Virus record (IMG/VR): IMGVR_UViG_3300046517_002960
Span: 96,001 to 160,000 of that record
DNA from: a virus
DNA length: 64,000 nt
Strand: one strand, 5' to 3'
In this document: positions 1 through 64,000 of the stretch, one piece after another
Position numbering within the stretch: the stretch's first letter is position 1
Layout: every line of letters begins with the position of its first letter
Position numbers and translations under genes: made by a program
The notes under the pieces: generated by a model
What the model was told of the DNA's origin: nothing
The model's database searches: none
Seen by the model: only the letters and a program-made list of their open reading frames with translations

Positions 1-2
1 CG

Positions 3-83
3 TTCTTCAAGGGTCCGACCGGCAAGCCGATCATCACCCCGGCGGACCGCAAGAAGCGCACAGTGTGGAAGTTGAAAAGATAG
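3..83 (+). CDS. 3' end of a hypothetical protein entering from outside the window
   Basis: Open frame FFKGPTGKPIITPADRKKRTVWKLKR* ends at TAG 81-83, overlapping the RBS motif of the next gene. Confidence 0.5.
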   Translation, partial: FFKGPTGKPIITPADRKKRTVWKLKR

Positions 84-95
84 GACAGGAGACAG
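83..95 (+). promoter_or_regulatory. start-associated extended RBS motif GGACAGGAGACAG (also 1513-1525, 3529-3540, 3826-3838, 5073-5085)
   Basis: Five near-identical copies, each 1-3 nt before an ATG. Confidence 0.75.
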
Positions 96-96
96 C

Positions 97-576
97 ATGC
101 ACGAGGTGACTGCGCACTACGAGGCCGGCAGCGGCATCCGCCCGCCACGCAAGTCCGGCAGGTTCCGCGCCGTGGCGCGCGAGGTCGTGCCGGGTGGCGG
201 CCTGGAGCTGTGGCACTGCGAGCACGATCACGCGCCCGGCGTCCGCGACGTCCGCCAGGCTAGCGAGGAACAGCGCGTTTCGGCGCAGGCCTGTGCCCTG
301 GCCTGGCTGGCCAGGCAGATCGAAGACGGCCACCTGTACGCGATGCCGGCCTGGCGCGAGGGCGAGAACGAGCCCGAGCCCCTGGTGATCGAGCTGGAGG
401 CTGCTGACCCGGCGCTGAGCGAGATCATCGTGAAGTACCGGGCGCTGATCACCGCGGAACGCCATTACCGGCAGCTGAACCGCGAGGTGGCGGTGCTGTT
501 CATCACGCTGGACGAGCGCCAGAAGGCCGCCTACATCGCCGCCACGGAGCGGATCGACAACGAGGACAGGGCATGA
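97..576 (+). CDS. hypothetical phage protein
   Basis: ATG after GGACAGGAGACAG; ATGA overlap with next gene. Confidence 0.75.
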   Translation: MHEVTAHYEAGSGIRPPRKSGRFRAVAREVVPGGGLELWHCEHDHAPGVRDVRQASEEQRVSAQACALAWLARQIEDGHLYAMPAWREGENEPEPLVIELEAADPALSEIIVKYRALITAERHYRQLNREVAVLFITLDERQKAAYIAATERIDNEDRA

Positions 577-887
577 GCACGGACGACGCAGGCGGCCTGT
601 TCCTGCGTGAGCGGATCCGGGTCCGGGGCGAGGGCGACTGGGCGCGTCTCCAGGTTCCCGATGCGGTCGCGCCCGGCGTCGTGCTGCTTCAGCGGCTCGG
701 CCCGGATGACGAACGGGGCCGGTGCCGGTTCGCCGCGTTCTGGCACGGCCGCCGTCCCGGTACCCCGCCGCAGGCACCCCCGGTCAGCGGTGAGGTGTAC
801 CTGGCTGACCTGAGCTCATTTGCTGCCAGGGAACACGGTGACTGGGGTCACGTCGTGCTGAGCTGGCCGGACGGGGGACGGCTGTGA
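573..887 (+). CDS. hypothetical phage protein
   Basis: 4-nt overlaps with both neighbours. Confidence 0.7.
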   Translation: MSTDDAGGLFLRERIRVRGEGDWARLQVPDAVAPGVVLLQRLGPDDERGRCRFAAFWHGRRPGTPPQAPPVSGEVYLADLSSFAAREHGDWGHVVLSWPDGGRL

Positions 888-1207
888 GCAGCCGGACGGA
901 CCTGATCGCGCGGCTACCCTGGGTGACCCGGCTGGAGCAGACGCAGGACTGCGACGGCTACCGGTGGTCGCACATGCCCGGCAAGGCGCTGCGGGACCGG
1001 GCGCTGTTCGACCGGTACCGGTGCAAGGCCCGGGCCAGGTGGATGTTCCGCGGACTGCGCGGCACCGGCCTGGACGCTGATGACGGGGTGTTCTGCTGGC
1101 AGCACCTGCTGGTCCAGCTGCGGTCCAGCCCGGCGGAGACGGAGCGCGCAGAACGTGAGCTCGGCCGGCTCTCGGAGCAGGGCACGCCGATGGACCAGGG
1201 GCACTGA
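884..1207 (+). CDS. hypothetical protein with Cys pairs
   Basis: Coupled GTG start; DCDG, RCK, FCWQH could bind metal. Confidence 0.7.
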   Translation: MSSRTDLIARLPWVTRLEQTQDCDGYRWSHMPGKALRDRALFDRYRCKARARWMFRGLRGTGLDADDGVFCWQHLLVQLRSSPAETERAERELGRLSEQGTPMDQGH

Positions 1208-1536
1208 TGTCTGTCATGTATACTTCAAGAGACAGCAAGGCAGGAGGCGGGATGCCGCAGGAGGAGGCGGGCCTGAGCGAAGTCCAGGCGCAGATGCTGG
1301 CCGTGCTGGACCGGCTCGGCGCGCATGACGCGGGCCTGTCCGTCAGCACGAAGCAGGCAGCCCGGGAAGCCGGCCGGTCAGTGACGGTAGCTGGGCATGC
1401 GCTGCACGTACTGCGCCGGCTGGACCTGGCCGGATGGGCAGCCGCGCCCGGCGGCCGGTCGGACTACTGGCTCACCACGGCAGGCCTGGAGCTGGCACGA
1501 TCACGGAAGACAGGACAGGAGACAGGACATGGCTGA
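1207..1536 (+). CDS. winged helix-turn-helix-like DNA-binding protein
   Basis: STKQAAREAGRSVTVAGHALHVLRRLDL followed by a wing-like YWLT; real start may be ATG 1252. Confidence 0.5.
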   Translation: MSVMYTSRDSKAGGGMPQEEAGLSEVQAQMLAVLDRLGAHDAGLSVSTKQAAREAGRSVTVAGHALHVLRRLDLAGWAAAPGGRSDYWLTTAGLELARSRKTGQETGHG

Positions 1537-1936
1537 TACAGCACAGAGCATCGCAGGCGCCCGCAAGCGGCGCCTGTCCGCGGCGAAGCGGTCGCTGAAG
1601 CTGGTCCGGGACGTAGCGGACCAGCATGCCGGGCTGCTGGAGTCCGGCCAGGTGCCTGAGGCGGACTTCGTCACCAGCGCGGTCAAGTACGCCCAGGCCC
1701 TGGGTGAGCTGCGGCTGCTGGACATGATCACCGAGGGCGGTGAGAACGGGGCTGACGGCGTGATCGAGCTGGAGTCCGGGGACGTGGCTGCCCTGCTCGA
1801 GACCGTCCAGGCGTTCGTCCCGGCCGGCGTGCTGGCCGCGCTGCCCCCGCTGGCCCGGGTGAGCGCCGCAATCTCCGGCCAGCCGGAAGATCCCGCCGGG
1901 CCTGAGCCTGAGCCCGCGCAGGAGCAGGGCCAGTAG
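1529..1936 (+). CDS. hypothetical helical protein
   Basis: ATG after GGACAGGAGACAG motif; MADTAQSIAG... Confidence 0.7.
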   Translation: MADTAQSIAGARKRRLSAAKRSLKLVRDVADQHAGLLESGQVPEADFVTSAVKYAQALGELRLLDMITEGGENGADGVIELESGDVAALLETVQAFVPAGVLAALPPLARVSAAISGQPEDPAGPEPEPAQEQGQ

Positions 1937-1938
1937 CC

Positions 1939-2316
1939 ATGGCGAAGGTCAAGGTCACCGCGTACCTGAAGGAACGGGAAGGGCGGGAAGTCCCGTACGC
2001 GGAGCTGGCCGCCGCCGGGCTGGCTCCGTCTGAGGCCACGCTGCAAGCTGACCTGGCCCGGCTGGCAGCAGATCCGCGCAGCGGCGTCAGCCGCCCCGGG
2101 GCAGGCCGGCAGCCGGGGAGAAGGCGGCCCGCCCGGTACGACACCCCGGTCCCGCCGCCCGAGCCGCAGTACGTCATGCTGCGGCTGGTCGGGCAGAGCG
2201 CGGCCGGGAACGGCCTGGCGGCAGATGACGGTACCGGGCGCCTGTACGAGATCGTCCCGGCGGGCCGCCTGGATTCTGCTGCTATCCAGCGGCTGGGGCT
2301 GAACGGGCATGGCTGA
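1939..2316 (+). CDS. HTH-like hypothetical protein
   Basis: YAELAAAGLAPSEATLQADLARL resembles a winged HTH; coupled to neighbours. Confidence 0.55.
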   Translation: MAKVKVTAYLKEREGREVPYAELAAAGLAPSEATLQADLARLAADPRSGVSRPGAGRQPGRRRPARYDTPVPPPEPQYVMLRLVGQSAAGNGLAADDGTGRLYEIVPAGRLDSAAIQRLGLNGHG

Positions 2317-2641
2317 CTGGCGCTATGCCTACCCGTCGGAAATCGCCCGGGAGCTGGCCCGCGAGATCACCCGCCGCCGCCGTGCCCTGGATGACGAGGC
2401 CGCGGCCCGGGCCAGGGCACGCCAGCGCGGATCGCGGCGCCCGCCTGGCCGGGGCGTGCAGCACATCATCGCGGACCGCCGCGTCACGGACGGCATGGTG
2501 CTCGCGCTGTCCTGGCTGATCGGCTGCCCGGACACGCCGTGGCAGGCCGAGCGGTTCATCACGGAGCAGGGCCGGCATCGGTGGAAGACCGGGCACCCCG
2601 GCACCGGGCAGGACCAGGATCACGATCAGGAGAAGACATGA
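2309..2641 (+). CDS. hypothetical protein
   Basis: Overlapping start and stop with neighbours. Confidence 0.65.
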   Translation: MADWRYAYPSEIARELAREITRRRRALDDEAAARARARQRGSRRPPGRGVQHIIADRRVTDGMVLALSWLIGCPDTPWQAERFITEQGRHRWKTGHPGTGQDQDHDQEKT

Positions 2642-2871
2642 CCGCATCAGGTCGCAGCACGCAGCTGCTGGAAGCCGCCGCCGCGGCACTGGACGACGGG
2701 CAGATCCCGCTCACGGACCCGTTCCTGTCCGAGCACGAGGTCACGCTTGACGAGGCGTACAGCCTCGCGGACAAGCTGGCCCTCGGCGCCCGCATCGTCG
2801 CCCGCGGCCTGGCCGATCCCCGGTCCCCCGAGGGCCAGGCCGTGCTCATGACGATGGTGAGGGACGCATGA
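2638..2871 (+). CDS. hypothetical protein
   Basis: ATG after CAGGAG; ATGA coupling. Confidence 0.7.
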   Translation: MTASGRSTQLLEAAAAALDDGQIPLTDPFLSEHEVTLDEAYSLADKLALGARIVARGLADPRSPEGQAVLMTMVRDA

Positions 2872-3200
2872 AGATGGAGCAGGCGGTCACGCTGACCCTG
2901 ACCGAGGCCGAGTGCCGCGAGTACTGCCAGCAGCTGGCCGAGGCCGAGAGCATCATCCGGGCCGACCCGCTGGATCACGGCAACACCCGGACCGGGCTGA
3001 CCGTGCTGCGGGACCTGCGGGACCTGTTCGAGCGGCACGGGCTCGGCATCCGGCAGCAGCAGCTCGAGGCCGGGGAGCAGTACAGGGCCAGCCTGCTGCC
3101 GCCGCCCGCTCCGCCGCTGCCGTTCCCGTACCAGCCGCAGCCGCCATCCTGGGCGCCCGCTCAGCCGCAGGGGTACCCGGGAACGGGAGGCCGGACATGA
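2868..3200 (+). CDS. hypothetical protein, Pro/Gln-rich C-terminus
   Basis: ATGA coupling at both ends. Confidence 0.7.
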   Translation: MKMEQAVTLTLTEAECREYCQQLAEAESIIRADPLDHGNTRTGLTVLRDLRDLFERHGLGIRQQQLEAGEQYRASLLPPPAPPLPFPYQPQPPSWAPAQPQGYPGTGGRT

Positions 3201-3547
3201 CAGGTTACCTGGGCCGGCCGGAGCACCCGGATTTCTGGCTGCTCTCGCAGCAGGCCCTGGACAACGATGCCGCCGCGGACTCCGGCCAGGACATCGGCGA
3301 TATCCTCGGCCGCCAGCTGGACCCGGACTCGGTGTTCTACATGGCCACGCAGCGTGCCGCCCGGATAATGGCGCAGGCGCGCGGCCCGGCTGGCGTCGCG
3401 CTCGCCGCGGCCTGGATCGACGGGCTGATGACGGGGATCGGGTTCCAGCACGCGAAGGCCGCGGCGGAACCCGGCGGCATGCGGACGGGCAGCACGACGG
3501 TCTGGGCGCGCATCCCCGGTGACGAGGGAACAGGAGACAGCACATGA
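3197..3547 (+). CDS. hypothetical protein
   Basis: ATG after GGGAGG; MTGYLGRPEHPDFW... Confidence 0.7.
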   Translation: MTGYLGRPEHPDFWLLSQQALDNDAAADSGQDIGDILGRQLDPDSVFYMATQRAARIMAQARGPAGVALAAAWIDGLMTGIGFQHAKAAAEPGGMRTGSTTVWARIPGDEGTGDST

Positions 3548-3849
3548 CGCAGGCGGACCCGCGGTGGATCGCGGCCGGGAACCTGTTCGACGCGCGGGTG
3601 GGCCGGCAGCCGTACTGGGCGATGTTCTCCGCCGCCCGGGCCAGGATCCGGTCCGCGGTCCAGGCCGCCGCGGTCGGGCTCAGCTCCACCTACGGCGACG
3701 CGGACGCCACCCTGGCGCATGAGGTGGGCACGTTCGTGTATCGGTCGCAGCTGAACGAGGCCGGCGTGGGCTTGCTAGCCCAGTGCCGGTCCATCGCGCG
3801 CAGCGCAGCGCGAGCAGGAACACAGGGACAGGAGACAGCGCATGAATGA
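3544..3849 (+). CDS. hypothetical protein
   Basis: ATG after AACAGGAGACAG. Confidence 0.7.
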   Translation: MTQADPRWIAAGNLFDARVGRQPYWAMFSAARARIRSAVQAAAVGLSSTYGDADATLAHEVGTFVYRSQLNEAGVGLLAQCRSIARSAARAGTQGQETAHE

Positions 3850-4114
3850 CAGCGAGCCGCTTGCGGCCCGGGTAACCTGGGCGGTCACGGACTGGGCCGA
3901 GCGGCGCGGCAGCTGGTGGCCGGCGGTCGCCGGGCTGCTGGCCATGCTCATCATCTACGCCATCGGGACCGGGGCCTGGTGGGCCTGGGCGCTGACCGCG
4001 CTGGGCCTGGCCATGACCGCGATCCGGCCCGCCGGGACATCGCTGCGCGGCTACTTCCTGGTCACCGCCGGCCGGCAGGCGCTGCGAGCTCAGCAGGAGG
4101 CAGACCGTGACTGA
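3842..4114 (+). CDS. two-TM membrane protein
   Basis: Two hydrophobic stretches; ATG after GGACAGGAGACAG. Confidence 0.7.
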   Translation: MNDSEPLAARVTWAVTDWAERRGSWWPAVAGLLAMLIIYAIGTGAWWAWALTALGLAMTAIRPAGTSLRGYFLVTAGRQALRAQQEADRD

Positions 4115-4802
4115 CGAGGAGCGGATCGCAGCGAAGGCGCTGGAGCTGCTGACCGAGCAGGGCCTGGACGAGCGGGATACCGCGGGCCGGGACGGGTATC
4201 CGGAGTACGCCATCAGGAAGGCGGTTACCGGGATCGCCGGCGGCGGGGAGCGGGCCGCGCTGGCGCAGCTCATCGGGATGGTGGCAGCCAGCCCGGCCGC
4301 GGTAGGCCGGCTGACCGCGCAGTGCATGGAGATCATCCAGCAGGCCCGGCACGCGGCGTTCGCCGGCAACACCGGGTGGGAGTGGGACGAGGACGACAGG
4401 CAGTGGGCAGCCTGGCGCGGCGGGGCGAAGATCGTCGCCCGGTACCCCCGCGACCGGATGCCGCCCCTGCGGGCCGACTGGCTCGGCATTCAGCTGACCG
4501 GCGAGAGCTGGCACGGCGTAGTCGCCCGGGGGCGCATGGAGAACCCGGGCGAGAAGGCCCTGCCCTGGAACCGGCCCGTCCTCGCCGAGATCCCGGTGCG
4601 GCCTGGCACCGAAGACTGGTACACGGGCCTGCGCGGCCGGGTATACCTGGGCATGCTGTGCTCACCGTGCGGCCGGACGGACTCCCGGGTGTGCCTGCAG
4701 CCGCAGACCGTCCTGCAGTCCTCGGAGACGCAGTGCGTGCCAGTCGACCCGGATCATGTCCGGCTCATCGTGCTGGACGGCAAGCTGGCGGACTACGCGT
4801 AG
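4107..4802 (+). CDS. hypothetical protein
   Basis: GTG after CAGGAGG; 231 aa, CSPC motif. Confidence 0.7.
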   Translation: MTDEERIAAKALELLTEQGLDERDTAGRDGYPEYAIRKAVTGIAGGGERAALAQLIGMVAASPAAVGRLTAQCMEIIQQARHAAFAGNTGWEWDEDDRQWAAWRGGAKIVARYPRDRMPPLRADWLGIQLTGESWHGVVARGRMENPGEKALPWNRPVLAEIPVRPGTEDWYTGLRGRVYLGMLCSPCGRTDSRVCLQPQTVLQSSETQCVPVDPDHVRLIVLDGKLADYA

Positions 4803-4810
4803 GAGGGCCG

Positions 4811-5068
4811 GTGAGCAGGAAGGCACCCGGGGTCATCATCGTCCTCCGGAACGGCGCTGATGAGCCAGAGGTGCTGCGCTTCCTGCCGGATACCGCCGAG
4901 GCGCGGCATGTCAAGGTAACCGCCTTCCCGGACGGCGACCTGATCGTGGCGCTGCGCCTCGGCCGGGTGATCAGGCGCCGCGGGCCGGGCGAGTGGACCG
5001 GGTACAGCTTCGACCTGATGAAGCGCCGGGCTGGCGACCGGCCGCCGCGGACACCCGCGGACGAATGA
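4811..5068 (+). CDS. hypothetical protein
   Basis: GTG after AGGAGG; MSRKAPGVIIVLRN... Confidence 0.6.
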   Translation: MSRKAPGVIIVLRNGADEPEVLRFLPDTAEARHVKVTAFPDGDLIVALRLGRVIRRRGPGEWTGYSFDLMKRRAGDRPPRTPADE

Positions 5069-5088
5069 AGACGGACAGGAGACACGGC

Positions 5089-5535
5089 ATGGCACAGGCA
5101 GACGGCAAGCCGGTATGGGTGTTCACGCTCGAAGTGCGGGTACCTGAGGAAGGCGACGGTGAGGAGCAGGCCCGGCGCAAGCTGGCTTATCACCTGGACC
5201 CGCTGGACTGGTCCGATAAGGGCCACTGGATCACCATCAAGGGCGAGTGGCGGGGGCAGCGCCGCCTTCCGGCCCTGGACGACACCGAGCCGGTGCCCGG
5301 CGAGCGGTACGAGCTGGTGCACGTGGAGGACCTGCGGCCAGGCGACCAGATTTACCTGATGGCCCGGCGCAGGCTCGTCATGGCCGAGCCCTACCACCCG
5401 GAGGAGATGCGCCCGGAGCTGCTGCGCATCCCGGTGTCCGGCGCCGTGCCGGGGGAAATGAAGATGGCGCCGCCGTTCGAACGGGATCACCTGGTGCCCC
5501 GGCTGCTGGCGGGTTACGCACAGGAGGCCCGGTGA
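5089..5535 (+). CDS. hypothetical protein
   Basis: ATG after GGACAGGAGACAC. Confidence 0.7.
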   Translation: MAQADGKPVWVFTLEVRVPEEGDGEEQARRKLAYHLDPLDWSDKGHWITIKGEWRGQRRLPALDDTEPVPGERYELVHVEDLRPGDQIYLMARRRLVMAEPYHPEEMRPELLRIPVSGAVPGEMKMAPPFERDHLVPRLLAGYAQEAR

Positions 5536-5969
5536 GCGCGTCGTTCACCTGCCCGCGCTGCGGGACGACATCGCATAACCCGCGAGATGCCGGGGAGGGC
5601 TACTGCGGCGCCTGCCGTGACTGGACCCGGGGCGAGACCGTCCGGGCCGGCAGCGGCGTCGTCACGCAGGCGCAGCAGGACTGGGGACCGGAGGTCTCCC
5701 CGGATCACTACCCGTACGACGGCTGCTGCGAGCTCCCCGCCGAGCAGCACCCGCTGACCCCGGACGAGGCGCGGGAACGGCGCGAGTGGGGCGAGACCGA
5801 GCCCGGGCTGCGGCAGCGGCTGGCATTCCGCGAGGAGGCGTTCGCCCGGCTGGAGGGGCTGGGCGCGCACCCGGTCCTGCTGGCGAACCAGCGGCGGCTG
5901 GTCAATGAGGTGCGCCGTGAGCTCGGCATGCCGGTGATGGAAGGCGAGGAGTGGGGCCATGGTGGCTGA
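5532..5969 (+). CDS. zinc-ribbon hypothetical protein
   Basis: GTG after CAGGAGG; CPRC...CGAC. Confidence 0.65.
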   Translation: MSASFTCPRCGTTSHNPRDAGEGYCGACRDWTRGETVRAGSGVVTQAQQDWGPEVSPDHYPYDGCCELPAEQHPLTPDEARERREWGETEPGLRQRLAFREEAFARLEGLGAHPVLLANQRRLVNEVRRELGMPVMEGEEWGHGG

Positions 5970-6360
5970 GTCGCAGCCGGTGCATCAGGTCTCGCCCCTG
6001 CTGAGCGCTGAGCACGAGTACCGCTGCTCCTGCGGCCGGGAGTTCACGTCCATGTTCGCGATCGTCGCCTGCCCGGACGCCCCGGAAAAGCCGCTGCCGC
6101 TGGCCGGCCGCGACGTGGTGCTGATCCGGAACCTGGCGAGGGCGATGCGCAGCCAGGGCGGGCGCGGGCACGGGGTCACGCCGCTGACCGCGACGCCGGA
6201 CCGCCGCGGGTACTGGTTCGAGGTGCACCTGACCGAGGACAGGCAGCCCACCGGCCGGGTCGCGCGGGTCACCGTGACCCTGGACCGGGTGTACCGGTAC
6301 TGCGCCACCCACGGCCGGCAGCACGACGATGACGGCGACCCCACCTGCCGGTGGGAATGA
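5959..6360 (+). CDS. hypothetical protein with Cys/His clusters
   Basis: CSCG, CATH, PTCRW; coupled to upstream gene. Confidence 0.6.
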   Translation: MVAESQPVHQVSPLLSAEHEYRCSCGREFTSMFAIVACPDAPEKPLPLAGRDVVLIRNLARAMRSQGGRGHGVTPLTATPDRRGYWFEVHLTEDRQPTGRVARVTVTLDRVYRYCATHGRQHDDDGDPTCRWE

Positions 6361-6397
6361 TGAACCGCGACTGGCCCGGGAAGCCGGAGGCCATGCC

Positions 6398-6772
6398 GTG
6401 ACGGACACGGAGATCAGCCGCTGGTGGTACCTGGACCTGGCCGCGGAGTTCCCGGAGCTGGAGATCCACACGGGCGGCTGGGGGCCGGAGCAGGAGCTGG
6501 CCGATATCGAGCTGGGTGACCGGGTGACGACGGAGGAGGCGCTGTGGCTGTTCACCTGGATCTATTCCGAGCCCAGGGACCGGCACTGGGCGGCGGTCAG
6601 CGGCATGGTCCGGATGGTATGCGACCGGATCCGCCGGGACCGGCCGCTGGCGGAGAAGATCCTGGCCGTCCTGGCCGGCGAGGACCCGGACCAGATCCCG
6701 GTGACCCGGGCTGAGATCCCGGACGGCTGGTACCCCGACGTGGAAGCTTGGGAGGCCGGGCGGCTGCCATGA
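6398..6772 (+). CDS. hypothetical protein
   Basis: GTG after GGAGG; acidic, Trp-rich. Confidence 0.65.
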   Translation: MTDTEISRWWYLDLAAEFPELEIHTGGWGPEQELADIELGDRVTTEEALWLFTWIYSEPRDRHWAAVSGMVRMVCDRIRRDRPLAEKILAVLAGEDPDQIPVTRAEIPDGWYPDVEAWEAGRLP

Positions 6773-6954
6773 CCGAGACGCACCGGGTGACTATCTACGT
6801 GCCGCCTGCGCTGCATTCCCGGCTGTGGATCCTGCCGCCGCGCACCATCAGCCGGATCTGCCAGGCCGCGCTGCTCGCCGCGGTGGAGCAGGCCGAGCGG
6901 GAGCACGAGGAGGCCATGGCGGCCGGGCTGGACGACGCGTTCGCGGAAGACTGA
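6769..6954 (+). CDS. ribbon-helix-helix-like small regulator
   Basis: HRVTIYVPPALHSRL...ISRICQAALLAAVEQ fits strand-helix-helix pattern. Confidence 0.45.
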   Translation: MTETHRVTIYVPPALHSRLWILPPRTISRICQAALLAAVEQAEREHEEAMAAGLDDAFAED

Positions 6955-7033
6955 CGGGCTGTCGTGACTGAAACGTATACAAGGTACGGACCCTGGAAAT
7001 TTGCTGAAAGCGAGTATCGGCCGGTATCAGGTC

Positions 7034-7062
7034 TTGAGCGGTTGACGCGGCCCGCGTAAGGT
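7034..7062 (+). promoter_or_regulatory. sigma70/HrdB-type promoter
   Basis: TTGAGC-N17-TAAGGT; same -10 hexamer at 53314 and 58974. Confidence 0.5.
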
Positions 7063-7415
7063 TCGTGCGTGATGGGTCACGAACCTGGGCACGGGCCGCC
7101 CAGCAAGGGGCTTGCCACCGTCTGGCGCGCTCTCCCCGCTAGGCCGTGAGGCGTAGTGTGCGCGGGCTGGTCCGAGCCCGGGCCGAGGAGCCTGCAATTC
7201 CAGGCGCGGTGGGTCACCCCGGCTAGTTCGTCAACCGCACACGGCAGCTTACGCCGTCAAGCGTCTACCGGGTAGTAGGCGCGGCATGAGGATTCGCTGA
7301 ATGTTCGCGGATAATGACCCGGGTCGGCACGATTAGTTACGGCGCGCAAGCGAACTAACTGCGAAGTAACTGCCTGTGACCGGCTGACAGCTCTGCTTAA
7401 CGGCCGGGTTCCTGC

Positions 7416-9113
7416 CTAGATGATCCGGAGAGCCGCCGTAGGTGTCCAAGAGCCGCCCCAGGTGTGCCAGCCGACCAGCGTGCCGGGTTTGAGGGCACCG
7501 AAGCTGCCGTGCGGCAGGCCCGTAGCGAACTCTACGTGCCCAGGACCGAAGAACAGCAGGTCACCTCGTTTAACCCGGCTGAGTGAGATAGCCGTCAGAT
7601 GCGGGCTCCCGGCTAGCATCGCGAATGTCGTGCGCGGCAGGGAGACCCCGAGAGCAGCCCGGGCTGAAGCGAAGATCAAGCCCGAGCAGTCATAGCCCGT
7701 CCTGCCGGCCCCGCCCCACACGTACGGCGTCCCGGTAGCGTTGCGCTCGGCCCAGTTCAGCGCCGCGTTCCCGGCCGCGCTGCCGCCGGAAGCAGGCTCA
7801 GCCGGGGTGCGCAGCGCCGTCGTCACGGCCGTGGCCGCGGGAGGCACCGCCGGGGACGGGCTGCCGGACGGCGCGGGAGGCACCGCCGGGGACGGGCTGC
7901 CGGACGGCGCGGGAGGCACCGCCGGCGCTGCCCCGGCGGCCGGGGTGCCGAACAGCGGGCAGTTCAGGTTGGCCAGCGAGGCGGTCAGCCGCTGCTTCAG
8001 GAACTCGTTCAGGGTCAGCCCCGGCACGATCGGCTGCGGGCCGGTCTCGAGCGGGGCGTCCAGTGCCAGCCGGGCGGGCGCCAGCGCGGCCAGGTGATCA
8101 CAGAAGCCCTTTGCCTCCGCAGCCAGGTCGCCCGTTACCGCCGGCTGGCCCACCCCGGCCCGGTACGCGTTCGTCTTGACCGCGGACAGGTTCGCTGCGG
8201 TCGGCGGGCTGCCGTTAGCGCCCGTCGTGGTCATCGGGTCGTTGGGCGGGACCAGCGCCACGCCGTCCGGGGACGGGTTCGCCGCGGCCAGCAGCTCGTT
8301 CAGGCCCTGCGCGGTGACGCTGCGGCCGGGGCTGGCCAGGTCCGGCGCGGTGAACGGGGTGCAGCCCAGGGCCGGGTCCACGAACCCGTCGACCAGCCCG
8401 TTGTCGGACGGATTGCGGATCACCGTGGCGCCGGGCAGCGCGGCCTCGTTCGCCGCGGTGTCCTGCGCGGTCCGGCCGTCCGCGGTGGCCAGGTACCTGG
8501 TGGTCACGTTGTCGGACGGGTCCTGGTCGACCAGGGTGAAGTCCCGCACGGTCGGGCAGGGCTTGCCGTCCTTCCCGGTGCCGAGCGGCGGGACGGGAGT
8601 GTGCCGGGCTGCTGCCGCGGCGAAGAACGCGGGCGCGTTCGCGTACGCGACCTGGCCGAATTGCGACCCGGCCGCGCCCTGGGTGAACGCCCCGGCGCCG
8701 GGGCCTTGCAGGGTGAGCACGGTGCCGTCGAACCCGGTCCAGATCGCCACCACGGACCCGGCCGGGAGGACCGGCACGACCGGGGCGGCAGCCGGCTTCT
8801 TGTTCACGTCGGTCACCAGCGGGTTGTAGACGGATGGCGCCCCGTCCGGTCCGATGATCGCGGCCTGCACGAACGCCCCGGTAGCGGGATCCGCCTCGGT
8901 GCACCCGGCCTCGGGGACCAGCCGGTAAGGGGCGGCCAGCCCGGCGGCCGTCAGCGGGTTCGCCGGGACGATCAGCTTGCAGTTCCCGGACCCCGGCGGG
9001 TCAGCCCGGGCCGCGGGCGCAGTGACGGCCGCCGCTGTCAGGCAGGCGGCCAGGACGGCAAGGACGGCCGGGATGGCTGCTCGCCGCCGGGCGCGGGGTC
9101 GGGGCAGGTGCAT
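7416..9113 (-). CDS. secreted protein: unknown Cys-containing N-terminal domain fused to NlpC/P60 peptidase
   Basis: Signal peptide; C-terminal PYVWGG-GYDCSG-GHV signature. Confidence 0.8.
   Translation of the reverse strand: MHLPRPRARRRAAIPAVLAVLAACLTAAAVTAPAARADPPGSGNCKLIVPANPLTAAGLAAPYRLVPEAGCTEADPATGAFVQAAIIGPDGAPSVYNPLVTDVNKKPAAAPVVPVLPAGSVVAIWTGFDGTVLTLQGPGAGAFTQGAAGSQFGQVAYANAPAFFAAAAARHTPVPPLGTGKDGKPCPTVRDFTLVDQDPSDNVTTRYLATADGRTAQDTAANEAALPGATVIRNPSDNGLVDGFVDPALGCTPFTAPDLASPGRSVTAQGLNELLAAANPSPDGVALVPPNDPMTTTGANGSPPTAANLSAVKTNAYRAGVGQPAVTGDLAAEAKGFCDHLAALAPARLALDAPLETGPQPIVPGLTLNEFLKQRLTASLANLNCPLFGTPAAGAAPAVPPAPSGSPSPAVPPAPSGSPSPAVPPAATAVTTALRTPAEPASGGSAAGNAALNWAERNATGTPYVWGGAGRTGYDCSGLIFASARAALGVSLPRTTFAMLAGSPHLTAISLSRVKRGDLLFFGPGHVEFATGLPHGSFGALKPGTLVGWHTWGGSWTPTAALRII
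7837..7925. repeat. 36-bp tandem repeat (about 2.4 copies) encoding a Pro/Ser linker
   Basis: GCGGGAGGCACCGCCGGGGACGGGCTGCCGGACGGC repeated; encodes AVPPAPSGSPSP. Confidence 0.85.
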
Positions 9114-9289
9114 GGATGTTCCCTCCTGGGTTCGTGCCGGACCAGAATCCGGCCGGGCTGGCCGCCAGCGCGTACGCGGCGGGAGCTGTCACGGCTGCCA
9201 GCAGCAGGGCGACCGCGGCGCCGAGTTTCCGGGCCGCGCGCAGCTGCCGGGAAACCCGGATGGCGTGCCGGAGCCGGAGCCGGGCGTGT

Positions 9290-10000
9290 CTAGGGGTGTA
9301 TGAGGCGGAGCGCATTGCCGCAGGCCCTTATCTCCAGCACCGCCAGGATGATCATCCCGGCGGCGAAACCTGCGGCCAGCCCGGCCCGGAGCGCGGTCCG
9401 GGGCCAGCCGCCCTGGCTGCCCCGCCGGGCGATGCGCTTGCGGACCGCCGGGACCCGGGCCGCCAGCAGCGGGGCCGAGGCCAGCGCGAAGCCTGCCCCG
9501 GCCGCGGGCGCGGGGAGCACGGCCAGGTGCAGGCCGGTCACCGCCCATACCGCCCAGGTCAGCGGTTTCTGCCATTTCTTCCAGTAAGCGCCGAGTGCCT
9601 TCTGCGCCGCGCTGTTCGCGGTTGCCGCCAGCGGGACCAGCAGCACCACGATCAGCGTCCCGGTCCACTCCCGCAGGTGGCCGGCCGCCGAGCCGCCTGC
9701 CAGCGCCAGGTCCAGCCCGGTGCCGCCGAGCACCGCCATCCAGAGCCCGTACCGGCGCCGCCACTGGCCGGGCCGCCGCAGCCCGGTCGCGGCGGCCAGC
9801 GGGGTGACGGCCAGCATGGCGAGCAGGCACCCGGTCGCGCCCAGCCCGAGGACCCGGGCGCCGTAGTCCTGCAGGCCCGGCGTCATGGCGGCCAGCGGCC
9901 GGAGCATGACCAGCAGCGGCACGGCCGGCCACAGGCACAGGGCCGCGCTGCCCGCGCGCACGGCGGGCTGGCGCGCGGGGATGATCCTCGCCGTGGTCAC
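9290..10000 (-). CDS. ferric-reductase-like (MsrQ/YedZ-type) multi-TM protein, degenerate
   Basis: LLAMLAVTPL, RRRYGLW, QKALGAYWKKW, terminal GLH match the family layout. Confidence 0.6.
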   Translation of the reverse strand: MTTARIIPARQPAVRAGSAALCLWPAVPLLVMLRPLAAMTPGLQDYGARVLGLGATGCLLAMLAVTPLAAATGLRRPGQWRRRYGLWMAVLGGTGLDLALAGGSAAGHLREWTGTLIVVLLVPLAATANSAAQKALGAYWKKWQKPLTWAVWAVTGLHLAVLPAPAAGAGFALASAPLLAARVPAVRKRIARRGSQGGWPRTALRAGLAAGFAAGMIILAVLEIRACGNALRLIHP

Positions 10001-10470
10001 GGGGAGCTCCCTGAGTCCGGCGGGAAGCCCGGGAGCGTGATCGTGATGACCGGCGCAGGCGTGCTCGGCGGCGGCGCCGGAGCGGGCGCGGGCGCTGAGT
10101 CCGTGGCTGCCGGAGCGGGTGCCGCCGTTGTGGTGACCGTGACCGTAACCGTGCCAGGCGAGCTCGCGGTCCCCGCGGATGAGGGTCCCGGCGAGCCGGG
10201 AGAGGATCCGGGGCTCGTGCCCGCCGGGACGCCGGAAGCCCCGGCGGACGCCGTCCGCGTGGCTGCCGCGGGGTAAGGCGCCGGGCGGGGTGCTGCCTGC
10301 GGCGGCGCGAGAGACAGGCCGGGCGCCACAGCCAGGCCGCGGCTGGCGAGGATCCCGGTGACCTGGCTGGACAGCGCGATAGTGATCGTCGCTGCGACGA
10401 TCACTATCGCGCAGCAGGCGAGCAGGGCGTACCAGGCGTACTGGTACCAGGGCCTGTCCCGGCGGACCAT
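9997..10470 (-). CDS. membrane-anchored Pro/Ser/Thr-rich protein
   Basis: N-terminal TM helix then low-complexity tail. Confidence 0.6.
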   Translation of the reverse strand: MVRRDRPWYQYAWYALLACCAIVIVAATITIALSSQVTGILASRGLAVAPGLSLAPPQAAPRPAPYPAAATRTASAGASGVPAGTSPGSSPGSPGPSSAGTASSPGTVTVTVTTTAAPAPAATDSAPAPAPAPPPSTPAPVITITLPGFPPDSGSSP

Positions 10471-10521
10471 CCGGGGGTGCCTCCCATCACAGAAGCAGCC
10501 GTGTCATTGACCTGTGAAGTG

Positions 10522-11319
10522 TCAGCCGCACCCGCCGCTGGCCGCCCAGGCCGAGTAACCCGACTGGGCGACTTCCTGGTAGTACGCCTGGTTCTGCTCC
10601 GCTACCGGGGCATCCTGCGGCAGCCCTGAGTGGCCCAGCGCGTGCCAGGTGCTGGGGAGGAACTGGTACAGGCCGCCGGCCCCGGATTCCGGGTTGACCG
10701 CGCGGGCGTTCCCGCCGGACTCATCGGCGATGATGTGCGACTGGCAGCCGCCGGCCCCGGTGTAGCCGGCGGCGAGGCTGGCGCGTGAGGCGGGCTGCCC
10801 GGATGCCGGGGTAACAGGACCGGCCGCGGCGGGAGCGGGTCCGCCGCGGCCGATGCTGGCACAGGATACGTCGTACCCGTCGCCGTCGCCGTCGCCGCAG
10901 TAATACGGGAATCCGTACGTAACGCCCCAGATCCGGCTGGCGCTGCTGGGGGGAGCCGCCGGGCTCGCGGGGCGCGTGCGCGGGCGGGTTTGCCTGGCTG
11001 CCGGCCGGGCAGCCGCCGCGGTGACGACGGCCCCCGAGGCGGCCTGCGCGGACGAGCCGGGGGCCGACGTCGCCACCGCGCGCAGGATGGCGCCAGCTGG
11101 CGCTGCCGCGCGGAGGATCACGCCGGATGGCGCCAGCGCGGCGCAGACGGCGACGGCCGCCGCCCAGGTGACCGCGGCTGCGGCCGTGACCTGCGGGCGC
11201 GCCGGAGCCCGTCTCCGCCTCCTGGCGTGACGTGCTTTCCGGCGCATGAGCATGCCGGTGTCCCTCCAGCAGGAAACCTGGCTGCCGGGAGCGTGGCACG
11301 CTGCTGCGGGCACGGGCAA
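10522..11319 (-). CDS. secreted transglycosylase (Rpf/lysozyme-like)
   Basis: IIADESGGNARAVNPESGAGGLYQFLPSTW...APVAEQN...WAASGGCG; real start probably the ATG near 11253. Confidence 0.85.
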   Translation of the reverse strand: MPVPAAACHAPGSQVSCWRDTGMLMRRKARHARRRRRAPARPQVTAAAAVTWAAAVAVCAALAPSGVILRAAAPAGAILRAVATSAPGSSAQAASGAVVTAAAARPAARQTRPRTRPASPAAPPSSASRIWGVTYGFPYYCGDGDGDGYDVSCASIGRGGPAPAAAGPVTPASGQPASRASLAAGYTGAGGCQSHIIADESGGNARAVNPESGAGGLYQFLPSTWHALGHSGLPQDAPVAEQNQAYYQEVAQSGYSAWAASGGCG

Positions 11320-11402
11320 TGCGCCAGGCGACCCGAATCACCGCGGTGCTGACGCGGTTCAGGAAGCCTCGTGACCCGGGTCAGCCCGGCCCGTGACCCG
11401 GG

Positions 11403-11651
11403 TCAGCCGCCGCCCCAGGCGATCGTCGCCACGGCCGCGGCCAGGACGACGACAGCCGCGGTCAGCACGGCGCACATGATCGTCATCCAGGTCTGCCGCC
11501 GCCGCATGTCGATCCTGGCGAGCTGGCGCTGGACTTCGGATTGCGACATGTGCAGCAGGCGGCCGATCTCCCGCTGGGATTTACCTGCGCTGCGCAAGCT
11601 GCGCAGCTGCTGCTTCTGCTGGGGCAGTGGGCCAGTCTGGGTCTGGGTCAT
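11403..11651 (-). CDS. HTH protein with C-terminal TM helix
   Basis: GKSQREIGRLLHMSQSEVQRQL then a hydrophobic helix. Confidence 0.7.
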   Translation of the reverse strand: MTQTQTGPLPQQKQQLRSLRSAGKSQREIGRLLHMSQSEVQRQLARIDMRRRQTWMTIMCAVLTAAVVVLAAAVATIAWGGG

Positions 11652-11748
11652 GTGCTCATACTGTACCGGGACGGCCTTTTACAGTATGCCCGGCCGGGCA
11701 CCTGTGCCGCTCCTGGTCAACGCCCCTGCAGGTGCCCCCGGCCGGGCC

Positions 11749-12045
11749 TCAGCGGGACCCGGGCCAGGAGTCCTCCTCGTCCAGCCCGGGGATGGCGAAC
11801 CCGGGGAGCACTACGCAGGCGTCCGGCAAGGTGGCGTTCTCCCGGAAGGTCAGCAGGAACTCCTCGCCGGGCCGCAGGGAAACAGGCTCGTCCGGTACCG
11901 CGAGCCAGGCTGCGCAGCCGGGTTCGTCGGCGTCCTCATCGCGCAGCGGGGTGCACGGGATCACCCGCCCGCGGTAGCACAAGATGATGCCCTTGGGCGG
12001 CGCAGGATTGGCCGGCGCAGGCCGGGATGACCACAGCCACCTCAT
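11749..12045 (-). CDS. hypothetical protein
   Basis: GTG after GAGG; globular-looking composition. Confidence 0.5.
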   Translation of the reverse strand: MRWLWSSRPAPANPAPPKGIILCYRGRVIPCTPLRDEDADEPGCAAWLAVPDEPVSLRPGEEFLLTFRENATLPDACVVLPGFAIPGLDEEDSWPGSR

Positions 12046-12099
12046 ATCTCGCAGGATACTCCCTGGCTGATGCTCCGGCCGGCCGGAGGATTCCCGGGG

Positions 12100-12930
12100 T
12101 CAGCCCTTGAAATTGCCGCCGAGGTTGACCCAGCTCCACTTGATCGGGCTGACCGGCGTGGTGTACGCGCACATGTCGCCGCCGGCGTTGATGTAAGTGA
12201 CCCGCATCCGGTCCCCGGCCGGGTCGTAGGCGATGCCCGCCCCGCCCTTGGCCCCGGACTGCTCGCCGTCCACCGCGGCCCATGAGCTGTCGCCGACCTT
12301 GATGTTGACCTGGCCGTTGCCGTCCCAGATCCCGGCCTGCCAGGGCCGGCCGCTGCCGTCGAACGCGACGTCTGCCATGAAAGTCCCTCCTGATGGTGAC
12401 GCGGAGCTCCCGCCCTGCTTCTTTGCCTTGTCGATGACGACGTCCATCGGGAACCCGGAGCCGCAGTCGTGATGCCCGGAGCCCCACGAGCCGAAGTTGA
12501 CGTGCTCGCAGATACCCCGGACGTTCGGGTCCTGAGCCTGATAGTCGTTGAGTACCGTCCAGGGGATCTTGTACTTGTCGACGCAGTAGCGGACCCATTC
12601 CGCCGCATTGTTGATGAGCGTTCCCTTAGAGCCGAGCCAGGTATCCCGCGACCATGAGGCGTAGGCGCACATCTCCAGGGAAAGGCACCAGTCATTTGCG
12701 CTTCCCTGGGTCCACGCTTTGTGGTTCTCATAGACGTACGCGCCGAAGACTCCGGCCTCGTAGTTGTCGGCGCCGTGGTGGCTGGAGCACTGGGCGGACG
12801 GGTTAGCGAACCAGGCGCCCAGATCCCGGATCTTCATCGCGCCTTCAGTCGTGTGAAGGACGATCTTGTTGTACGGTCCCCGGCTGGTTGAGTAGTGCGG
12901 GGACGGCATCCAGATTTCCTGGAGGGCCAT
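12100..12930 (-). CDS. endolysin, N-acetylmuramoyl-L-alanine amidase (Amidase_2)
   Basis: IVLHTTEG, CSSHHG, AWTQG, LSLEMC, HHDCG. Confidence 0.9.
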   Translation of the reverse strand: MALQEIWMPSPHYSTSRGPYNKIVLHTTEGAMKIRDLGAWFANPSAQCSSHHGADNYEAGVFGAYVYENHKAWTQGSANDWCLSLEMCAYASWSRDTWLGSKGTLINNAAEWVRYCVDKYKIPWTVLNDYQAQDPNVRGICEHVNFGSWGSGHHDCGSGFPMDVVIDKAKKQGGSSASPSGGTFMADVAFDGSGRPWQAGIWDGNGQVNIKVGDSSWAAVDGEQSGAKGGAGIAYDPAGDRMRVTYINAGGDMCAYTTPVSPIKWSWVNLGGNFKG

Positions 12931-13013
12931 GCCGGCGGCTCCCTTGGTGCGGAGAGCCCGGCTCCCGGTAGGCCGCGGGCGAGATGAAGATGGTCAGGTC
13001 AAGCGTAGCCGGG

Positions 13014-13271
13014 TCACGGCCCGGCGCCGGGGAACCTCTCCCGGTAGAGCCGCAGCCGGGCGGCGAACCGGGGATCCCCCTCCGCGGCGTTCCACGGCTC
13101 GGCCTGCTGGCCGTCCGGCGGCGGGTCGCCGGACGGGTCCGGCAGCTCGAGCTCGATCTCGCCGGCGTCCAGCTCGTCGCTGGTGAACGCCGCGCCGTAC
13201 CGGACGAGGCGCCGGCCGCCGTGGCGGTGGCGGCGCAGCCTGTTCCCCATGGGCATGGTTTCCCCTTTCAC
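13014..13271 (-). CDS. hypothetical protein (lysis region)
   Basis: ATGA overlap with the upstream TM gene. Confidence 0.55.
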   Translation of the reverse strand: MKGETMPMGNRLRRHRHGGRRLVRYGAAFTSDELDAGEIELELPDPSGDPPPDGQQAEPWNAAEGDPRFAARLRLYRERFPGAGP

Positions 13272-13477
13272 TTGCGGTTCCCGTTGCCGTTACGGGCACG
13301 GGAGCCGGTAATCAGCCAGACCAGCACGGCGATGCCGCCGACCGCCAGCCAGGATCCGGTCATGACCATCAGGTCCCAGCCTGACAGGTGCGCGGACCCG
13401 GCTGTGATCAGGTCAGCACCGAAGTTGAGCAGCGACAGCGCGAAGATCAGCAGCCAGAAGGTCCGCGGGCTCAGCAT
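13268..13477 (-). CDS. two-TM holin candidate
   Basis: Two TM helices, basic C-terminus, next to the endolysin. Confidence 0.55.
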   Translation of the reverse strand: MLSPRTFWLLIFALSLLNFGADLITAGSAHLSGWDLMVMTGSWLAVGGIAVLVWLITGSRARNGNGNRK

Positions 13478-13499
13478 GGCAGGATTCCTCCGGGCATGG

Positions 13500-14930
13500 T
13501 CAGAACTTTCCGGGGTACATCGCGGCGATGACCGTGGCCATGTCCTGCCGGGCGCCCTGCAGCGGGGTCAGGGTGGCCGTGTCGGTATCGTCATCGAACT
13601 CGTACTGGCCGGTCATGAAGATCACCGGCCCGGCGGTCACCTCGCCGCCGTACGGCGCGTCCGCGACCATGACCTGGACGAGCGTGCCGGCTTTCTCGCA
13701 GCCCAGGTCGACCGGGAACCCGCCGGCGTTGAGCAGCTGGCCCGGCCCGACCGTGAACGGCCCGGCGAAGCTGGCCCGGACGTACTTGGCCAGGATGTTG
13801 TTCCCGATCTGGGTCACCTGGGAGACGGTCAGCACCCCGGCCGAGCTGGTATCCAGGTAGTACTCCATCGGGCCGTGGCGGAGCACCGAGCTGGCCTGGG
13901 TGACGGTGAGGGTCGCGTAGACGGCAGGCACCGCCTTGGTGGTGGAGGTGGCCTGGATGTCTGTGCTGACCTGGTAGCGGATGACCAGCGTGTTAATGTC
14001 GGCGTTGATCGTCCGCGGCACCGGGGTGTGGCTGATGAGGAGCCGGCCGACCGGGTACTGCAGGGTGCCGTACACGTCGGCGGGCAGCCCGAACACCTGC
14101 AGCTGCCATGGCCCGGCCGGGGCCTGGGTCACGCCTGGCGGGGTGACCATCCAGGTCAGCGCGCCGCCGGAGCAGAGCAGGTTCAGGAACGCCGCGATCG
14201 TCTGCGCGCCGGAGTCGACCTGCTGGGACAGGTAGATGCCCAGCGGCGTGCCGATCCCCGGGTTGGACCAGCGCAGCCCGCGGCTGATGGCCTGGTTCAC
14301 CGGGTCGTCGGCGTTCCACGTGGTGTAGAGCGCGGTGAAGTCCGCGCCGTAGGTGCCCGCCCCGTGTGCCGTGACTGCCCAGCCCTCGGTTCCCGGCTGA
14401 GGCTCGTCCAGCTTGCCTTCCCAGACGCAGTTGGCGCCGCGGAAGACCTGCACCACCCGGCCCGGGTTGAGGGCGTCGGTGCGGTAGTCGGGCGGCAGCC
14501 GCAGCAGGCAGCTCATGTGGTCCGGGCCGCCCGGGCAGGTGAAGCTGTACTTCAGCGCGGACACGTGGCCGAGCGCGCCGAGCCACCGGGGGCTGGTCGG
14601 CGACGGGACGCTTACCGCGGTGTCCGGGCTGCCCGGCTGGGCCTGCGGGGCCGGGGTGAAGAACACGTTGGAGAAGCCCGCGAACGGCGCGGACACCGCC
14701 GCCACGGTGAACAGCGTGGGTTCCTTCAGGGTCCCGCTGGTCCAGAGCCGGAAGTCGTCGCCGGGCAGCACGCCCGCTGCCTGCGCCGGGGTCAGGACGA
14801 GGTAGCTGAACCCGGCGTAGCCTCCGGCCCAGCTGCCGGCGAGGCCCCCGCCGGACAGGGCGGATGACCAGGCGGGCCGCTGCGGGACGAACGTACAAAC
14901 TTGTGAGGCAGAAGCGCGCTCCAGGGCCAT
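13500..14930 (-). CDS. minor tail protein (hub/Tal-like)
   Basis: FTCPGGPDHMSC...VWEGKLDEP pattern; position after tail fibre genes. Confidence 0.7.
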   Translation of the reverse strand: MALERASASQVCTFVPQRPAWSSALSGGGLAGSWAGGYAGFSYLVLTPAQAAGVLPGDDFRLWTSGTLKEPTLFTVAAVSAPFAGFSNVFFTPAPQAQPGSPDTAVSVPSPTSPRWLGALGHVSALKYSFTCPGGPDHMSCLLRLPPDYRTDALNPGRVVQVFRGANCVWEGKLDEPQPGTEGWAVTAHGAGTYGADFTALYTTWNADDPVNQAISRGLRWSNPGIGTPLGIYLSQQVDSGAQTIAAFLNLLCSGGALTWMVTPPGVTQAPAGPWQLQVFGLPADVYGTLQYPVGRLLISHTPVPRTINADINTLVIRYQVSTDIQATSTTKAVPAVYATLTVTQASSVLRHGPMEYYLDTSSAGVLTVSQVTQIGNNILAKYVRASFAGPFTVGPGQLLNAGGFPVDLGCEKAGTLVQVMVADAPYGGEVTAGPVIFMTGQYEFDDDTDTATLTPLQGARQDMATVIAAMYPGKF

Positions 14931-15230
14931 CTAGCTGCCGCCCCAGAACTGCGACGCGTTGGCCTTGTAGTCCAGCTGCGGCGCGGGCGGCCCGCCTTCG
15001 TACCCCGTGTTCAGGTCGTGGTGCTGGTCCAGGGTGGCGATGAGCGCGTCGGCATCAGCCTGGGTCATGCCGAGGCCGTCCGGGAAGGCGGCGGTCAGGA
15101 ACACCTCGCCGCCCATCGCCGCGATGTAGGCACGCTGGTCGGCCAGCCGGGTGAAGCTGTCCCGGACCCCGGTGAGCAGCGTGCCGAGCGTGGCCAGGTA
15201 AGTCCCCGGGTTCGGGACGTTGGTGGCGAT
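14931..15230 (-). CDS. small tail-associated protein, apparent AUC start
   Basis: 100-codon frame (I)ATNVPNPGTYLATLG...FWGGS*; in-frame TGA two codons upstream; AGGGAAG 9 nt before ATC. Confidence 0.6.
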   Translation of the reverse strand: MATNVPNPGTYLATLGTLLTGVRDSFTRLADQRAYIAAMGGEVFLTAAFPDGLGMTQADADALIATLDQHHDLNTGYEGGPPAPQLDYKANASQFWGGS

Positions 15231-15247
15231 AGGTCATCACTTCCCTG

Positions 15248-17089
15248 TCAGATGAGCGAGAAGATCCCGTGGCAGTCGATGGAGCTCACGGTGGTGGCGT
15301 TGACGCCGAAGACGGTGACGGAGCCGTCCGTGTTGAAGGACATCGTGGGGGGCCAGTTACCCGACAGCGCGTTCTGGGTCCCGATGACGGGGAGCAGCTT
15401 GCGCCCGGAGGCCGGGGTGTACCCGGCCGGCAGCGCACCCGCGGCAAGCACCGCGGTGCCGTCGCTCTTGGTGCCGATCAGCCGCAGCGAGATCGACACC
15501 TCCACGCTGCCGGTGGGCAGCAGCCGGTACTTCTTCCACCCGCCCGAGCCGAGACCCCAGCCGTTGGCGCCGGGCGGGAAGTCGTGCCAGGTCTCCGCGG
15601 CCGAAGGGCTCGTCCCGGGCTGCACGGCGGTGACCGGCCCGGTGTACCCGGCCGCGAACGCGTTCCCCGCCGTGTCGGTCCCCGCGGCCGGCTGCAGCGC
15701 GGCCAGCAGCACGCCCGCGGTGAAGTAGGTGATGACGACCTTGCCGTCCGCGCCCCCGCCAGCCTGGACCGGCGCGGCGCCGGTATGCCAGTTGACGGTG
15801 ATCAGCGGGTTCTGGCCGTTATCGCCGCCCGCGCCGTACGCGGAGCCGTAGTTATTGAGGTTGAACGAGCTGCCCGGGCCGAGCGAGACGGACTGGGCGG
15901 CCCCGCTCTGCAGCGCGCTGCCGAGGCCCTGCCCGGTCAGGTCGGTGGTGACCGTGCCGCCGACGTTGCCCTGCCACCAGGTCTTGATCCCGGTGATCCC
16001 GCCCGCGTTCCAGCTGGACGGCAGCGACGACCGGTTCGTGTAGCCGAGGATGACGTACGCGCCGTTGTTGTACCAGGTGTGCGTCCACTCAAGCCGGATG
16101 GAGACCTGGTCGATGGTCTTGCCGGACAGGTCGCCCTGGGGGTTCCCGCCGATGATGCCCAGGGCTTTCTGCGTGCCGTTGTACGACCCGCCTGAGGCGG
16201 TCTCGCCGCCCTGCCACATGGTCCCGTCCGCCCTTTTCTGGTTGGCGTTGCCGCCGGTCGCGTCCGACCCGAAGTAGGTGGCTGAGCTGTTCAGCCGGTA
16301 GGTGCTCGTGCCCGAGGTGGCCGCGGTGGCCGCCCCGGCGCCCCCGCCGCCCGCGCCCGGTGTCGACCCGTTGCTCCCGTTGGCCCCGCTGGCGCCCCCG
16401 TTCCCGCCGCCCCCGGTGCCCCCGGACGCTCCGGACGACCCGGATGACGTGATGCCGTTGGCTCCGGATGCGTTCGGACCGGCCGGTGCCCCGCCGCCGC
16501 AGCCGCCGGTTCCCTGGCTGCCGTTCCCGCCGCCGTTCCCGCCGTGGTTCTCGATGGTGCCCGTGCCCGGGCCGCCGTGCCCGGCCGTGCCGCCGCCGGG
16601 ACCCCCGGTGAAACCGCTGCCCGCCCCGCCGCCGTTGGCGAACACACCTCCCGTGGTCGTGCCGCCGCCCCCGGAGGAGGTATCGAACAGCGTCGCGCCG
16701 CCGTCCTGCCCCCCGTTCCCGGTGGTCCCGCCGGAGCCGCCGTTGCCGACGATGTAGCTGTATGTCACCCCTGGCACCACCGGGTAGGCGGGCTCGCTGG
16801 CGTATTCTCCGCCCCCTCCGCCTTCGCCGCCGCGGGTCGACCCGCCGCCGCCCCCGCCCGCGCCGGCCCCCCAGCATTCGATTTTGGCTGCTGTCACGCC
16901 GGCCGGGCAGGTCCAGGTGTACGTCCCGTTGCCCGCCTGGGTGACCTGGCCCTGGTTCTGCCCGTAGGTCAGCGCGGGCGGCGCGGCCGGGTGCGCGGAC
17001 AGGTGCGCGGCCAGCCGGGCTTCGACGTCGGCGGCCTTGGCGTGCGCGGTTGACGGGAGCAGGCGGGGGTCCTGGCCGGGGTTCGTCAT
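15248..17089 (-). CDS. glycine-rich tail fibre / receptor-binding protein
   Basis: CWGAGAGGGG and GGEYASE motifs; C-terminal fibre-like domain. Confidence 0.8.
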   Translation of the reverse strand: MTNPGQDPRLLPSTAHAKAADVEARLAAHLSAHPAAPPALTYGQNQGQVTQAGNGTYTWTCPAGVTAAKIECWGAGAGGGGGGSTRGGEGGGGGEYASEPAYPVVPGVTYSYIVGNGGSGGTTGNGGQDGGATLFDTSSGGGGTTTGGVFANGGGAGSGFTGGPGGGTAGHGGPGTGTIENHGGNGGGNGSQGTGGCGGGAPAGPNASGANGITSSGSSGASGGTGGGGNGGASGANGSNGSTPGAGGGGAGAATAATSGTSTYRLNSSATYFGSDATGGNANQKRADGTMWQGGETASGGSYNGTQKALGIIGGNPQGDLSGKTIDQVSIRLEWTHTWYNNGAYVILGYTNRSSLPSSWNAGGITGIKTWWQGNVGGTVTTDLTGQGLGSALQSGAAQSVSLGPGSSFNLNNYGSAYGAGGDNGQNPLITVNWHTGAAPVQAGGGADGKVVITYFTAGVLLAALQPAAGTDTAGNAFAAGYTGPVTAVQPGTSPSAAETWHDFPPGANGWGLGSGGWKKYRLLPTGSVEVSISLRLIGTKSDGTAVLAAGALPAGYTPASGRKLLPVIGTQNALSGNWPPTMSFNTDGSVTVFGVNATTVSSIDCHGIFSLI

Positions 17090-17161
17090 GATGCAGCCCT
17101 CAGATCAACCGGATCGTGCGTCGGCTGACGTGGGCTCACGTAGAGTGATGTGGTACTCATG

Positions 17162-20100
17162 TTACGAAATCCGATCGGAGTACCATCGTGGGAGATATGA
17201 CACTCCAAGGTTCGGAGCACCAGTAGGGCTGTACGCGAGGAAGACATTATCTCCTGGGGTTAGATAGAATGGGCCGCCACTTACGATGCAGGAGTCCAGC
17301 ACCGAGATGGCCTGGCTCCGGTCCAGGTTGGAGCCCATGATCCGGCCGAGGTCCCGGTCCGAGGTGGGCTCATCAATGAAGAAGTTGGTGTATGCGTTAC
17401 CGGGGGAGATGTTGAGTATCACGGTCTGTCCCTGGGTATCGAGGAACAGCACGTCCAGGAACTGGTCATTCTGGTCGGTGTCACTTACCGATACGGCGTA
17501 GTACGCGCTGGTATTAGAGGGGTCCATGTCCTTGACGGGAAGCGTGATCTCGCCCATGATCACGACGCCGTTGACGATGTCCGTGGCCGGCGTCACCGAG
17601 CGGGTCAGCTGCGTGGTCCAGACCGGGCCGCCGGCGTACTCGTACTGGTAGACGGTCAGCGTGATCTGCCGGGCGGAGGACGGGCTGTCCCAGGTGAAGT
17701 TCATCAGCACGGCCGAGTAGGTGCCGCGGTACAGCGAGTTGGTCCCGGCGATCACCTGCGGCACCGCGTACTGGCGGCCGTCCGGGTTGTCCGCCGGGTA
17801 GACCGGCACGCACGGGTTCAGGTTCTCGGGCGCGTCCGGGCCGGGCCGGTGCGCGATCAGCGTCCCGAACGGGGCCAGCGGCGGGGTCCAGGTCAGGAAG
17901 ACCGCGCCGCCGCCGCCGGCTCCGCCGAGCTGCGCGGTGGTGCTCATGTCCGCGCCGCCGCCCCCGCCGCCAGGGGGTGAGTTGGTGCTGCCCGGCTGAT
18001 CGGCCGCGGGCGCGCCGTCCGCGCCTTTGCCGCCGCCGGTCACGGCTGCCGCGCCGGCCTGGCTGGTGGCCGCGGTGCCCGCGCTGGCGAACCCGCCCGA
18101 CGCGCCGCCCCCGCCGCCCAGCAGGGTCGTAGACCAGCCCGCGCCGCCGGGGAAGTGCACCGCGTTGGCCGAGCCGGATCCGCCGGCGCCGCCCGCGGTG
18201 GCGTTGAGCGCGGCGCTGGCCCCGCCGCTGGCCCGGACCACGGTCCCGGTCGTGCCCGCCGAGCCGAACGTGGTCTGGCCGCCGGCTACCGGGCTGCCCG
18301 CCGCGATAATGTAAGTCAGCCGGACCTGGCCGATCGCGCCGTTTCCCCCGCCGCCGTTATATGCGGTGGAGAACCCCCCGCCGCCCCCGCCGCCCGGGCC
18401 GCCGCCCGCGCCCGGCCAGCCCGAGGCCGGGGCTCCGGCGCCGCCCGCCCCGCCGCCGGATACCGCGCTGGCCCCGGCACCGCCCGCGGTGGCCCCGCCT
18501 GCCCCGCCCGCGCTGCCGCCCGCGCCCGTGCCCCCGGATCCGCCGCCGCCCCCGCCGCCCTGCCGCGGTGCGGTCCCGCCCGCGCCCCCGGAGAAGTGGG
18601 TGCCGTTAGTGCTGCCGGAGCCTCCCGCGCCTCCTGTGGTCCCGCCGAGCAGCGCGCTGGCGCCGCCGTGCGCGGTGACCACGGTCACGGTGGTCGCCGC
18701 CGACCCGAACGTGGTGCTGGCGCCGCTGCGCTGGCTGACGGTCCCCTGGCCGGACAGCCCGCCGCCGCCGGACCCGCCGGACCCGGTGGTGAACGGGACC
18801 CGGGTGCCGGCCGTGACGGGCAGCGCGGATTCCGCCGCGTACTCGCCGCCCCCGCCGCCGCCCGAGCCCGGGCCGCCGCCCGCGCCGCCGCCCCAGCACT
18901 CGGCCTTGACCGTGGTGACCCCGGCCGGGACCAGCCAGCTGCCGGCGCCGGCCGAGGTGAACGTGATGACGTGCTGGGTGTCACCGGAGGACCCGGCCGT
19001 GCCGCAGGAATACGGGACCGGGGTGCCAGCCGCGACGGTCAGCGCGTTCTCCCGCGCGTACTCGCCCCCGCCGCCCCCGCCGCCCAGCCCGGCGGTGGTC
19101 CGGCTGGCCCCGGCGCCGCCCGCTCCGGTGGCCTCGGCCTGGACGCTGGTCACGCCCAGCGGCGGCCACCACACCCCGGTGCCTGTCAGCTCGGTGCTCA
19201 CCGGCCCGGCCTGCGGCAGCTGGAACTGCGCTGAGAACGGGGTCCGGGCGGTGCCGGCCGCGCCCATGACCTGGTAGATGGTGCCGCGCTGGGAGGCCGG
19301 GGAGGACAGCGAGGACGGGTTGGCGATCACGTCGTCCAGCCAGGCGTGCAGCCGGATCAGCACGGTGGAGCCCTTGTAGACGAAGTTGGAGATCCGCACC
19401 GAGTAGGCCGTGATGCCCGCGTAGTTGAACCCGGCCGCGCCCTGCGGGATGTTCGCGGTGTGCCGGGTCCAGGCCGGGGTGCCCGCCGAGTTCGACCAGC
19501 GCTGGCTGTTGTAGGTGCGGGAGAACCGCAGCGTGTGGCCGCCGTTGTCGGTCAGCGTCCAGGCCAGGGTCAGGTTGACCTTCATGGCCGGCCACGGGCC
19601 GAAGTGAGCGGTGTCGTAGCTCAGCCCCACCCACGCGGACAGCACCGGCAGCCCGGTGATGTTCAGCGTGCCCAGCCCGGACCGGGTGTAGGTGCAGACC
19701 GTGCCCCAGGCGGCGGCCGGCGGGGTCCAGTGCGCCGAGGCCGGGCCGTTCACGAACTGGGTGGAGCTGGAGGACCAGTTCGTCCCGGAGACGGTGCCGA
19801 AGGTATCCAGCGTGACCGGGGCGGGCGGCGCGGCGAGGCCGCCGAGCAGCGGGGAGGCGAACGCGACCTGCTGCAGCCCGTCCGTGTCTGACCGGCCGTA
19901 CGGCAGCGCCTGGAAGTGCAGCGTGACCACGGTGATCGGGTCCTGGTTCATCAGGAACCCGTAAGTGATCGTGGCGGGCAGCGCGCGGAAGCAGTCGAAG
20001 ACCAGCGGCAGGCCGCTCGCCACGGGCGTCCAGGTCAGTGTCCAGGTCTGCTGGTCGGTGACGGACATCAGCAGCTCGCGGGCCGCGTTCATGGTCGGGA

Positions 20101-20410
20101 TGTCCGGCGCCGTGATCTTTACCGGCAGGTGAATTTCCCTGTTCGAGCTACGAAATCCGAAAGGACGTTCGCCATCAAGCAGCAAGCTCTGCACGATGTC
20201 TGTCGTGGCCTGGGGGGCGCCCAGGTCGTACGACATGCCGTAGGACAGCCCGGAGCCGCCGCCCTGCGGGGGAGCGAGCAGCTGGAAGACGACGGCCTGG
20301 CCCGCGGTGTTGACCAGCTCGGGGATCAGCGACGGGACGCCGCCGGGCTGGCCCATCAGCTCGATCATGGTCCCGATGGCCAGGGAATCGTAAAGCCCTG
20401 GGGTCGTCAC
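17162..20410 (-). CDS. distal tail protein fused to glycine-rich domains
   Basis: Dit-like N-terminus directly after the tape measure gene; two Gly-rich repeats. Confidence 0.75.
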   Translation of the reverse strand: MTTPGLYDSLAIGTMIELMGQPGGVPSLIPELVNTAGQAVVFQLLAPPQGGGSGLSYGMSYDLGAPQATTDIVQSLLLDGERPFGFRSSNREIHLPVKITAPDIPTMNAARELLMSVTDQQTWTLTWTPVASGLPLVFDCFRALPATITYGFLMNQDPITVVTLHFQALPYGRSDTDGLQQVAFASPLLGGLAAPPAPVTLDTFGTVSGTNWSSSSTQFVNGPASAHWTPPAAAWGTVCTYTRSGLGTLNITGLPVLSAWVGLSYDTAHFGPWPAMKVNLTLAWTLTDNGGHTLRFSRTYNSQRWSNSAGTPAWTRHTANIPQGAAGFNYAGITAYSVRISNFVYKGSTVLIRLHAWLDDVIANPSSLSSPASQRGTIYQVMGAAGTARTPFSAQFQLPQAGPVSTELTGTGVWWPPLGVTSVQAEATGAGGAGASRTTAGLGGGGGGGEYARENALTVAAGTPVPYSCGTAGSSGDTQHVITFTSAGAGSWLVPAGVTTVKAECWGGGAGGGPGSGGGGGGEYAAESALPVTAGTRVPFTTGSGGSGGGGLSGQGTVSQRSGASTTFGSAATTVTVVTAHGGASALLGGTTGGAGGSGSTNGTHFSGGAGGTAPRQGGGGGGGSGGTGAGGSAGGAGGATAGGAGASAVSGGGAGGAGAPASGWPGAGGGPGGGGGGGFSTAYNGGGGNGAIGQVRLTYIIAAGSPVAGGQTTFGSAGTTGTVVRASGGASAALNATAGGAGGSGSANAVHFPGGAGWSTTLLGGGGGASGGFASAGTAATSQAGAAAVTGGGKGADGAPAADQPGSTNSPPGGGGGGADMSTTAQLGGAGGGGAVFLTWTPPLAPFGTLIAHRPGPDAPENLNPCVPVYPADNPDGRQYAVPQVIAGTNSLYRGTYSAVLMNFTWDSPSSARQITLTVYQYEYAGGPVWTTQLTRSVTPATDIVNGVVIMGEITLPVKDMDPSNTSAYYAVSVSDTDQNDQFLDVLFLDTQGQTVILNISPGNAYTNFFIDEPTSDRDLGRIMGSNLDRSQAISVLDSCIVSGGPFYLTPGDNVFLAYSPTGAPNLGVSYLPRWYSDRIS

Positions 20411-20491
20411 AGGCGGTCCGGGTCCTTTCTTCTCTGGACCCGGCTCCGTGACGGCCGCGGGCGTAAGTCTGCTGTTACCTGGCGGGAAGCG

Positions 20492-23400
20492 TTATCTCAC
20501 TGAGCCGTAGTACCCCCTTGAGGAAGCGCTGCCGGCCACCCCGTTCAGTGCCTGGGAGTACGCGGCCGGCGCCGCGCCCGTCAGCGCGATCAGGCGATCA
20601 AGTCTGCTGATCACCTGCATCTCGCCGGGGGTCATCCCGCCCGGGCCGATGACCCCGCCGGGCGGCACGGGCGAGACAACCTCGTTGCGCCCGGTGCCGT
20701 TGTAGGCCAAAGTGAGACCGGGAGGCAGAATGCCACCTCTGTCATACCAGCCGTAAATCGAAGCCAGGGTGGCGTACTGGGACGTACCCTGCTTCGGCAG
20801 CGGCGGCGCGTCGAACATGCTGAACGGCCTGATCGCGGTCGGGAAGCCCGTGCCGGCGGTCTGGGCGAGCTGCCCCAGCATCTGGTACACGCCTATCATC
20901 AGCGCGGGATGGCCGTGTACCAGCGCCTGGTCCTGGGTGACCCGTGCCTCCGCCCGGGCCGCGGCGATGAGGTGGCTCAGCGCGGGTGCGGACGGCACCG
21001 TGCCGGGCCTGCCCAGCGCCGCGTAAGCGGCTTCCCCGGCCCGCTGCCGGGCAGCCAGGGTGGCCAGCTCGCCCCGGATCGCGCTGCGGTTGGAGTACCA
21101 CCAGGTGCCGTGCCGGGCGTGCGCGAGCGAGTCGGCGAAGCCCTTGACGACGTGGGCGTAGTAGGTCTTCTCGGTGCTCTCATCGCTGGCCGCGTTCGCC
21201 CAGAAATCGGACAGGGACTGGGTGCCGTGCGGGGCCGGCCAGGGCGGGAACCGGTGCCCGGCCACGACGCCTCCGGACTGCAGCCGCGGCAGCACCTCGT
21301 GCGGCGGGGCCGGGATGATGGTCTCGTCGTGCCCGGTGGCGTTAACCGCTAGTGTCATCCCGGGCTTGAGCACGCCGCCCTTGTCGTACCAGTTGAACGC
21401 TCGTTCGTGTCCCCAGGCGGCAGCAGGTGAGCCGTACCTGCCGGAGATGTACGCGAGGCCCCACCGGACCTGGTTGGCGTAATCACCCAGGGCGTACGGG
21501 TGGCCGTGTCCCAGGCTGTTACCGGTCAGGTGGATGTGGCCGTTCTGCTCAGCGGTGAAGCTGCCCAGCTCGGTCGTCACGCACCAGACTTCCTGCTCGC
21601 CCGCATCCTCGTAGAAGAACCCCGGGTGCCCGACGTGCAGGGTCGGCTTGACGAACCCGATGATCAGGTTCTCAGTGCCGTACCGCTTGTCTGCGCGCTT
21701 GTAGACGCTGGGCCGGTAGCCTTCCAGGTAAACCGCCAGCCGGATGGTCTCGGCCAGCGCGCCGTCGTTCTGCGAGATCGACCGGTGGACGGTATGGCCT
21801 TCCCGCTGGTCGACCGAGCCTTCCGCCAGGAACATGGCATCCAGCCACGCCCTGCGCTGGGCGCTGGACATCGCCAGGATCATGGCGCGGTGATCCGTAT
21901 TCGGATGCCCGGCGCGCTCGGTCAGGTCCCGTGCGTACGGGGCGCTGAGCCGCCATTCCCGGTCCAGGCGCAGCTCTCCGTGCACCGTGCGCTCGCGCGT
22001 GCGGACCACGCTCCCGTGGCCTGCCAGGGCGCGCTCTATGTCCGGCCAGTTCTCCTGCTTGGTCTGGCCGATATGGAACGTGGCAGGAGAGCCGCCGTGG
22101 CGACCGGTGCCGTACTTCGGGTAGGCCTTGCGCTCCCAGCCGTCGCCGGCGACCCAGCCGAGCAGGGCAGCCTCTTCCAGGGTGATGGGCAGGCCGTCTT
22201 CCGCGTGATGCGGCTTAGCCAGGATCAGGATGCTGTCGGTCAGGCGTCCCTGGATCTCCCGCATTGACTCCCGGGGGAGCGTCGCCCGTGCGCGCTTGTC
22301 ACGCATCAGCCAGCGGTGATTCGGCGTCGTGGTGAACTCGGCCTGCGAGTTTCCGTAGCGGACCACCCGGTGCACTCCGGGATGCAGCACGGCAGTAATC
22401 CGCGTCCACTCGCTGCGCCCGGCCGCCTGGCTGTATCCGACCGTTTCATCACCGACGCGAACCTCGTCATGCTTCAGCCAGCCGCGCCGGGTCAGGACCA
22501 TCATGTCTGTGCTATAGCACTGCGGGATGCCGTAGGCCCCTGAGCTGGGGTTTACTGCCCAGGCGTTCCAGCCGCTTTCCTGGTTCCACAGGGCTTGCAG
22601 CGGCGGCCACTGATTCGCGCCCCAGCCGTACGCCCACAGGATCGAGCGGGCGAACGCCTGCGCCGCGGCAGCGGACCCGCTGTGCGGGGCGCCTGGCGCG
22701 AACCCGACGCCGCCCGGGTTCGATGCCATGGCGGCAGCCCATTTCGGCGGGATCTCGAAACCGGAGTTGCCGGCCAGCGAGGACTCGATCGTGCCGTACT
22801 GGCGGCCCAGCGCGGATAGCATCGTGGCGCCGTTGACGACGAACCCGACGTGATGCGCCGGGTTGCCGAAGAACACCATGCCGCCGGGCACCGGGCCGGA
22901 TGCCTTGCCCCACCGCTGCAGCCCGGCCGCATCAGGCCGCCCTACATTCATGCCGAACTTGTCGTACACAAAACTCACGAATCCGCTGCAGTCCCAGCCG
23001 GTGACAGGAGATGATCCGCCCCACACGTACGGCACCTTGCCCTTGAACCTCTCGGCGTAGGCCAGCACCGACTGCCCGGCGGCCGGCCCGGCCAGCATGG
23101 CCACCGCGCGGTTCGCGCTGTTCACCCCGGCCCTGATGTAGTCCTCCATGGACTTGGCCATCGCGGACGTGAAGCTGCCGTAGATCTTGTTCACGTAATC
23201 CGGGGTCAGGCCCCAGGTGCCAGCCGGGGTGCCGGGTACCGCGCCGCCCGAGGCGAATCCCGGGACGCGCATCCCGGCCGCGCCGTGCGGGGTCACCTCG
23301 ATGCCAGCCAGGCGCGGGACCCGGTCGTACAGCCCGGGGACCGGCAGCAGCGCGGGCGGCACCGCGCCCCCGGCCGCGAACCCGGGCAGCTTGCCGCGCA

Positions 23401-26400
23401 GGTGGTCGACCGCGCCGGCTTGCACCATGCGGGTGGGCACGACGACCTCGCCGGGCATCAGCAGCGCGCCTACCGAGTCGCGGCCGGGGATGCCGCCGGA
23501 GATGAACCCGCCTTCCGCGTGCGGTGACAGGAATCCGCCGGGGCTGATCGAGTAGCTTTTCCCGTCGCTGCCCTTGATGCTGAAGTTGCCGTCGCCGCGC
23601 ATGCTAACCTGCAGGCTGGTGTGCGCGGGCAGGTTGCGCAGCGCGGTGAACAGGTTGTCCGCGTTGCGCCTGCTTACGTCGATGGCGCCGGCCATCTTCT
23701 CGAAGTCGCCCATCGTCGTGCTGGCCTTGCGGCCCGCCTCCGTCAGCTTCTCCCGGCCCAGCTCCTGCCACAGCGCCGCGGCCTTGTCCCGGCTCAGGCC
23801 CAGCCCGTTGACCGCCCAGTCCACGAACTTGGCCTTGGAGTCCCTGGCAGTGAGGTTCAGCTTCGCCAGGTCCGGGCCGAACCTGGCGGTGATCTCTTTC
23901 CACAGCACGTTCGCCCTGCCGGTGGAGACGTCCAGGCCGCTGACCGCCCAGTCCGCGAATGCCTTCCTGGCATCGACGGCTGCGCCCCTGACCTCATTCA
24001 TGGCGGGCTCGAGCTGATTCGAGACCGACTTCCACAGCTGCTCAGCCTGATCGCGGGTCAGGTGCAGGGCCTCCTGCGCGAATGCCAGGAACTGCCTGTG
24101 CGCGTCGGCGGTGCTGCCGGTCAGGTTGACCAGGCTCTGGGCCAGCTGCAGTGCCGTGTCGTGGGTCCTTCTGGAGAACAGCCCGGTTTTCAGCACGGCT
24201 TCGGCGAAGCTGGTGAAGATGGCCTGGCCGCCGTTGGCGGTGATGATGGCCTGCGCCATGGCGGCGTTCAGGTTGGTGCCCAGCGCGATCGACAGGTTCT
24301 TGACGTCCTGGGTCAGGTCGGACGCGTCGGTGGTCAGCGTGGTGGTGATCTTGTCCAGGTCGTGCATCGGGTCCTTGGTCTTGCCGACCCACTTAGACAG
24401 CTCTTTGAAGCTGTTCGCGCCCTGGTACCCTCCGCGCTGCGCCAGCCCGTACAGGATGTCCGTCATCGCCTGCGAGCTCTTGGCCGCCGGCAGCATGGAC
24501 GCGACCATGTCCTTGTTGGCCTGGGCCAGCATGTCCACGCCGTCCTGGCCCTTGCCCGCCGCGTTGGCCAGCAGGGACAGGGAGTCCATCTGGGTGTTGG
24601 CCGCGTCCGCGGTGCGCAGGAACGTGTCCCGGGCCATCAGCGAGGCGGTGTTGATCCCGGTCATCGAGATCTTGCCGCCCTGCGCGGCGTCGGCCGCCAG
24701 CTTCAGGCTCATGCCGACCTTGCCGCTGGAATCGGACAGCTTGACCCCGGCCGTGGTCAGCGACTGGTACAGCCCCTCGGTCTGGGTGGCGAAGGCATTG
24801 AATCCCTGCTCGCCGCCCTCGATCGTCTTGATGAAGGTGTCCCAGCCCTGGTTCAGCTGGCCGACCTTCTCCTGCTGCTGCAGGGCCGCGAAGGTGACCG
24901 CGTTGACCGAGGCCTCCAGCTGGCCGCCGGTCCCGGTGATGTTCTGATAGCCGTTGATCAGGTTCTGCACCTTCTGGTGCATGACCGCGAAGGTGTCGTT
25001 CGCCTTGACCCCGGCCAGGTCCATCAGCGCGAACGCCTGGGAGACGCTGTACCCGTGCCGGACCAGGGAGCCGGTCTCGGCGTACAGGGTCCGGTAGGAG
25101 CCGACCAGCTTGTTCAGCTCACCGCGCAGCCTGGCCACGTCGTCCTGGATGGCCTGTTCTTTCCCGCCACCCGGCACGAACAGGTCCTTGACAGCCCGGC
25201 CGGCCGCTTTCAGGCCGTCCAGGGTGTTCCCGGAGGTGATCCCGGTGACGGCCCTGCCCCACTCAGTGCCGAATGCCTTGGCGTCGTAGCCAAGGGACCG
25301 GAGCGTGGTGCCCAGGTTGCCCCAGTTCTTGCCCTCGGCGGCCAGCAGGGCGCCGCTATCGGTCATCCGCCCGCGGAGCTCGCCGATGGCAACGGCCAGC
25401 CCGGTGGTCGCCGCCTCCGACGCTGTCATCGCCGCAGCCTGGGCCTGTACGTCCGCGATGAGGTTCTTCGTGCCGGTGTCGGTCTGGTTCATCTGGTAGA
25501 CCAGGAGGCCGATCGCGGCAGCCCCGGCGATCGCCCAGGTCCACGGGCTGGTGATCAGCGCGGCCAGCCCGGTGACCAGATTGAGCGACCCGGCTGCCGC
25601 CTTGCCCAGCGCCCCGCCCAGCAAGCCGACGTCAGTGGCGGCCTCGGCCGCGATGCCGAACTTGGAGATCCAGCCGATCAGGGACGCGATCGGGCCGATC
25701 ATCTTGACGAACATGCCGCCGAGCACAGAACCCCAGAGCCACACGCCATGCAGCGCCAGCGCGGCTGCAATCAGCGGGCCGGGCAGCTTGGAGATCACGT
25801 CCAGCACCTGCGTGGCGGCGACGAAGAACTGCAGGAAGTAGTGCGCGATCCCCGGGTCCTTGGTCAGCAGGTTGTGGATCGCCTCGGTGACGTGGCCGAC
25901 GATCTGGCCGAACTGGGCTAGGTACCCGGTCCCGCTCCTGATCATCCCGGCGAAGCTGCCCTGCTTGCCGACCCAGATGTCGATCTCGGCAACCCACCTG
26001 TCGAACAGGTCGACAACCGGCTCGAGGATTTTCTGCAGGTTCGCGGACTGGCTGTTGATGACGCCCAGGGCGCCGCCGAAGATCTCGATGCTCCGCGGCG
26101 CCATCGCTTCCATCAGGGCATCGAACTTGCCGGTCAGCGGCGGGATGTCGGCGCCCATCGCCGCAGACACGGTCCGCACGGCCTGGATCCGCACCCCGAC
26201 GTCATGCATCGACTCGGACAGCGCCGCGACCCCGGCTGCCCCGGCGATGACCGCGCCGGTCACCGCGATGATCGACTCGATGACGGCGTCCAGCGCGACG
26301 TGCCACACCTTGATCCCGCCGATGGCGCCGCCCAGGCCCCAGAATCCGCCGCCCTTGAACGCCCAGCCCTGCAGTTTCGCCCAGGCGCCCTCGGTCGCAG

Positions 26401-27626
26401 CGATCGCCGGGGTCAGGCTGTGCAGCCCGGCGGTCATCGCGGCGACCGCAGCCGCGGCGGCTGCCAGCTTCACCGGGTCCCCGCTGATGGACAGGTCGGC
26501 CAGGGTGGCTTTCAGCTTCTCGCCCCGGAGCTCCAGCGCCGCCAGCTTCGCCTCCGCGGCCGGCTCGCCTGCCAGCTCGATCTTCGCCTTAGCCAGCGCC
26601 GCGTCCAGCTTCTCGGCCCGGATCCGCAGCTCGCCCAGCGCCCTGCCCGGCGGCCCGATCGCGGTCCCGGCCAGCGAGGTGTTCAGCTTGGTCACCTCGT
26701 TGTCGATCCCGGCGATGCCGGCGGCCAGCGAGGTGACCTCCGCCATGGACAGGCCGCCCAGCCGGACCCGCTCGGCTTCAGCCCGCAGCATTCCGACTTC
26801 CGAGGTCACCGCGGCGATCTCGGCCTGGACCTCGTGAATCTGGGCCTCGTTCATCAGCCGGATGCCAGCGCCTTCCGCGCGCAGCCGCATCAGGCGGTCC
26901 TCGGCCGCGGACAGCTGGGAGAACAGCCCGGTGGTGGTGGCGGCCAGCTCGATCCGCCGCGCGTCGGATTTCAGCACGTTGATCCGGCCGACGATCACGT
27001 CCAGCTTCTTCTTCAGCTCCGTGTCCTCGATGTCGCCGGGGATCTTCTCCAGCGCCCGGCGGATCTGCTCGGCCTGGCCCTGCAGGTGCTTCAGCTCGTA
27101 CGCGGCTTCCGCGTCGTTCAGGGTCAGCTGCAGCCCGGACAGCTTGCGCTGCAGCCCGGCGGTGGCGGTGACCTCCCGGGCGATCGCCGCGTCGATCTTG
27201 CCGGTGTCCGCGCCCATCTGCAGGTTGCGCAGCTTGGTCTCCAGCCCGGACAGCTTCGCGGCTCCCTTCGCGATCGCCGCGTCCATCTTGGCCGGGTCGG
27301 CGGCCAGCTCCATGGACCGCATCTGCTTGTCCAGCAGCGCGACCTTATTCAGCAGCTTGGTCACCGCGGCGCTCATCGCCGTGTCGTCCGCGCTGAACCT
27401 GATGTTCGCGACCTTGGCGGCGGCGGCGGCCAGCTCGGCCCGCACCTTGGTCATCGCGGCGGTGACCGGCGAGGTGTCCGCGCCGATCTTGACGTCCTGC
27501 TTGGGTACGGCGGTGACGGCGGCCTTGACCTTCGCGGTCAGCTCCTGGAGGAACGAGTCAGTGTCCGGCGAGACTCGTTAAAATGACAATGAATGCCTCG
27601 CCTAGAACGCGGCCACCCGTTGCCAT
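20492..27626 (-). CDS. tape measure protein (about 2374 aa with 10-nt bypass) with NlpC/P60, intein-split lytic transglycosylase
   Basis: ATG 27626 after CAGGAGGGGGG; MATGGRVLGEAFIVI then SPDTDSF in another frame; GGFISG..RDSV..LLMPGE, PYVWGG..WDCSG, QESGWN..GAYGIPQ motifs. Confidence 0.9.
21518..22519 (-). mobile_element. intein (334 aa) with LAGLIDADG-type homing endonuclease
   Basis: IPQ|CYSTDMMVLTRRGW, TTTPNHRW block B, LLGWVAGDG and MFLAEG, VWCVTT block F, LTGN|S; removal restores GIPQSLGHG. Confidence 0.93.
27572..27581 (-). other. candidate translational bypass gap (UUAACGAGUC)
   Basis: Take-off AUU, A-site UUA, landing GUC; 8-bp hairpin AACGAGUC/GACUCGUU over the landing site. Confidence 0.7.
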
Positions 27627-27685
27627 ATCAGACCACCCCCCTCCTGATAAGAGGGGCAGCCTGACACGGAAGCGCTGGCGCCACG

Positions 27686-28084
27686 TCAGATCATGCCTTC
27701 CAGGGCGTCCAGCGCCGTGGTCATGAAGGGGTACCGGTCCCGCATCTGCACGGCGCCGTGCGGCCGGTGCTCCAGGAACACGGCCGGGAACGCCGCGACG
27801 TTGACGCCGCCGTACATCCCGCCGAGCGAGCCCGCGACGGGGCCGTGCACGTGGATCGAGCGGCGGGTGAACCCGGGCGGCAGGGCGTACCGCGCGGTGC
27901 TGGTCGCCGGGTTCCAGATGGTCGACCGCCGGGTGCCGGGGAAGACGTGCACGGTGCTGCGGGCGATGTCCGCCGCCTTCTCGTCCAGCTCGGCGATCAG
28001 CCGTCCGACCGGCCCGGCCGGGTCGCTCAGCATCGCTTCCACGTCGCCGGGGCTGATGCGGAGGCTCCCCAGGTTGCGGGGCAT
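27686..28084 (-). CDS. HK97-gp10-like neck/tail completion protein
   Basis: IARSTVHVFPG, RRSIHV, AVFLEH, RYPFMTTALDAL resemble gp10-like proteins. Confidence 0.55.
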   Translation of the reverse strand: MPRNLGSLRISPGDVEAMLSDPAGPVGRLIAELDEKAADIARSTVHVFPGTRRSTIWNPATSTARYALPPGFTRRSIHVHGPVAGSLGGMYGGVNVAAFPAVFLEHRPHGAVQMRDRYPFMTTALDALEGMI

Positions 28085-28099
28085 CTCAGCGTTCCCTGC

Positions 28100-28445
28100 T
28101 CATCGTTCCGGCCACCGGAAATCACCGTCCTCGTACAGGGTCTTGTCGTCCGGGGCCACCGGGGCTTCCGGGTCCTCGAACGCGATGCCGGCCGCCTCCT
28201 GGTGGGCGCGCAGCGCGATGACGGCGGCCTCCTCCGGGTTCTCGGCCATCCCCAGGCTGATATCCAGCTGCTCCAGCTCCTCGTCGCTCTCGCACCGGTC
28301 GGCCAGCATGGAGTACGCGACGTTGCAGGCCTGCCGCGGGGTCAGCGCCTCGAGCCCGCGCGCCGACGAGCGGAGGAGCGTGCCGTCGACCCGGCCCGCG
28401 AACCTGGCTGTCCAGGCGAGGAGCGCGACGGCTGCTCGGTAGGGC
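28100..28445 (-). CDS. tail assembly chaperone post-frameshift extension (-1 frame)
   Basis: Start-less frame ..AVALLAWTARFAG..FRWPER* entered by -1 shift near GGC CGC CCT ACC. Confidence 0.6.
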
Positions 28446-28899
28446 GGCCGGCCACCATCTCGATGACCTTGGTCACCACGTCCATCAGGTCGTCTGCGCC
28501 GGCCTTGGACTCGCAGGCGTGGTCCTCGAACGCGCGCCAGTCGCCCGCGTCGAACTCCGGGCACGCCTGGGCCGACCCGGCCTTGCAGTCCTCGCACTCC
28601 CCGCAGCCGGGGCTGCCCGGGTGGATGCAGTCCTTGAGCATGGAGTACAGCGCGCCGAGCGCCCGCGGGTCCTGCACGTTCACGTCGGCGAACGCGGAGA
28701 ACTTGAGCAACGGCATCAGGCCGATCTTCTCGGCGATGCGGAACCGCCGGCCGGCGAGCTCCACGGTCCGCTCGCTGGTGACGATCTTGTCCGCGACGAC
28801 GATCTCGGTGGGCGGTGGCGGCTCCACGCCCGCCACGGCGCCCTGGATCCCGGCGAGCTCGGCGTCGAAGTCGATGTCCAGCCCTGCTTCCTCGGACAC
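28342..28899 (-). CDS. tail assembly chaperone (pre-frameshift)
   Basis: Between major tail and tape measure genes; ends GRPT..PSRSSPG. Confidence 0.75.
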   Translation of the reverse strand: MSEEAGLDIDFDAELAGIQGAVAGVEPPPPTEIVVADKIVTSERTVELAGRRFRIAEKIGLMPLLKFSAFADVNVQDPRALGALYSMLKDCIHPGSPGCGECEDCKAGSAQACPEFDAGDWRAFEDHACESKAGADDLMDVVTKVIEMVAGRPTEQPSRSSPGQPGSRAGSTARSSARRRAGSRR

Positions 28900-28981
28900 G
28901 GGCTGCTCCTCTCATGACGAAGGGCGCAGCTCCCCCGCGCTGCCGCGGGGGCCGTGCGTGAATGTCCGGCCGGCCGGAGAA

Positions 28982-30007
28982 TCAGGTGCCGGGCAGGCCG
29001 TAGACCGGGTAGCGCGCGATGCGGCTGGCCGCGTTCCATGTCGACTTGAGTGACACGGCTGCCGTGACACCGCCAGTGACACTGTAGTCAGGCAGAATGG
29101 TGCCGAAGAAGTACTGCGGCAGCTGTGACGGAAGCGACGACGGGTAAAGATAGAAGTTGCGCGGCAGGCCGTCAGTGGCTGATACGTACGTTTGCGTTGT
29201 AGCGGTGTCGTAGAAGCCGCTGAAGTCTCCTGAGGCGTCCGGGAGTCCTGCGACCCAGATGAGGTTCTGGTCCGATCTGTTACCTCTCGCCCCTGCGAGC
29301 GAGCGGGCCAGTCATTTCTGCTGGCCTCTGCATATCTCTATGCAGGCCGGACTGTATCTTCACCCGCGTGGGGTGCCGCGTACACAGTCTCTGAACCTTC
29401 TCGTCGGCTTGCGCCAGGCGAGCTCGGCTGCTGATTACCCCTGCTGGCTGCTTTTCGGACCGTCGCGCTCGCGCTTTCGCGCCACGCTGTGGTGCAGCCA
29501 GGTGACCCGGGCGTCCCAGCAATTCTCGCAGTTTTCACAGTAGAATCACTTCTACCGGGGGCAAACACCCATAGCAGTTACATCAACTTTCGCAACTGTA
29601 AAATTGATGCTCCAGGCGCTCAAAAACGCCATGGGACTCGCTGTTGGATTGGCGCCACCTGGGCCATCTACAGCCACATAGGCGATGCCGTTTCGCGTTC
29701 TGTTACCTCTCGCCTAAGCGAGCGGGCAGGTCGTTTCCGCCTGCCTCTGCATATCTCTATGCAGACCGGACCATATCTTCACCCGCATGGGGTGCCACGT
29801 ACATGGTCTCTGAACCTTCTCGTCGGGGCTGACCCAGGCGAGCTCGGCTGCTGATTGCCCCTGCCGGCCACTTCTCAGAACCGTCGCGCCCGGGCTTTCG
29901 CCCCACGCTGTGGTGTGACCGGGTGATGCGGGTGTTCCAGCAATTCTCGCGGTTTGCACTGAAAGATCGCTCTCTCAGGCGGCCAGCCGACCGTGAATAC
30001 GACTCAT
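28982..30007 (-). CDS. major tail protein (145 aa), exons 29990-30007, 29567-29695, 28982-29272
   Basis: Splicing gives MSRIHG+RNGIAYVAVDG...VDVTAMG+DQNLIWVAGLPDASGDFSGFYD...PGT*; GAAAGG RBS. Confidence 0.92.
29273..29566 (-). mobile_element. group I intron 2 (294 nt, no ORF)
   Basis: Same core motifs; P1 GGGU/GCCC; compensatory P7 change versus intron 1. Confidence 0.92.
29696..29989 (-). mobile_element. group I intron 1 (294 nt, no ORF)
   Basis: Exon ends U, intron ends G; P GAAUUGCUGG, Q AAUCAGCAG, R GUUCAGAGAC, S GAAGAUAUGGUCC; P1 CGGU/GCCG. Confidence 0.92.
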
Positions 30008-30191
30008 GTATCCACACCTTTCCCTGCCTGCGCAGAGATGCCGAGGCCAGCCAAGCTGGTAACAGCCGTTAGACCGGGCACCGGACTCCGCGGAACGTGA
30101 GTAACGGAGCCGGCTCCGCCATCCGTGCAGACCCTGGACCGGGGGCAGCTACGGGGCCACGGCAGCTATCAGGAGTAACGATAACGCAGTC

Positions 30192-30526
30192 AGTTTGTGG
30201 ACAATGAGAGCATGAGCGATCCCGGCACGGAAAGGTGGCTGCCGCTGCCCGGGTACGCGGGTTTTACGAAGTGAGCGATCAGGGCCGCGTGTACTCCCTG
30301 CCCAGGGCGGCGACACGCGGGGGCCTGCTCAGGCTGTCCGTAAATTCCCGCGGTTACCGGCACGCGGCGCTGTGCAAGTACGGCCGGGTGCGCGTCATCC
30401 CGGCCGGGCGCCTGGTCCTGATGACGTTTGACCGCCCGCCGCGGCCCGGCGAGCGGGCGCTGCACGGCCCCGGCGGGCCGGGAGATGACAGCCGGGCCAA
30501 CCTGCGGTGGGGGTAGTTTGTGGACA
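30192..30526. repeat. 12-bp direct repeat AGTTTGTGGACA at 30192-30203 and 30515-30526
   Basis: Exact copies bracketing the NUMOD4 gene. Confidence 0.8.
30212..30516 (+). CDS. NUMOD4-HNH-type endonuclease split by a -1 frameshift (recoded or pseudogene)
   Basis: ERWLPLPGYAG + FYEVSDQGRVYSL joined at G GGT TTT; HGPGGPGDDSRANLRWG. Confidence 0.7.
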
Positions 30527-30555
30527 TGGCGGCCCGCCTGTGGTGAGGTGAGAGC

Positions 30556-31056
30556 GTGGACAGCGAGGCCGTCAGGTCCGCGGCGCTGATCGCTGCCTCC
30601 TCCGTCGTCCCGCGAGGGACCAGCGCGCCAGACCTGACCCAGTACGCAGGACAGCTGATCCCGTGGATTACCGCAGCCCCGACCGCCGGGCTGGACGTGA
30701 CCGTGCTCCTGGACGGCACGCTCATCCTGCACAGCTCACACGGAGGAGAAATGGCCTTCACCGCCGCCGTCACCGATACCAGCGTCGTCATCACCGGCAC
30801 CTGCAAGGACGCCGGGGGCAACGCGACCGGCGAGCAGGTCCGCTGGACTACCGACGACCCGAATGGCACCATCCTGGCCCCGTCCGTCTCCGCCAACTCC
30901 GGTACCTGGACCGGCACGGTCACCGGCACTACCGGTACCGTCAACGTCTCCGCGAACGCCGCGCAGACCGCGGGCGTGCCGCCGTTCCTGGCCCAGGTCA
31001 CGGTCGGCCCCGGCCCTACCGTCACCATCGAGGGCGATGTGGTCATTAACCACTGA
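30556..31056 (+). CDS. protein with beta-rich Ig-like C-terminal domain
   Basis: Thr/Val-rich VITGTCKDAGGN..VRWTTDDP..GTVNVSA; opposite strand to the structural genes. Confidence 0.6.
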   Translation: MDSEAVRSAALIAASSVVPRGTSAPDLTQYAGQLIPWITAAPTAGLDVTVLLDGTLILHSSHGGEMAFTAAVTDTSVVITGTCKDAGGNATGEQVRWTTDDPNGTILAPSVSANSGTWTGTVTGTTGTVNVSANAAQTAGVPPFLAQVTVGPGPTVTIEGDVVINH

Positions 31057-31088
31057 CCCGGGCCTGATTCTCCGGCCGGCCGGATTTT

Positions 31089-31523
31089 TCAGGCAGCTTC
31101 CGCCTCATCGCAATCGCATCTCCCTGTGCGCGCCTGCGCCAGGCGGCAGTTGGCGCACAGGACCCGCCAGCCGGGCGGCCAGCCCTGCTTGCGAAGCTGG
31201 AACGCCCGGGGGAACCCGCCGCCGCTATCGCTGCCCGGTTTGTCCCGGCCCGTGCTCACCAGCATGAGCACCACGGCCCGGGACGTGCCGCAGCACTCGC
31301 ACTGGCTGTCGCCGTACACGGCCAGGGCCTCGGCGACGACTTTGGACTGGTAGGTGGCGCACCGCTCGGCGTTGCACGTGCTGCACGCCGCCGCCCGGCC
31401 GTCCTTCGCCCGCTTGTTCACCGGGAAGTCGTCTTCGAGATCCTTGACCAGCCCGCAGCCAGAGCAGCGCTTCATCCCCTCCGGCACCGGCCCGGCTGCG
31501 GCGGTATCCGTGACATCGGGCAT
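31089..31523 (-). CDS. zinc-finger HNH-like protein
   Basis: CSGC..CSTC, CECCG, LCANC. Confidence 0.65.
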   Translation of the reverse strand: MPDVTDTAAAGPVPEGMKRCSGCGLVKDLEDDFPVNKRAKDGRAAACSTCNAERCATYQSKVVAEALAVYGDSQCECCGTSRAVVLMLVSTGRDKPGSDSGGGFPRAFQLRKQGWPPGWRVLCANCRLAQARTGRCDCDEAEAA

Positions 31524-31600
31524 ATTGTTAGCTTAGCTTATCTGCACTGGCAGGGCATACTGTTAGACGCCCGCCTATACGAAAGTGACCCAGGCCTGTC

Positions 31601-31768
31601 ATGAATGACGCTAATTACCGCGAGCTGATCAGCCTGCTGGAACGGATTGCGGACGCCCTGGAACGCATAGCCGCCAAGCTGACTGCTGAGGAAGGCTCAC
31701 ACGGTTCCGGCGCACGCTTGAAGGGCCTGCCCGATTTGCGCGCCCCGAAAGCGTCTGACGGCGAGTAA
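31601..31768 (+). CDS. small coiled-coil protein
   Basis: MNDANYRELISLLERIADALERIAAKL..; 55 aa, below the ORF-track cutoff. Confidence 0.55.
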   Translation: MNDANYRELISLLERIADALERIAAKLTAEEGSHGSGARLKGLPDLRAPKASDGE

Positions 31769-31777
31769 CCTGGCCCC

Positions 31778-32845
31778 TTACAGCTTCTCGATCAAGCCGA
31801 GCAGCCGCTTCGCGTTGTTCTCGAACGTGCGGTCCGCGACCGCTAGCCGGGCCTTCGCCGCCATTTCCTCCCGCTCGGCGTCATGCGACAGCAGCCAGCG
31901 CAGCTTCTCCGACGCGTCGCCGGGGCCGCTGAACGACGGCAGGATCTTCCCGAACAGCTCGTCAGATTCCGGCCGCGGGTCGCGCAGGAACGGCAGGCCT
32001 GTCGCCGCCAGCTCGATCTCCCGCGGGCCGCACGCCCAGCCCTGGCCGTCCCAGTCCTCGGTGCCCTCGCGCCGGTAGAAGTTCAGCCCGGCCTTCGCGT
32101 GCCGGTACAGCTCGGCCGCCTGCGGGTTGTCGATGCAGTCCGGTTCGCCCAGCGGAGTGCCCACGTACCGGGCGGCGGGCGAGGCAGGATCCAGCTTGCC
32201 CCAGTCGTTCCCGGCCAGCAGCACGTCCAGCCCGGACAGGTCCATCTGCTCGAAGAACGCGATCCTGGAGGCGAACGCGGTGCCGATGAAGCACAGGTCG
32301 CTGGCCAGTTCCGGGTCGCGCGGCCCGCTCCGCGGATAATGCACCGATGGCCGGAAGGCATGCGGCATGTACTCAGCGGCTGTGACATCGCGGAACGCCT
32401 CCAGGTTCGCGGGATCGTTCAGCAGGGCCAGATCCGCGAATGCAGCCCGCGGCAGCTGTTCATTGTCTTGATACGGCGATTCAGTAAAGTGCATCACGGT
32501 CCTGAAGTTACGGCTGCGCATCAGCTGCATGTACGCCGCGGTCATGTAGAACCCGCTGATCATCAGGACCACGTCTGGCCAGAAGGTCAGCAGCGCGTGC
32601 GAGATGCCCTGCAGGGCCGCCATGAAGACCTGCTCCTGGGACATCGCGTTCCGCACGACCGGCAGTCCCGTCTCGTCCTTCTCGCCTGTGTCGATCAGGG
32701 CGTTGGAGTAGAAGATGAGGCGGTCATTGAGGTTGTAGATCTGCGCGTCGCAGCCGAGTTCACGCAGTCCCTCGCACCAGCCGACCGCCACGTCATGCAC
32801 GCTGAAATCGGGTAAAGGCCCGGGGTGAACGATGAGGACACGCAT
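31778..32845 (-). CDS. GT-B glycosyltransferase (CgeB / Glyco_trans_1_2-like)
   Basis: DLCFIGT..SR, LYRHAKAGLNF, GPREIELAATG, LAVADRTF..AKRLL. Confidence 0.85.
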   Translation of the reverse strand: MRVLIVHPGPLPDFSVHDVAVGWCEGLRELGCDAQIYNLNDRLIFYSNALIDTGEKDETGLPVVRNAMSQEQVFMAALQGISHALLTFWPDVVLMISGFYMTAAYMQLMRSRNFRTVMHFTESPYQDNEQLPRAAFADLALLNDPANLEAFRDVTAAEYMPHAFRPSVHYPRSGPRDPELASDLCFIGTAFASRIAFFEQMDLSGLDVLLAGNDWGKLDPASPAARYVGTPLGEPDCIDNPQAAELYRHAKAGLNFYRREGTEDWDGQGWACGPREIELAATGLPFLRDPRPESDELFGKILPSFSGPGDASEKLRWLLSHDAEREEMAAKARLAVADRTFENNAKRLLGLIEKL

Positions 32846-32864
32846 GGGCTGTAACCACCCCCTC

Positions 32865-33296
32865 TTAGATCGCTCCGCAGTTCAGGTTCAGCCGGCACCC
32901 GAAGTAAATAATGCCGCTGTACTCCACGCGCCCGTAGCTGTCGGCGCTGACCGGCTCGCACCATTCCACCTGCCCGCCGAGCGAGGTGTCCTTCAGGATC
33001 GCGGCCGGGATGGACTGGCCGGACCCGTCGCCGTGGTCGATGCCGAGGTAAGCGTCCAGCGCCCGCTGGGAGGCGTCGACCGGCGCCGCGTCGGTGATCA
33101 GGATCAGCACCATCAGGTTGAGCGTGAAGGTCTCGTCCATGGTGGAGCCGTACTGCAGGAACGGGCCGGCCCGGCCGGGCAGCACGACGGCGCACGGCGG
33201 GGTGACCTGATCCCGGGCCTGCCCCATCGCGCGCAGCCCGGTGTGCGCGGTGATCTGCGCGGCCAGCGCGTTGGTGACGGCAACCAGGTCCGCGAT
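32865..33296 (-). CDS. tail terminator / head-tail joining protein, apparent AUC start
   Basis: (I)ADLVAVTNALAAQI..DTSLGGQVEWC..YFGCRLNL; TAATC overlaps the upstream stop like TAATG. Confidence 0.7.
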   Translation of the reverse strand: MADLVAVTNALAAQITAHTGLRAMGQARDQVTPPCAVVLPGRAGPFLQYGSTMDETFTLNLMVLILITDAAPVDASQRALDAYLGIDHGDGSGQSIPAAILKDTSLGGQVEWCEPVSADSYGRVEYSGIIYFGCRLNLNCGAI

Positions 33297-33511
33297 TACT
33301 CCTCGCCCCCGTCCCACTCCCAGCCGCAGCCGCTGAGGCCGGCCCCGGCTCCCGGGACGGGATGCCAGTACAGGTGCACGGCCAGCGCCGTCAGCAGCGC
33401 GGGCGCGAGCACCCGGTGCCGCTGGCAGAGCCGGGTGACGGTCGGCAGCCTCCCGGTGGCGATCGCCGCGACCTCGTACCCGCAGATCGCTGCGGCGGCC
33501 CACTTAGCCAC
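33296..33511 (-). CDS. small membrane protein
   Basis: Two short hydrophobic segments. Confidence 0.55.
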   Translation of the reverse strand: MAKWAAAAICGYEVAAIATGRLPTVTRLCQRHRVLAPALLTALAVHLYWHPVPGAGAGLSGCGWEWDGGEE

Positions 33512-33773
33512 CAGGGGCCTCGCAGGCGCAGCCAGGCCCGTGCACCATGACCCCGGTGACCGACCGGTAGCAGGCAGGCGCAGGCACGAAATCGTCCTCC
33601 GGGCCGGTCTCCCAGGTCATGAACCCGGTATGCCGGAAGCCGGCGCGCTTCAGCTCCCGCACGGTCCGCGGCCACGTGATGAACTCGCGTACCTGCCAGC
33701 AGGCGTACAGCCACAGCGGCACGGTACGGTCCGGCGGCGCGGGACATCCGCTGCTGCACGCGCGGTCACCCAT
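33504..33773 (-). CDS. hypothetical protein
   Basis: Coupled overlaps; Cys-rich tail. Confidence 0.5.
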   Translation of the reverse strand: MGDRACSSGCPAPPDRTVPLWLYACWQVREFITWPRTVRELKRAGFRHTGFMTWETGPEDDFVPAPACYRSVTGVMVHGPGCACEAPGG

Positions 33774-34050
33774 AGCCAGCCACTGCCCCGGGCCTGGCCC
33801 AGCCGTCCGGCGGGTCCGTCACCCAGTCCGCGGGGTCCCGGCCGGCGTTCGGGCAGCCGCCGCCGTGGCCGCCCCCGCCCTGGGCGTAGCAGACGCCGCA
33901 CTCCGGGATCCCGGTGAGGCTGCCGGTGCCGCCCGGGCCGACCTGCCCGTGATCCGGGTCGTCGTACGCGTACGGCGCCGGGCTCAGCGGGCCTGCCGCG
34001 ATCGGCCCCGGATCCGGCGGGCTGCCCCGGCGCTTGCGCGGCGGGCTCAC
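33766..34050 (-). CDS. hypothetical protein (CGVC..H..GCP)
   Basis: GTGA coupling; metal-ligand pattern. Confidence 0.55.
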   Translation of the reverse strand: MSPPRKRRGSPPDPGPIAAGPLSPAPYAYDDPDHGQVGPGGTGSLTGIPECGVCYAQGGGGHGGGCPNAGRDPADWVTDPPDGWARPGAVAGYG

Positions 34051-34280
34051 TTACCCGGCTTCCTGCCCGCGGCCTTCTTCTTGCCCGCGGCCACGGGCTT
34101 GCCGGCAGCTGCCACGGGCTTGCCGGCAGCGGGGACGGGCTTGCCAGGCGCGGGCTTGCCGAAGGGCGCCGCCTGCTTGCCGCTGAATGGCAATGCCTTG
34201 CCGTCCGGGGGTGCTTTCGCCGGGGTCTTGTCCCGGGCCTTGCCCTTGGGCTTGGCGGGCGGGGGCTTGCTCGTCGCCAT
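34047..34280 (-). CDS. small Lys/Pro/Ala-rich basic (histone-like) protein
   Basis: KPAPGKPVPAAGKPVAAAGKPV repeats; GAGGA RBS. Confidence 0.65.
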   Translation of the reverse strand: MATSKPPPAKPKGKARDKTPAKAPPDGKALPFSGKQAAPFGKPAPGKPVPAAGKPVAAAGKPVAAGKKKAAGRKPGK

Positions 34281-34334
34281 GGATCCTCCTCATCGGTTAC
34301 TGCGGGGCTCCCTCGCAGCAGTTATCGCAGCGCA

Positions 34335-34982
34335 CTACTCCCCCTCCCACTCCAGCCACCAGGCCTCCTCCGGGGCGCCGCGCCAGGGCAGCAGCGCGCA
34401 CCACGGCACCAGCAGGCCCCAGGAGATCGCCCCGGCTCCGTCCGGGTGCGCGAGGACGGCATGGTAGCCCTGCGGCAGGCTCAGCCCGTAGACCAGGCCG
34501 GGGGCCTCGGTGTCCGGGTCGCACCGCTCGAAGTGGGCTAGTTTCTCCCCGGTCCCGGGAAATCCTTCCGCCCGGACGTACTCGAGCAGGTCAGCCATGG
34601 TCGCGGCCTGGACTGATTTCCAGAGCTCGAGCACGGAGTCGTCCGCTACCCAGGTTCCGGTGAACGCGGCCAGGTGGGCGGCGACCGCGACGGGGCCGCA
34701 GACGGGCAGCGCGTGAAGATCCAGGGCCTTACCGGGCCTGACGCCGTACCGGGTCCAGGTGTCCGGGGCCGGGGCCTTCGGCTTCTTCGCCGCCTTGTAC
34801 GCCTTGCCCTGGGCGCGCAGGTGCGTCGCGGTCCGCGCCTTGGCCAGGTTCCGGCGGGACGCGGCCAGCTGCTTCTCCGTCCGCGGCCGGCCCTTCAGCG
34901 CCTTCCGGGCCTTGACCAGGTTGCCCCGGTCGGCGGCCAGCTGCTTGCCGGTGATGTGCGATCCCCGTGCCCTGGCTGTCAC
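34335..34982 (-). CDS. basic N-terminal repeats plus putative papain-like domain
   Basis: KQLAAxRxNLxKAR twice; VCGPVAV, YHAVL, ISWG. Confidence 0.55.
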   Translation of the reverse strand: MTARARGSHITGKQLAADRGNLVKARKALKGRPRTEKQLAASRRNLAKARTATHLRAQGKAYKAAKKPKAPAPDTWTRYGVRPGKALDLHALPVCGPVAVAAHLAAFTGTWVADDSVLELWKSVQAATMADLLEYVRAEGFPGTGEKLAHFERCDPDTEAPGLVYGLSLPQGYHAVLAHPDGAGAISWGLLVPWCALLPWRGAPEEAWWLEWEGE

Positions 34983-34985
34983 GTC

Positions 34986-35156
34986 TCACCACCTGAATTC
35001 GAAGCGCCGGTATCCGAGGGTGATCAGCACGCCGGGCCGCTCGCCGCGATGCAGCGGGTAGATCATCCAGACCGGCCAGGCGTCCGGGTCGGCCCGGTTC
35101 ACGTGCAGCTTCAGCCGCCTGCCCAGGGTCCAGGTGCGGTACGGGGTGGCGGCCAT
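34986..35156 (-). CDS. hypothetical protein
   Basis: MAATPYRTWTLG..FEFRW*. Confidence 0.5.
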   Translation of the reverse strand: MAATPYRTWTLGRRLKLHVNRADPDAWPVWMIYPLHRGERPGVLITLGYRRFEFRW

Positions 35157-35326
35157 CAGGGCAGCTCCCATCGGCGGTCCCGGCGGCCCTCGGCTATGCG
35201 GGCGGCCCGTTCAAACGCTCCGTTCCGCCCGCATAGCCAGCAGGATGGCCGGGGAAGCGGCCAGGGATGTTCCGGGCACGGCCGCTGCTGCGCGCGGATG
35301 GCAGCCGCGATTTCCCGGCCGGTCAC
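35156..35326 (-). CDS. hypothetical protein (CPEH..CWLC)
   Basis: GTG start coupled to the upstream small ORF. Confidence 0.45.
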   Translation of the reverse strand: MTGREIAAAIRAQQRPCPEHPWPLPRPSCWLCGRNGAFERAARIAEGRRDRRWELP

Positions 35327-35414
35327 CGGCTCCGCCCCCCGCGGACCGCGCCGCTGGCCTTCGGGATGATCACCGGGACCAGCGCGGAGCAGTTGACGGT
35401 GGTCAGGACGAACA

Positions 35415-36359
35415 TCACACGCCCACCGCCCTGGCACTGACGTACGGCCGCAGCTGCTCGATGATCCACGGGTTGGCATTCGCGCGGATTACACCGAGGT
35501 CGCTGACCCCGGCAACGCCAAATGGCGCATCCTTGTACTTGAAGACGTCCGCGGCCAGCATCCGGCAGGCCTCGCTGACCGCCCACGGTATGGCCGGCCA
35601 GCCCCACGGGCCGGTGATCTGCACCCGGTTCAGGTTCGAGTAGGGCCAGGTCAGCGGCAGCCACTTCCCGCCGCCGATGACCTGCAGCTGCCGGAACGGC
35701 CGGGCGATCCCGGTGGGGCTGCGGTTGAACTGGCCGTCGCCGTAACGCAGCACGTAGTCGGTGCCCCGGGTCCAGGCCTGCTCCCAGGCGCCGTCGCCGT
35801 CCTGGTCGACCTTCACCGTGATGGACGGGTCATCAGCCAGGTCATCGATCTCGAGCAGCCACATGCCGGACGGCTGGAACGTCCGGGCTTCGGTGACGCG
35901 GTTGAAGTGCCGGCCGCAGACTTCGTTAATCCAGCCGGTGGCCGCGGCGATGGCGTTCTGCAGCGCGTAGTCCTCATCCGGCTCATCGATGCCCAGCCGG
36001 TCCTTCATCTCCTCCAGGCCGCAGTACCACAGCTGGGAACCGCCGGCCGGGAGGACCCGCCAGGTGCCCGGCTGGACGTCGCTGACCACCCCGGTGCCGA
36101 TCCACTCGTACCCCCACAGCCCGTCCACCCCGGCGACCGAGGGCGAGCACGGCACCGACAGGGTGTACTTGCCGGTCATCACCTTGACGATGTCGGCCGG
36201 GCTCACGCCGGCGTAGGTGTGGGTGACCGACAGCCCGGACGCCTCGGTCACGGCGCAGGAGACCGTGGTCGGGTCCGCGGGGGTGCCGCTGGCGCCCGCG
36301 AATGACGCCGACAGCACGGCGATCTCGTTGACGTTGTCGTAGAAGCAGGTCGCGGTCAC
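35415..36359 (-). CDS. head-tail adaptor (gp15/gp6-like) with extra N-terminal domain
   Basis: LEEMKDRLGI..AATGWINEVCGRHF..GPWGWPAIPWAVSEAC..APFGVAG. Confidence 0.85.
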   Translation of the reverse strand: MTATCFYDNVNEIAVLSASFAGASGTPADPTTVSCAVTEASGLSVTHTYAGVSPADIVKVMTGKYTLSVPCSPSVAGVDGLWGYEWIGTGVVSDVQPGTWRVLPAGGSQLWYCGLEEMKDRLGIDEPDEDYALQNAIAAATGWINEVCGRHFNRVTEARTFQPSGMWLLEIDDLADDPSITVKVDQDGDGAWEQAWTRGTDYVLRYGDGQFNRSPTGIARPFRQLQVIGGGKWLPLTWPYSNLNRVQITGPWGWPAIPWAVSEACRMLAADVFKYKDAPFGVAGVSDLGVIRANANPWIIEQLRPYVSARAVGV

Positions 36360-36504
36360 GGCATCGGCGGCGGGCGGTCAATGCGCTGCCCATCACGACG
36401 ACCTGGCCCTGCGGCCCGCTGCCACTAGCTTACGGCGGCGCGCTGATCAGGGATAGCTCCGGGAGTTCCGGGACGCATCCTCCGGGCCGCGGCCGGGTGC
36501 CAGG

Positions 36505-36720
36505 TCAGGGGTAGCTGCCCTTCATGACGCCGTCTACCCGCAGGTGCACTGCGGCGGGCAGCGGCCCGTCCCAGCGGACCTGCGCGACCCGGCGGCCGTC
36601 CGCGGCCCAGTCCAGGTAGGCGTCCCTCCAGCCGGCGCCGGGTGTTTCCAGCTCGATCACGGCGAGCTCGGGTCCGTCGTACGGCACCCGGAGCCACCCG
36701 TCTTCTACTACCGGCCTCAT
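36505..36720 (-). CDS. hypothetical protein
   Basis: ATG after GAGG. Confidence 0.5.
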   Translation of the reverse strand: MRPVVEDGWLRVPYDGPELAVIELETPGAGWRDAYLDWAADGRRVAQVRWDGPLPAAVHLRVDGVMKGSYP

Positions 36721-36767
36721 CGCGGCTCCTCAAGCACGTGAGAACCCTCAATCCGAAAAGTTGTAAT

Positions 36768-37124
36768 TCAGGTAATCGTGAGCGTATCCACTTTCCTGAT
36801 GATGTTCTCCGACGCGGTCCTGACCAGTATCCACACCTGGTAGCTGCCTGCTGCCAGCGACGCCAGGTCCCCGGGCGAGACCCCGGATCCGCCCGGGCCG
36901 ATCTTGGTCACCACGTCGACCTGACCGGCGACGGCCAGCGGCGGCTTCGGCGTGATCGTGCCGTCTACCAGCTGCACGGTGGTGAACTGGCTGACAGCGG
37001 GAATCGTGTTCGGACTGGTATTGACGAAGATGCCGACCGAGGTGATGTCGCTGACCGCGCCGCGGCTGATGGTGAGGGTGTTGGCGATGTACTCGGTGGC
37101 GGTGCTGTAGAGCGTGGCGCTCAT
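36768..37124 (-). CDS. virion structural protein (beta-sandwich-like)
   Basis: MSATLYSTATEY..GSYQVWILV; GGAG RBS. Confidence 0.65.
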   Translation of the reverse strand: MSATLYSTATEYIANTLTISRGAVSDITSVGIFVNTSPNTIPAVSQFTTVQLVDGTITPKPPLAVAGQVDVVTKIGPGGSGVSPGDLASLAAGSYQVWILVRTASENIIRKVDTLTIT

Positions 37125-37125
37125 T

Positions 37126-38622
37126 TCAGGGGCTCCTGTCTGCGGTAACCGGGCCGGCGTGCGTCCCGTCGTCGTCGGTGAGGCCGGCCGCGGGGACTTG
37201 CGCCCGCGAAGCTGTCGGCCCGGCGGTGACGCTGATGTCGACCTGGGTGAACACGGGCGGCCAGGCTGCCGCCGCCGCGGCTGCCGCGGCCGGGTGCGCC
37301 AGGGTCGTGCCCGGGGCAGTGACGGCCGGCGCGGGTGCCAGCCCGGCGGCTGTCGCGGTGGCCGGCTGGGCCTGGCTGGCGGGCGTGACCTCGACATCGA
37401 CCCAGTAGACCTGCGTCGATCCGGCCGAGGGGCTGGCTACGGGCGCGAACAGGTACGGGTACCGGTCCGGCGGCCCCTGGGAGAACGTGGGCTGGCCGGC
37501 CTGGGTGGTCCCGTTCTGGAACGGGGGCGTGGCCCCGCCCGCGCTGCCGTCGTAGGTGTAAGCCGTGGACGCGCCCGCCAGGTTCGGCGCGGACAGCGGC
37601 CCCCAGGTGATCCCGCCGCCGCCTTCCCCGCCGCGGAAGTAGTCGGTATTGGCGTCTTTCGGCGACCAGCCGTCCGGGACGGAGGCCGCGTTGTAGACCG
37701 ACACCTTGTACTTCCCGGCAGGCAGGACGGTCCCGGAGAACGAGCAGGACACCCAGCCGGACCCGGCCGCGCCGGACCAGGAGGGGGAGGCAGCCTGCGC
37801 GGTCAGCGTCCCGGTCGTCCCCGTCCCGGTGATGTGCCAGACGCTCGCCGCGGTGGCCAGCTGCGCGGTGCCTGGCGGGCTGTAATACCACACCTTGTTC
37901 AGCGCGCAGGACTGGGACAGGGCGAATTCGGTGGCGACGTCGTAGTTGACCGCGGCGTCCTGCACGGTGGCGGGGTTGGCGTCGTACTTGTTCGGCCAGA
38001 GCCGGTAGGGGCCGCCGTACCCGGCCGGGCCGGTGTCGCTGACCGAGACGTCCATCCAGAAATTCGCGGAGTTGGATCCGCTGGCCGGCATGATCAGCGC
38101 CGGGTCATTGCCGGCGGTGGAGAAGCAGCCCTGCGCGGTGCCGTACGGCTCGGGTTTCGTGCCGCCGCCGCCGACGCCGTCGCTGAACGCCGTCAGCGGC
38201 CCGTTCGTGATCCCCGCGGTGTGCCCGCCCGTGCCGTAGCTGCCGCTTGCCCCGGTGCCGGCTCCGGTCGTGTCGGAATCGGGGAAGCCCGTTGCTGTCC
38301 ACCCGGTGCACGCGCAGTAGCCGGTGCCGATGGCCAGCGGGACCGGGGTGCCGAGCGTGACCTGGTTCCAGCTCCCGGCCGTCAGCGTGCCCGAGGTGAC
38401 GGTGGCCGCGCTGATCAGCGTGCCGGTCCCGGCGCCGCGGATCGCCCATAGCGCGAACTTGCGGGCGGTCGTGTCACCTCCGGCCGGGACCCAGTGCCAG
38501 TACCCGGTGAGCCACATGCCGCCGGAGGTGACCTTGAACAGGACCCCGGCCAGGAAATTCCCGGTGTAAGCGACCGGGGCGGACGGCCCGTTCGTGGCGG
38601 GGAACAGCCGGTACGTGGTCAT
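37126..38622 (-). CDS. virion protein with two DUF4082-like domains
   Basis: GVLFKVTSGG..GYWHW and ATEFALSQS..KVWYY, W..V..S repeats. Confidence 0.7.
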   Translation of the reverse strand: MTTYRLFPATNGPSAPVAYTGNFLAGVLFKVTSGGMWLTGYWHWVPAGGDTTARKFALWAIRGAGTGTLISAATVTSGTLTAGSWNQVTLGTPVPLAIGTGYCACTGWTATGFPDSDTTGAGTGASGSYGTGGHTAGITNGPLTAFSDGVGGGGTKPEPYGTAQGCFSTAGNDPALIMPASGSNSANFWMDVSVSDTGPAGYGGPYRLWPNKYDANPATVQDAAVNYDVATEFALSQSCALNKVWYYSPPGTAQLATAASVWHITGTGTTGTLTAQAASPSWSGAAGSGWVSCSFSGTVLPAGKYKVSVYNAASVPDGWSPKDANTDYFRGGEGGGGITWGPLSAPNLAGASTAYTYDGSAGGATPPFQNGTTQAGQPTFSQGPPDRYPYLFAPVASPSAGSTQVYWVDVEVTPASQAQPATATAAGLAPAPAVTAPGTTLAHPAAAAAAAAAWPPVFTQVDISVTAGPTASRAQVPAAGLTDDDGTHAGPVTADRSP

Positions 38623-39215
38623 CAGGAGGCTCCTGCCATCATCGACTCCCGGGTGAGCACGCCGCTGGCCCCGGTTCCGTCGCCCTGGGTCGGCCCGGCC
38701 CGCGTCCCGTCGCCTGCCGTGTCCCCCGCGGACAGGACCTGGGCGCGGGAGACGGTCGGGCCGGCGAGCACGGTGATGTCGGCCTGGTTCCGGCCGCGCG
38801 GTCCGCTCGCATCCGGGGCCGTGCCCGCGGCGGTGGCAGCGCCCGCGACCGGGGCCGCGAACGGGATCCCGGACGGCACGTAGGTCACCGACAGCGCGGC
38901 GTAGTCCACGGAGACCGTCGTGCCGGACGGTGCCGATCCCGGGCTGGCGAAGATCTGCAGCTGAAGCCAGTACAGCGCGGCCCAGGACGGCGCCGGGAAC
39001 GTCACCTGGTCGCTGTGCGCGGGCGACGTGCTCGCCGTGCCCGTGGTGGTGCCGAGCAGCGCGCCGGTCTTGCCGTCGTGCAGCTCGTAGCCCAGCGGCC
39101 CGGCCGTGATGCCGGATGCCCAGCAGTTCACGGTCGCGGTAACGGAGTCGACCTGATCGGACGGCCCGGGACCGGTGACCCGGAACCCGGACAATACCAG
39201 TGCGGGGGAGGTCAC
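38622..39215 (-). CDS. virion protein, paralog of the N-terminus of 39212-40894
   Basis: SPALVLSGF..DSVTATV..DYAALSVTYVP. Confidence 0.7.
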   Translation of the reverse strand: MTSPALVLSGFRVTGPGPSDQVDSVTATVNCWASGITAGPLGYELHDGKTGALLGTTTGTASTSPAHSDQVTFPAPSWAALYWLQLQIFASPGSAPSGTTVSVDYAALSVTYVPSGIPFAAPVAGAATAAGTAPDASGPRGRNQADITVLAGPTVSRAQVLSAGDTAGDGTRAGPTQGDGTGASGVLTRESMMAGAS

Positions 39216-40894
39216 CGGCTGCTCACCCCGGTTACCAGGGTCCCCGCCCTGCTGACCCCGGTCTTCATTCCCGGCGCCGCGCTGACCCCGGACTCCGCGC
39301 CGCCCGGGGGAGCTGCCGCGCCCGCTGCGGCCCCGCCGCCTGCGCTCACCCCGGCGGAGGCGTACCCCCTGACCACGCGGGCTGGCGGCCCCGGCGCGAC
39401 CGCGGCGGCCTGGGCGGCCCCGGCCAGCGCGAGTACCCGCGGCAGCGGCTGCCCCGCGGTTCCCGTGACGGCGGCCAGCCCGGGGAAGATCAGGCGGCCG
39501 TAGGCAACCTGCACGATGGCAGGCGCGGCGCCCGTCGCGGCGGCCAGCCCGGCCAGCGCGATCTTCCCGCTGCCGGCGCCTGCCTGCGGCGCTGCTGCTG
39601 TCGCGGCAGCCAGCCCGGCGCTGACCGCGATCGCGTACCCGGCCGGGCTGAACGCTGCCCCGGCGGCGGCGGCGGGTCCCGGCTGGGCAGTCGCGAACGC
39701 GAACGTGAAGGCGGTCGCGGCCGGCGCGGCCCCGGCCGAGGCAGCCAGGCCGGCGGTTGCCGCGATCGCGTACCCGGCCGGGCTGAGCGCCGTCCCGGCA
39801 GCGGAAGCCGGCCCGGCGGTGATCGCGTTCGCGGCGGCCGGGGCGGCAGCAGCCCCGGCAGCGGCGGCCGGGCCTGCGCTGGCGGTGACCGCGTTCGCGG
39901 CGGCAGGCTGCGGCGCCGTCGCGGCCGAGCCGGCCGGGCCTGCGCTGGCGGCGACCGCGTTCGCCGCGGCCGGGGCAGGGGCGGTCGCTGCTGCCGCGGC
40001 GAGCCCGGCCGCCGCGGTTGCCTGGGCGGCGGTAGACACAGCCGGGGCCTGCGCGGTGCCCGTAGCGGCAGCGAGCCCGGTCAGCGTGGCGGTACCCGGC
40101 TGGGCAGCCGGGGCGGTAGCGGCGGTCGCGGCGAGCCGGGCAGCTGCCGCGGTCGCGGCCACCGGGAGCCCCGCGGCGCCCGCGGCGGCTGCTGCCCCGG
40201 CCGTCGCGGTGACCACAGCTGCGGGCGGCGGGCCGGATGCGGCTGCGGCGGCCAGCCCGGCAAGCCCGGCGCCCTGCGCGAAGATCACGGCAGCCGGAGC
40301 CGGTGCGGTGCCCGTCGCGGCTGCTGTCCCGGCGGTCGCGGTGACGGCCGGCCCGGCAGCAGCAGCAGCAGTCCCGCTCACGGCAGCTGCCCCGGGGGCC
40401 ACGGTGATGACTGCTGCCGGGGTGACCACTGCCGCGGGCTGCCGGGACGCCAGCGTTAGCAGGCCAGTGAACCGGGACGAGCCCGTCCCGCTCGCGCCCG
40501 CCGCGGCAGCAGCAGCCAGGCCAGCCAGCGCGATTGCGTACGGGATCCCGGTTGGCACGTACGACACTGCCAGCGCGGCGTAATCCACCGAGGCCACCGA
40601 GCCCGGCGCGGCCGATCCCTGGTCCGCGTAGATCAGCAGCCGGAGCCCGGCTAGCTGGTCCCAGGACGGCGCCGGGAACGCCACCGTGTCATAGTGGCCG
40701 GCGCTCGTGCTGGCCTGCCCGGACGCCGTGCCGATCAGGGTCCCGAACTGGTCGCGGAGCTCGTACCGCAGCGGGCTCATCCCGCCGATCGACATCCGGC
40801 AGTGAACCGACGCCGTTACCGAGTCGATCTCATCAGGCGGCACCGGGCCGGTGACCGTGAACCCGGACAGCTCGAGCGCGGGTGACGTGCTCAC
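39212..40894 (-). CDS. Ala-rich repeat fibre/decoration protein
   Basis: Repeats of AGLAAA(T/A)G(T/A)APAP after a globular N-terminus. Confidence 0.7.
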   Translation of the reverse strand: MSTSPALELSGFTVTGPVPPDEIDSVTASVHCRMSIGGMSPLRYELRDQFGTLIGTASGQASTSAGHYDTVAFPAPSWDQLAGLRLLIYADQGSAAPGSVASVDYAALAVSYVPTGIPYAIALAGLAAAAAAGASGTGSSRFTGLLTLASRQPAAVVTPAAVITVAPGAAAVSGTAAAAAGPAVTATAGTAAATGTAPAPAAVIFAQGAGLAGLAAAAASGPPPAAVVTATAGAAAAAGAAGLPVAATAAAARLAATAATAPAAQPGTATLTGLAAATGTAQAPAVSTAAQATAAAGLAAAAATAPAPAAANAVAASAGPAGSAATAPQPAAANAVTASAGPAAAAGAAAAPAAANAITAGPASAAGTALSPAGYAIAATAGLAASAGAAPAATAFTFAFATAQPGPAAAAGAAFSPAGYAIAVSAGLAAATAAAPQAGAGSGKIALAGLAAATGAAPAIVQVAYGRLIFPGLAAVTGTAGQPLPRVLALAGAAQAAAVAPGPPARVVRGYASAGVSAGGGAAAGAAAPPGGAESGVSAAPGMKTGVSRAGTLVTGVSSR

Positions 40895-43800
40895 GGCACG
40901 GCCCAGGTCGCGACGTTGCCGTCATCGGCGAGGGCGTTGCCGGGGTTGACCCAGGTCCCGGTGCCGCCCGGCAGCACAGCTGCGGCGCCGGGCGGGAACG
41001 GCCCGGACGTGACCGCGGCGCGGATCGCCGGGGCGGGCGCGGCAGCCGTGGCCGCGGCCAGCCTGGCGGAACCCGTCCCGGCCGCGGCCGTCGTGATGAC
41101 CGGCGCGGGCGCGGTTCCTGCCGCTGCGGCCAGGCCGGGCCGTGCGATGACGGCCAGCGCCGGAGCCAGGGCCGTGCCCGCCGCTGCAGCCAGCCCGGCC
41201 AGCGCGGCTGGCGATGCGGTGCCCTGCGCGGCTGTGCCCGCCGCGGCAGCCAGCCCGGCCAGCGCGGTGGCCGCTGCCGCGGGTGCCAGCCCGGTGCCTG
41301 TCGCGGCGGCTAGCCCGGCCAGGGCTGTCGCCTGGGTGACCGTGCTCACACCCGGAGCCGGGGCCGTGCCTGTCGCGGCAGCCAGCCCGGCCGGGGCTGT
41401 CGCCTGGGTGACCGTGCTCACGGCCGGAGCCAGCGCGATGCCCGCTGCCGCGGCCAGCCCGGCCAGGCCGGTAACTGCCGGCCCCGGAGCCGGCCCGGTG
41501 CCCGCCGCAGCTGCCAGCCCGGTCAGCACGGTAATAGCACGGGCCGGACCCGGGGCGGTGCCCGCTGCGGTAGCCGGCCCGGCCAGCGCATCCGGCACTG
41601 CTGTCAGGGCCGGGGCCGTACCCGTGGCGGCGGCCAGCCCGGCGGCTGCGGTGACAGCGGCAGCCGGGGCCGGGGCAGTGCCGGATGCGCTGGCCAGCCC
41701 GGCCGGCGCAACCACGTTGGAGGAAGTCGATATGACCGGGGCCGGGGCCGTGGCAGCTGCGCTGGCCAGGCCGGGCCGCCCGGCAGCGCCCGGCGCGGGA
41801 GCGGTCGCAGCTGCCTGGGCCAGGCCCGCGCTGGCGGTGACGCCAGGAACCGGCCCGGCAGCCGTGCCCGCGGCAACGGCCAGCCCGGCCAGCGAGATGG
41901 CAGCCGCAGCCGGAGCGGGAGCCGTGCCCGCCGCCACAGCCAGGCCGGCCAGTGCGGTGACCACTGCGGCCGGGGCAGGCGCGGTCGCGGCGGCCAGCCC
42001 GGCAGCGGGGGCGGCCGTGACCGCTGCGACGGGCTGCGACGCGATGCCGGCCGCGGAAGCGAGCCCGGCCGGAGCTGTCGTCTGGGTGATCGTGCTCACG
42101 CCCGGCGCGGGAGCTGTGCCCGCCGCCAGGGCCGGGCCGGCCAGCGCGGTGACGCCCGCCGCGGGAGCCGGGGCGGTACTCGTCGCCAGGGCCGGCCCGG
42201 GCAGGGCGGTAACGGTCCGGGCCGGCCCTGGCGCTGTTCCCGTCGCGGCTGCCAGCCCGGCGGGCGCAGTGACCGCTGCTGCCGGCGCGGGCGCGGAGCC
42301 CGCCGCCGCAGCCAGCCCGGCGGGCGCAGTGATAATCGCTGCCGGCGCGGACGCGGTGCCTGTCGCGGCGGCGAGCCCGGGGAATACGGTAACTGCGCTC
42401 GTTGCCGCGATGGCTGGGACAGGCGCGGTAGCAGTTGCGGTGGCCAGCCCGGCCAGGCCCGTGACGACGGACTGCGCGGCGGGCGCGGTAGCAGTTGCGG
42501 TGGCCAGCCCGGGGAGCGCGGTGACGACGGCAGCCGGGGCGGGCGCGGTGCCTGCTGCGGTGGCCAGCCCGGGGAGCGCGGTGACCTTTGCCGCCGGCGC
42601 AGGTGCGGTAGCAGTTGCGGTGGCCAGCCCGGGGAGCGCGGTGACCTTTGCCGCCGGCGCAGGTGCGGTAGCAGTGGCGGTGGCCAGTCCGGGGAACACC
42701 GTAACTGCGCTCGTTGCCGCGATGGCCGGGGCAGGCGCAGCGGCTGATGCGGTGGCTGCGCCGGGGGCCACGGTGATGGCTGCTGCCGGGGTGACCACTG
42801 CCGCGGGCTGCCGGGACGCCAGCGCCAGCAGGCCGGTGAAACGGGACGTGCCCGTACCGCTCGCGCCCGCCGCGCTGGCAGCTGCCAGGCCGGCCTGCGC
42901 GGTCACCCCGGTGACAAACGTCTCGGTCCGGGTGACCTGCGCCACTCCGGCCGCGGCGTCCCAGCCGCTGAACGTGAGCGAGATCGCGCTGCCGGTATCG
43001 GTAACGGCAACCCGGCCGTACAGCCGGCACTCCCCGCCGCTGTTGTTGTAGAACGCGGTGAACGTGCCGGTGTAGAGGCCGCCGCCCGTGTTCAGCATCG
43101 GCGCCGCGCACCAGACCGGGAACCCGCCCCAGGTGTTAGCCGCCGCGGTGGCGTACCCGACCAGGTGCGTGTCGCCGTGCCAGAGCATGACGTTGCCCAC
43201 CTGAGCCGCGTTGGCCGCGATGTAGGCGAGGATCGCCTGCCGCTCAGTGTCGTAGGACCACCACTTGTCCGGGCCGTTGGAGGTGGTCGCCGTTCCCATC
43301 CAGCCCGGGTCGGAGATGATGATCTTCAGCGGCTCGCTCTGGATGAGCTGGGTTTTCAGCCAGGCCAGCTGAGCCGCGCCCAGCATGGTCTTGGAGCTGT
43401 CGTCGGTGGCCGCACCGGGGGACCGGTCCAGGTTCCGGACGTCGGTCATGATGTACCGGATCCGGCCCGCGACCCAGGACTGGTACAGCCCGCGCGGCGG
43501 GACGCCCGCGTCACCGAGGGTGCCGAACGGGAAGACCTGCTGGGCAGCAGCTATGTTCGTAGCGGTGTACGTGTTATTCGAGTCGCCGTTGTCCGGGCCG
43601 GCCTCATGATCGGATCTACAGTAGAAGCCCCAGCGGGTGGACACCATCGACCCCAGCGACGGCACCCCGGCGATCTGCGACTCGAAGACTCCCACCTGTG
43701 TGGGAGTGTCCGTGCTGGTCGTACCGGAGTAGTCGAAGTCCCCGGTGAAGACGTTCAGGTCAGCGTCGTAGGACACCCAGTCGGTGATGGCCGCGTCCGT

Positions 43801-45702
43801 GGCCGGCGGGGTGGTCGTGTCGTTCCCGGCGATGCAGCTCGCGAACGCGACGGTGTAGCTCTGCGGTGTCCCCGTCGCGGGCAGGGTCTTAGCCTGCCCG
43901 ACCGGGCCGATCGGCGTCTCGGCGCCGCCTGCCGGGGTGTCGGCGAGCTGGAGGTAGTACCGGGTCCTCGCGGCCAGCCCGGTGACCGAGTAGCGGACGT
44001 AGCCCAGGGAGTCCGGGGCCTGCGCCGCCACGTACGACGGCGAGGTCATGGACGGGCTGAGCGAGTAAGCCAGACGGCAGGACGTGGCGCCGGACGTCTT
44101 GGCCACGGCTTGCACGCTGGACGCGGACGCCGCGCCCGCGACTACCTGCCGGACCACGCCGGGCAGCGGGACGACCGGGGCCGCCTTGATGGCGAGCAGC
44201 AGCCCGGCACTGGTCCGCGCGTTCGTCGTTGACCCGGCCTGGCTGCCGGTCGCACCCGCGGCGGGCTGGGTCACGGTGGCGATCAGCACGCCCGTGTTAG
44301 TGGTGCCGCTGCCGGAGCTGGTGGCCTGGCTGACCCCGGACGGGACGGAGTACCCGGACGGCGGCGTGATCGTGTCGGGCACGCTGCCCTGCGCGCTGGT
44401 TGCGGTCGTCGCGCCCAGCCAGGCCAGGGCGTCCCCGGAGACGGCGGTGGTGACCGACGCGGCCGTGACGGCGGTGACGGTGAGGTTGACCTGGCCGGAC
44501 CCGGGGGTGTCGGACGGGTCGAAGGGGTGGGCCGTGCTGGTGACGGGAACCACGCCGACAACCGCGCTCCAGGCGTGCGACGTGCTGATCGTCAGCGTGT
44601 AGGAGCCGCTGGCGGCGGCCTTGGCCACGTCCGTGCTGTCGGCGATCTTGGAGAACAGCTGGGCTGACATACCGGTTCCGGACACCGCGGTCTGCGCGGT
44701 AAGGCTGTCCCCGGCCTGGCTGGTCCAGGTCATCGTCGGGAACCCGCACGCCGCCCAGATGAAGATCAGGTCCCCGGCCGCGCACTGCAGCGCGGGCACC
44801 GCCAGGGTGGCGGACCCGGCGCCGGTCGTGACGCACTGCGCGGCCCGCAGCGGCGGCGGCACGACCGGTGCCGCTGCGGGCGCGGTGGCAGCGGCAGCAG
44901 CCGTCGCGGGGGCCACGGACATCGCGAACCCGGGCCGCTGGGGCAGGGTCGGCGCCCAGGGCAGGCGCTGGAAGTTCATCGGGGAGCGCAGGCCGGGCGG
45001 GATCGCCGGCGCTCCGCCCGGGTACAGCACGGGAACGGCTCCTACGACCGCGCCGGGAATGGCGACCAGCAGCGCGCCGCCGTTCTGGGCGGTGGACAGG
45101 ATGCCGGCGGGCGCGCCCGGGTCGCCGGGGCTGGCCTGGACCAGGGTGCCGACCTGGGTGCCGACGCCGGCGCCAGCGCCACCCGTGCTGACCTGGGAGC
45201 CCTGCGCGGCATAGCCCGCCGGTACGGTGATCGCGGGATAGGGCGGGGCGCCGGAGCGGTGCGCGCCGATCCAGACCAGCAGGTCCCCGGTGCCGGTGGT
45301 GGTGCCGGGGTCGTTCGACGGGATCGACGTGCCGGTGGTAGCCAGCATCGCGCCCGAGGCCGCGGGCACGGACGGGTCGAACAGCGCGGGGTCCACGCCG
45401 GACAGGGCGATCGCGGTCAGCACGACGAACCGGTTGGTGCCGCCGGTCACGCTGACGGTCAGGGTGGCGCCCTCAGTGCCGTCCGCGGCCTTCCAGAACA
45501 GCCGGGATTCGATGTTGTTCCCGATGCTGGCCGCCGCCGCGCTGAACCCGGCGGGGCCGGTGAAGGACGCCGGGGTCTGCTGTGCCACGGCCCACAGCAA
45601 GATGAGCTGCCCGTTCGCCGTGGCCGGGTTGTTTACCGCCTGACTGGCGACGGTGGCCGCGGAGGCCGCCTGGGTGATGGCGACGAGTCCCGGGGTCGGC
45701 AC
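40891..45702 (-). CDS. giant (1603 aa) virion protein: beta domains, PhoD-like metallophosphoesterase, Ala-rich repeats
   Basis: AFASC, TGDFDY, SDHE, MLGAAQLAWLK, DKWWSY, GDTH over about 42900-44150. Confidence 0.8.
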   Translation of the reverse strand: MPTPGLVAITQAASAATVASQAVNNPATANGQLILLWAVAQQTPASFTGPAGFSAAAASIGNNIESRLFWKAADGTEGATLTVSVTGGTNRFVVLTAIALSGVDPALFDPSVPAASGAMLATTGTSIPSNDPGTTTGTGDLLVWIGAHRSGAPPYPAITVPAGYAAQGSQVSTGGAGAGVGTQVGTLVQASPGDPGAPAGILSTAQNGGALLVAIPGAVVGAVPVLYPGGAPAIPPGLRSPMNFQRLPWAPTLPQRPGFAMSVAPATAAAAATAPAAAPVVPPPLRAAQCVTTGAGSATLAVPALQCAAGDLIFIWAACGFPTMTWTSQAGDSLTAQTAVSGTGMSAQLFSKIADSTDVAKAAASGSYTLTISTSHAWSAVVGVVPVTSTAHPFDPSDTPGSGQVNLTVTAVTAASVTTAVSGDALAWLGATTATSAQGSVPDTITPPSGYSVPSGVSQATSSGSGTTNTGVLIATVTQPAAGATGSQAGSTTNARTSAGLLLAIKAAPVVPLPGVVRQVVAGAASASSVQAVAKTSGATSCRLAYSLSPSMTSPSYVAAQAPDSLGYVRYSVTGLAARTRYYLQLADTPAGGAETPIGPVGQAKTLPATGTPQSYTVAFASCIAGNDTTTPPATDAAITDWVSYDADLNVFTGDFDYSGTTSTDTPTQVGVFESQIAGVPSLGSMVSTRWGFYCRSDHEAGPDNGDSNNTYTATNIAAAQQVFPFGTLGDAGVPPRGLYQSWVAGRIRYIMTDVRNLDRSPGAATDDSSKTMLGAAQLAWLKTQLIQSEPLKIIISDPGWMGTATTSNGPDKWWSYDTERQAILAYIAANAAQVGNVMLWHGDTHLVGYATAAANTWGGFPVWCAAPMLNTGGGLYTGTFTAFYNNSGGECRLYGRVAVTDTGSAISLTFSGWDAAAGVAQVTRTETFVTGVTAQAGLAAASAAGASGTGTSRFTGLLALASRQPAAVVTPAAAITVAPGAATASAAAPAPAIAATSAVTVFPGLATATATAPAPAAKVTALPGLATATATAPAPAAKVTALPGLATAAGTAPAPAAVVTALPGLATATATAPAAQSVVTGLAGLATATATAPVPAIAATSAVTVFPGLAAATGTASAPAAIITAPAGLAAAAGSAPAPAAAVTAPAGLAAATGTAPGPARTVTALPGPALATSTAPAPAAGVTALAGPALAAGTAPAPGVSTITQTTAPAGLASAAGIASQPVAAVTAAPAAGLAAATAPAPAAVVTALAGLAVAAGTAPAPAAAAISLAGLAVAAGTAAGPVPGVTASAGLAQAAATAPAPGAAGRPGLASAAATAPAPVISTSSNVVAPAGLASASGTAPAPAAAVTAAAGLAAATGTAPALTAVPDALAGPATAAGTAPGPARAITVLTGLAAAAGTGPAPGPAVTGLAGLAAAAGIALAPAVSTVTQATAPAGLAAATGTAPAPGVSTVTQATALAGLAAATGTGLAPAAAATALAGLAAAAGTAAQGTASPAALAGLAAAAGTALAPALAVIARPGLAAAAGTAPAPVITTAAAGTGSARLAAATAAAPAPAIRAAVTSGPFPPGAAAVLPGGTGTWVNPGNALADDGNVATWAVP

Positions 45703-45721
45703 CGTGCCTCACCCCCTGGTA

Positions 45722-46327
45722 TCAGCAGAGCATTTCGACGGCCCACTGCGTGAGCTGCACGGTCGCGTTCGCCCCGGCCAGCGTGCCGCGCAGGCTGAGG
45801 CCCTGCTGCTGGGTGGTGTCGACTGCCGCGTTCGTCTCGCCGGACACGCTCGGCGCGGGCAGGAAGGTCGCGTTGGCGGTGCCGATGGCGGGCGCGGTGA
45901 CGTTGGACTGGAAGGTGAACTCGCCCTGGGTGGCCACCGTGTTACCGGCGGTGGCCACGTTGGTACAGCGGATCAGGGCCTCGAATCGCCACTGGATGCC
46001 GGTCAGCGCGCCCGTGCCGGTGGTCAGCCCCGGCGTCGTGGCCAGCGTGATGTAGGTGGCGCCGGCGTTGCCGACCCGGGCGGCCAGCAGCCCGGTGAAT
46101 GTGGTGGAGGTGGCCGTGGTGGTGATGAACCCGCGGGCCGTGACCCGGATCTGGACGCCGTTCTCCCAGCCCTGGTAGAAACCTTCCGCGTTGACCTGGG
46201 CGACGTCGGCGCTGCCCCCGGTGACCGGGGACAGCGTGGCGGTGGCCGCGGTGCTCAGCGCGGCGCCGGCGCCGGAGCCGTGCGGGGTGGCCGGGGAGAG
46301 CAGCGACACCCAGTTCTGTGACGTCAT
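45722..46327 (-). CDS. virion structural protein
   Basis: Thr/Ala/Gly-rich, beta-like; within the coupled operon. Confidence 0.65.
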   Translation of the reverse strand: MTSQNWVSLLSPATPHGSGAGAALSTAATATLSPVTGGSADVAQVNAEGFYQGWENGVQIRVTARGFITTTATSTTFTGLLAARVGNAGATYITLATTPGLTTGTGALTGIQWRFEALIRCTNVATAGNTVATQGEFTFQSNVTAPAIGTANATFLPAPSVSGETNAAVDTTQQQGLSLRGTLAGANATVQLTQWAVEMLC

Positions 46328-46390
46328 CGCGGCCTCACGTTCGCTGTCTGGTTCGCCGGGTACCCGGGCATGGCTCCTCCTGGAAAACCG

Positions 46391-48169
46391 CTAGTTGATC
46401 TTGAACCCGATGCACGGGCAGGATCCGGCGGCGGTCCCGGCGGTGGCCGCCGCGCCGGCCGGGAAGGTGCCGGGCAGCACGCCGGCCGACTGGCCGGTGA
46501 GCTGCCAGGCCATCGCCTTGCCGGGGGTGCCGGCCACCCAGGCGGCGGCGGGCAGGTAGGGGGACGGGCCGTTGATGGCGCGGAGCTGGGAGGCGGTGGT
46601 GCCGAGCGCGTCGATCTTGGCCACCAGCCAGTACAAGCCGGGGTCCAGCGGCTGGTTCAGCGAGCCGCCGCCGGAGGCCGGGGACTGCTTCATCCCGGTG
46701 GTGGTGCCGAGCGCGAGCGCCCCGCCGCCAGTGAGCTCGGTGATCAGGCAGCAGGGGTACCCGGACCACAGCACGTCGTCGTAGACGGCCCACCGGATCG
46801 AGGACCCGGAGGTGGCCGGCGCGTTGATCTGCTCTACCTGCAGCCCGATCCACCGCTCGCGGCCTTCGGTGACCACGACCGGGATAGCGAACATGTGCCC
46901 GGCCACGGCGGTGTAGGCGGTGGCGTCCCACGCGCCGATCTCGGGGATGCACCACTGCCCGGACTGGCGGGGCAGCCGCATCCCGGCGGCCAGCGGCGCA
47001 TCCGTATTGAGGTAGGCGGCGTCGCCCAGCGGCCCCTCGGGGTACAGGGTCCGCACCGCGGCGATCACCGCGTCGGCGCAGCGGGCCGCGCCGTACTCGT
47101 TAGGGTGCACGCCGTCCGGGCAGATCGTGGTGGTGACCCCGGCCGGGGCTCCCGCGGGAGGGACGCCCTTGGCCAGGGCGGTGTCCAGGTCAGCTATCTG
47201 CACCATGGACCCGAACTCGGCCACCACGGCCAGCAGGTCGGCGTTGAAGTTGTTCACGTCGGCGTCCGCGCCGGCCTGGCTGCCGGACCAGGTGGGGTAC
47301 CCGGCGTAGCCGGCGGTGGTCAGCCTGGCGACGTTGCACACAATGACCGGGCCGGGGTTGTCCGCTTCCAGCCACCAGGCGTCGAACCCGACGCCGCCGC
47401 TGGCGTCCACGCTGGCAACGGTCATGATGATGGTCTTGTTAACATCGGCGGCGGTGCCCCGGACCCGGACGGTGACCGGGCAGTGCGTCCCGGCCGTCAT
47501 GATGTTGCTCACGGACAGCGGCTGGATGGCCTGCAGGGCCGGGACGACCGAGGCGGTCCCGGTGAAGGTGACGGTGCCGCCGAACACGCCGCCCGCGCCG
47601 ACGAAGGACAGCGCGATCATCTCGCCGGCGTAGTCCGCGGGCAGCGTGATGGTGCCGTTGGCGTTAGTGGTGGCGGTGGCGTTGCGGATGGTGGTCCCGC
47701 TCGCGAAGTCCTGGGTGCCGCCCGCGCTGGTCCAGCCGGCCCCCCAGGCGATGGAGGCGTCCGAGTCTTCCTTAACCGAGGTAGCCCGCCACCGGGAAAT
47801 GCAGGTGCGCAGAGCGTACTTCCAGGCCGTGCGGATCTGCGTGGTGTTGCCGGAGAACCCGATGTCGTTGATGCCCCAGCACAGCATGACACCACCGCCC
47901 TGAGCCGCGTACGGCGCGGTGCGCTGAGACTTGAGAACCTCCTGCAGCACCCGCGCGTAGCCGCCCTGAGAGCGGCCCTGCTGGACTAGCTGGGAGCCGG
48001 TCACGCAGTGGTTGCGCCAGCTGACGTGCTCGATGTCCAGCGCAGTCCGCAGCACCGCGTCCATCCGCCCCGTCTGGTACAGCGTCCCCACTGTCGTCAT
48101 CAGGTAACTGTGGCCGAACGCCTCCCAGTAGCCGGGGAGCTGGCGGACGGGAGCCGGGGTCAGCGGCAC
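46391..48169 (-). CDS. SGNH/GDSL hydrolase-domain virion protein
   Basis: FGHSY (block I), WGIND (block III), DGVHP (block V). Confidence 0.8.
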   Translation of the reverse strand: MPLTPAPVRQLPGYWEAFGHSYLMTTVGTLYQTGRMDAVLRTALDIEHVSWRNHCVTGSQLVQQGRSQGGYARVLQEVLKSQRTAPYAAQGGGVMLCWGINDIGFSGNTTQIRTAWKYALRTCISRWRATSVKEDSDASIAWGAGWTSAGGTQDFASGTTIRNATATTNANGTITLPADYAGEMIALSFVGAGGVFGGTVTFTGTASVVPALQAIQPLSVSNIMTAGTHCPVTVRVRGTAADVNKTIIMTVASVDASGGVGFDAWWLEADNPGPVIVCNVARLTTAGYAGYPTWSGSQAGADADVNNFNADLLAVVAEFGSMVQIADLDTALAKGVPPAGAPAGVTTTICPDGVHPNEYGAARCADAVIAAVRTLYPEGPLGDAAYLNTDAPLAAGMRLPRQSGQWCIPEIGAWDATAYTAVAGHMFAIPVVVTEGRERWIGLQVEQINAPATSGSSIRWAVYDDVLWSGYPCCLITELTGGGALALGTTTGMKQSPASGGGSLNQPLDPGLYWLVAKIDALGTTASQLRAINGPSPYLPAAAWVAGTPGKAMAWQLTGQSAGVLPGTFPAGAAATAGTAAGSCPCIGFKIN

Positions 48170-48179
48170 GGCGGCCTCC

Positions 48180-48572
48180 TCACGCGCATGTCGCCGCCGC
48201 GCCCAGCATCAGCCCGCCGGCGCTCATCCCGGCCCAGGACTGGGCGAGCTGGGTGAACTGGACCGGGACCTCCCACCGGTCCCCGGGGTTGAGCAGCCAG
48301 TCGTACGTGGTGCTGATGGGTATGGTGGCGTCGAACCGGATCCACACCGCGGCGGACGCCGCGCAGGACAGGATGAGCCCGACCCGGGTCACGTCCGCCG
48401 GGATCACGCCGGACAGCCCGGCTGTGGTGACCGTCCACGGCAGGTTGGACAGCGTGCCCTTGGCCGTGCCGCGCACCTCCCGCACGTACTGGTCGTAATC
48501 ACCGCTGACCTTCTGGAACGCGCGGACGAGCGTGCCGGAGCCCGCGGTGACCGGGATATCGACATCAGGCAC
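48180..48572 (-). CDS. virion structural protein
   Basis: GTGA coupling to the SGNH gene. Confidence 0.6.
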   Translation of the reverse strand: MPDVDIPVTAGSGTLVRAFQKVSGDYDQYVREVRGTAKGTLSNLPWTVTTAGLSGVIPADVTRVGLILSCAASAAVWIRFDATIPISTTYDWLLNPGDRWEVPVQFTQLAQSWAGMSAGGLMLGAAATCA

Positions 48573-48605
48573 GGGAACCCCGTCAGGTTGTCACAGTATT
48601 GACGC

Positions 48606-49109
48606 CTATACCGCTACTTGCATCAGGCCCGCAGCGTTCCACTGGATCGTGAAGGTCCCGGCCGTGACCTGCTGCACACCGCCGAAGCTGTGGAACGCGC
48701 AGCCCTGCTTGGCGACCGGGGTGGCCAGGGTGAAGTCGTAGAGCAGGTCGCCGTACACGTTCGCCAGCGTGACGTTGCCGGCGCCGCTCGTGTCGGCCCC
48801 GTCGAAGGTGATCTGGTTGGTCGCGGAGATGCCGGTTCCGGAGGTGTAGCCGCCGCCGGAGCCGGTGCCGGTCACGGTCACCCCGCCGGCCGGCCAGTTC
48901 GTGTCGGTGATCTCGTTCGCCGTGATCCACACGCCCGTGTTGTACGCCGAGGCCGCGGCGGCGACCGTCTTGTCCGGCGTCGTGGTGTTGTTGAACAGCG
49001 CCGCCTTGAACACGTCGGTGCTGTTCCACTTGCCGACGAAGCTGCCGGTCGGTGCGAGGGAGTCGGCGATCCACTGCCGGAAGATGTTGCTGTTGGCCCC
49101 GAATGCCAT
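48606..49109 (-). CDS. conserved small virion protein
   Basis: FKAALF..NEI..WPAGG..ITFDGAD..GTFTIQWNAAG pattern recalled from phage structural proteins. Confidence 0.65.
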   Translation of the reverse strand: MAFGANSNIFRQWIADSLAPTGSFVGKWNSTDVFKAALFNNTTTPDKTVAAAASAYNTGVWITANEITDTNWPAGGVTVTGTGSGGGYTSGTGISATNQITFDGADTSGAGNVTLANVYGDLLYDFTLATPVAKQGCAFHSFGGVQQVTAGTFTIQWNAAGLMQVAV

Positions 49110-49111
49110 GG

Positions 49112-49384
49112 CTAGGCCTCCTTCTCCAGCTTGTCCTCAGCAGCCAGGGCGGCGGCCTTGTCGGTCGCGGCCTGCTCCTCGATCGCGTCCGCGGAGACGT
49201 TGAGCGAGTGCGCGTGCTCGCGGGTCGCCTGCGCGGAGGCCATGGCCCCGTCGTAGTCGGCCTGGACCTGATCGCGGCGGGCCTTCGCGGCAGCCGCTGC
49301 GTCATCAGCGGGCGGGCCTTCCCCGTTGCCGAGGTGGACGTCAGGCGGCGGGGCGGCTCCGCCGGCTCCTGGGAGTTCGGGCAT
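49112..49384 (-). CDS. hypothetical helical protein
   Basis: Coupled; Ala-rich helix. Confidence 0.55.
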   Translation of the reverse strand: MPELPGAGGAAPPPDVHLGNGEGPPADDAAAAAKARRDQVQADYDGAMASAQATREHAHSLNVSADAIEEQAATDKAAALAAEDKLEKEA

Positions 49385-49396
49385 GGGGCAGCCCCT

Positions 49397-49717
49397 TCAG
49401 TCGGTGGAGAGGATGGCGCGGGCGACCGGCGCGTTGACGACGCAGTCGTTGCGGCCGTCCGCGTAGACGGTGTAGACGGACATGTACGGACGGCCGTCAT
49501 CCCCGGTGGCCTGGATCTCCCGGCCCAGGTACTCCTGGCGCTCGTTGGCGACCAGCTTGCAGTCGCTGCCGGCCCGGACCAGGGGCGCGCTCAGGTCATG
49601 CAGGGAGGGGCAGGGATGAAACCGGGCGGAATTCGGCGGCACGGGCCGCGTCCGGTCCTCTTTCCCGCAGGCAGGGCAGAACCAGTCGGTGTACGCGTCA
49701 AGCAGCACGGCCGGCAT
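49397..49717 (-). CDS. hypothetical Cys-containing phage protein
   Basis: CPAC, HPCP, ERQEY, GRPYMSV. Confidence 0.65.
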   Translation of the reverse strand: MPAVLLDAYTDWFCPACGKEDRTRPVPPNSARFHPCPSLHDLSAPLVRAGSDCKLVANERQEYLGREIQATGDDGRPYMSVYTVYADGRNDCVVNAPVARAILSTD

Positions 49718-50020
49718 CGGCGGGGACTTTCGGGGGAGTAATCCGCCCGGCTCACCCGCTCGCGCTCAGCGCCAGGATGCCTCGGCTGATCTAAGATTAC
49801 GCTGCGCAGGGGCAGCGCGCCATGGGCCGCCAGGCGCGGACGGTCCGCAGGCCAGCGACCAGATCTCCTGGGCAGTGGACAGGGGACCACCCGGCTCCGT
49901 CCGCGCCCGGCCCATCACAGGGCAAACCGGCGGCCTCGATCTGGTACGGCCACGCTACCAGCCGGTTACCCCGCCGTCATCGCCCGCGCTGGATGAATTA
50001 AGCCCGGCCGTCGTCTTCGG

Positions 50021-50236
50021 CTAGGTACTCCAGGCAGCGCGGGCAGCCGACCTCAGCGCGGTCGCCGGGAATCCGCAGCGCCCGCGCGCCGCAGTAGGTG
50101 CGTGCCTGGAACGCGTTGTCGCCCGGGTGCAGGGAACTGATGCCGAACAGGCGGTGATCCCAGAGCTGGTCAGCCGCGCGGCAGGTAACCAGGGGTGTAA
50201 TCTCGAACGGCGGCGTCCACTCGCCCTGGTGATCAA
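50021..50236 (-). CDS. region of a small Cys/His hypothetical protein (frame 49998-50255 more likely)
   Basis: Frame 49998-50255 carries HPGD..YCG..CPRC and is coupled to the upstream gene. Confidence 0.35.
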   Translation of the reverse strand: MITRASGRRRSRLHPWLPAARLTSSGITACSASVPCTRATTRSRHAPTAARGRCGFPATALRSAARAAWST

Positions 50237-50254
50237 GCAGCCGTGCGGCCGGCA

Positions 50255-50569
50255 TTAGTCTTCACGCGATAGCGGCAGGAGGCCGGAGCTCCTGACCCCG
50301 AAGTCATCCGGCACGGTGAGCAGGCCGGTCTCCACCAGGTGCAGCACGCCGGCCGAGACCACCCGCCTGACGAACTCCTGCGGCGTCTCGGGCTGCTGCT
50401 CGCCGCGCGGCCCGCGGATGCTAATCGGCGGGCCGCCGCGCAGCGCCTCCATGTCGGCCGCCATTGACGCGAAGTAGATCAGCGCCTGCGCTACGTCGTC
50501 CGGTACCTGGCCGCGCTGGAACTCCGCGGGATCGTGCACCACCCGGGACGGATCCCTGCCCCGCCGCAT
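50255..50569 (-). CDS. hypothetical protein
   Basis: TGATG coupling at both ends. Confidence 0.6.
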   Translation of the reverse strand: MRRGRDPSRVVHDPAEFQRGQVPDDVAQALIYFASMAADMEALRGGPPISIRGPRGEQQPETPQEFVRRVVSAGVLHLVETGLLTVPDDFGVRSSGLLPLSRED

Positions 50570-51135
50570 CAGTTCCCGTCCCCGCCGTACGGCTTGATCC
50601 AGGACCCGCGGTGCAGCGAGTCCCAGCTGTCGTTGATGATGATCCAGTCATCCGGCGGTTTCAGCTCCAGGTTCGCGCACATGAACACCGTTCCGGGCGC
50701 CATGGCGCCGAGCACCTTGCGCTCCAGGTCCGCCTCGGCCTGGCGGTCGCGCCGCGGGCGGTTCATCCAGATTGCGGCGTACTTGCCGTAGCCCTCCCAG
50801 GCGGCGGCGTCGGCTGTCTCGATGGGCACCCCATGCCGCGCGCCTATTCGGGCTAGCGCGTCGCTGATCTCGATGCCGTACACATTCAGGCCCAGCGCCC
50901 GGGCTAGGATCAGGTTCCCCCCGGCACCCGCGCCGACCTCGAGCAGCGTGCCCTCATCCGGGATCAGCGCCCATGACTCCAGCAGCAGCGCGCCGAAGTC
51001 GAACAGGTTGAACGGCATGAACCCGGTGTCCTGCGCGGTCCCCCGGCCCTGCCCGGCCCGGCTCGCCTCCCGGATCACCCCCTGGGCCTGCTCGATCGCC
51101 AGCGCGAGCTCGCGGAAGCGGGTCAGGTCAGTCAA
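50569..51135 (-). CDS. class I SAM-dependent methyltransferase
   Basis: LLEVGAGAGG motif I, YGIEIS motif II, DAA, IWMNRP. Confidence 0.85.
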   Translation of the reverse strand: MTDLTRFRELALAIEQAQGVIREASRAGQGRGTAQDTGFMPFNLFDFGALLLESWALIPDEGTLLEVGAGAGGNLILARALGLNVYGIEISDALARIGARHGVPIETADAAAWEGYGKYAAIWMNRPRRDRQAEADLERKVLGAMAPGTVFMCANLELKPPDDWIIINDSWDSLHRGSWIKPYGGDGN

Positions 51136-51308
51136 CGAAGATCACCTCGCGTGTCTCGCCGTTAGCTGTCAGTTGACGCGGGGGTCGCCCGGCGGGTCCC
51201 ACAGCTCCGGGTCCGGGCTGTCCGGCAGCTCCTCGCCGGGCCGGGCGCGGTCCCAGTCCGGGTCCGCGCCGCCGCGGGCCTCGGTGGCCGGCCGGCCGGG
51301 TACCTCGG

Positions 51309-51515
51309 TCACGGGCGCTCCTGCGGCCCGACGCTGTACTGGTCAGCCAGCTGCCGGCTGTCCGTGCGGACGGAGAAGCCCGGGTCGTCGCCCGGGTACA
51401 CCGCGGCCATCACCGGCCCGCGATTCCCGGCGTCCATGCGCAGCTCGTCAGCGGCTTCGGTCATCCGCACGTCCCAGCCGGTCTCGAGCCCGTCGTCCTG
51501 GCTGCGCTGTCCCAT
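51309..51515 (-). CDS. hypothetical protein
   Basis: ATG after CAGGAGAGAC. Confidence 0.55.
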   Translation of the reverse strand: MGQRSQDDGLETGWDVRMTEAADELRMDAGNRGPVMAAVYPGDDPGFSVRTDSRQLADQYSVGPQERP

Positions 51516-51549
51516 AATGTCTCTCCTGCCGTATCCTGCCTGGTCTCTC

Positions 51550-51855
51550 CTAGTCAGGTACCCTAGCGACATAATACGGCCGTCCGGCGTTCGCGGCCGA
51601 AAACCGCCGGGCCACGATCATGTAGATGATGCAGCCCGCGGCCGGGGCCTGCGGGACCTTGCCGAACCGCAGCAGCGCTCCGATCCACGGGCCGCCGCCG
51701 TTCCCGGCCAGCACGGACTGCACCAGCTCCGGGTTCTTCCCGCCGTATTCCTCCAGCGTCGCGGCGTCGATCCACACCTCGGGGTCGCCGATGCCGCCCG
51801 GCGACTCAGCCGGGATCCACCACGGCTCGCGCCATCCTCCGGTCACAGGATCCAT
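51550..51855 (-). CDS. hypothetical protein
   Basis: MDPVTGGWREPWW..YYVARVPD*. Confidence 0.55.
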   Translation of the reverse strand: MDPVTGGWREPWWIPAESPGGIGDPEVWIDAATLEEYGGKNPELVQSVLAGNGGGPWIGALLRFGKVPQAPAAGCIIYMIVARRFSAANAGRPYYVARVPD

Positions 51856-52088
51856 TATCGGGGCTGCGCGGTGCGGCGGCCAGGTCGGACGCGCCGGGTA
51901 CAGTATGCTGACCGGGTCCAGTCCGTTACTTACTGTAGCTAGGCGGTAAGCACGTGTATTGCTTCGGTAACTCCAAGGCCTGCTCCACCGGGTTCCCCGG
52001 CGAGACCGACATACTGCCCCAGCCCGGCCCGGCATGGCTGCTGACCGCCGCGGGCGTCCAGGACCGGCCGCCGGGCATGTAACCCGGC

Positions 52089-53135
52089 CTAGCCCATCAG
52101 CCAGGACGGGTGCGCCATCGTCCAGGCGACCGTGCGGCGCAGCGATTCCTCGAAGGCGACCGGCGGCTTCCAGCCGAGGCCGAGGATCCTGGCCGGGTCC
52201 AGCCCGTAGTGCGCGTCGTGGCCCGGCCTGGTCAGGTGGAAATCCTCCCACCGCCAGCGCAGGTCGCGGCCCGCGAAATGCGCGATCATCGCGGCCAGCT
52301 CCAGGTTGTCCACCCGGTCCGGGGACGCGATGTTGTACCGGTCCGGCCGGTCCGTGTCCGGGTCGTGCGCGGCGTACATCGCCGGCCGGGTGTTCCGCAG
52401 CAGCCAGATCACCGCGTCCGCCAGGTTCCTGGCGTGCAGGTAGTGCCGGGACCCGGCGTGCCCGGGGCTGCCGTGGATGACGGCTTCGGTCCCGGCCAGC
52501 ACCGCGCGCAGCGTCTTCGGCACGAACTTGGAGACGTCCTGGCGCTCGCCGATCATGTTCATCGTATTCGTGAGGATGACCGGGACGCTGTACGTTCTCC
52601 AGTACGCTATCGAAATAGCCTCCTGAGCTGCCTTGGAAGCACTGTACGGGTTCGACGGGAGGACGGGCGCCCACTCGGCGTGCGCCTGGCCGGGCTCCAC
52701 CGGGCCGTACACCTCGTCGGTGGAGATGATCACCACGGCCCGCGGCTTCAGCACCCGGGCCAGCTCCAGGGTGTTCAGGATCACCGCGACGTTGTTCTCG
52801 GTGAACACGACCGGGGACTCGATCGAGTCATCGACGTGGCTCATCGACGCCATCGCCACGATGTAGTCGCACCCGTCCGGCCCGGCGACCAGGTGCTGCT
52901 CGGCCGGGCTGAACGGCGCGGTCAGGTCATGAGTGAGCACCCGCACCCGGTCCCGCCACGGGGGGTCCGAGCTCCAGGCCGGGCCGCCCTTCAGCACCTC
53001 GGCGATCCGGTCGCAGGTGCCGCGGTGCCGGAACGAGCCGGTCGCGACGACATCCCAGCCGGTGGTGATCAGGGCGTGCTCGAGAAAGTGATGACCGACA
53101 AAACCAGAGGCCCCTGTCAGGAGCAGGCGTTTCAT
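52089..53135 (-). CDS. NAD-dependent nucleotide-sugar dehydratase (dTDP-glucose 4,6-dehydratase-like)
   Basis: LLTGASGFVG, ASMSHVDDSI, ISTDEVYG, YSASK, RPGHDAHY. Confidence 0.92.
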   Translation of the reverse strand: MKRLLLTGASGFVGHHFLEHALITTGWDVVATGSFRHRGTCDRIAEVLKGGPAWSSDPPWRDRVRVLTHDLTAPFSPAEQHLVAGPDGCDYIVAMASMSHVDDSIESPVVFTENNVAVILNTLELARVLKPRAVVIISTDEVYGPVEPGQAHAEWAPVLPSNPYSASKAAQEAISIAYWRTYSVPVILTNTMNMIGERQDVSKFVPKTLRAVLAGTEAVIHGSPGHAGSRHYLHARNLADAVIWLLRNTRPAMYAAHDPDTDRPDRYNIASPDRVDNLELAAMIAHFAGRDLRWRWEDFHLTRPGHDAHYGLDPARILGLGWKPPVAFEESLRRTVAWTMAHPSWLMG

Positions 53136-53225
53136 GCTGCACGGCCTCCGCGGCCCGTCAGAGCTGTGCAGCTCCTCCGGCTCGAGACGCCGCGGAGGCC
53201 GTGCCTGAGCCTTCAGGATAACCGG

Positions 53226-53253
53226 TTGACAGCTACGTGCCCAGCTGTAACAT
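53226..53253 (+). promoter_or_regulatory. promoter overlapped by an imperfect inverted repeat
   Basis: TTGACA-N16-TAACAT; TTGACAGCT...AGCTGTAA. Confidence 0.5.
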
Positions 53254-53290
53254 AGGTGTCCGTGCAGGTCAGTAAGCTGAAAAAGCTGAT

Positions 53291-53319
53291 TTGCATACAG
53301 CGGAAGACAGTGCTAAGGT
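53291..53319 (+). promoter_or_regulatory. promoter of the RNA island
   Basis: TTGCAT-N17-TAAGGT with extended TG; ATG 7 nt downstream. Confidence 0.65.
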
Positions 53320-53325
53320 GGGACC

Positions 53326-53427
53326 ATGATGTTCTGGGCAGCGATCAGCAAGCGAGACGGGTTCCGTACCCCGTCCTCGCAGCCCTGCGCTGCCGGGAGG
53401 AACCTAGAGGCGGCAGACCTGGAGTAG
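53326..53427 (+). CDS. putative leaderless 33-aa leader peptide
   Basis: MMFWAAISKRDGF..ADLE*; ATG at the predicted +1. Confidence 0.35.
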   Translation: MMFWAAISKRDGFRTPSSQPCAAGRNLEAADLE

Positions 53428-53443
53428 CCAGACCAAGGCACCA

Positions 53444-53486
53444 GAAGGCCGGCCGCCCAGGGAAACCCCCAGGAGCGGCCTTTCTC
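53444..53486 (+). terminator. putative intrinsic terminator/attenuator
   Basis: GAAGGCCG...CGGCCTTTC followed by TC. Confidence 0.45.
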
Positions 53487-53562
53487 ATGTGCCCAGGACA
53501 ATTCCACATAGGGATCAGCCAGCGGATAGGCAAGTGGTGTTCAAAGCAGGTAAGCTGAGAAC

Positions 53563-53961
53563 ATGCCGACAAGAGACTGGTGGGCGACCGAGTGGGATCG
53601 TTCAGCTTACGACCGGCAGCGGTACGAAGCAGCGAAACAGCAGCTCATCGCCCTGCTAGGCGGTAAATGTGCTAGATGCGGAACAACTGAAAACCTCCAG
53701 TTCGACCACGTAAATCGTGAACTCAAGGACTTTGCGATTACGGGCCGGTGGAACCGCAGCCAGGCTGAACTGGAAGCGGAACTAGCGAAGTGCCAGCTAC
53801 TTTGCCAGCCTCACCATCTGGAGAAGACCCGGCAAGAGATCGGTAACGAACACGGAGGCGGTAAAACAGGGATCAGGAAGTGCAAATGCGAACTCTGTCG
53901 GAACCGCAGAAGCGAACACATGATCGAATATCGGCGTGAGCGTAAGAAGCAAACTACATAG
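53563..53961 (+). CDS. HNH endonuclease
   Basis: CARCG..LQFDHVN..KCQLLCQPHH. Confidence 0.88.
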   Translation: MPTRDWWATEWDRSAYDRQRYEAAKQQLIALLGGKCARCGTTENLQFDHVNRELKDFAITGRWNRSQAELEAELAKCQLLCQPHHLEKTRQEIGNEHGGGKTGIRKCKCELCRNRRSEHMIEYRRERKKQTT

Positions 53962-54031
53962 GAGTGACCCACCGGTTCGGGAACCGCTCTCCAAAAGCGG
54001 TAAAAACAGCGTTCGACTCGCTGCACTCCTG
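53960..54031 (+). tRNA. tRNA-Trp(CCA), atypical D arm
   Basis: AGGAGTG/CACTCCT; loop CT-CCA-AA; GTTCGAC. Confidence 0.8.
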
Positions 54032-54065
54032 CGACCGTCAGCCAAGGCGAGAGCCGCGGCAGGCG

Positions 54066-54097
54066 AATGTCACCGACATTTGAGAACTCCATAGCGT
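54066..54097 (+). promoter_or_regulatory. rrn-type boxB hairpin plus boxA antitermination site
   Basis: AATGTC-ACC-GACATT followed by TTGAGAACTCCATAGCG. Confidence 0.6.
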
Positions 54098-54256
54098 GAG
54101 CACCACGACGGGGGCGCCATCCCCCGTCACCTGGTGCGGTCCCCAGGCGCGATCAGCGGGCGAGTCGCCCCCGTGCCATGGCACCGCACCAATCCGTGCT
54201 GACCTGGCCGGGCCGGTTGTTGCTAGACGGCCCGGCCAGGTACGGCACGATCCGAT

Positions 54257-54329
54257 GGGGCTGTAGCTCAGCTGGGAGAGCGTCTGCGTGGCACGCAGAA
54301 GGCCAGGGGTTCAAGTCCCCTTAGCTCCA
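54257..54329 (+). tRNA. tRNA-Ala(GGC)
   Basis: G3:U70; loop GT-GGC-AC. Confidence 0.9.
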
Positions 54330-54423
54330 CGCGGAGAGATCAGGGTGCAAGGTAGCGCGCCGTCGATGGAGGGCGGCGATGCTCCTGGGCAGCGGCCTGG
54401 CCGCGGACCACCCTTGCAGGCAC

Positions 54424-54496
54424 GGGGCTAGGGCGCGGCTGGTAGCGCAACTCGTTCGCACTGAGAAGGTGAGGGGTTCGAATCCCCTTAGCTCCA
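54424..54496 (+). tRNA. tRNA-Ala(CGC)
   Basis: G3:U70; loop TT-CGC-AC. Confidence 0.85.
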
Positions 54497-54500
54497 CAAT

Positions 54501-54571
54501 CCAGGGAGATCCGGGGATCGCGTCCCGGCAGGGGTCCTGGTGCCCCTGTAGCTCAAGTGCAGAGCGCCTGG
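54501..54571 (+). ncRNA. circularly permuted tRNA-like element 1
   Basis: CCAGG, T-like arm, closed acceptor CAGGGGT/GCCCCTG, D arm GCTC/GAGC, CCTGG. Confidence 0.6.
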
Positions 54572-54578
54572 AGTACAA

Positions 54579-54650
54579 CGGGACCGAGGAAGGCGGAAAT
54601 CCGCCTCGTTCGGGGCGAGGAGAAGCCGGGTTCAACTCCCGGGGTCCCGA
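54579..54650 (+). tRNA. tRNA-Pro(CGG)
   Basis: C1:G72, A73; loop TT-CGG-GG. Confidence 0.85.
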
Positions 54651-54666
54651 CTATGCTTTCGATTTA

Positions 54667-54741
54667 CGGGCTGTAGCTCAGTTTGGTCAGAGCATCCGGC
54701 TGGGGGCCGGGAGGCCGCCGTTTCAAATACGGCCAGCCCGA
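54667..54741 (+). tRNA. tRNA-Pro(GGG)
   Basis: Loop CT-GGG-GG; U53:A61 in place of G:C. Confidence 0.88.
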
Positions 54742-54744
54742 CGA

Positions 54745-54816
54745 GGAGGAAGACGCGGTTCGAATCCGCCTGGCGGCTGAGAATGCCAACGGTAGCTCAA
54801 TGGTAGAGCACCCTCC
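54745..54816 (+). ncRNA. circularly permuted tRNA-like element 2
   Basis: GGAGG, GCGG-TTCGAAT-CCGC, closed imperfect acceptor, TAGCTCAATGGTAGAGCA, CCTCC. Confidence 0.65.
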
Positions 54817-54819
54817 GTA

Positions 54820-54892
54820 CGGGGCGTAGCGCAGTTGGCCGCGCGCCTGATTTGGGATCAGGAGGACGTCAGTTCGAGCCTGGCCGCCCCGA
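54820..54892 (+). tRNA. tRNA-Pro(TGG)
   Basis: Loop TT-TGG-GA. Confidence 0.9.
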
Positions 54893-54900
54893 CTGCACGA

Positions 54901-54975
54901 GGTCACCTAGCTGAGACGGATTAGCGGCTGCCTGAAAAGCAGCAGAGGCAGGGTCGCTACCTGCGGTGACCACCA
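54901..54975 (+). tRNA. tRNA-Phe(GAA), atypical T loop
   Basis: Loop CT-GAA-AA; T loop GTCGCTA; encoded CCA. Confidence 0.82.
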
Positions 54976-55173
54976 TGGCATGACGGCGGATGGGCGCACG
55001 GGCAAACCGGGTCAGCCATCTTCCGCCTGGCCAGGCGAGTAGCGCTCCGCCTGGTAAGCCAGGCTGCTGCAGCGGCCCGGTCTCATGCCGCCCGGAGACG
55101 GGCCTGGTCACACCTGCGGTCAGCCTCGCAAGGGCGCCTGCCGGTCCCTGCTATCAGGTGGTCTCCGGGACTC

Positions 55174-55246
55174 GCGGATGAGTCCCAAACGGAAGGGTGC
55201 CGGCCCTCCAAGCCGGCTGCTGCGGGTTCGAGTCCCGTCATCCGCT
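55174..55246 (+). tRNA. tRNA-Gly(TCC)
   Basis: Loop CC-TCC-AA; U73. Confidence 0.88.
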
Positions 55247-55345
55247 CACGTGGGCTGCCACCGCCTCCCTACTAGGCAGCAGCTGGCCCGGCATACGCGG
55301 AGTGACCCCAGCCGGGGAATAACTGGTCACCAGGGGAGGCACCTC

Positions 55346-55417
55346 AGTCCGGTAGCTCAGCGGCAGAGCGGCGGGCTCTTAACCCGCGCGGCCTCGGTTC
55401 GATCCCGAGTCGGACTA
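55346..55417 (+). tRNA. tRNA-Lys(CTT)
   Basis: Loop CT-CTT-AA. Confidence 0.9.
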
Positions 55418-55605
55418 CGCAATGGGGGGCTTGTACTGCGGTACTGGCCTTAAACGGTGTCCCGGCTCGGCAATACGCGCGTGTTGCCCTGCACCTGGAG
55501 CGCCCCGCCGTGCCCTGTGCAGGGGCACGAGAACCCGCAGGGACCGTGCGTCAGCTGCGGGCGCCAACGGCTGGCTCGCACGGCCGGCCGGCGGCACTGC
55601 ACGAC

Positions 55606-55693
55606 GGGCGGGTGGCGCAGCAGGATGACGCACCGGATTCAAGTCCCGGCGTCCGTAAGGACATTGAGGGTTCAACTCCCTCCTCGCCCACCA
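55606..55693 (+). tRNA. tRNA-Leu(CAA)
   Basis: Long variable arm; loop TT-CAA-GT; CCA. Confidence 0.88.
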
Positions 55694-55718
55694 TTCTCCG
55701 GTCAGCCGGAGAATTCCA

Positions 55719-55793
55719 TGCGGTATGGGGGAACTGGCAGACCCGCCGGGCTCTGAACCCGGAGTTTTCCTGGTTCGAAGCCAGGTACCGCAG
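55719..55793 (+). tRNA. tRNA-Gln(CTG)
   Basis: U1:A72; loop CT-CTG-AA. Confidence 0.9.
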
Positions 55794-55890
55794 CTGGAGT
55801 TGCTGGATAGCGCATGGGCAAGGCGCTTAGAGCTGGCCAGCTACCCGTTCGATTCGGGAACGGCAACTCCGCACAAGGTGTCCGGCGATT

Positions 55891-55936
55891 TCGCGTAGGA
55901 GCCGTCCAGCCTTTAACTGGATCGGGGCAACGCGAG
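55891..55936 (+). ncRNA. armless hairpin carrying a Lys(UUU)-type anticodon stem-loop
   Basis: TCGCGT/ACGCGA outer stem; TCCAG-CCTTTAA-CTGGA. Confidence 0.45.
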
Positions 55937-55940
55937 CAGT

Positions 55941-56015
55941 GCCCCGGTAGCTCAGGTCGGCCAGAGCGACGGCTTCGTAACCCGTGGGTCCCCAGTTCGA
56001 TTCTGGGTCGGGGCT
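55941..56015 (+). tRNA. tRNA-Thr(CGT)
   Basis: Loop TT-CGT-AA. Confidence 0.87.
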
Positions 56016-56088
56016 CTGTGCCGGTGCTGGCCTCAATAAGCCGGGCCTTCGGGTCACGCGCCCAACCGGGCTGGTACCGGCACTTCAC

Positions 56089-56174
56089 GTCCGGGTGATG
56101 GAATCGGAAGACGTGCTAGCTTGAGGAGCTGGTGCCCCGGAAGGGGCGTGCGGGTTCAAGTCCCGCCTCGGACA
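56089..56174 (+). tRNA. tRNA-Leu(GAG)
   Basis: Long variable arm; loop TT-GAG-GA. Confidence 0.9.
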
Positions 56175-56176
56175 CA

Positions 56177-56253
56177 GGGGAAGCAGTAGCTTAACGGACA
56201 GAGCACGGCTGATCACCGACTGGTGAGGGGTTCGAGTCCCTTCCTGCTCCCCC
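56177..56253 (+). ncRNA. non-canonical tRNA-like RNA with GAT loop
   Basis: About 9-bp bulged acceptor, 3-bp anticodon stem CGG-CTGATCA-CCG, 6-bp T stem with TTCGAGT. Confidence 0.55.
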
Positions 56254-56257
56254 GTTC

Positions 56258-56332
56258 GCCGGCCTAGCTCATCGCAGGCAGAGCGTCCGCCTTGTAAGCG
56301 GAGGGTGGCCGGTTTGAGCCCGGCGGCCGGCT
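56258..56332 (+). tRNA. tRNA-Thr(TGT)
   Basis: Loop CT-TGT-AA; T loop TTTGAGC. Confidence 0.88.
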
Positions 56333-56336
56333 CCGG

Positions 56337-56409
56337 TGGGGACTGGGGTAACTGGCAGCCCGCCGGCCTTTGAAGCCGCGTAGTGCCCGTCCGAATCGGG
56401 CGTCCCCAG
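56337..56409 (+). tRNA. tRNA-Gln(TTG)
   Basis: U1:A72; loop CT-TTG-AA; T loop TCCGAAT. Confidence 0.85.
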
Positions 56410-56418
56410 CAATAACAC

Positions 56419-56492
56419 GCCCCGGTAGCTCAGCCGGTAGATGCGTCGGCATGGTAAGCCGAAGGTCCGCGGTTCAAATCCGCGTCGGGGCT
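56419..56492 (+). tRNA. tRNA-Thr(GGT)
   Basis: Loop AT-GGT-AA. Confidence 0.87.
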
Positions 56493-56493
56493 C

Positions 56494-56839
56494 GAGCCGG
56501 CCGGACGGCCGCGGTACCTGCACGTCAGGTACTGAGGAAAGTCCGGGCTCCAACGGGCAGGACGGTTGTTAACGGCAACCCGGGGCAACCCGCGGGAAAG
56601 CGTCACAGAAAGCAGACCGCCCCGGCGACGGGGTAAGGGTGAAACGGCGGTGTAAGAGACCACCAGCGGACCGGGTGACCGGCCCGGCTCGGCAAGCCCC
56701 GTCCGGAGCAAGATCGCAAGGCCGAGGGCGGCCCGCCCGCTGACGCCTGGTGGATCGCACGAGCTCGCCGGCGACGGCAGGCCTAGATGGATGGCCGTCC
56801 CCCTGCGGCGGGGACAGAACCCGGCTTACAGGCCGGCTC
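56494..56839 (+). ncRNA. rnpB: RNase P RNA (bacterial type A)
   Basis: P1 GAGCCGGCC/GGCCGGCTC; GAGGAAAGTCC and AGAACCCGGCTTA P4 signatures; ACAGAAA, GGGTGAAA, GGTGTAAGAG, GAGCAAG. Confidence 0.95.
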
Positions 56840-56905
56840 AATGCCCGCTCCCCGGAGCGGATGTGCGGCGTAAGACCCGGCCGGCCGCGCGGCCCGGGCA
56901 GTCAT

Positions 56906-56978
56906 GCGGACGTGGCGCAGCTGGTAGCGCACGTGCTTGCCAAGCATGAGGTCGCGGGTTCAAATCCCGTCGTCCGCT
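56906..56978 (+). tRNA. tRNA-Gly(GCC)
   Basis: Loop TT-GCC-AA. Confidence 0.92.
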
Positions 56979-57050
56979 CTGAGATCACGCGGGATACTGG
57001 AGTGGCCCTGTCTGAACCGCATCCGCGAACAGCGATCGCCGTGATCTCGC

Positions 57051-57134
57051 GCCCCGCTGGCGAAGCTGGAAGACGCGCACGGTTCAGGACCGTGTGTCCG
57101 TGAGGACGGGAGGGTTCAAATCCCTCGTGGGGCA
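57051..57134 (+). tRNA. tRNA-Leu(CAG)
   Basis: Long variable arm; loop TT-CAG-GA. Confidence 0.92.
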
Positions 57135-57139
57135 CTTCA

Positions 57140-57230
57140 GGAGGGTTGGCCCGGAGCTGGCGTACTGGGACCGCACTGCTAATGCGGCAGTCTGGAGACA
57201 GGCTCGCGAGTTCGATTCTCGCACCTTCCG
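57140..57230 (+). tRNA. tRNA-Ser(GCT)
   Basis: Long variable arm; loop CT-GCT-AA; G73. Confidence 0.9.
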
Positions 57231-57386
57231 CGAGCAGGACAGGCTCTCCCCGCTGGCGGGCAGGTTACCCGCAGGGAGAGCCGGCCGGCGGCGGTAATCG
57301 GCCACCCCACCTGCCCTAGACGCTCTCCGGAATCCGCACCGGGAAGCGCCAAGCCCGGCGTCCCGGGCACTGCAGATTCTACCCCT

Positions 57387-57477
57387 GGAGGGTTCGCCTA
57401 GTGGCCTATGGCGCCGGCCCGGAAAGCCGGTTGGGACGAAAGTACCCTCGCGAGTTCGACTCTCGCACCCTCCGCCA
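57387..57477 (+). tRNA. tRNA-Ser(GGA)
   Basis: Loop CC-GGA-AA; CCA. Confidence 0.88.
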
Positions 57478-57512
57478 GCCTGGCCGTCCGGAGAATGGCG
57501 GCTGGGCCTGCT

Positions 57513-57599
57513 GGAGGATTCGCCTAGCGGCCAGGGCAGCCGATTTGAAACCGGCCAGGGGTCTTGCAGCCCTCGCGAGTTCGAGTCTCGCATCCTCCG
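57513..57599 (+). tRNA. tRNA-Ser(TGA)
   Basis: Loop TT-TGA-AA; G73. Confidence 0.9.
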
Positions 57600-57603
57600 C
57601 CCG

Positions 57604-57691
57604 GGAGGGTTCGCCTAGTGGCCTATGGCGCCGGCTTCGAAACCCGGTTGGGACGAAAGTACCCTCGCGAGTTCGACTCTCGCACCCTCCG
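57604..57691 (+). tRNA. tRNA-Ser(CGA)
   Basis: Loop TT-CGA-AA; body matches Ser(GGA). Confidence 0.9.
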
Positions 57692-57713
57692 CTTCACACC
57701 GTGCTTCACACAT

Positions 57714-57791
57714 GGGCCGGCAGCGTAGCCCGGTTCTCGCAGCTGGCTGATAACCAGTTTGGCGGAGGTTCAAATCCTCCCCGGCCCACCA
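57714..57791 (+). tRNA. tRNA-Ile(GAT)
   Basis: Loop CT-GAT-AA; CCA. Confidence 0.88.
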
Positions 57792-57792
57792 T

Positions 57793-57869
57793 GGCGAGAT
57801 AGCTCAGGCTGGCAGAGCGCCGGACTCATACCCCGGAGGTCGGGATCTCGGTATTCCCTCTCGCTACCA
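57793..57869 (+). tRNA. tRNA(CAT), elongator Met or Ile2, atypical T arm
   Basis: Loop CT-CAT-AC; T loop lacks TTC; CCA. Confidence 0.75.
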
Positions 57870-57948
57870 CGGCCCGTAGTTCAGCCTGGCTTAGAACGGC
57901 ACCCTTATGAAGTGTGCGTCAGGGGTTCAAATCCCCTCGGGCCCACCA
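57870..57948 (+). tRNA. tRNA-Ile(TAT)
   Basis: Loop CT-TAT-GA; C1xC72; CCA. Confidence 0.8.
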
Positions 57949-57949
57949 T

Positions 57950-58525
57950 TCAGGAAGCACCGGCTAGCGGCACCTGCCGGGCGTTCCAGGCGCTGACGGC
58001 GGACAGCGTGAACCCGTCCGTGATCTCCCCGGCAGCGATCATCGCGGTGAGCCCGGAAAAGGTCAGCCACCGGATCTCGGTGATCTCCTCGGTGTCGGCC
58101 GGCACGGCCTGCATGGCCGCGGCACCTACCCGGGCCGCGTACATGTGCACCGCGGTCCCGAGGTGCGCGGAGTCCGGATGGACGCAGCCCAGGAATACCA
58201 GGTCCAGGGCCGCGGCGCCGATCTCCTCGATCAGCTCGGCGCGGGCGGTGGTCTCAGGGCAGGGGCCGTGCGCGTAGCCGCGGGGGAAGCCCCATTCCCA
58301 TTCCTGGGTGGCGTAACGCCAGGTCCGGACCAGGGCGGTATGCTCGCCGGTCACCGGCATGACGACCACGCCGGGATGGCCGCTCCCGGAGATGATGCGG
58401 TAGTAGCGGCCCTGCCGTCCGGAGGAGAACCGGACGTGATCATCAAATACGGTGACGAACCGGTTCCGGTAGACGATCTCCTCGGCGATTCTCTCGATCG
58501 GCGGCGCGCTGGCAGGTGCAGTCAT
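57950..58525 (-). CDS. Nudix hydrolase (NudF-like)
   Basis: WGFPRG..ETTARAELIEEIG Nudix box. Confidence 0.88.
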   Translation of the reverse strand: MTAPASAPPIERIAEEIVYRNRFVTVFDDHVRFSSGRQGRYYRIISGSGHPGVVVMPVTGEHTALVRTWRYATQEWEWGFPRGYAHGPCPETTARAELIEEIGAAALDLVFLGCVHPDSAHLGTAVHMYAARVGAAAMQAVPADTEEITEIRWLTFSGLTAMIAAGEITDGFTLSAVSAWNARQVPLAGAS

Positions 58526-58603
58526 GATCTTCCGTTCCCGCTCCCTGCCCCTGACAACGTGTCACAGCGAAGATACGTTCAGTGAGTAGCCTTATGTAAG
58601 CAG

Positions 58604-58675
58604 GGTCCGCTAGCTCAACGGCAGAGCATCCGACTTTTAATCGGCTGGTTCAGGGTTCGAGCCCCTGGTGGACCA
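58604..58675 (+). tRNA. tRNA-Lys(TTT)
   Basis: Loop CT-TTT-AA. Confidence 0.9.
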
Positions 58676-58676
58676 C

Positions 58677-58880
58677 TCAGCCCCAGGACACCATCTGCGG
58701 GGCCGGGTGCTTGGTCCAGGTGTCGGCGAGCGCCGGGTGCGCGTGCTTGGTCCAGGTGTCGGCGACGGTCGCGTGATGCGGAGCGGGCGGGGTGCCCCAG
58801 GACACCATCGCGGCACCGGAGCCCGTGGCAACGGCGGCTGCGAGGACGAGAGCGGCGATCCTGGCCTTGGCGGATTTCAT
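58677..58880 (-). CDS. 67-aa secreted peptide with internal repeats
   Basis: Signal-like N-terminus; MVSWG twice, ADTWTKH twice; GGAAGG RBS and own promoter. Confidence 0.7.
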   Translation of the reverse strand: MKSAKARIAALVLAAAVATGSGAAMVSWGTPPAPHHATVADTWTKHAHPALADTWTKHPAPQMVSWG

Positions 58881-58918
58881 AGCGTTACCTTCCCCGTTAC
58901 TAGGTGTTCTCATAACTG

Positions 58919-58946
58919 AGCGTACAGACCGGTCACAGCGTGTCAA
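58919..58946 (-). promoter_or_regulatory. promoter for the repeat peptide gene
   Basis: TTGACA-N16-TACGCT on the minus strand. Confidence 0.55.
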
Positions 58947-58950
58947 TAGC

Positions 58951-58979
58951 TTGCGCGGCACTTTCCGTAGCCGTAAGGT
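58951..58979 (+). promoter_or_regulatory. promoter for the second tRNA block
   Basis: TTGCGC-N17-TAAGGT, 8 nt before tRNA-Arg(TCT). Confidence 0.6.
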
Positions 58980-58987
58980 GACAGGAT

Positions 58988-59060
58988 GCGCCTGTAGCTC
59001 AAGGGGATAGAGTCTCGCCTTCTAAGCGAGGGGATGGGGGTTCGATGCCTCCCGGGCGCG
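58988..59060 (+). tRNA. tRNA-Arg(TCT)
   Basis: Loop CT-TCT-AA. Confidence 0.88.
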
Positions 59061-59191
59061 CTGGGGACCCCGGCCTGCGAGGCGGCCCGTGAGCCGTCGC
59101 CGGCAGATCCGGCACCGGGGTCCTCAACTAGTCTCAGCTGAGATATCGCGTAGTAGCCTCTTGAGACATCGGTCATTGCTATACTGAAAAC

Positions 59192-59686
59192 ATGACCATG
59201 CCCACGCCGCACTTCTGCGACTGTGGATGTGGTGAGAAAACAGCTGTTGCCCCGAGGAATAATACGAAGCGGGGATACGTCAAGGGCTTGTCGTTCCGGT
59301 TCGTCGGACGGCATCATGCCTGGAAAGGCGACGAGGCCAGCTATCGTGTCTTGCACACAGCTCTGAACCTGCACTACCCGAAGTCAGGCGTGTGCGAGGA
59401 GTGCGGCGCGGAAGCAGAGACCGAGTACTCACTGATTCATGGCCGTCAAGTGTCTCGGCGGCGCGAGGATTACAGGGAGCTCTGCAAACCCTGTCACCAT
59501 GGTTACGACACGGGCGGGGAGCGCAGCCTGAACGCTAAGCTGACGGAAGCGAACGTGCGTGATCTCAGAGTGCGCTTCGATGACGGGCAAGGCGAGCCTA
59601 TTGAAGTTCTTGCTCGCGAGTACGGCGTTTCTCCCGCGGCGGCTTACCGGGCTGCGACGCGCAAGTCCTGGCGTCACGTCGCTTGA
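59192..59686 (+). CDS. free-standing homing-endonuclease-like protein (Zn knuckle, HNH-like core, HTH), leaderless
   Basis: CDCGCG, YRVLH, CEECG, LCKPCH, KLTEANVRDLR; TGC-TATACT 7 nt before ATG. Confidence 0.8.
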   Translation: MTMPTPHFCDCGCGEKTAVAPRNNTKRGYVKGLSFRFVGRHHAWKGDEASYRVLHTALNLHYPKSGVCEECGAEAETEYSLIHGRQVSRRREDYRELCKPCHHGYDTGGERSLNAKLTEANVRDLRVRFDDGQGEPIEVLAREYGVSPAAAYRAATRKSWRHVA

Positions 59687-59722
59687 CGGATGTACCTGAA
59701 GATTGCTTCTGAACGCTTACAT

Positions 59723-59800
59723 GGTCCTGCAGGCCAGCCAGGAGTGGCCGTCTGCCCCTCAAGCAGGAGATCGCGGGTTCGAATCCCGCCAGGACTACCA
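59723..59800 (+). tRNA. tRNA-Glu(CTC)
   Basis: Loop CC-CTC-AA; CCA. Confidence 0.88.
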
Positions 59801-59801
59801 T

Positions 59802-59876
59802 GGCCCCATAGTGCTAGCGGTCCAGGCCGCCTGCCTTTCAAGCAGGAGATCACGGGTTCGAATCCCGTTGGGGCTA
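59802..59876 (+). tRNA. tRNA-Glu(TTC)
   Basis: Loop CT-TTC-AA. Confidence 0.88.
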
Positions 59877-59890
59877 CGGTGTAAATGCGA

Positions 59891-59962
59891 CGCGGAGGGT
59901 GCTAGGTCAACCAGCCAGGCTCATAACCTCGGCAAACGCGGGTTCAAATCCCGCCTCCGCTA
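59891..59962 (+). tRNA. initiator-like tRNA-fMet(CAT)
   Basis: C1xU72 mismatch, CGCGG 5' end; loop CT-CAT-AA; only two of three G:C pairs. Confidence 0.8.
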
Positions 59963-59966
59963 CTAA

Positions 59967-60037
59967 GGTGCCCTGGAGCGTTTCCGGCTGACTACCGGTC
60001 GTCGCCCCGGGTTCGTCGCCGGGATCAGGGCACCCCA
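59967..60037 (+). ncRNA. D-armless tRNA-Val(GAC)-like RNA with 9-bp acceptor
   Basis: GGTGCCCTG/CAGGGCACC then CCA; CCGG-CTGACTA-CCGG; T-like arm. Confidence 0.55.
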
Positions 60038-60038
60038 G

Positions 60039-60110
60039 TCCCCCATAGCTCAATGGCAGTAGCGCCCGGCCGTTAACCGGTGGATCTTGGTTCGAGTCCA
60101 GGTGGGGGAG
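60039..60110 (+). tRNA. tRNA-Asn(GTT)
   Basis: U1:A72, G73; loop CC-GTT-AA. Confidence 0.88.
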
Positions 60111-60123
60111 CGCAGAAACACAA

Positions 60124-60197
60124 GGTGGCGTAACTCAGCAGGTCAGAGTGCTGGACTGTCTATCCGGAAGTCGCGGGTTCGAATCCCGTCGTCACCG
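60124..60197 (+). tRNA. tRNA-Asp(GTC)
   Basis: Loop CT-GTC-TA; G73. Confidence 0.9.
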
Positions 60198-60310
60198 CTA
60201 GCACCCAGTCCCTGGTGCTTGCCCGGAAGGTCTTCCGCACACTGCGCGCGGCAGCGGAAGCGCCTGGCCGGGGAACCCGCGACAGCGTAACAGCGGCGGA
60301 TGGGACACAC

Positions 60311-60384
60311 GGTCGCTTAGCTCAGTTCGGGAGAGCGTCGTCCTGACGCGACGAAGGCCACTGGTTCAATCCCAGTAGCGACCA
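60311..60384 (+). tRNA. tRNA-Val(GAC)
   Basis: Loop CT-GAC-GC. Confidence 0.9.
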
Positions 60385-60398
60385 CGCAGTACCAGCAA

Positions 60399-60474
60399 GT
60401 CCCCGTAGCTCAACGGATAGAGCTGCTGCCTACGGAGCAGTGCGTTGCAGGTTCGAGTCCTGCCGGGGATGCCA
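60399..60474 (+). tRNA. tRNA-Arg(ACG)
   Basis: Loop CT-ACG-GA; CCA. Confidence 0.92.
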
Positions 60475-60540
60475 GCGGAGAGGTATCGGCAGTACCGTAA
60501 AGCCAGGTCACGTGCCCGAGGACCTGCGCCTCTCCGTCAA

Positions 60541-60616
60541 GGGCGGTTAGCTCAGCGGGAGAGCGCTGGGTCCACACCCCGGGACATTTGCGCCGGTTCG
60601 ATCCCGGCACCGCCTA
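60541..60616 (+). tRNA. tRNA-Val(CAC)
   Basis: Loop TC-CAC-AC; 9-nt variable region. Confidence 0.85.
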
Positions 60617-60618
60617 CT

Positions 60619-60690
60619 GTGGCCGTAGCTCAATGGTCAGAGCAACGGGCCGTGAACCCGAATATGCGCGTTCAATTCGCGTCGGCCACC
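60619..60690 (+). tRNA. tRNA-His(GTG)
   Basis: Loop CC-GTG-AA; C73; the -1 base is T, not G. Confidence 0.85.
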
Positions 60691-60692
60691 CC

Positions 60693-60776
60693 GGCAGGTT
60701 ACCCAAGCGGACAAAGGGAGCTGTCTGTAAAACAGTCGGCATTACGCCTGCGCTGGTTCGAACCCAGCACCTGCCA
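60693..60776 (+). tRNA. tRNA-Tyr(GTA)
   Basis: Loop CT-GTA-AA; type II variable arm. Confidence 0.92.
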
Positions 60777-60777
60777 C

Positions 60778-61197
60778 ATGAACACGAAAACGAGAATCGG
60801 CCTGGACTACTGGCAGGTCTGCAGCCACTGGCCGTACTTCGGCGAGCTGGCGGCGGCCCTGCGGGCGGCAGGCCATGAGGTGCACGTCATCTCGGCGGTC
60901 GGCCGGAAATCCGCCGGCACCGTCGCGCCCGGGCTAGCTGAGCTCGGTATCGCCGTTGACGGCGTGCACGAGCGGCTGTTCCGCCATCCGCGGGAGTCGC
61001 CGCAGCTGAAGCTGGCCGCGTGCCGGGAACTGGGCATCGGGGTCTTCTACGACGACCGGCAGGACGTGACCGACCTGCTGAACGCGAACGGGATCCTGGC
61101 CCTGCGGGTGCCGCGGCGCCAGGCCGGGCTGTCGGACACTGAGGGAGAACGGCGGGGCTCGCCGCCGCGGGGTGATCGTGACCCGGCAGCCGTCTAA
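60778..61197 (+). CDS. HAD-superfamily phosphatase-like protein
   Basis: IGLDYWQ (degenerate motif I), HVISAV (II), K (III), FYDDRQD (IV). Confidence 0.7.
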   Translation: MNTKTRIGLDYWQVCSHWPYFGELAAALRAAGHEVHVISAVGRKSAGTVAPGLAELGIAVDGVHERLFRHPRESPQLKLAACRELGIGVFYDDRQDVTDLLNANGILALRVPRRQAGLSDTEGERRGSPPRGDRDPAAV

Positions 61198-61262
61198 GGT
61201 CGTGACCCGGCTGAACGAGAAAGACCCGCCAGCCTCAGGGCACAGCGGGCCGCAGTAAGCAG

Positions 61263-61336
61263 GACCCCATAGCTCAGCGGATAGAGCACCGCCCTCCGGA
61301 GGCGGGTTGTCGCAGGTTCGAATCCTGCTGGGGCCA
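61263..61336 (+). tRNA. tRNA-Arg(CCG)
   Basis: Loop CT-CCG-GA. Confidence 0.88.
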
Positions 61337-61395
61337 CTGGCTGGCAGGTGAGCAGGCTGACACCGCCTTCGGGCTCAGCCCCCTGCCGGCCGTAC

Positions 61396-61471
61396 CGCCG
61401 AGTGACCGAGCTGGCTAGGTGAACGCCTGCAAAGCGTTTTGACACGGGTTCAAGTCCCGTCTCGGCGTCCA
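61396..61471 (+). tRNA. tRNA-Cys(GCA)
   Basis: Loop CT-GCA-AA; U73; CCA. Confidence 0.9.
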
Positions 61472-61472
61472 C

Positions 61473-61546
61473 GACCCTGTAGCTCAGCCGGATAGAGCAG
61501 GCGCCCCCTAAGCGCTATGTCGCGGGTTCGAATCCCCCCAGGGCCA
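61473..61546 (+). tRNA. tRNA-Arg(CCT)
   Basis: Loop CC-CCT-AA. Confidence 0.85.
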
Positions 61547-61560
61547 CGTATGATGAGGAC

Positions 61561-61629
61561 GGCACGGGCCGGAGGCAGTCGGTTATCTTCGAACAAGTCA
61601 AGCCGGTTACCGCACACATGCCCGCTGCC
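61561..61629 (+). ncRNA. Y RNA 1 (minimal scaffold)
   Basis: GGCACGGGCCGGAGG..CGGTTATC..CCGGTT..ACATGCCCGCTGCC. Confidence 0.7.
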
Positions 61630-61661
61630 CTTCCCCTGGTGCTCACGCTATGAAAGAACGC

Positions 61662-61774
61662 GAGACGGGCCGGAAGGAAATCGGTTACCGGAAAACGGGA
61701 CTCACACTCCTGCAGAGGGATTCGAAGCCCTCACCCCCGCAAGGGGAACCGGTTCCCGGCAACACGCCCGTCTC
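61662..61774 (+). ncRNA. Y RNA 2 (Val CAC anticodon arm, T-like arm, closed acceptor)
   Basis: 9-bp terminal stem; CGGGA-CTCACAC-TCCTG; GAGGG-ATTCGAAG-CCCTC; CCCC-GCAA-GGGG. Confidence 0.78.
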
Positions 61775-61775
61775 T

Positions 61776-61927
61776 CAGCTTGAGCCCGGCGGGCCGGACG
61801 TGATGCCGGTTATCGAAGGTTCGACTCCTCCAGGCCCCACTCTCACGGGGCCTCCCGTTCGGCGGGATCCCTCCCTGACACGGAGGGAAGCCCGGTGTCC
61901 ACTCACATGCCCGCCGGCCTCAAGCTG
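61776..61927 (+). ncRNA. Y RNA 3 (T arm, closed acceptor, D-like arm, Val GAC anticodon arm)
   Basis: GAAGG-TTCGACT-CCTCC; AGGCCCC/GGGGCCT; CCCG/CGGG; CCCTCC-CTGACAC-GGAGGG. Confidence 0.8.
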
Positions 61928-61934
61928 CAAGCCC

Positions 61935-62017
61935 CTGGCGGGCCGGATGAGGGTCGGTTATCACCAGACTCCTAATCTGGCGCGATAGCGCTCCGGTCCC
62001 CGTAACACGCCCGCCAG
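61935..62017 (+). ncRNA. Y RNA 4 (Arg CCU anticodon stem-loop)
   Basis: CTGGCGGGC/GCCCGCCAG; CCAGA-CTCCTAA-TCTGG. Confidence 0.78.
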
Positions 62018-62033
62018 CCACAATTTCATAGAC

Positions 62034-62173
62034 CTGACGGGCCGGACGAGAATCGGTTACCGCCTTGGGAGCGCGTGGTTGCAGGTTCGAGTCCTGTCAG
62101 CCCTCCGGAAGGGGGGCTGTAGCTCAATTGGCAGAGCGCGTAAACGGCCGGTTCACAAGCACACGCCCGTCAG
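62034..62173 (+). ncRNA. yrlA: YrlA-type Y RNA 5
   Basis: GCAGG-TTCGAGT-CCTGT, acceptor closed by GGAA loop, TAGCTCAATTGGCAGAGC D arm, terminal CTGACGGGC/GCCCGTCAG. Confidence 0.92.
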
Positions 62174-62179
62174 CTAACT

Positions 62180-62294
62180 GAAGACAAGCCCCCGCGGGCC
62201 GGAAGCGGAGCCGGTTATCGCCAACCATCCAACACTGGTACCGCGGCCACGTGCCGCACCGGTTCCCGTCAACATGCCCGCGGGGCTTGCCTTC
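62180..62294 (+). ncRNA. Y RNA 6 (two-hairpin module)
   Basis: Long terminal stem with GCCGGAAG; CGGTTATC; ACCA/TGGT and GCGGC/GCCGC hairpins. Confidence 0.72.
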
Positions 62295-62319
62295 ACAGAT
62301 CAGGAGGAGGAACACGATC

Positions 62320-63972
62320 ATGACCAACGACGCGCTGACGCAGATCCGGACCCGGGGCCGGGCCACGCCGCAGTCCGAGCAGGCCCACCCGGCGCAGATC
62401 CGGAACGACGCAGGCGGCTGGGCGTTCCAGGCTTCCGACGAGACCCGGGTGCACCGGTTCCTGACCATCGGCACCACGGGCGGCACCTTCTACACCGACG
62501 AGCGCAAGGCGACGCGGGACAACGGCGAGCTGATCATCGAGTTCGCCCGGGCCAACGCGTCCCGGCTGGTCCAGATGGCCACTGAGGTGTCCGTCGCGGG
62601 CCGCGCGCCGCGCAACCAGCAGGCGATCCTGGCCCTGATGGCCGCCATGGCCCTGGGGGACACTGAGGGCCGGCAGGCCGCGGAGCGTGCCTTCACCGAC
62701 GTCGTGCGGACCGGCACGCACCTGTTCACGGCGGCCAGGTACGCCGAGCAGTTCCGCGGCTGGGGCCGTATCGCCCGGCGCGCGTTCGCCCGGTGGTACC
62801 TGGACAAGGACGCCGAGCCGCTGTCCTACCAGCTGGTCAAGTACCGGCAGCGGGACGGCTGGACGCACCGTGACGTGCTCCGTTCCGCGCACTCCACCAG
62901 CGGCTGCGACGCCGCCCACGCGCAGCTGTTCGACTGGCTGTGCGGCCGGGAGGCGGACGGCGAGCGGCCGAAGTGGATCGCCGCGTACGAGCGCGCCCGG
63001 GAGATCGAGCGCGGCTCCGAGCCGGCCGGCGCCAGGACGGCTGCCTACGTGCGCCTCATCGAGGAGTACCCGGGCATCCCGTGGGAGGCGCTGCCGGACG
63101 AGGCCACCTCGCAGGCAGACGTCATGCGGGCGCTGATCGAGGCCGGCATGCCGGTCACGGCGCTGATCCGGAACCTGCCGAAGCTGACCCGGCTCGGCGT
63201 GATCGCCCCGATGAGCACGCACCTGCGGCTCGTCACGGAGCGGCTGACCAACGCTGAGCTGCTGCGCAAGGGCCGGGTCCACCCGGTTTCCCTGATGGTC
63301 GCAGCCAAGGTGTACGCCTCCGGCCGGTCCGAGCCGCGCCCGAACAGGCCGGTAGTCACGTGGACCCCGGTGCCGCAGGTCTCCGACGCGCTGACCGGCG
63401 CGTTCTACGCCGCCTTCCCGGCGGTGGAGCCGGCCGGCAAGAGGACCATGGTCAACCTGGACATCTCGGGTTCCATGACCAGCTCGGCCGCGGGCTACTG
63501 CGTCTCGGCGCGGGAGGTCGTGGCGGGCATGGCCCTGGTGACCATGAACACCGAGCCGGCCTGGGGCGTGTACGGCTTCAGCACCCAGTTCATGCCGCTG
63601 CAGCTGTCCCCGGGCATGCGGCTGGATGAGGCGATGCGGTACATGTCGCGACTGCCGTACGGCGGCACCGACGCCTCGCTGCCGATGCAGTGGGCGGCCC
63701 AGACCCGTACCGAGGTGGATGTCTTCCAGATCTCCACCGACTACGAGACCTGGGCGGGCTCCATGCACCCGCACGAGGCGCTGGAGAACTACCGCCAGAA
63801 GATGGGCATCAACGCCCGGATGCAGATGATCGCGGTCGCCCCGAACGAGTACTCGTTCTGGCCGCACTCCGCTCCGGGGTCCATCGCTGCCGACCTGGGC
63901 GTCCTGGACGTCAGCGGTTTCGACACCGACGTCCCGGTGCTCCTGGCCAACCACGCCCGGGGCGACATCTGA
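62320..63972 (+). CDS. rsr: Ro60/Rsr TROVE-domain RNA-binding protein with vWA domain
   Basis: NDAGGWAF, RFLTIGTTGGTFY, KYRQRDGWTHRDVLR, ALIRNL, RVHP, LDISGSM, GGTDASLPM; AGGAGG RBS before ATG 62320. Confidence 0.97.
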   Translation: MTNDALTQIRTRGRATPQSEQAHPAQIRNDAGGWAFQASDETRVHRFLTIGTTGGTFYTDERKATRDNGELIIEFARANASRLVQMATEVSVAGRAPRNQQAILALMAAMALGDTEGRQAAERAFTDVVRTGTHLFTAARYAEQFRGWGRIARRAFARWYLDKDAEPLSYQLVKYRQRDGWTHRDVLRSAHSTSGCDAAHAQLFDWLCGREADGERPKWIAAYERAREIERGSEPAGARTAAYVRLIEEYPGIPWEALPDEATSQADVMRALIEAGMPVTALIRNLPKLTRLGVIAPMSTHLRLVTERLTNAELLRKGRVHPVSLMVAAKVYASGRSEPRPNRPVVTWTPVPQVSDALTGAFYAAFPAVEPAGKRTMVNLDISGSMTSSAAGYCVSAREVVAGMALVTMNTEPAWGVYGFSTQFMPLQLSPGMRLDEAMRYMSRLPYGGTDASLPMQWAAQTRTEVDVFQISTDYETWAGSMHPHEALENYRQKMGINARMQMIAVAPNEYSFWPHSAPGSIAADLGVLDVSGFDTDVPVLLANHARGDI

Positions 63973-64000
63973 CCCGGGTACCCCTCATCCGCCGCCCGGC

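What the first reader, a model, noticed from the sequence alone, without database searches (positions are those of the whole stretch)
27552..27626. UUA-triggered 10-nt translational bypass candidate in the tape measure gene, with tRNA-Leu(UAA) missing from the array
Seen: the well-placed start (ATG 27626, strong RBS) reads MATGGRVLGEAFIVI then hits UUA and stops soon after; the 2359-codon body is in another frame, bounded by TAA, and its first ATG lies 39 codons in with no recognisable RBS. Skipping exactly 10 nt (UUAACGAGUC) gives GEAFIVI-SPDTDSF, a natural tape-measure N-terminus. Take-off AUU, landing GUC (pairable by tRNA-Ile GAU with a first-position G:U), and an 8-bp hairpin AACGAGUC/GACUCGUU covers the landing site. 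The 40 tRNAs include Leu CAA, GAG and CAG but no UAA. Known: UUA is very rare in Streptomyces, read by the developmentally controlled bldA tRNA, and a 10-nt UUA-led bypass was proposed for the phage Hau3 terminase. Inference: tail assembly is gated by host tRNA-Leu(UAA) status, here on a different gene.
Basis: partly seen in the sequence, partly recalled or inferred. Interest (0 to 1): 0.88.

Follow-up and report, generated by a model that had tools for sequence, protein, structure and literature searches.

The report
Ribosome hop in phage tape-measure gene
The essential tail tape-measure gene of this uncultured soil actinomycete phage is broken after codon 15 by ten extra bases that begin with the otherwise unused codon TTA, and about 75 related gene versions indicate that ribosomes hop over them, a rare way of reading genes that here looks linked to selfish DNA-cutting genes rather than to a proven host-development switch.

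Summary
Confirmed. The 10-nt insert (27581-27572) is in independent assemblies. Removing it restores the N-terminal motif that is unbroken in about 70 relatives. The 15-codon head differs from its closest relative by 9 synonymous changes and 1 replacement, so it is still under selection as protein. TTA occurs 0 times in 51,537 coding codons. Terminase, portal and a glycosyltransferase of the same genome carry TTA-led gaps that homologues confirm. Across the family I found 27 distinct TTA-led gaps of 1-15 nt, with landing triplets that match the take-off codon in a tRNA-like way. A ribosome hop is therefore likely (about 0.8) but not shown experimentally. The bldA-gate reading is weaker. The host is unknown, with no sign of Streptomyces. 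UAA is one of six missing anticodons. The gaps are scattered on the tree, some are in frame, and they go with recoded heads and inverted HNH genes or remnants, as in T4 mobA/gene 60. New here: a 21-bp stem hides the RBS and start codon. The scan noted similar gaps earlier, in other genomes and elsewhere in this one. In the papers I could search, the precedent is limited to the Hau3 terminase and two prophages.

The parts
27686..28084 (-). conserved 132-aa gene that precedes the tape measure gene throughout the family; function unknown
   Evidence: 33 homologues; no Pfam or PHROG hit
27628..27684 (-). extra spacer holding an 18-codon uORF; it starts with the ancestral GTG start and its stop lies 1 nt before the new ATG; probable remnant of a mobile element (inferred)
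   Evidence: absent in L001, L002, L050, L057, where the spacer is 1 nt
27623..27669 (-). 21-bp RNA stem with 7 G-U pairs that hides the SD (27644-40) and the AUG
   Evidence: z -5.08, 0 of 200 shuffles fold as well; the four gap alleles have the four strongest spacer folds
27582..27626 (-). 15-codon head of the tape measure protein, synonymously recoded towards A/T; ends in take-off codon AUU (27584-82)
   Evidence: versus L002: 9 synonymous, 1 replacement, start codon changed; body 68 synonymous per 426 conserved codons, p 4e-5
27572..27581 (-). 10-nt coding gap: UUA first (27581-79), +1-frame UAA (27580-78), landing triplet GUC (27574-72)
   Evidence: exact insert against about 70 intact alleles; fixed in same-species assemblies
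27552..27579 (-). 8-bp stem between the gap and an ancestral downstream arm; role unclear, possibly a trace of fold-back copying
27558..27560 (-). zero-frame UGA that ends the 22-aa product if UUA is decoded
20492..27571 (-). tape measure body, 2359 codons, with NlpC/P60 and transglycosylase-like domains and a 334-aa intein (22519-21518); joined product 2374 aa
53960..61547 (+). tRNA array of about 40 genes; lacks UAA and five other standard anticodons

Best explanation
The gene is read by a short translational bypass. Ribosomes probably reach the buried AUG by coupling through the 18-codon uORF (inferred). They translate 15 codons and stall with peptidyl-tRNA-Ile on AUU and UUA in the A site, a codon this phage never uses as sense. 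The tRNA lets go, slides 10 nt, re-pairs on GUC (U-G at the first position) and decoding resumes in the body frame. A +1 slip meets UAA at once, and decoding UUA gives a 22-aa dead end. The gap most likely came with a homing-type HNH element that inserted in front of the gene, supplied a recoded head and broke its own DNA target with a block that leaves the protein unchanged. The nuclease was later lost, leaving the 59-nt spacer. The gap is tolerated because UUA is read very slowly in the host. Shown: insert, exact junction, selection on the head, TTA avoidance, recurrence and landing rule. Inferred: the hop itself, its efficiency, coupling, nuclease immunity. The hop alone, whatever its purpose, about 0.8.
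For: Exact restoration against about 70 alleles. Head under purifying selection. TTA 0 of 51,537 codons against 33-55 for TTG, CTA, CTT; 2 of 54,493 in family homologues, both near C-termini. Five tape-measure lineages have gaps at three codon positions, all starting TTA: window 10 nt, L065 5 nt AUC to AUC, L033 7 nt GAU to GAC, L135 7 nt GCU to ACC, L116 13 and 15 nt. Four of them were placed on a tail-tube tree: separate positions with gap-less relatives, one clade rejected, p-AU 2e-18. In 25 distinct gaps of four genes the landing triplet matches take-off at position 1 in 21, position 2 in 24, position 3 in only 8, and is synonymous in 19; no permutation of 100,000 did as well. That pattern fits an anticodon, not a DNA repeat. 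Same genome: terminase 8 nt, portal 8 nt, glycosyltransferase 7 nt, all exact against homologues. Inverted HNH genes (phrog_374) sit at this spacer in L003, L051, L079, L126. L065 keeps the 5' end of the L079 element, has lost the nuclease, carries a gap and is identical to L079 3' of it. Gap alleles have spacers of 59 nt or more, 4 of 4 against 10 of 59, p 0.002 with a threshold chosen afterwards; L116 fits too (67 nt). Portal gap alleles have lower GC3 upstream, 0.59 against 0.88, p 2e-5. A related HNH lies next to a candidate 5-nt gap at genome 48192.
Against: No protein, ribosome or RNA data. The landing triplet is near-cognate, and competing slips (+1, +2, +12) lead to stops, so the yield may be low for an essential protein. 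Three HNH-bearing alleles (L003, L051, L079) have no gap. For portal the HNH link is only suggestive (5 of 16 against 1 of 18, p 0.08). No nuclease remains at this site and no cleavage site was tested. No T4-type stimulators were found.
Confidence: 0.6

Rival explanations
1. Same hop, but kept as a sensor. While the host's tRNA-Leu(UAA) is scarce, ribosomes hop and virions are built; when it is charged, UUA is read and tape measure, portal and terminase are cut short, which delays assembly (the Hau3 model; the first reader's view).
For: At least four genes of this genome, three of them essential for assembly, have frame-breaking gaps. The gap outlived its nuclease. Streptosporangiaceae genomes, a weak host hint, encode tRNA-Leu(UAA), often an atypical form with C33, and one such genome has 0 TTA in 54,236 codons. 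Hau3 precedent (PMC10732093).
Against: Only 5 of about 75 tape-measure alleles have gaps, and close sisters lack them. In-frame 6- and 9-nt portal gaps without stops would gate little, yet mostly keep matched landing triplets. No tyrosine or serine integrase, ParA-type ATPase or WhiB was found in a 90% complete record. Host and growth-phase control are unknown.
Confidence: 0.22
2. The head is not joined; the protein starts inside the body (Met 27454 or a non-standard codon), as was considered for mycobacteriophage Corndog.
For: Relatives L027, L080, L096 appear to use AUC or AUU starts; Corndog tmp uses a non-canonical route (PMC4351075).
Against: No SD at codon 40 or 43, and the CUG at codon 11 directly abuts its SD-like motif. 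Met40 is an ordinary internal residue in intact relatives. The head stays conserved as protein.
Confidence: 0.05
3. UUA is decoded and the frame is restored later, for example by a -2 slip at CAC-UGA onto GAC, giving an altered N-terminus.
For: GAC overlaps the CAC before the zero-frame stop; two glycosyltransferase alleles look like +1 slips at UUU-UUA.
Against: It replaces the conserved Ser-Pro-Asp and adds residues. It does not explain the family-wide landing rule or gaps with an internal stop (L116). Slips on the U run meet UAA.
Confidence: 0.05
4. The 10 nt are removed from the RNA, for example by trans-excision through one of the phage's group I introns.
For: The neighbouring tail tube gene holds two group I-like introns.
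Against: Gap ends follow the take-off codon with a free third position and show no fixed terminal G; no natural case is known to me.
Confidence: 0.04
5. An inactivating mutation in a defective provirus, or an assembly artefact.
For: IMG/VR labels the record a provirus.
Against: Fixed in assemblies of several studies, 2020 and 2023; the 7-kb body is open; all real gaps but one (L255) start at TTA.
Confidence: 0.04

Closest known systems
UUA-led bypass candidates in the large terminase of Streptomyces phage phiHau3 and prophages of Streptomyces sp. C and S. catenulae (Smith 2013, as cited in PMC10732093; Antonov 2023, PMC10732093)
   Same: Frame-breaking 7-10-nt block that starts with UUA at a conserved junction of an essential assembly gene; near-matched landing triplet; zero-frame stop soon after. 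The second Hau3 gap shares its first six bases with this one and also has a +1 UAA.
   Different: Tape measure gene, 15 codons from the start; unrelated 190-kb phage family with no GenBank relative of the neighbouring gene; first-position mismatch at landing; no Trp-Gly nascent motif; many genes and lengths from 1 to 15 nt; linked to HNH elements; host not shown to be Streptomyces.
T4 gene 60 bypass within the MobA homing element (bioRxiv 10.1101/2022.08.31.505936)
   Same: HNH element, recoded replacement of the host gene's sequence, and a bypassed insert that outlives the nuclease; a stop or hungry codon at take-off.
   Different: 10 nt rather than 50; no dedicated take-off stem-loop, gap SD or nascent-peptide signal found; HNH inverted and upstream of the gene; protection from cutting shown for T4, untested here.
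Mycobacteriophage Corndog tape measure gene (PMC4351075)
   Same: HNH inserted just before tmp, with non-canonical translation of tmp.
   Different: Corndog lacks a normal start codon and has no frame-breaking UUA gap; its mechanism is unresolved.
Mitochondrial byps of Magnusiomyces capitatus (cited in PMC10732093 and PMC5009743; details from my own knowledge)
   Same: Many short inserts, triggered by an avoided codon, with relaxed take-off and landing match.
   Different: Bacterial ribosome and phage genes; no conserved hairpin in the gaps; the trigger codon still has a tRNA gene in candidate hosts.

Membership tests
Hau3-type UUA bypass | frame-breaking insert starting with UUA, absent from homologues at a conserved junction | tested here: met
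Hau3-type UUA bypass | landing triplet that the take-off tRNA can re-pair with | tested here: met
   AUU to GUC, near-cognate; only productive U-centred triplet; family rule
Hau3-type UUA bypass | UUA avoided elsewhere in the genome | tested here: met
   0 of 51,537 codons
Hau3-type UUA bypass | stem-loop and internal SD flanking the gap | tested here: inconclusive
   8-bp stem, z -0.5, not shared by other gaps; only a 4-nt SD-like motif 14 nt upstream, which is ancestral coding sequence
Hau3-type UUA bypass | Streptomyces host with growth-phase control of bldA tRNA | tested here: inconclusive
   no Streptomyces link found; weak hints to Streptosporangiaceae
Hau3-type UUA bypass | junction peptide or full-length product shown | not testable with these tools
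   needs mass spectrometry or reporters
T4 MobA/gene 60 element | HNH gene or remnant next to a recoded replacement segment and the gap | tested here: inconclusive
   recoded head and extra spacer here; HNH at this site only in relatives
T4 MobA/gene 60 element | about 50-nt gap in a topoisomerase gene with take-off stem-loop and matched Gly codons | tested here: not met
   10-nt gap in a tape measure gene; works like it in origin, not a member
T4 MobA/gene 60 element | insert blocks cleavage by the element's nuclease | not testable with these tools
   needs a cleavage assay

The most novel reading that the evidence does not exclude
In this phage family any in-frame UUA works as a general, signal-free hop trigger. 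Homing nucleases exploit it to break their own DNA targets in many essential genes without changing the proteins, and the piled-up gaps make head and tail assembly jointly depend on a poorly working C33 tRNA-Leu(UAA) of a non-Streptomyces actinomycete host.
Probability: 0.3. Interest if true: 0.9.

Novelty: new variant of a known kind. Interest (0 to 1): 0.74.

Why it matters
Programmed bypassing is established for T4 gene 60 and yeast mitochondrial byps. In actinophages it rests on three terminase genes, with the junction peptide shown only in E. coli (PMC10732093). Here it appears as a family-wide, repeatedly gained feature of tape measure, portal, terminase and glycosyltransferase genes. 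The 27 natural gap variants give an allelic series for hop distance and landing tolerance, and natural pairs with and without gap or nuclease (L065/L079, L135/L134) let one test directly whether UUA gaps are developmental sensors or nuclease-immunity marks. In practice, gene callers truncate these essential genes.

Tried and rejected
Single-protein scan with the tape-measure N-terminal region found nothing in IMG/VR; no GenBank phage relative of the neighbouring gene; no RNA holder listed, which is no evidence on expression. Smith 2013 is not held, so it is cited second-hand. A frameshift scan by tblastn was swamped by noise. A homology-free gap scan gave 8 TTA sites but also 2-10 for control triplets, so only homologue-checked gaps are counted. 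Alignment calls at L027, L084, L096, L138, L143, L209, L066, L068 were set aside as ordinary indels or extraction errors; L249 and L237 are TTA-led on inspection but not counted; L255 is a 5-nt gap without TTA. I first suspected that candidate hosts lack tRNA-Leu(UAA). The full inventory of G081 showed the gene is present with C33 and is miscalled by ARAGORN, so 'unassigned codon' was rejected. The phage SpoU protein gave no host signal. No fold or complex jobs were needed.

Full report
Observation. The record is a 190-kb, 70.9% G+C virus from soil and rhizosphere metagenomes. On the minus strand ATG 27626 reads 15 codons, meets UUA at 27581 and stops at UGA 27560 after 22 residues. The 2359-codon tape measure body is in the +1 frame behind a UAA that overlaps the UUA; its first ATG is codon 40 and has no SD. 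Contigs from two studies span the site without a difference, and five further assemblies of the same phage carry the insert. It is not an artefact.

The insert is exactly 10 nt. All six tape-measure homologues from the protein search lack it; five are called from the true start with an unbroken motif, and the sixth is unbroken in a matching locus. About 70 distinct alleles from related loci are likewise unbroken. Against the closest relative L002, the head shows 9 synonymous changes and 1 replacement in 15 codons, while the body shows 68 synonymous changes per 426 conserved codons (p 4e-5). The head has thus been recoded but kept as protein, which argues that it is joined to the body. Within 21 nt the only U-centred triplet that opens the body frame is GUC at +10; slips of +1, +2 and +12 run into stops.

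UUA is not used as sense. It occurs 0 times in 51,537 confidently coding codons, against 33-55 for the other rare Leu codons, and twice in 54,493 codons of family homologues, both near C-termini. In three terminase relatives it stands about where others have a stop.

The feature recurs. A pattern search found a second phage with a 5-nt UUA-led gap at the same codon and a perfect AUC landing. Three more lineages followed: L033 (7 nt), L135 (7 nt) and L116 with two tandem gaps of 13 and 15 nt, the second of which starts with the same six bases at the same codon as here and holds an in-frame stop. On a tail-tube tree the four gap alleles tested sit apart, each among gap-less relatives; one clade is rejected (p-AU 2e-18, 99 columns, L116 not included). 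In this genome terminase, portal and a glycosyltransferase carry gaps of 8, 8 and 7 nt that homologues confirm exactly. An alignment blind to gap sequence gave 25 distinct UUA-led gaps in four genes, 1-11 nt long, with landing matches of 21, 24 and 8 of 25 at codon positions 1, 2 and 3. A free third position is what tRNA re-pairing predicts and what a DNA or RNA direct repeat does not. With L116 the count is 27.

Origin. Where most relatives have 0-3 nt before the start, this allele has 59 nt: an 18-codon uORF beginning at the ancestral GTG and a 21-bp stem that hides SD and AUG (z -5.1). At the same place L003, L051, L079 and L126 carry an inverted HNH nuclease. L065 retains the 5' end of the L079 element, has lost the nuclease, has gained the gap and is identical to L079 downstream of it. 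Long spacers go with gaps (p 0.002, threshold chosen afterwards), and portal gap alleles have recoded upstream codons (p 2e-5). The direct HNH link at portal is only suggestive (p 0.08), and three HNH alleles have no gap. This anatomy parallels the T4 MobA element, where a recoded segment and a bypassed insert protect against the element's nuclease and outlive it (10.1101/2022.08.31.505936). An earlier scan note pointed me to this reading; the tests are my own.

The tRNA and host argument. No UAA anticodon is in the genome, but Leu UAG, Arg UCG, Val UAC, Ala UGC and Gly CCC are missing too, and a phage that does not use UUA has no need of it. The absence is compatible with the model, not evidence for gating. 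The host is unknown. The best cellular tail-tube match is a Streptosporangiaceae MAG contig (66%), and the phage's cytosine methyltransferase has its best DNA matches, within that family, in genomes lacking the canonical U33 tRNA-Leu(UAA) pattern (p 0.004); other families were not searched with it. One such genome, fully inventoried, has the tRNA with C33 in place of U33 and 0 TTA in 54,236 codons; the C33 form is widespread in the family. So UUA is probably a very hungry codon rather than an unassigned one. These host hints are weak, and the MAG match, its codon counts and part of the methyltransferase tally rest on unpublished genomes G001 and G052. No integrase, ParA or WhiB was found.

Comparison. 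It works like the Hau3 terminase bypass and meets its sequence criteria; the flanking signals and the bldA dependence are inconclusive (PMC10732093). It resembles T4 gene 60 in probable origin but is not a member. Corndog offers a precedent for an HNH before tmp with odd translation, without a UUA gap (PMC4351075). Literature searches found no report of UUA gaps in tape measure or portal genes.

Verdict. Real, and most likely a ribosome hop (about 0.8). Nuclease-linked origin with tolerance is the best account (0.6); a selected developmental gate is possible (0.22). New variant of a known kind; interest 0.74.

Noticed in passing
window 28983-30006 (-): Tail tube gene split by two related group I-like introns; the second (about 294 nt) is confirmed as an insert against relatives.
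   Followed up: partly
window 21518-22519 (-): 334-aa intein with a weak LAGLIDADG hit inside the tape measure C-terminal part; absent in L002.
   Followed up: partly
L149 10853-10846, L149 7341-7334, L150 7348-7342 (all -): TTA-led gaps in terminase (8 nt), portal (8 nt) and a glycosyltransferase (7 nt) of the same genome, confirmed by homologues.
   Followed up: yes
genome G000 48192 (-) and 48527-48835 (+): Candidate 5-nt gap (AGA to AGG) in a small HNH-type gene, next to an inverted HNH related to those at the tape measure spacer; not checked against homologues.
   Followed up: partly
genome G000 90347 (+), 81252 (+), 84387 (+), 76708 (-); L007 10300 region; L163, L170, L197: TTA where a gene seems to end, sometimes overlapping the next ATG like a stop-start junction.
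   Followed up: partly
L422 (G081:C1:447615-447725) and about a dozen other Streptosporangiaceae genomes: Short tRNA-Leu(UAA) with C33 instead of the near-universal U33; ARAGORN calls it Phe(AAA). May be a weak UUA decoder.
   Followed up: partly
L027 10355, L080 8115, L096 8020: Tape measure alleles that appear to start at AUC or AUU behind a good SD, all with extra spacer DNA.
   Followed up: no
L236, L237 near 2000: Glycosyltransferase alleles needing a +1 slip at UUU-UUA, the 1-nt limit of the same hop.
   Followed up: partly
window 57793-57866, 57870-57948, 56180-56253: A CAU tRNA missed by ARAGORN; a tRNA whose anticodon reads either AUG or UAU; and a degenerate tRNA-like copy.
   Followed up: partly
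genome G000 50105-50518 (+): SpoU/TrmL-family RNA methyltransferase; no close bacterial match; substrate unknown.
   Followed up: partly
G538:C66 191226-193150: A Streptosporangiaceae genome with 67-69% DNA matches to two stretches of the phage's head region; possible related prophage.
   Followed up: no
L255 near 2000: 5-nt glycosyltransferase gap with matched UCC triplets but no TTA; the one exception seen.
   Followed up: no

Follow-up and report, generated by a model that had tools for sequence, protein, structure and literature searches.

The tail-tube gene and its surroundings

The window analysed here is a stretch of 64,000 nucleotides, bases 96001-160000 of a 190,216-bp virus record that derives from a metagenome assembly with an uncultured host and is classed by IMG/VR as a provirus. 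All of the sequences with which it was compared are also metagenome assemblies. Related loci and proteins are referred to below by our own numbers (L and P, respectively). The gene of interest, the sole tail-tube gene of this phage, lies on the minus strand in three pieces, and is followed by a module of tail genes:

29990-30007, minus strand: exon 1 of the tail-tube gene, ATG plus five codons, the last being GGT (Gly6); N-terminus as in uninterrupted homologues
29696-29989, minus strand: intron 1 (site A), 294 nt, group I, ORF-less, assigned from its match to RF00028, the counts of base pairs in its structure and the table of P1 pairings
29980-29983, 29975-29977 and 29696, minus strand: landmarks of intron 1, namely its guide GCCG, an in-frame TGA and the terminal G
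29567-29695, minus strand: exon 2, 43 codons (residues 7-49), the last being GGT (Gly49)
29273-29566, minus strand: intron 2 (site E), 294 nt, group I, ORF-less, assigned from its match to RF00028; 90% identity with the copy at the same site in L284
29559-29562, 29552-29554 and 29273, minus strand: landmarks of intron 2, namely its guide GCCC, an in-frame TAG and the terminal G
28982-29272, minus strand: exon 3, 96 codons and the stop codon
20492-28899, minus strand: downstream tail module, made up of two candidate chaperone ORFs and the tape measure gene
28342-28899, minus strand: candidate tail assembly chaperone ORF, named from its position only
27686-28084, minus strand: candidate tail assembly chaperone ORF, named from its position only
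20492-27454, minus strand: tape measure gene (2320 aa), with matches to PHROG tape-measure families and Pfam NlpC/P60

When the exons (30007-29990, 29695-29567 and 29272-28982) are joined in silico, they form a single frame of 145 aa with a terminal stop. The joined product aligns with the uninterrupted homologues P0006, P0011, P0020 and P0024 without gaps at either join, which fixes the junctions as HG/RNG and MG/DQN. Thus, the original prediction of a tail gene split at 29696-29989 and 29273-29566 was borne out, together with its details: two introns of equal length, each placed after a GGT glycine codon and each ending in G, and a first exon of only six codons. Production of the tail-tube protein would require splicing.

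Homologues of this protein are abundant, and many of them are encoded without interruption. With exon 3 alone as the query, 694 homologous proteins were found at E <= 0.001, many of them uninterrupted and 144-152 aa long, and relatives are encoded in 106 of 116 viral stretches and in 119 of 302 metagenome stretches. The original prediction had proposed a search for intron-less alleles in related phages, and this was productive. The closest relative fetched (L285, a 42.8-kb JGI contig with 97% protein identity) carries a gene that is uninterrupted at both sites, and there are 127 intron-less full-length copies, of which 77 are distinct alleles. Public gene calls of 98-121 aa in the tail-tube family are truncations that arise from introns, frameshifts or a GTG start. 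The INPHARED phage collection, queried with both DNA and protein, gave no match, so no cultured relative is available. As a separate observation, the tail-tube gene of some relatives (L284 and L286) contains frameshifts.

The identification of the gene as encoding the major tail (tube) protein, also part of the original prediction, is upheld by PHROG, by Pfam matches among distant relatives, by the predicted fold and by gene order. The uninterrupted homologue P0006 matches PHROG phrog_10528 ('major tail protein') over nearly its full length (E 2.4e-7). A profile search of 1.84 billion representatives recovered 364 relatives, and distant family members match Pfam Phage_tail_2 (E 5.7e-11), Phage_TTP_16 and Phage_TTP_11; Pfam searches with the single exons and with P0006 gave no match, and neither did a PDB sequence search with the family profile. 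The AlphaFold model, which was built on P0006 (93% identical over exon 3) and not on the spliced product itself, reached a pLDDT of 88 once distant representatives were included in the alignment, compared with 33 when only the 40 close homologues were used. In a Foldseek search, this model matched the tube proteins of monocin, 80alpha, the Rhodobacter gene transfer agent, lambda and SPP1 with TM values of 0.70-0.78 (0.72-0.78 for monocin, 80alpha, the gene transfer agent and lambda). The tube fold is also common to the window protein family and Staphylococcus phage 812, a further match of the fold search, which we take to be a relative of phage Twort.

Gene order supports the same assignment. 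A head-tail adaptor is encoded upstream of the tail gene, and the candidate chaperones and the tape measure protein are encoded downstream, although neither chaperone candidate had a PHROG or Pfam match. Thus, the family combines the tube fold, as modelled on P0006, with a position between the connector and the chaperone/tape-measure genes. As no sheath gene was seen, the phage looks siphovirus-like.

Structure of the two introns

The original prediction had put forward the Rfam group I model as a check, and both inserts scored above its curated cut-off. RF00028 matched the minus strand over the full length of the model at 29747-30011 (55.6 bits) and at 29328-29612 (54.7 bits), with a gathering score of 50. 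These two matches, which correspond to introns 1 and 2, are the only ones in the whole 190,216-bp record. The introns of L005 and L207 have a different P3-P8 core (type-2) between shared ends; RF00028 gave no match to this core, and the type-2 fold was drawn by eye only. When the type-2 intron of L005 was used as a query against the record, only the shared ends of introns 1 and 2 were matched, and nothing further.

A drawing made by RNAalifold was dropped, as P3 was wrong and P1 of the site-E introns was mis-aligned. Because of the error in P3, we used instead a hand-drawn structure, based on nine aligned family members, in which the base pairs were then counted. The elements drawn are P2, P3, P4, P5 with an extension capped by a GAAA loop, P6, P7, P8, P9, P9.1 and P9.2, with P3 and P7 crossing. 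Across the nine members, 98.6% of the cells are standard pairs (the P3/P7 pseudoknot included), and 33 of the 79 pairs have changed on both sides. None of 500 shuffles reached the observed values for pairing and double change, and sliding the partners by 1-3 columns lowered the pairing to 29-38%. The pairing pattern is far above chance. The compensatory change in P7 that had been noted from the sequence is real, two adjacent pairs being altered on both sides between intron 1 and intron 2, and the P1 helix with a U-G pair at the splice site is present in each intron, with 4 bp.

Both inserts are therefore group I introns of one family, as originally proposed. P1 is short throughout, with only 4-5 pairs; a P10 was sought in the introns and no convincing one was found; and the terminal G is kept in all related introns. 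We accepted no endonuclease ORF inside the introns, the only ORFs there being structure-spanning frames of 76-86 aa in GC-rich sequence, which we judged spurious. The consensus of J8/7 and P7, together with the absence of P7.1 and P7.2, looks IC-like, which makes IC a candidate subgroup.

From these features, we infer that introns 1 and 2 are self-splicing. On transcription, each intron would fold into P1, P2, P3-P8 with an extended P5, P9, P9.1 and P9.2, while the last four bases of the exon, ending in U, would pair with a 4-nt guide located two bases ahead of P2. Splicing initiated by guanosine would then join the exons exactly, and the protein would be produced from the spliced mRNA only.

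Translation of the unspliced RNA would be halted early. An in-frame stop follows after four codons of intron 1 (TGA) and after four codons of intron 2 (TAG), and so the unspliced RNA would give only a 10-residue peptide. In all 14 of the introns tabulated below, an in-frame stop occurs 0-8 sense codons past the 5' splice site. In the seven site-A copies, the first loop is 6, 9 or 12 nt long, always a multiple of three, so the TGA at the start of P2 stays in frame. Stops of this kind have been noted in many bacterial and phage group I introns, where interference between translation and ribozyme folding has been discussed (PMC3984707). Here, by analogy, the in-frame stop may serve to release ribosomes ahead of the catalytic core.

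Six insertion sites and their guides

The loci that we examined comprised 80 viral and 80 metagenome loci encoding relatives, three contigs obtained by exact protein look-up, and loci with the intron core motif; the junctions of related introns were read against intron-less alleles. An intron of the same family is present in the tail-tube gene of 14 distinct loci, set against the 77 distinct intron-less alleles, and among these 14 it is only in the window that two introns occur in one gene. There are six occupied sites, all of them in codons 6-49:

Site A, after codon 6: exon end CGGU, guide GCCG; intron 1, L005, L049, L266, L157, L168, L154
Site B, after codon 33: exon end CGAU, guide GUCG; L054
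Site C1, inside codon 39: exon end UCGU, guide GCGA; L059
Site C2, inside codon 40: exon end CGGU, guide GCCG; L207
Site D, inside codon 43: exon end AGGU, guide GCCU; L006, L204, L205
Site E, after codon 49: exon end GGGU, guide GCCC; intron 2, L284

The 14 introns tabulated for pairing and stops come from 13 of the 14 loci, L204 being partial and left out. In every copy, the guide stands immediately before an invariant CC and the P2 hairpin, and it pairs with the last four bases of the exon, with U-G at the splice site. Direct scoring gave four P1 pairs for 13 of the 14; the exception, L049, scored three on a misplaced guide, and the alignment places GCCG there, which restores four pairs. 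Five base changes separate the guides, and all of them are toward pairing with the intron's own site. Sites A and C2 have an identical exon end and an identical guide, so that the six sites are served by five guide variants. We did not find such a six-site series with matching guides described in the literature searched.

Seven of the tabulated copies are at site A. Codon 6 is GGT in every carrier of an intron at this site, compared with GGC in 40, GGT in 16, GGG in 14 and GGA in 7 of the intron-less alleles. As the tube proteins of the site-A carriers are only 59-75% identical to that of the window, occupation of site A must be old, very mobile, or both.

Comparison of the copies themselves gives a more complicated picture. 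Introns 1 and 2 are 81% identical over their full length and 83% identical past the first 30 nt; compared by region, the identity is 83% in the core and about 50% in P1-P2. Intron 2 is matched most closely by the copy that L284 carries at site E, with identities of 90% for the core and 97% for P1-P2; against the site-D introns, its identity is 88%. Intron 1 is close to this L284 intron in the P9 region (96% identity), while in P1-P2 it resembles the copies at sites A and C1. Overall, the P1-P2 modules fall into three types, one found at sites A, C1 and C2, one at B and D, and one at E. This cross-matching of modules and cores indicates that the intron family is mosaic. Similarly, the introns of sites D and E have cores that are 90% identical but P1-P2 modules that are only about 40% identical, and so retargeting has not been just a matter of one or two point changes in the guide. 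A maximum-likelihood tree of the intron cores was star-like, without resolved branches, and no order of events can be obtained from it.

These comparisons bear on the original prediction that an ORF-less intron had spread to a second site in the same gene, possibly by reverse splicing. It is correct that the two copies belong to one family and share one gene. However, they are not recent duplicates that arose within this genome, because they are only 83% identical in the core, intron 2 is nearest to the copy in L284, and L285 has neither intron. For the phage group as a whole, spread between sites is supported, given six sites with matched guides, and reverse splicing would fit it. Most likely, the two copies in the window were acquired independently, or exchanged by recombination. 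They are distinct members of one family, which is frequent among the late structural genes of related soil phages with high GC. Capsid genes of such phages are heavily affected as well; the major head protein gene of L132 carries at least four copies of the same family, and the intron core motif occurs in at least 119 viral stretches.

Routes of intron spread and comparison with known systems

In the account that we favour, the guide would have directed introns of the family to ectopic positions in the first third of the gene, of which at least six were taken up, each time with a matched guide; every allele so occupied would then have spread at the DNA level. For that second step, homologous recombination between phages is what would ordinarily be expected. 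For the origin of new sites, we tentatively favour ectopic, guide-dependent insertion, a step that reverse splicing fits because insertion is precise and always after a U, a 4-nt match is needed, and one guide has been used at two sites. The tail-tube gene has related introns at different sites, each with a short guide match. Mobility by reverse splicing has no direct experimental support to date, and the best circumstantial evidence comes from rDNA (PMC3984707). It is more doubtful whether this gene family preserves a history of transposition by reverse splicing, in which the guide of an ORF-less group I intron took it to six sites within 130 nt of a protein-coding phage gene, each after a U and each with the first loop adjusted to hold a stop codon in frame; we offer that reading only as a possibility.

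A purely DNA-level origin of the new sites is somewhat unlikely, but it accounts for several features of the locus. Here, a free-standing homing endonuclease acting in trans, or local breaks, would have provoked recombination, selection would have kept those insertions that were precise and guide-matched, and the alleles would have spread by homologous recombination (collaborative or trans homing). Two nuclease-like genes are indeed found just upstream of the tail gene:

30212-30516, plus strand: small NUMOD4/HNH-like ORF (Pfam NUMOD4, E 3.7e-8; PHROG HNH endonuclease, E 1e-18), transcribed away from the tail gene
31089-31523, minus strand: Cys-rich ORF of 144 aa, HNH/endonuclease VII-like (phrog_2255, E 1e-10; phrog_1035, endonuclease VII, E 1.8e-8), about 1.1 kb upstream of the tail gene

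There is a precedent for such an arrangement in cyanophage S-PM2, where the gene for the free-standing Endo VII-type nuclease F-CphI stands next to an ORF-less psbA intron (PMC6083498, PMC3984707). The window resembles it in having an ORF-less intron in a phage gene and nuclease-like neighbours, one of them Endo VII-like, but differs in that these neighbours do not track the presence of the intron. The NUMOD4 ORF occurs in 89 related loci with or without introns, and as an intron-linked partner it was rejected for this reason; moreover, its HNH motif is cut short, and reading through would need a frameshift. The Cys-rich ORF is present only in L022, L284, L285 and L286, of which two are intron-less and a third (L286) is intron-less but frameshifted. 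Nuclease-like neighbours exist, but they occur both with and without introns.

The positions and surroundings of the sites can also be read in favour of a DNA-level origin. The six sites are all confined to the first 34% of the gene, whereas only about 41% of the matching 4-mers fall in the first 35%, and this would fit a local break hot spot; under a simple model, the chance of such clustering is roughly 0.005. At codons 31-40, extra bases led by TTA and small frameshifts are found in relatives. In addition, both site-E carriers are AT-rich at third positions just upstream of site E (GC3 of 0.45 and 0.47, compared with 0.86 in L285), which looks like a co-conversion tract. Over codons 28-49 of exon 2 in the window, the value is 0.45, against 0.81 +/- 0.12 in intron-less alleles. 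As a co-conversion signal, third-position GC is weak, being clear at site E and mixed elsewhere in a table that omits the site-A introns of L157, L168 and L154. Against a DNA-level origin, sites A and E are 129 nt apart, which is beyond the reach of one nuclease site, and sites A and C2 share both exon end and guide, as an RNA-guided step predicts.

The original prediction also raised the idea that two splicing steps could time tail synthesis. That the introns have been co-opted as regulators, with two obligatory splicing steps or exon skipping setting the timing or amount of tail-tube protein, seems improbable to us. Exon skipping between group I introns has been reported for orf142 of phage Twort, according to a later paper (PMC11878797, citing Landthaler and Shub 1999), and in the window the end of exon 1 could make three of four pairs with the guide of intron 2, while skipping of exon 2 would keep the frame, as that exon is 129 nt long. 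However, three strands of the predicted tube fold would be missing from a protein that lacks residues 7-49, both introns are dispensable, being absent from the nearest relative and from 77 other alleles, and the occupied sites differ among phages, which is the pattern of a selfish element and not of a conserved regulator. Finally, it is very improbable that the inserts are decayed, non-splicing introns and the tail gene a pseudogene in a defective prophage: the IMG/VR provirus class means that the phage could in principle be defective, and the tail-tube gene is frameshifted in some relatives, but here both introns exceed the Rfam cut-off with every helix kept and their differences compensatory, the guides still match the exons, and the exons, which are intact and keep the frame, share 97% identity with an uninterrupted allele.

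We are confident of the account as a whole, namely that the 145-aa tail-tube gene of a siphovirus-like soil phage is split after codon 6 (site A) and codon 49 (site E) by a pair of related group I introns, both ORF-less and from a single family, which would splice as set out above and were most likely acquired, or exchanged through recombination, independently in the course of the spread described here.

Several known systems resemble this one in part. The nearest is orf142 of Staphylococcus phage Twort, which, as summarised in a later paper (PMC11878797, citing Landthaler and Shub 1999), encodes a tail-tube protein and contains three self-splicing group I introns. The window likewise has at least two group I introns in one tail-tube gene, and the two systems have in common a host gene of about 140 codons, several small introns, and a dependence on splicing for a highly expressed late structural protein. 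They differ in that Twort is a low-GC myovirus and the window phage a high-GC, siphovirus-like soil phage; Twort has three introns and the window gene two, for which splicing is putative; the introns here are of a different family, without insertions of the P7.1/P7.2 type in the hand-drawn fold; and six alternative sites are occupied among related phages here.

Introns have also been described in the capsid gene of LittleE and a minor tail gene of BAKA and Optimus among the Cluster J mycobacteriophages (Pope et al. 2013, PMC3706429). In BAKA, the intron measures 265 bp and contains no endonuclease gene, and splicing in Cluster J was shown by RT-PCR (PMC3706429). These group I-like introns of actinobacteriophages are similarly found in virion structural genes, with exons ending in U and introns ending in G; a related segment is present in each of two genes, and free-standing HNH genes are plentiful in these genomes (PMC3706429). 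However, each gene there has one intron, the hosts are capsid and minor tail genes, and no series of alternative sites with guides is described (PMC3706429). The huge gut 'Jug' phages carry short ORF-less group I introns of about 206 nt, at an average of 18.5 per genome; as here, essential genes are divided into two or three parts, and the phages have many free-standing nucleases (PMC12880540). In contrast to the window, the genes hit are mainly terL, nrdD and DNA polymerase, in another phage group with other hosts (PMC12880540), and the record studied here has only two introns. Finally, reverse splicing has been proposed for the spread of group I introns in nuclear rDNA, where related introns also occupy different sites of one gene and a site needs only 4-6 bases complementary to the guide, although the evidence is circumstantial (PMC1299323, PMC3984707). 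The series described here differs in being located in a protein-coding phage gene, with six sites within 130 nt and in-frame stops that move with the intron.

In summary, group I introns without endonucleases are already known in phage structural genes, with several in the one tube gene of Twort, and so the bare finding of such introns is not new. One practical consequence is that the tail-tube gene in this phage group is invisible to ORF callers, and the truncated public calls of 98-121 aa mean that intron-aware gene calling is needed. More broadly, the comparative series, with one intron family at six sites in a short stretch of an essential gene, offers a compact and testable system for the study of ectopic intron spread. 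If guide-directed reverse splicing is indeed the route by which these sites were occupied, the series would be the clearest circumstantial one outside rDNA for a pathway that has long been proposed and never demonstrated.

The tail-tube gene and its relatives

In the intron-adjoining parts of the tail-tube exons (window 29567-29695 and 29990-30007, minus strand), the third-position GC content is 0.45; for the same exon parts, intron-less alleles give 0.72-0.81 and the nearest relative 0.86. The low value could mean that these parts were co-converted from a different donor, or that weak exon structure close to P1, the first helix of the intron, has been selected. Approximately 30 nt 3' of the tail-tube stop codon, and ahead of a candidate chaperone gene, lies a GC-rich hairpin of 8 bp (window 28932-28951, minus strand), with no T run after it.

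In three related loci, codons 31-35 of the tail-tube gene contain 7-8 extra bases with TTA at their start:

L020, ~2947-2954: TTA-led extra bases, tail-tube gene
L026, ~2951-2957: TTA-led extra bases, tail-tube gene
L049, ~2939-2945: TTA-led extra bases, tail-tube gene

These bases adjoin intron site B, which follows codon 33, and in all three genes the reading frame picks up exactly after them. Two further loci have changes without TTA in the same stretch, namely a 2-nt insertion (L284, ~2721-2724) and a 1-nt deletion (L286, ~2978). These may stem from misassembly or be true frameshifts.

Other features of the window

The NUMOD4/HNH-like ORF that neighbours the tail-tube gene (30212-30516, plus strand) has a start, ATG 30212, that is out of frame with its body, and a -1 shift on the heptamer G GGT TTT (30259-30265) connects the two. 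The same split frame is found in the nearest relative (L285) and in L205; the ORF is continuous in L013, L022 and L006. This arrangement could be a case of programmed frameshifting or of slippage during transcription, or else decay that these loci share.

20492-27454, minus strand: tape measure gene (2320 aa, NlpC/P60 domain present)

Residues 1866-1932 of the tape measure protein give a weak LAGLIDADG_3 match (E 3.4e-4, just under the Pfam cut-off), which may be an intein or what is left of an endonuclease.

The virus record also encodes a full-length class A bacterial RNase P RNA (261 bits; window 56493-56844, plus strand), enclosed by an array of ~37 tRNA genes (54257-61546). It would be unusual for a phage to carry an RNase P RNA.

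The intron family in other loci

At least four copies of the tail-tube intron family were found inside a major head protein gene of a related locus (L132), in a span of 2.3 kb, and several further high-GC viral contigs (L185, L125, L147 and L182) have three to six copies within 1-3 kb.

L132 1692-4033, minus strand: major head protein gene with intron copies (phrog_1357)
L005 2602-2871: 'type-2' intron
L207 562-836: 'type-2' intron

The 'type-2' introns have the P1-P2 and P7'-P9.2 ends common to the family, but a different P3-P8 core, in which P5 is short and P8 long when folded by eye, and a search with the Rfam group I model RF00028 gave no match to this core. Such a pairing of family ends with a different core suggests that modules have been exchanged among introns.

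What the first reader, a model, noticed from the sequence alone, without database searches (positions are those of the whole stretch)
61561..63972. Ro60/Rsr with six Y RNAs: one scaffold, tRNA modules opened at different arms
Seen: six tandem units, each with a GC terminal helix, GGGCCGGA-N-G on the 5' strand, ACA(C/U)GCCCG on the 3' strand and a second helix CGGUU/CCGGU, with base changes that keep pairing. Their modules differ: unit 5 is the YrlA layout (T arm, closed acceptor, D arm; opened at the anticodon arm); unit 3 is T arm, closed acceptor, D-like hairpin and an intact CU-GAC-AC anticodon arm (opened at the variable loop); unit 2 is a CU-CAC-AC anticodon arm, T-like arm and GNRA-closed acceptor (opened at the D arm); unit 4 shows only a CU-CCU-AA anticodon arm; units 1 and 6 are minimal. 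Known: bacterial and some phage Ro60 genes sit beside Y RNAs, YrlA mimics tRNA, and the GNCGAAN(0-1)G-like motif marks the Ro60 site. Inference: a modular kit of uncharged tRNA mimics on Ro60, as decoys for host anticodon nucleases (Val and Arg) or tethers for different RNA enzymes. I am not aware of anticodon-bearing Y RNAs permuted this way being described.
Basis: partly seen in the sequence, partly recalled or inferred. Interest (0 to 1): 0.95.

Follow-up and report, generated by a model that had tools for sequence, protein, structure and literature searches.

The report
Six Y RNAs before phage Ro60
A 190-kb soil actinophage carries six small RNA genes in a row in front of its Ro60 gene; all share one Ro60-docking stem, and each shows a different piece of tRNA, including look-alikes of the valine and arginine anticodon arms, which published Ro60 partner RNAs are not known to carry.

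Summary
Six same-strand units (61561-62284) share a Y-RNA-type stem with compensating base changes, and end 36 nt before a full-length Ro60 gene (62320-63972).

What each unit carries:
- Unit 5 is YrlA-like: T arm, closed acceptor, canonical D arm.
- Unit 3 is a whole tRNA-Val-like cloverleaf in rotated order, opened at the variable region. After re-rotation in silico ARAGORN calls tRNA-Val(GAC); it calls none of 1200 shuffles.
- Unit 4 has a 5-bp/7-nt hairpin found in 12 related loci. Its stem is nearly invariant. Its loop is CU-NNN-RA with NNN = CCU, CUU, UCU or GCG, and G37 appears only with GCG, as in this phage's own Arg tRNAs.
- Unit 2's anticodon-like loop is not kept in relatives.
- Unit 6 is not minimal: it carries a conserved CCAUYCAAC loop.

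Tandem arrays of 2-8 such units are common beside Ro60 in uncultured actinophage contigs. Anticodon-like loops are enriched in their cargo. Earlier notes of this scan describe similar arrays in other phages. I found none in the papers I could search.

Ro60 binding, expression and the decoy or tether function are untested. I class this as a new variant of a known kind.

The parts
61561..61629 (+). Y RNA unit 1: the scaffold with a small apical hairpin. It lies upstream of the conserved 15-mer.
   Evidence: Motif scan; helix-based limits; weak match to the nematode sRNA family RF01656, E 0.054.
61638..61652 (+). Conserved 15-mer GGTGCTCACGCTATG. Candidate promoter or processing signal of the array.
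   Evidence: The CTCACGC core lies 14-28 nt upstream of the first unit in 10 of 15 clade loci, and between units 1 and 2 here and in L006. The 13-mer core has only 2 exact copies in the 190-kb genome.
61662..61774 (+). Y RNA unit 2. Cargo: anticodon-like hairpin 61696-61712 (loop CUCACAC), T-like arm 61715-61732 (8-nt loop), GCAA hairpin 61735-61746.
   Evidence: Fold z = -3.0; coordinates. Relatives keep the T arm and the GNRA hairpin but not the 7-nt loop.
61786..61917 (+). Y RNA unit 3: a rotated tRNA-Val-like cloverleaf. T arm 61815-61831, loop-closed 7-bp acceptor 61832-61853, D-position hairpin 61854-61866, anticodon arm 61869-61887 (CUGACAC).
   Evidence: After re-rotation ARAGORN calls tRNA-Val(gac); 0 of 1200 shuffles are called; nothing is called in the native order. 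Relatives carry UAC or CAC.
61935..62017 (+). Y RNA unit 4 ('R-type'): anticodon-like hairpin 61964-61980 (CCAGA-CUCCUAA-UCUGG) and GAUA-capped hairpin 61980-61991.
   Evidence: Alignment A3 of 11 loci. Pair counts: 95.5% paired, 7 pairs changed on both sides, 0 of 500 shuffles reach this. Model R1 scores it 101.7 bits and finds a 12th member, L226.
62034..62173 (+). Y RNA unit 5, YrlA-like: T arm 62080-62097, GGAA-closed acceptor 62098-62119, canonical D arm 62120-62138.
   Evidence: Rfam YrlA RF02553 at 62073-62143: 38.7 bits, E 1e-6, model positions 23-87 only, below the gathering score of 69. Present in 13 of 14 clade relatives.
62191..62284 (+). Y RNA unit 6: hairpin 62224-62239 presenting CCAUCCAAC, and a second hairpin 62243-62257.
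   Evidence: Alignment A6: the loop motif CCAUYCAAC is kept on stems that vary in 10 units of relatives.
62302..62311 (+). Shine-Dalgarno-like AGGAGGAGGA of Ro60.
   Evidence: Read from the sequence. No terminator-like site on the + strand between the array and the gene.
62320..63972 (+). Ro60 (Rsr) gene, 550 aa: TROVE and vWA domains with a DxSxS (MIDAS-type) motif.
   Evidence: Pfam TROVE 131.8 bits and vWA_Ro60 159.1 bits. PDB matches: 2nvo D. radiodurans Rsr E 2.5e-94; 1yvp Xenopus Ro60 E 5e-89.

Best explanation
The region is a phage Ro60 cassette: six Y RNA genes and the Ro60 gene, probably made as one transcript and cut into separate RNAs.

Each RNA has two parts. The first is a constant stem made from its 5' and 3' ends. 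It holds GCCGGA-N-G on one strand and ACA(C/U)GCCCG on the other, and it most likely docks on the outer face of the Ro60 ring, as in animal and bacterial Y RNAs. The second is a variable head built from tRNA parts.

The heads offer tRNA surfaces to proteins that read tRNAs:
- an elbow plus acceptor (unit 5, YrlA-like);
- a whole valine-tRNA shape with its acceptor end closed by a loop (unit 3);
- bare anticodon stem-loops of Arg/Lys type (unit 4) and Val type (unit 2);
- a conserved CCAUYCAAC loop (unit 6).

The array would therefore give one Ro60 protein a set of adaptors or baits, each aimed at a different tRNA-binding partner. Candidates are processing or decay enzymes such as PNPase and RNase P, anticodon-reading enzymes, and host tRNA-cutting defence nucleases.

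Shown here: the anatomy, its conservation, and the tRNA-like pattern of variation.
Inferred: Ro60 docking, processing, and the identity of the partners.
For: 1. A true Ro60 gene directly follows the array.

2. The scaffold recurs upstream of Ro60 in viral, metagenome and actinomycete genome loci, always on the Ro60 strand, in arrays of 1-8 units.

3. The stems covary. In the unit 4 class 95.5% of cells are paired, 7 pairs changed on both sides, 0 of 500 shuffles reach this, and slid controls fall to 31-41% paired. The six paralogues have six different complementary outer helices.

4. Unit 5 matches the tRNA-like core of Rfam YrlA.

5. Unit 3 and three relatives are called tRNA-Val by ARAGORN after re-rotation. 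A fourth relative (L006) is called a tRNA with an 8-nt loop, and L216 is not called. None of 1200 shuffles is called. Across the five loci with the Val arm, only position 34 of the 'anticodon' varies (G, U, C), while A35, C36 and A37 stay fixed.

6. In the unit 4 class the stem and the next hairpin are almost invariant, while loop positions 34-37 vary. The loop variants are CUCCUAA, CUCUUAA, CUUCUAA and CUGCGGA. Two of them are identical to this phage's own tRNA-Lys(CUU) and tRNA-Arg(UCU) loops, and G37 goes with G36 as in its tRNA-Arg(ACG/CCG).

7. Across all Ro60-adjacent units, 29 of 96 non-T 5-bp/7-nt hairpins fit YU-NNN-RN, against 5.7% expected from loop composition. Of 26 distinct such loops, 13 equal a real tRNA loop from the same set of loci, against 10.4% expected (p = 5e-7).

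8. Published precedents: YrlA is bound by Rsr, carries tRNA modifications and is cut by RNase P (PMC4201824). Thermus phage phiLo Ro60 with Yrl1/Yrl2 binds host PNPase (PMC12135203). Loss of a Ro60-fold protein of phage Bas63 cripples growth on a host carrying the Ppl defence (PMC11482910).
Against:
- No unit reaches the gathering score of any Rfam Y-RNA family.
- Unit 2's anticodon-like loop is not conserved.
- In unit 3 the D-position hairpin lacks canonical D-loop features. Only a GG in the loop is kept. ARAGORN draws an odd D arm there.
- In unit 4 the fifth stem pair competes with the neighbouring hairpin for one G.
- The anticodon-like stems do not match tRNA stems in five actinomycete genomes that I searched, so they are not plain copies of those tRNAs.
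- The counts treat related sequences as if independent.
- Neighbouring genes gave no RNA-repair or nuclease clue.
Confidence: 0.55

Rival explanations
1. Decoy or sponge. The anticodon-like heads (Val, Arg, Lys) are baits for host anticodon nucleases or other tRNA-targeting defence proteins. They soak up or occupy the enzyme while the phage's own altered tRNAs keep translation going. Ro60 stabilises the bait or hands cut bait to decay or repair.
For: - The loops are exact canonical tRNA loops.
- In the unit 4 class the 'anticodon' switches between Arg and Lys types among close relatives. The Ro60 branches of L219 (GCG) and L217 (CUU) are only 0.03-0.05 long, as might be expected in an arms race.
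- The phage's own tRNAs with the displayed anticodons have odd loops: Arg-CCU has CCCCUAA and Val-CAC has UCCACAC, both with C33, and Val-GAC has G37. This fits the published idea that phage tRNAs escape nucleases through loop changes (PMC10264068).
- A phage Ro60-fold protein counters a defence system (PMC11482910).
Against: - No nuclease target is known for this host, and no cleavage data exist.
- C33 occurs in 7 of 38 phage tRNAs, so the overlap with the displayed anticodons is weak evidence.
- Relatives with a canonical tRNA-Arg(CCU) loop also carry the unit 4 class.
- Ppl, the one defence shown to be countered by a Ro60-fold protein, is proposed by the authors to degrade DNA, not tRNA.
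Confidence: 0.2
2. Relics without their own function. The heads are scraps of tRNA genes picked up by recombination with the adjacent 38-gene tRNA array. Only the Ro60 stem and general stability matter, and the anticodon-like loops are neutral passengers.
For: - The array abuts tRNA genes here and in relatives.
- Heads differ greatly between relatives, and unit 2's loop is replaced by other hairpins.
- Chen et al. 2014 already proposed a tRNA origin for Y RNA modules.
Against: - The unit 4 hairpin pair is nearly invariant across Ro60 lineages down to 51% identity, while the scaffold around it changes freely.
- Variation is confined to positions 34-37 and yields only real tRNA loops.
- The stems are unlike the phage's own tRNA stems.
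Confidence: 0.12
3. Unit 3 is a working permuted or split tRNA-Val gene. RNase P (the phage has its own RNase P RNA) and 3' trimming plus CCA addition would open the acceptor loop, giving a two-piece, chargeable tRNA.
For: - The acceptor has 7 bp and is followed by an A at the discriminator position in all six Val-type relatives. L006 even has ACCAC there.
- M. smegmatis YrlA is cut by RNase P and receives CCA in vivo.
- A phage RNase P RNA lies at 56493-56844.
Against: - A stem of about 20 bp carrying a Ro60 site would sit in the variable-arm position.
- The D arm is non-canonical.
- The phage already encodes tRNA-Val(GAC) and tRNA-Val(CAC).
- No bulge-helix-bulge or circularisation signal was seen.
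Confidence: 0.04
4. The unit 4 loop acts as an anti-Shine-Dalgarno mimic. CUCCU pairs with AGGAG and would regulate Ro60 or other mRNAs; it is not a tRNA mimic.
For: CUCCU, CUCUU and CUUCU can all pair with AGGAG if G-U pairs are allowed. Ro60 has a strong AGGAGGAGGA site 36 nt after the array.
Against: - The CUGCGGA variant cannot pair with AGGAG.
- The 5-bp/7-nt geometry and the link between positions 36 and 37 fit tRNA.
- The Val-type loops have no such complementarity.
Confidence: 0.04

Closest known systems
YrlA / YrlB Y RNAs of Salmonella, Mycobacterium smegmatis and mycobacteriophages (Rfam RF02553; Chen et al. 2014, PMC4201824; Wang et al. 2018, bioRxiv 10.1101/312249)
   Same: Encoded next to Ro60. 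A stem formed by the two RNA ends carries a GNCGAA-type motif. The head mimics the tRNA T arm, acceptor and D arm (unit 5). More than one Y RNA per locus.
   Different: Here there are six units, not two. The motif is GCCGGA-N-G and both strands of the docking helix are conserved. Heads include a full cloverleaf with an anticodon arm opened at the variable region, and bare anticodon-like hairpins. Unit 5 scores 38.7 bits against a gathering score of 69.
Deinococcus radiodurans Yrn1 / Yrn2
   Same: Both strands of the metazoan-type Ro helix are kept. Chen et al. 2014 modelled Yrn1 with T and D arms in a different orientation from YrlA and with a possible 'anticodon arm'.
   Different: The Yrn1 arm has a 6-nt loop and no variable arm, and its D loop was not confirmed. 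Here the loops are canonical 7-nt tRNA loops, conserved across relatives, and one unit passes a tRNA finder after re-rotation.
Thermus phage phiLo Ro60 with Yrl1 and Yrl2 (PMC12135203)
   Same: A phage Ro60 with Y-like RNA genes directly upstream. Binding was shown there, and a ternary complex with host PNPase.
   Different: Two units without described tRNA mimicry, a CGAA motif, and a different phage group.
Animal Y RNAs and nematode stem-bulge RNAs
   Same: Terminal stem with conserved 5' and 3' strands. Units 1 and 2 give weak hits to RF01656 over the stem (E 0.05-0.12). That RF01656 is a stem-bulge RNA family, and that GGUUAUC follows the motif in human Y1/Y4, are from memory.
   Different: Those RNAs have no tRNA-like heads, are made by RNA polymerase III, and are not arranged as tandem arrays before the Ro60 gene.
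Phage tRNAs as counter-defence against anticodon nucleases (PMC10264068, PMC11555353, PMC11464382)
   Same: Phage-encoded RNAs with anticodon loops in a tRNA-rich region. Loop variants point to conflict with tRNA-targeting enzymes.
   Different: Those are decoding tRNAs that replace cut host tRNAs. The units here have no free acceptor end and sit on a Ro60 handle.

Membership tests
Y RNA (Ro60-associated noncoding RNA class) | Gene lies next to a Ro60/Rsr gene, on the same strand | tested here: met
   The array ends 36 nt before the Ro60 start. The same arrangement is seen in the related loci.
Y RNA (Ro60-associated noncoding RNA class) | Stem formed by the 5' and 3' ends, carrying the conserved Ro-binding motif (GNCGAAN0-1G on the 5' strand) | tested here: met
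   All six units have GCCGGA-N-G, one base off the consensus; more distant relatives have CGAA. Stems covary. Weak hits to RF01656.
Y RNA (Ro60-associated noncoding RNA class) | Bound by Ro60 and present as a discrete stable RNA | not testable with these tools
No RNA-protein docking tool was available.
YrlA (Rfam RF02553) | Score at or above the curated gathering score (69 bits) | tested here: not met
   Best match is unit 5 at 38.7 bits, model positions 23-87 only. No other unit matches at E up to 10.
YrlA (Rfam RF02553) | Head in the order T arm, loop-closed acceptor, D arm | tested here: met
   Unit 5 at 62080-62138.
tRNA (RF00005 / ARAGORN) | Cloverleaf in native order with free acceptor ends | tested here: not met
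   No tRNA hit inside 61561-62284 with Rfam or ARAGORN.
tRNA (RF00005 / ARAGORN) | Cloverleaf recognisable after circular re-rotation | tested here: met
   Unit 3 gives tRNA-Val(gac). L082, L206 and L005 give tRNA-Val(tac). None of 1200 shuffles is called.
Permuted tRNA genes of the Cyanidioschyzon type | Processing signals for circularisation, and mature free acceptor ends | not tested
   No bulge-helix-bulge motif was looked for. The acceptor is closed by a 5-9-nt loop, and the chain ends lie in a Ro-type stem.
Ro60 / TROVE protein | TROVE and Ro60-type vWA domains above Pfam cut-offs | tested here: met
   131.8 and 159.1 bits. PDB 2nvo E 2.5e-94.

The most novel reading that the evidence does not exclude
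Phage Ro60 particles carry exchangeable 'anticodon cassettes'. These are Y RNAs that display exact Val, Arg or Lys anticodon stem-loops, or a whole acceptor-capped tRNA-Val shape, as baits for anticodon-reading host proteins such as defence nucleases. The displayed anticodon is swapped between related phages as hosts change. This would be an RNA-decoy arm of phage counter-defence built on Ro60.
Probability: 0.2. Interest if true: 0.85.

Novelty: new variant of a known kind. Interest (0 to 1): 0.62.

Why it matters
Two things about bacterial and phage Y RNAs remain largely open: what their heads bind, and why phages carry Ro60 at all.

This array makes both questions testable. One Ro60 gene comes with six heads that sample different tRNA surfaces. 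Two of these heads show conserved anticodon loops whose three central bases change while the rest of the hairpin stays fixed. That points to partners that read anticodons, such as synthetases, modification enzymes or tRNA-cutting defence nucleases. It also gives defined bait RNAs for pull-downs.

The survey further shows that multi-unit arrays and anticodon-like cargo are common next to Ro60 in uncultured actinophage contigs, and that anticodon-like cargo also turns up beside Ro60 in some actinomycete genomes. Current annotation and Rfam miss all of this.

Tried and rejected
- Rfam at gathering scores found no Y-RNA family in the array.
- Megablast against cultured phages found only weak Ro60 matches.
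- I asked whether the anticodon-like stems copy host tRNAs. Patterns for the Val-type and Arg/Lys-type stem-loops had no match in five actinomycete genomes. A looser pattern gave only chance hits that are not tRNAs.
- A flank-anchored scan of viral contigs for more unit 4 members added only three chance matches inside coding regions.
- RNAalifold on a MAFFT alignment of unit 3 relatives gave a muddled consensus because of indels. I used per-sequence parsing and the re-rotation test instead.
- Pfam scans of ORFs up- and downstream gave nothing related to RNA repair or nucleases.
- Sim et al. 2020 and Burroughs & Aravind 2016 are not held in the library. I could not check what they say about tandem Y RNAs.
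- The reverse-strand control is distorted by reverse-complemented T loops.
Full report
**Setting**

The window is bases 96001-160000 of a 190,216-bp IMG/VR virus record. Earlier notes of this scan call it an uncultured soil actinophage. I did not test that myself, but the closest Ro60 relatives are in soil metagenome contigs, and the closest cellular ones, at no more than 47% identity, are in Nocardia, Mycobacterium and other actinomycetes.

Upstream of the finding lie about 38 tRNA genes (53960-61547) and a class A RNase P RNA.

Yes.

They do not co-occur anywhere else in the window.
- I set the unit limits from the terminal helix: 61561-61629, 61662-61774, 61786-61917, 61935-62017, 62034-62173 and 62191-62284.
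- The inner five pairs (CGGGC/GCCCG) are constant. The outer four differ in every unit and remain complementary.
- Five of the six units fold better than shuffles, with z between -2.7 and -3.6. The minimal unit 1 does not.
- The ORF 62320-63972 is a full Ro60: TROVE plus Ro60-type vWA domains, with E 2.5e-94 to D. radiodurans Rsr and 5e-89 to Xenopus Ro60.
- The gap to the array is 36 nt and holds a strong ribosome-binding site. There is no terminator-like site on this strand.

**Relatives**

I collected Ro60-anchored loci in three ways:
- with the protein and with alignments A1 and A2: 80 viral loci, 80 metagenome loci and 80 species-representative genome loci;
- with a scaffold DNA pattern.

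A helix-aware scan finds the same scaffold upstream of Ro60 on the Ro60 strand:
- 1-4 units in actinomycete genomes;
- up to 6 units in metagenome contigs;
- up to 8 units in viral contigs.

So tandem arrays are common in this lineage. Cultured relatives that I inspected have only one or two unannotated units. In MindFlayer these carry the canonical CGAA motif.

A close clade with Ro60 at least 55% identical (15 loci plus L005, whose contig ends before Ro60) has 3-6 units per array, drawn from a few recurring classes.

**Unit 5**

This is the YrlA class. Its T arm, GGAA-closed acceptor and canonical D arm match model positions 23-87 of Rfam YrlA (38.7 bits, E 1e-6). The whole unit stays below the gathering score of 69, because the stem differs from the model. 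The class is present in 13 of the 14 clade relatives listed.

**Unit 3**

After GGUUAUC the order is:
- a T arm (GAAGG-UUCGACU-CCUCC);
- a 7-bp acceptor closed by an 8-nt loop;
- a short hairpin at the D position;
- an arm CCCUCC-CUGACAC-GGAGGG;
- the return strand of the scaffold.

I cut the head in the acceptor loop and joined it across the scaffold, entirely in a script. ARAGORN then called tRNA-Val(gac) over the full 73 nt. It called tRNA-Val(tac) for the homologues in L082, L206 and L005, and a tRNA with an 8-nt loop for L006. It called none of 1200 dinucleotide shuffles and nothing in the native array.

Among the five loci with this arm the loop is CU-GAC-AC, CU-UAC-AC (three loci) or CU-CAC-AU, the last with a compensated stem. 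Only the wobble position changes, and all three triplets are valine anticodons.

The T arm and acceptor covary across 15 relatives: T arm GAAGG/CCUCC, GAUGG/CCACC, AACAG/CUGCU; acceptor AGGCCCC/GGGGCCU, AGGCGGU/GCUGCCU and others.

The D-position hairpin is not a canonical D arm. Across the clade it keeps only a GG at the 3' side of its loop.

More distant members of this class lack the Val-type arm or have another hairpin there. The full cloverleaf is therefore a subclade feature.

**Unit 4**

The head is CCAGA-CUCCUAA-UCUGG followed at once by a GAUA-capped hairpin. I found this class in 12 loci, with Ro60 identity down to 51%.

On alignment A3 (11 sequences):
- the scaffold helices show 6 pairs changed on both sides;
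- the anticodon-like stem shows one (U-A to A-U);
- the rest of the 31-nt head is invariant, apart from one change in the cap of the second hairpin (GAUA to GUUA in L217);
- the exception is loop positions 34-37.

The twelfth member, L226, has a compensated change in the second hairpin.

The loops are CUCCUAA (5 loci), CUCUUAA (5), CUUCUAA (1) and CUGCGGA (1). For comparison, the phage's own tRNAs have CUCUUAA (Lys-CUU), CUUCUAA (Arg-UCU), CUACGGA (Arg-ACG) and CUCCGGA (Arg-CCG). Each variant is therefore a complete, real tRNA loop, and purine 37 changes together with base 36, as in tRNAs.

On a Ro60 tree the labels are scattered. The near-identical sisters L219 and L217 carry GCG and CUU. The whole unit differs more between these two than its neighbours do, so an exchange of units is as likely as point mutation.

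Caveat: the G at 61980 can either close the fifth pair of the stem or open the next hairpin.

**Unit 2**

The window has CGGGA-CUCACAC-UCCUG, a T-like arm with an 8-nt loop, and a GCAA hairpin. This fits the order anticodon arm, T arm, closed acceptor.

Relatives keep the T arm (canonical 7-nt loops in L006 and L005) and the GNRA hairpin. The first hairpin is something else in them: a stem extended by a UUCG or GCAA hairpin (L206, L216, L005), or a GGAA hairpin (L006). The Val-like loop of unit 2 is thus not corroborated.

**Units 1 and 6**

- Unit 1 is minimal.
- Unit 6 is not. Ten units in relatives share a loop CCAUYCAAC on stems that differ. Its meaning is unknown.

**Is anticodon-like cargo more than chance?**

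- Over all Ro60-adjacent units, 29 of 96 distinct non-T hairpins with a 5-bp stem and 7-nt loop fit YU-NNN-RN. Loop composition predicts 5.7%. Outside the close clade the figure is still 19 of 70.
- Of 26 distinct conforming loops, 13 are identical to an anticodon loop among 311 tRNA genes found in the same loci (Cys, Ile, Phe, Ser, Glu, Gly, Arg, Lys, Val). The expectation is 10.4% (binomial p = 5e-7). Only 1 of 66 non-conforming loops matches.
- These counts ignore relatedness, and three matched loops rest on a single tRNA each. They are supportive, not decisive.

**Signals around the array**

- A 15-mer, GGTGCTCACGCTATG, lies between units 1 and 2. Its CTCACGC core lies 14-28 nt before the first unit in 10 of 15 clade loci.
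- The 13-mer core has only two exact copies in the genome. The other faces away from the start of the tRNA array.
- It may be a promoter or a processing site.

**Mechanism**

Known facts from the literature:
- Y RNAs dock on Ro60 through the end-to-end stem and use the head to recruit partners such as PNPase.
- The Ro60 of phage phiLo with its two Y-like RNAs binds host PNPase.
- Loss of the Ro60-fold protein gp130 cripples phage Bas63 on hosts with the Ppl defence.

On that basis I read this locus as one Ro60 with six adaptor or bait RNAs. The conserved anticodon loops point to partners that read anticodons. I cannot decide here whether these are decay or processing enzymes, synthetases or modification enzymes, or host tRNA-cutting defence nucleases.

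The decoy idea fits three observations: the exact canonical loops, the switching of anticodons, and the odd loops (C33, G37) of the phage's own tRNAs for the same anticodons. But C33 occurs in 7 of 38 phage tRNAs, and relatives do not show the same pairing.

**Novelty**

Already published:
- Y RNAs beside bacterial and phage Ro60;
- tRNA mimicry by YrlA;
- more than one Y RNA per locus;
- a differently oriented tRNA-like model for Yrn1.

I found no paper describing arrays of this size, Y RNAs with canonical anticodon stem-loops, or a full cloverleaf opened at the variable region. Two likely sources could not be read.

Earlier notes of this scan describe similar arrays and 'anticodon-displaying' mimics on Ro60-type handles in other phages. 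The theme therefore recurs within the scan, and this locus is one clear member on a true Ro60.

Verdict: a new variant of a known kind.

Noticed in passing
window 56493-56844 (+): A complete bacterial class A RNase P RNA (261 bits, model 1-367) sits inside the phage tRNA array. It could process the tRNAs, and possibly the acceptor-like hairpins of units 3 and 5.
   Followed up: no
window 53960-61547 (+): Seven of the 38 phage tRNAs called by ARAGORN have C instead of the near-universal U at position 33: Gly-UCC, Ser-GGA, Glu-CUC, Asn-GUU, Val-CAC, His-GUG and Arg-CCU. tRNA-Val(GAC) has G37. ARAGORN and Rfam also disagree on about six tRNA calls.
   Followed up: partly
window 61638-61652 (+) and 54090-54104 (-): The 15-mer GGTGCTCACGCTATG occurs exactly twice in the window, and its 13-mer core has only these two exact copies in the 190-kb genome. 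One copy is within the Y RNA array. The other points away from the start of the tRNA array. The motif is kept upstream of the arrays in relatives. It is a candidate phage promoter or processing site.
   Followed up: partly
window 62224-62239 and alignment A6: Unit 6 and nine related units present a conserved loop CCAUYCAAC on stems that vary. No known motif or pairing partner was identified.
   Followed up: partly
window 62285-62300 and relatives: A short motif CUUCAC follows the last unit, about 20-35 nt before the Ro60 start, in most clade loci. The consensus promoter scan reads TTCACA there as a -35-like hexamer.
   Followed up: no
window 29328-30011 (-): Two adjacent group I intron matches (54.7 and 55.6 bits; gathering score 50).
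   Followed up: no
L382 1913-2100 (Streptomyces phage MindFlayer, MW291014.1): Two unannotated Y-RNA-like units with the canonical CGAA motif (GGUCGAAUG...CGGUUAUC) lie between tRNA-Asp and a hypothetical gene upstream of Ro60 in a cultured phage. This could serve as an experimental system.
   Followed up: partly
L226 1640-2160: Short repeats (GCAGCCGAAG, GATAGCCAACG) recur between the units, and between the array and Ro60, in this metagenome relative.
   Followed up: no
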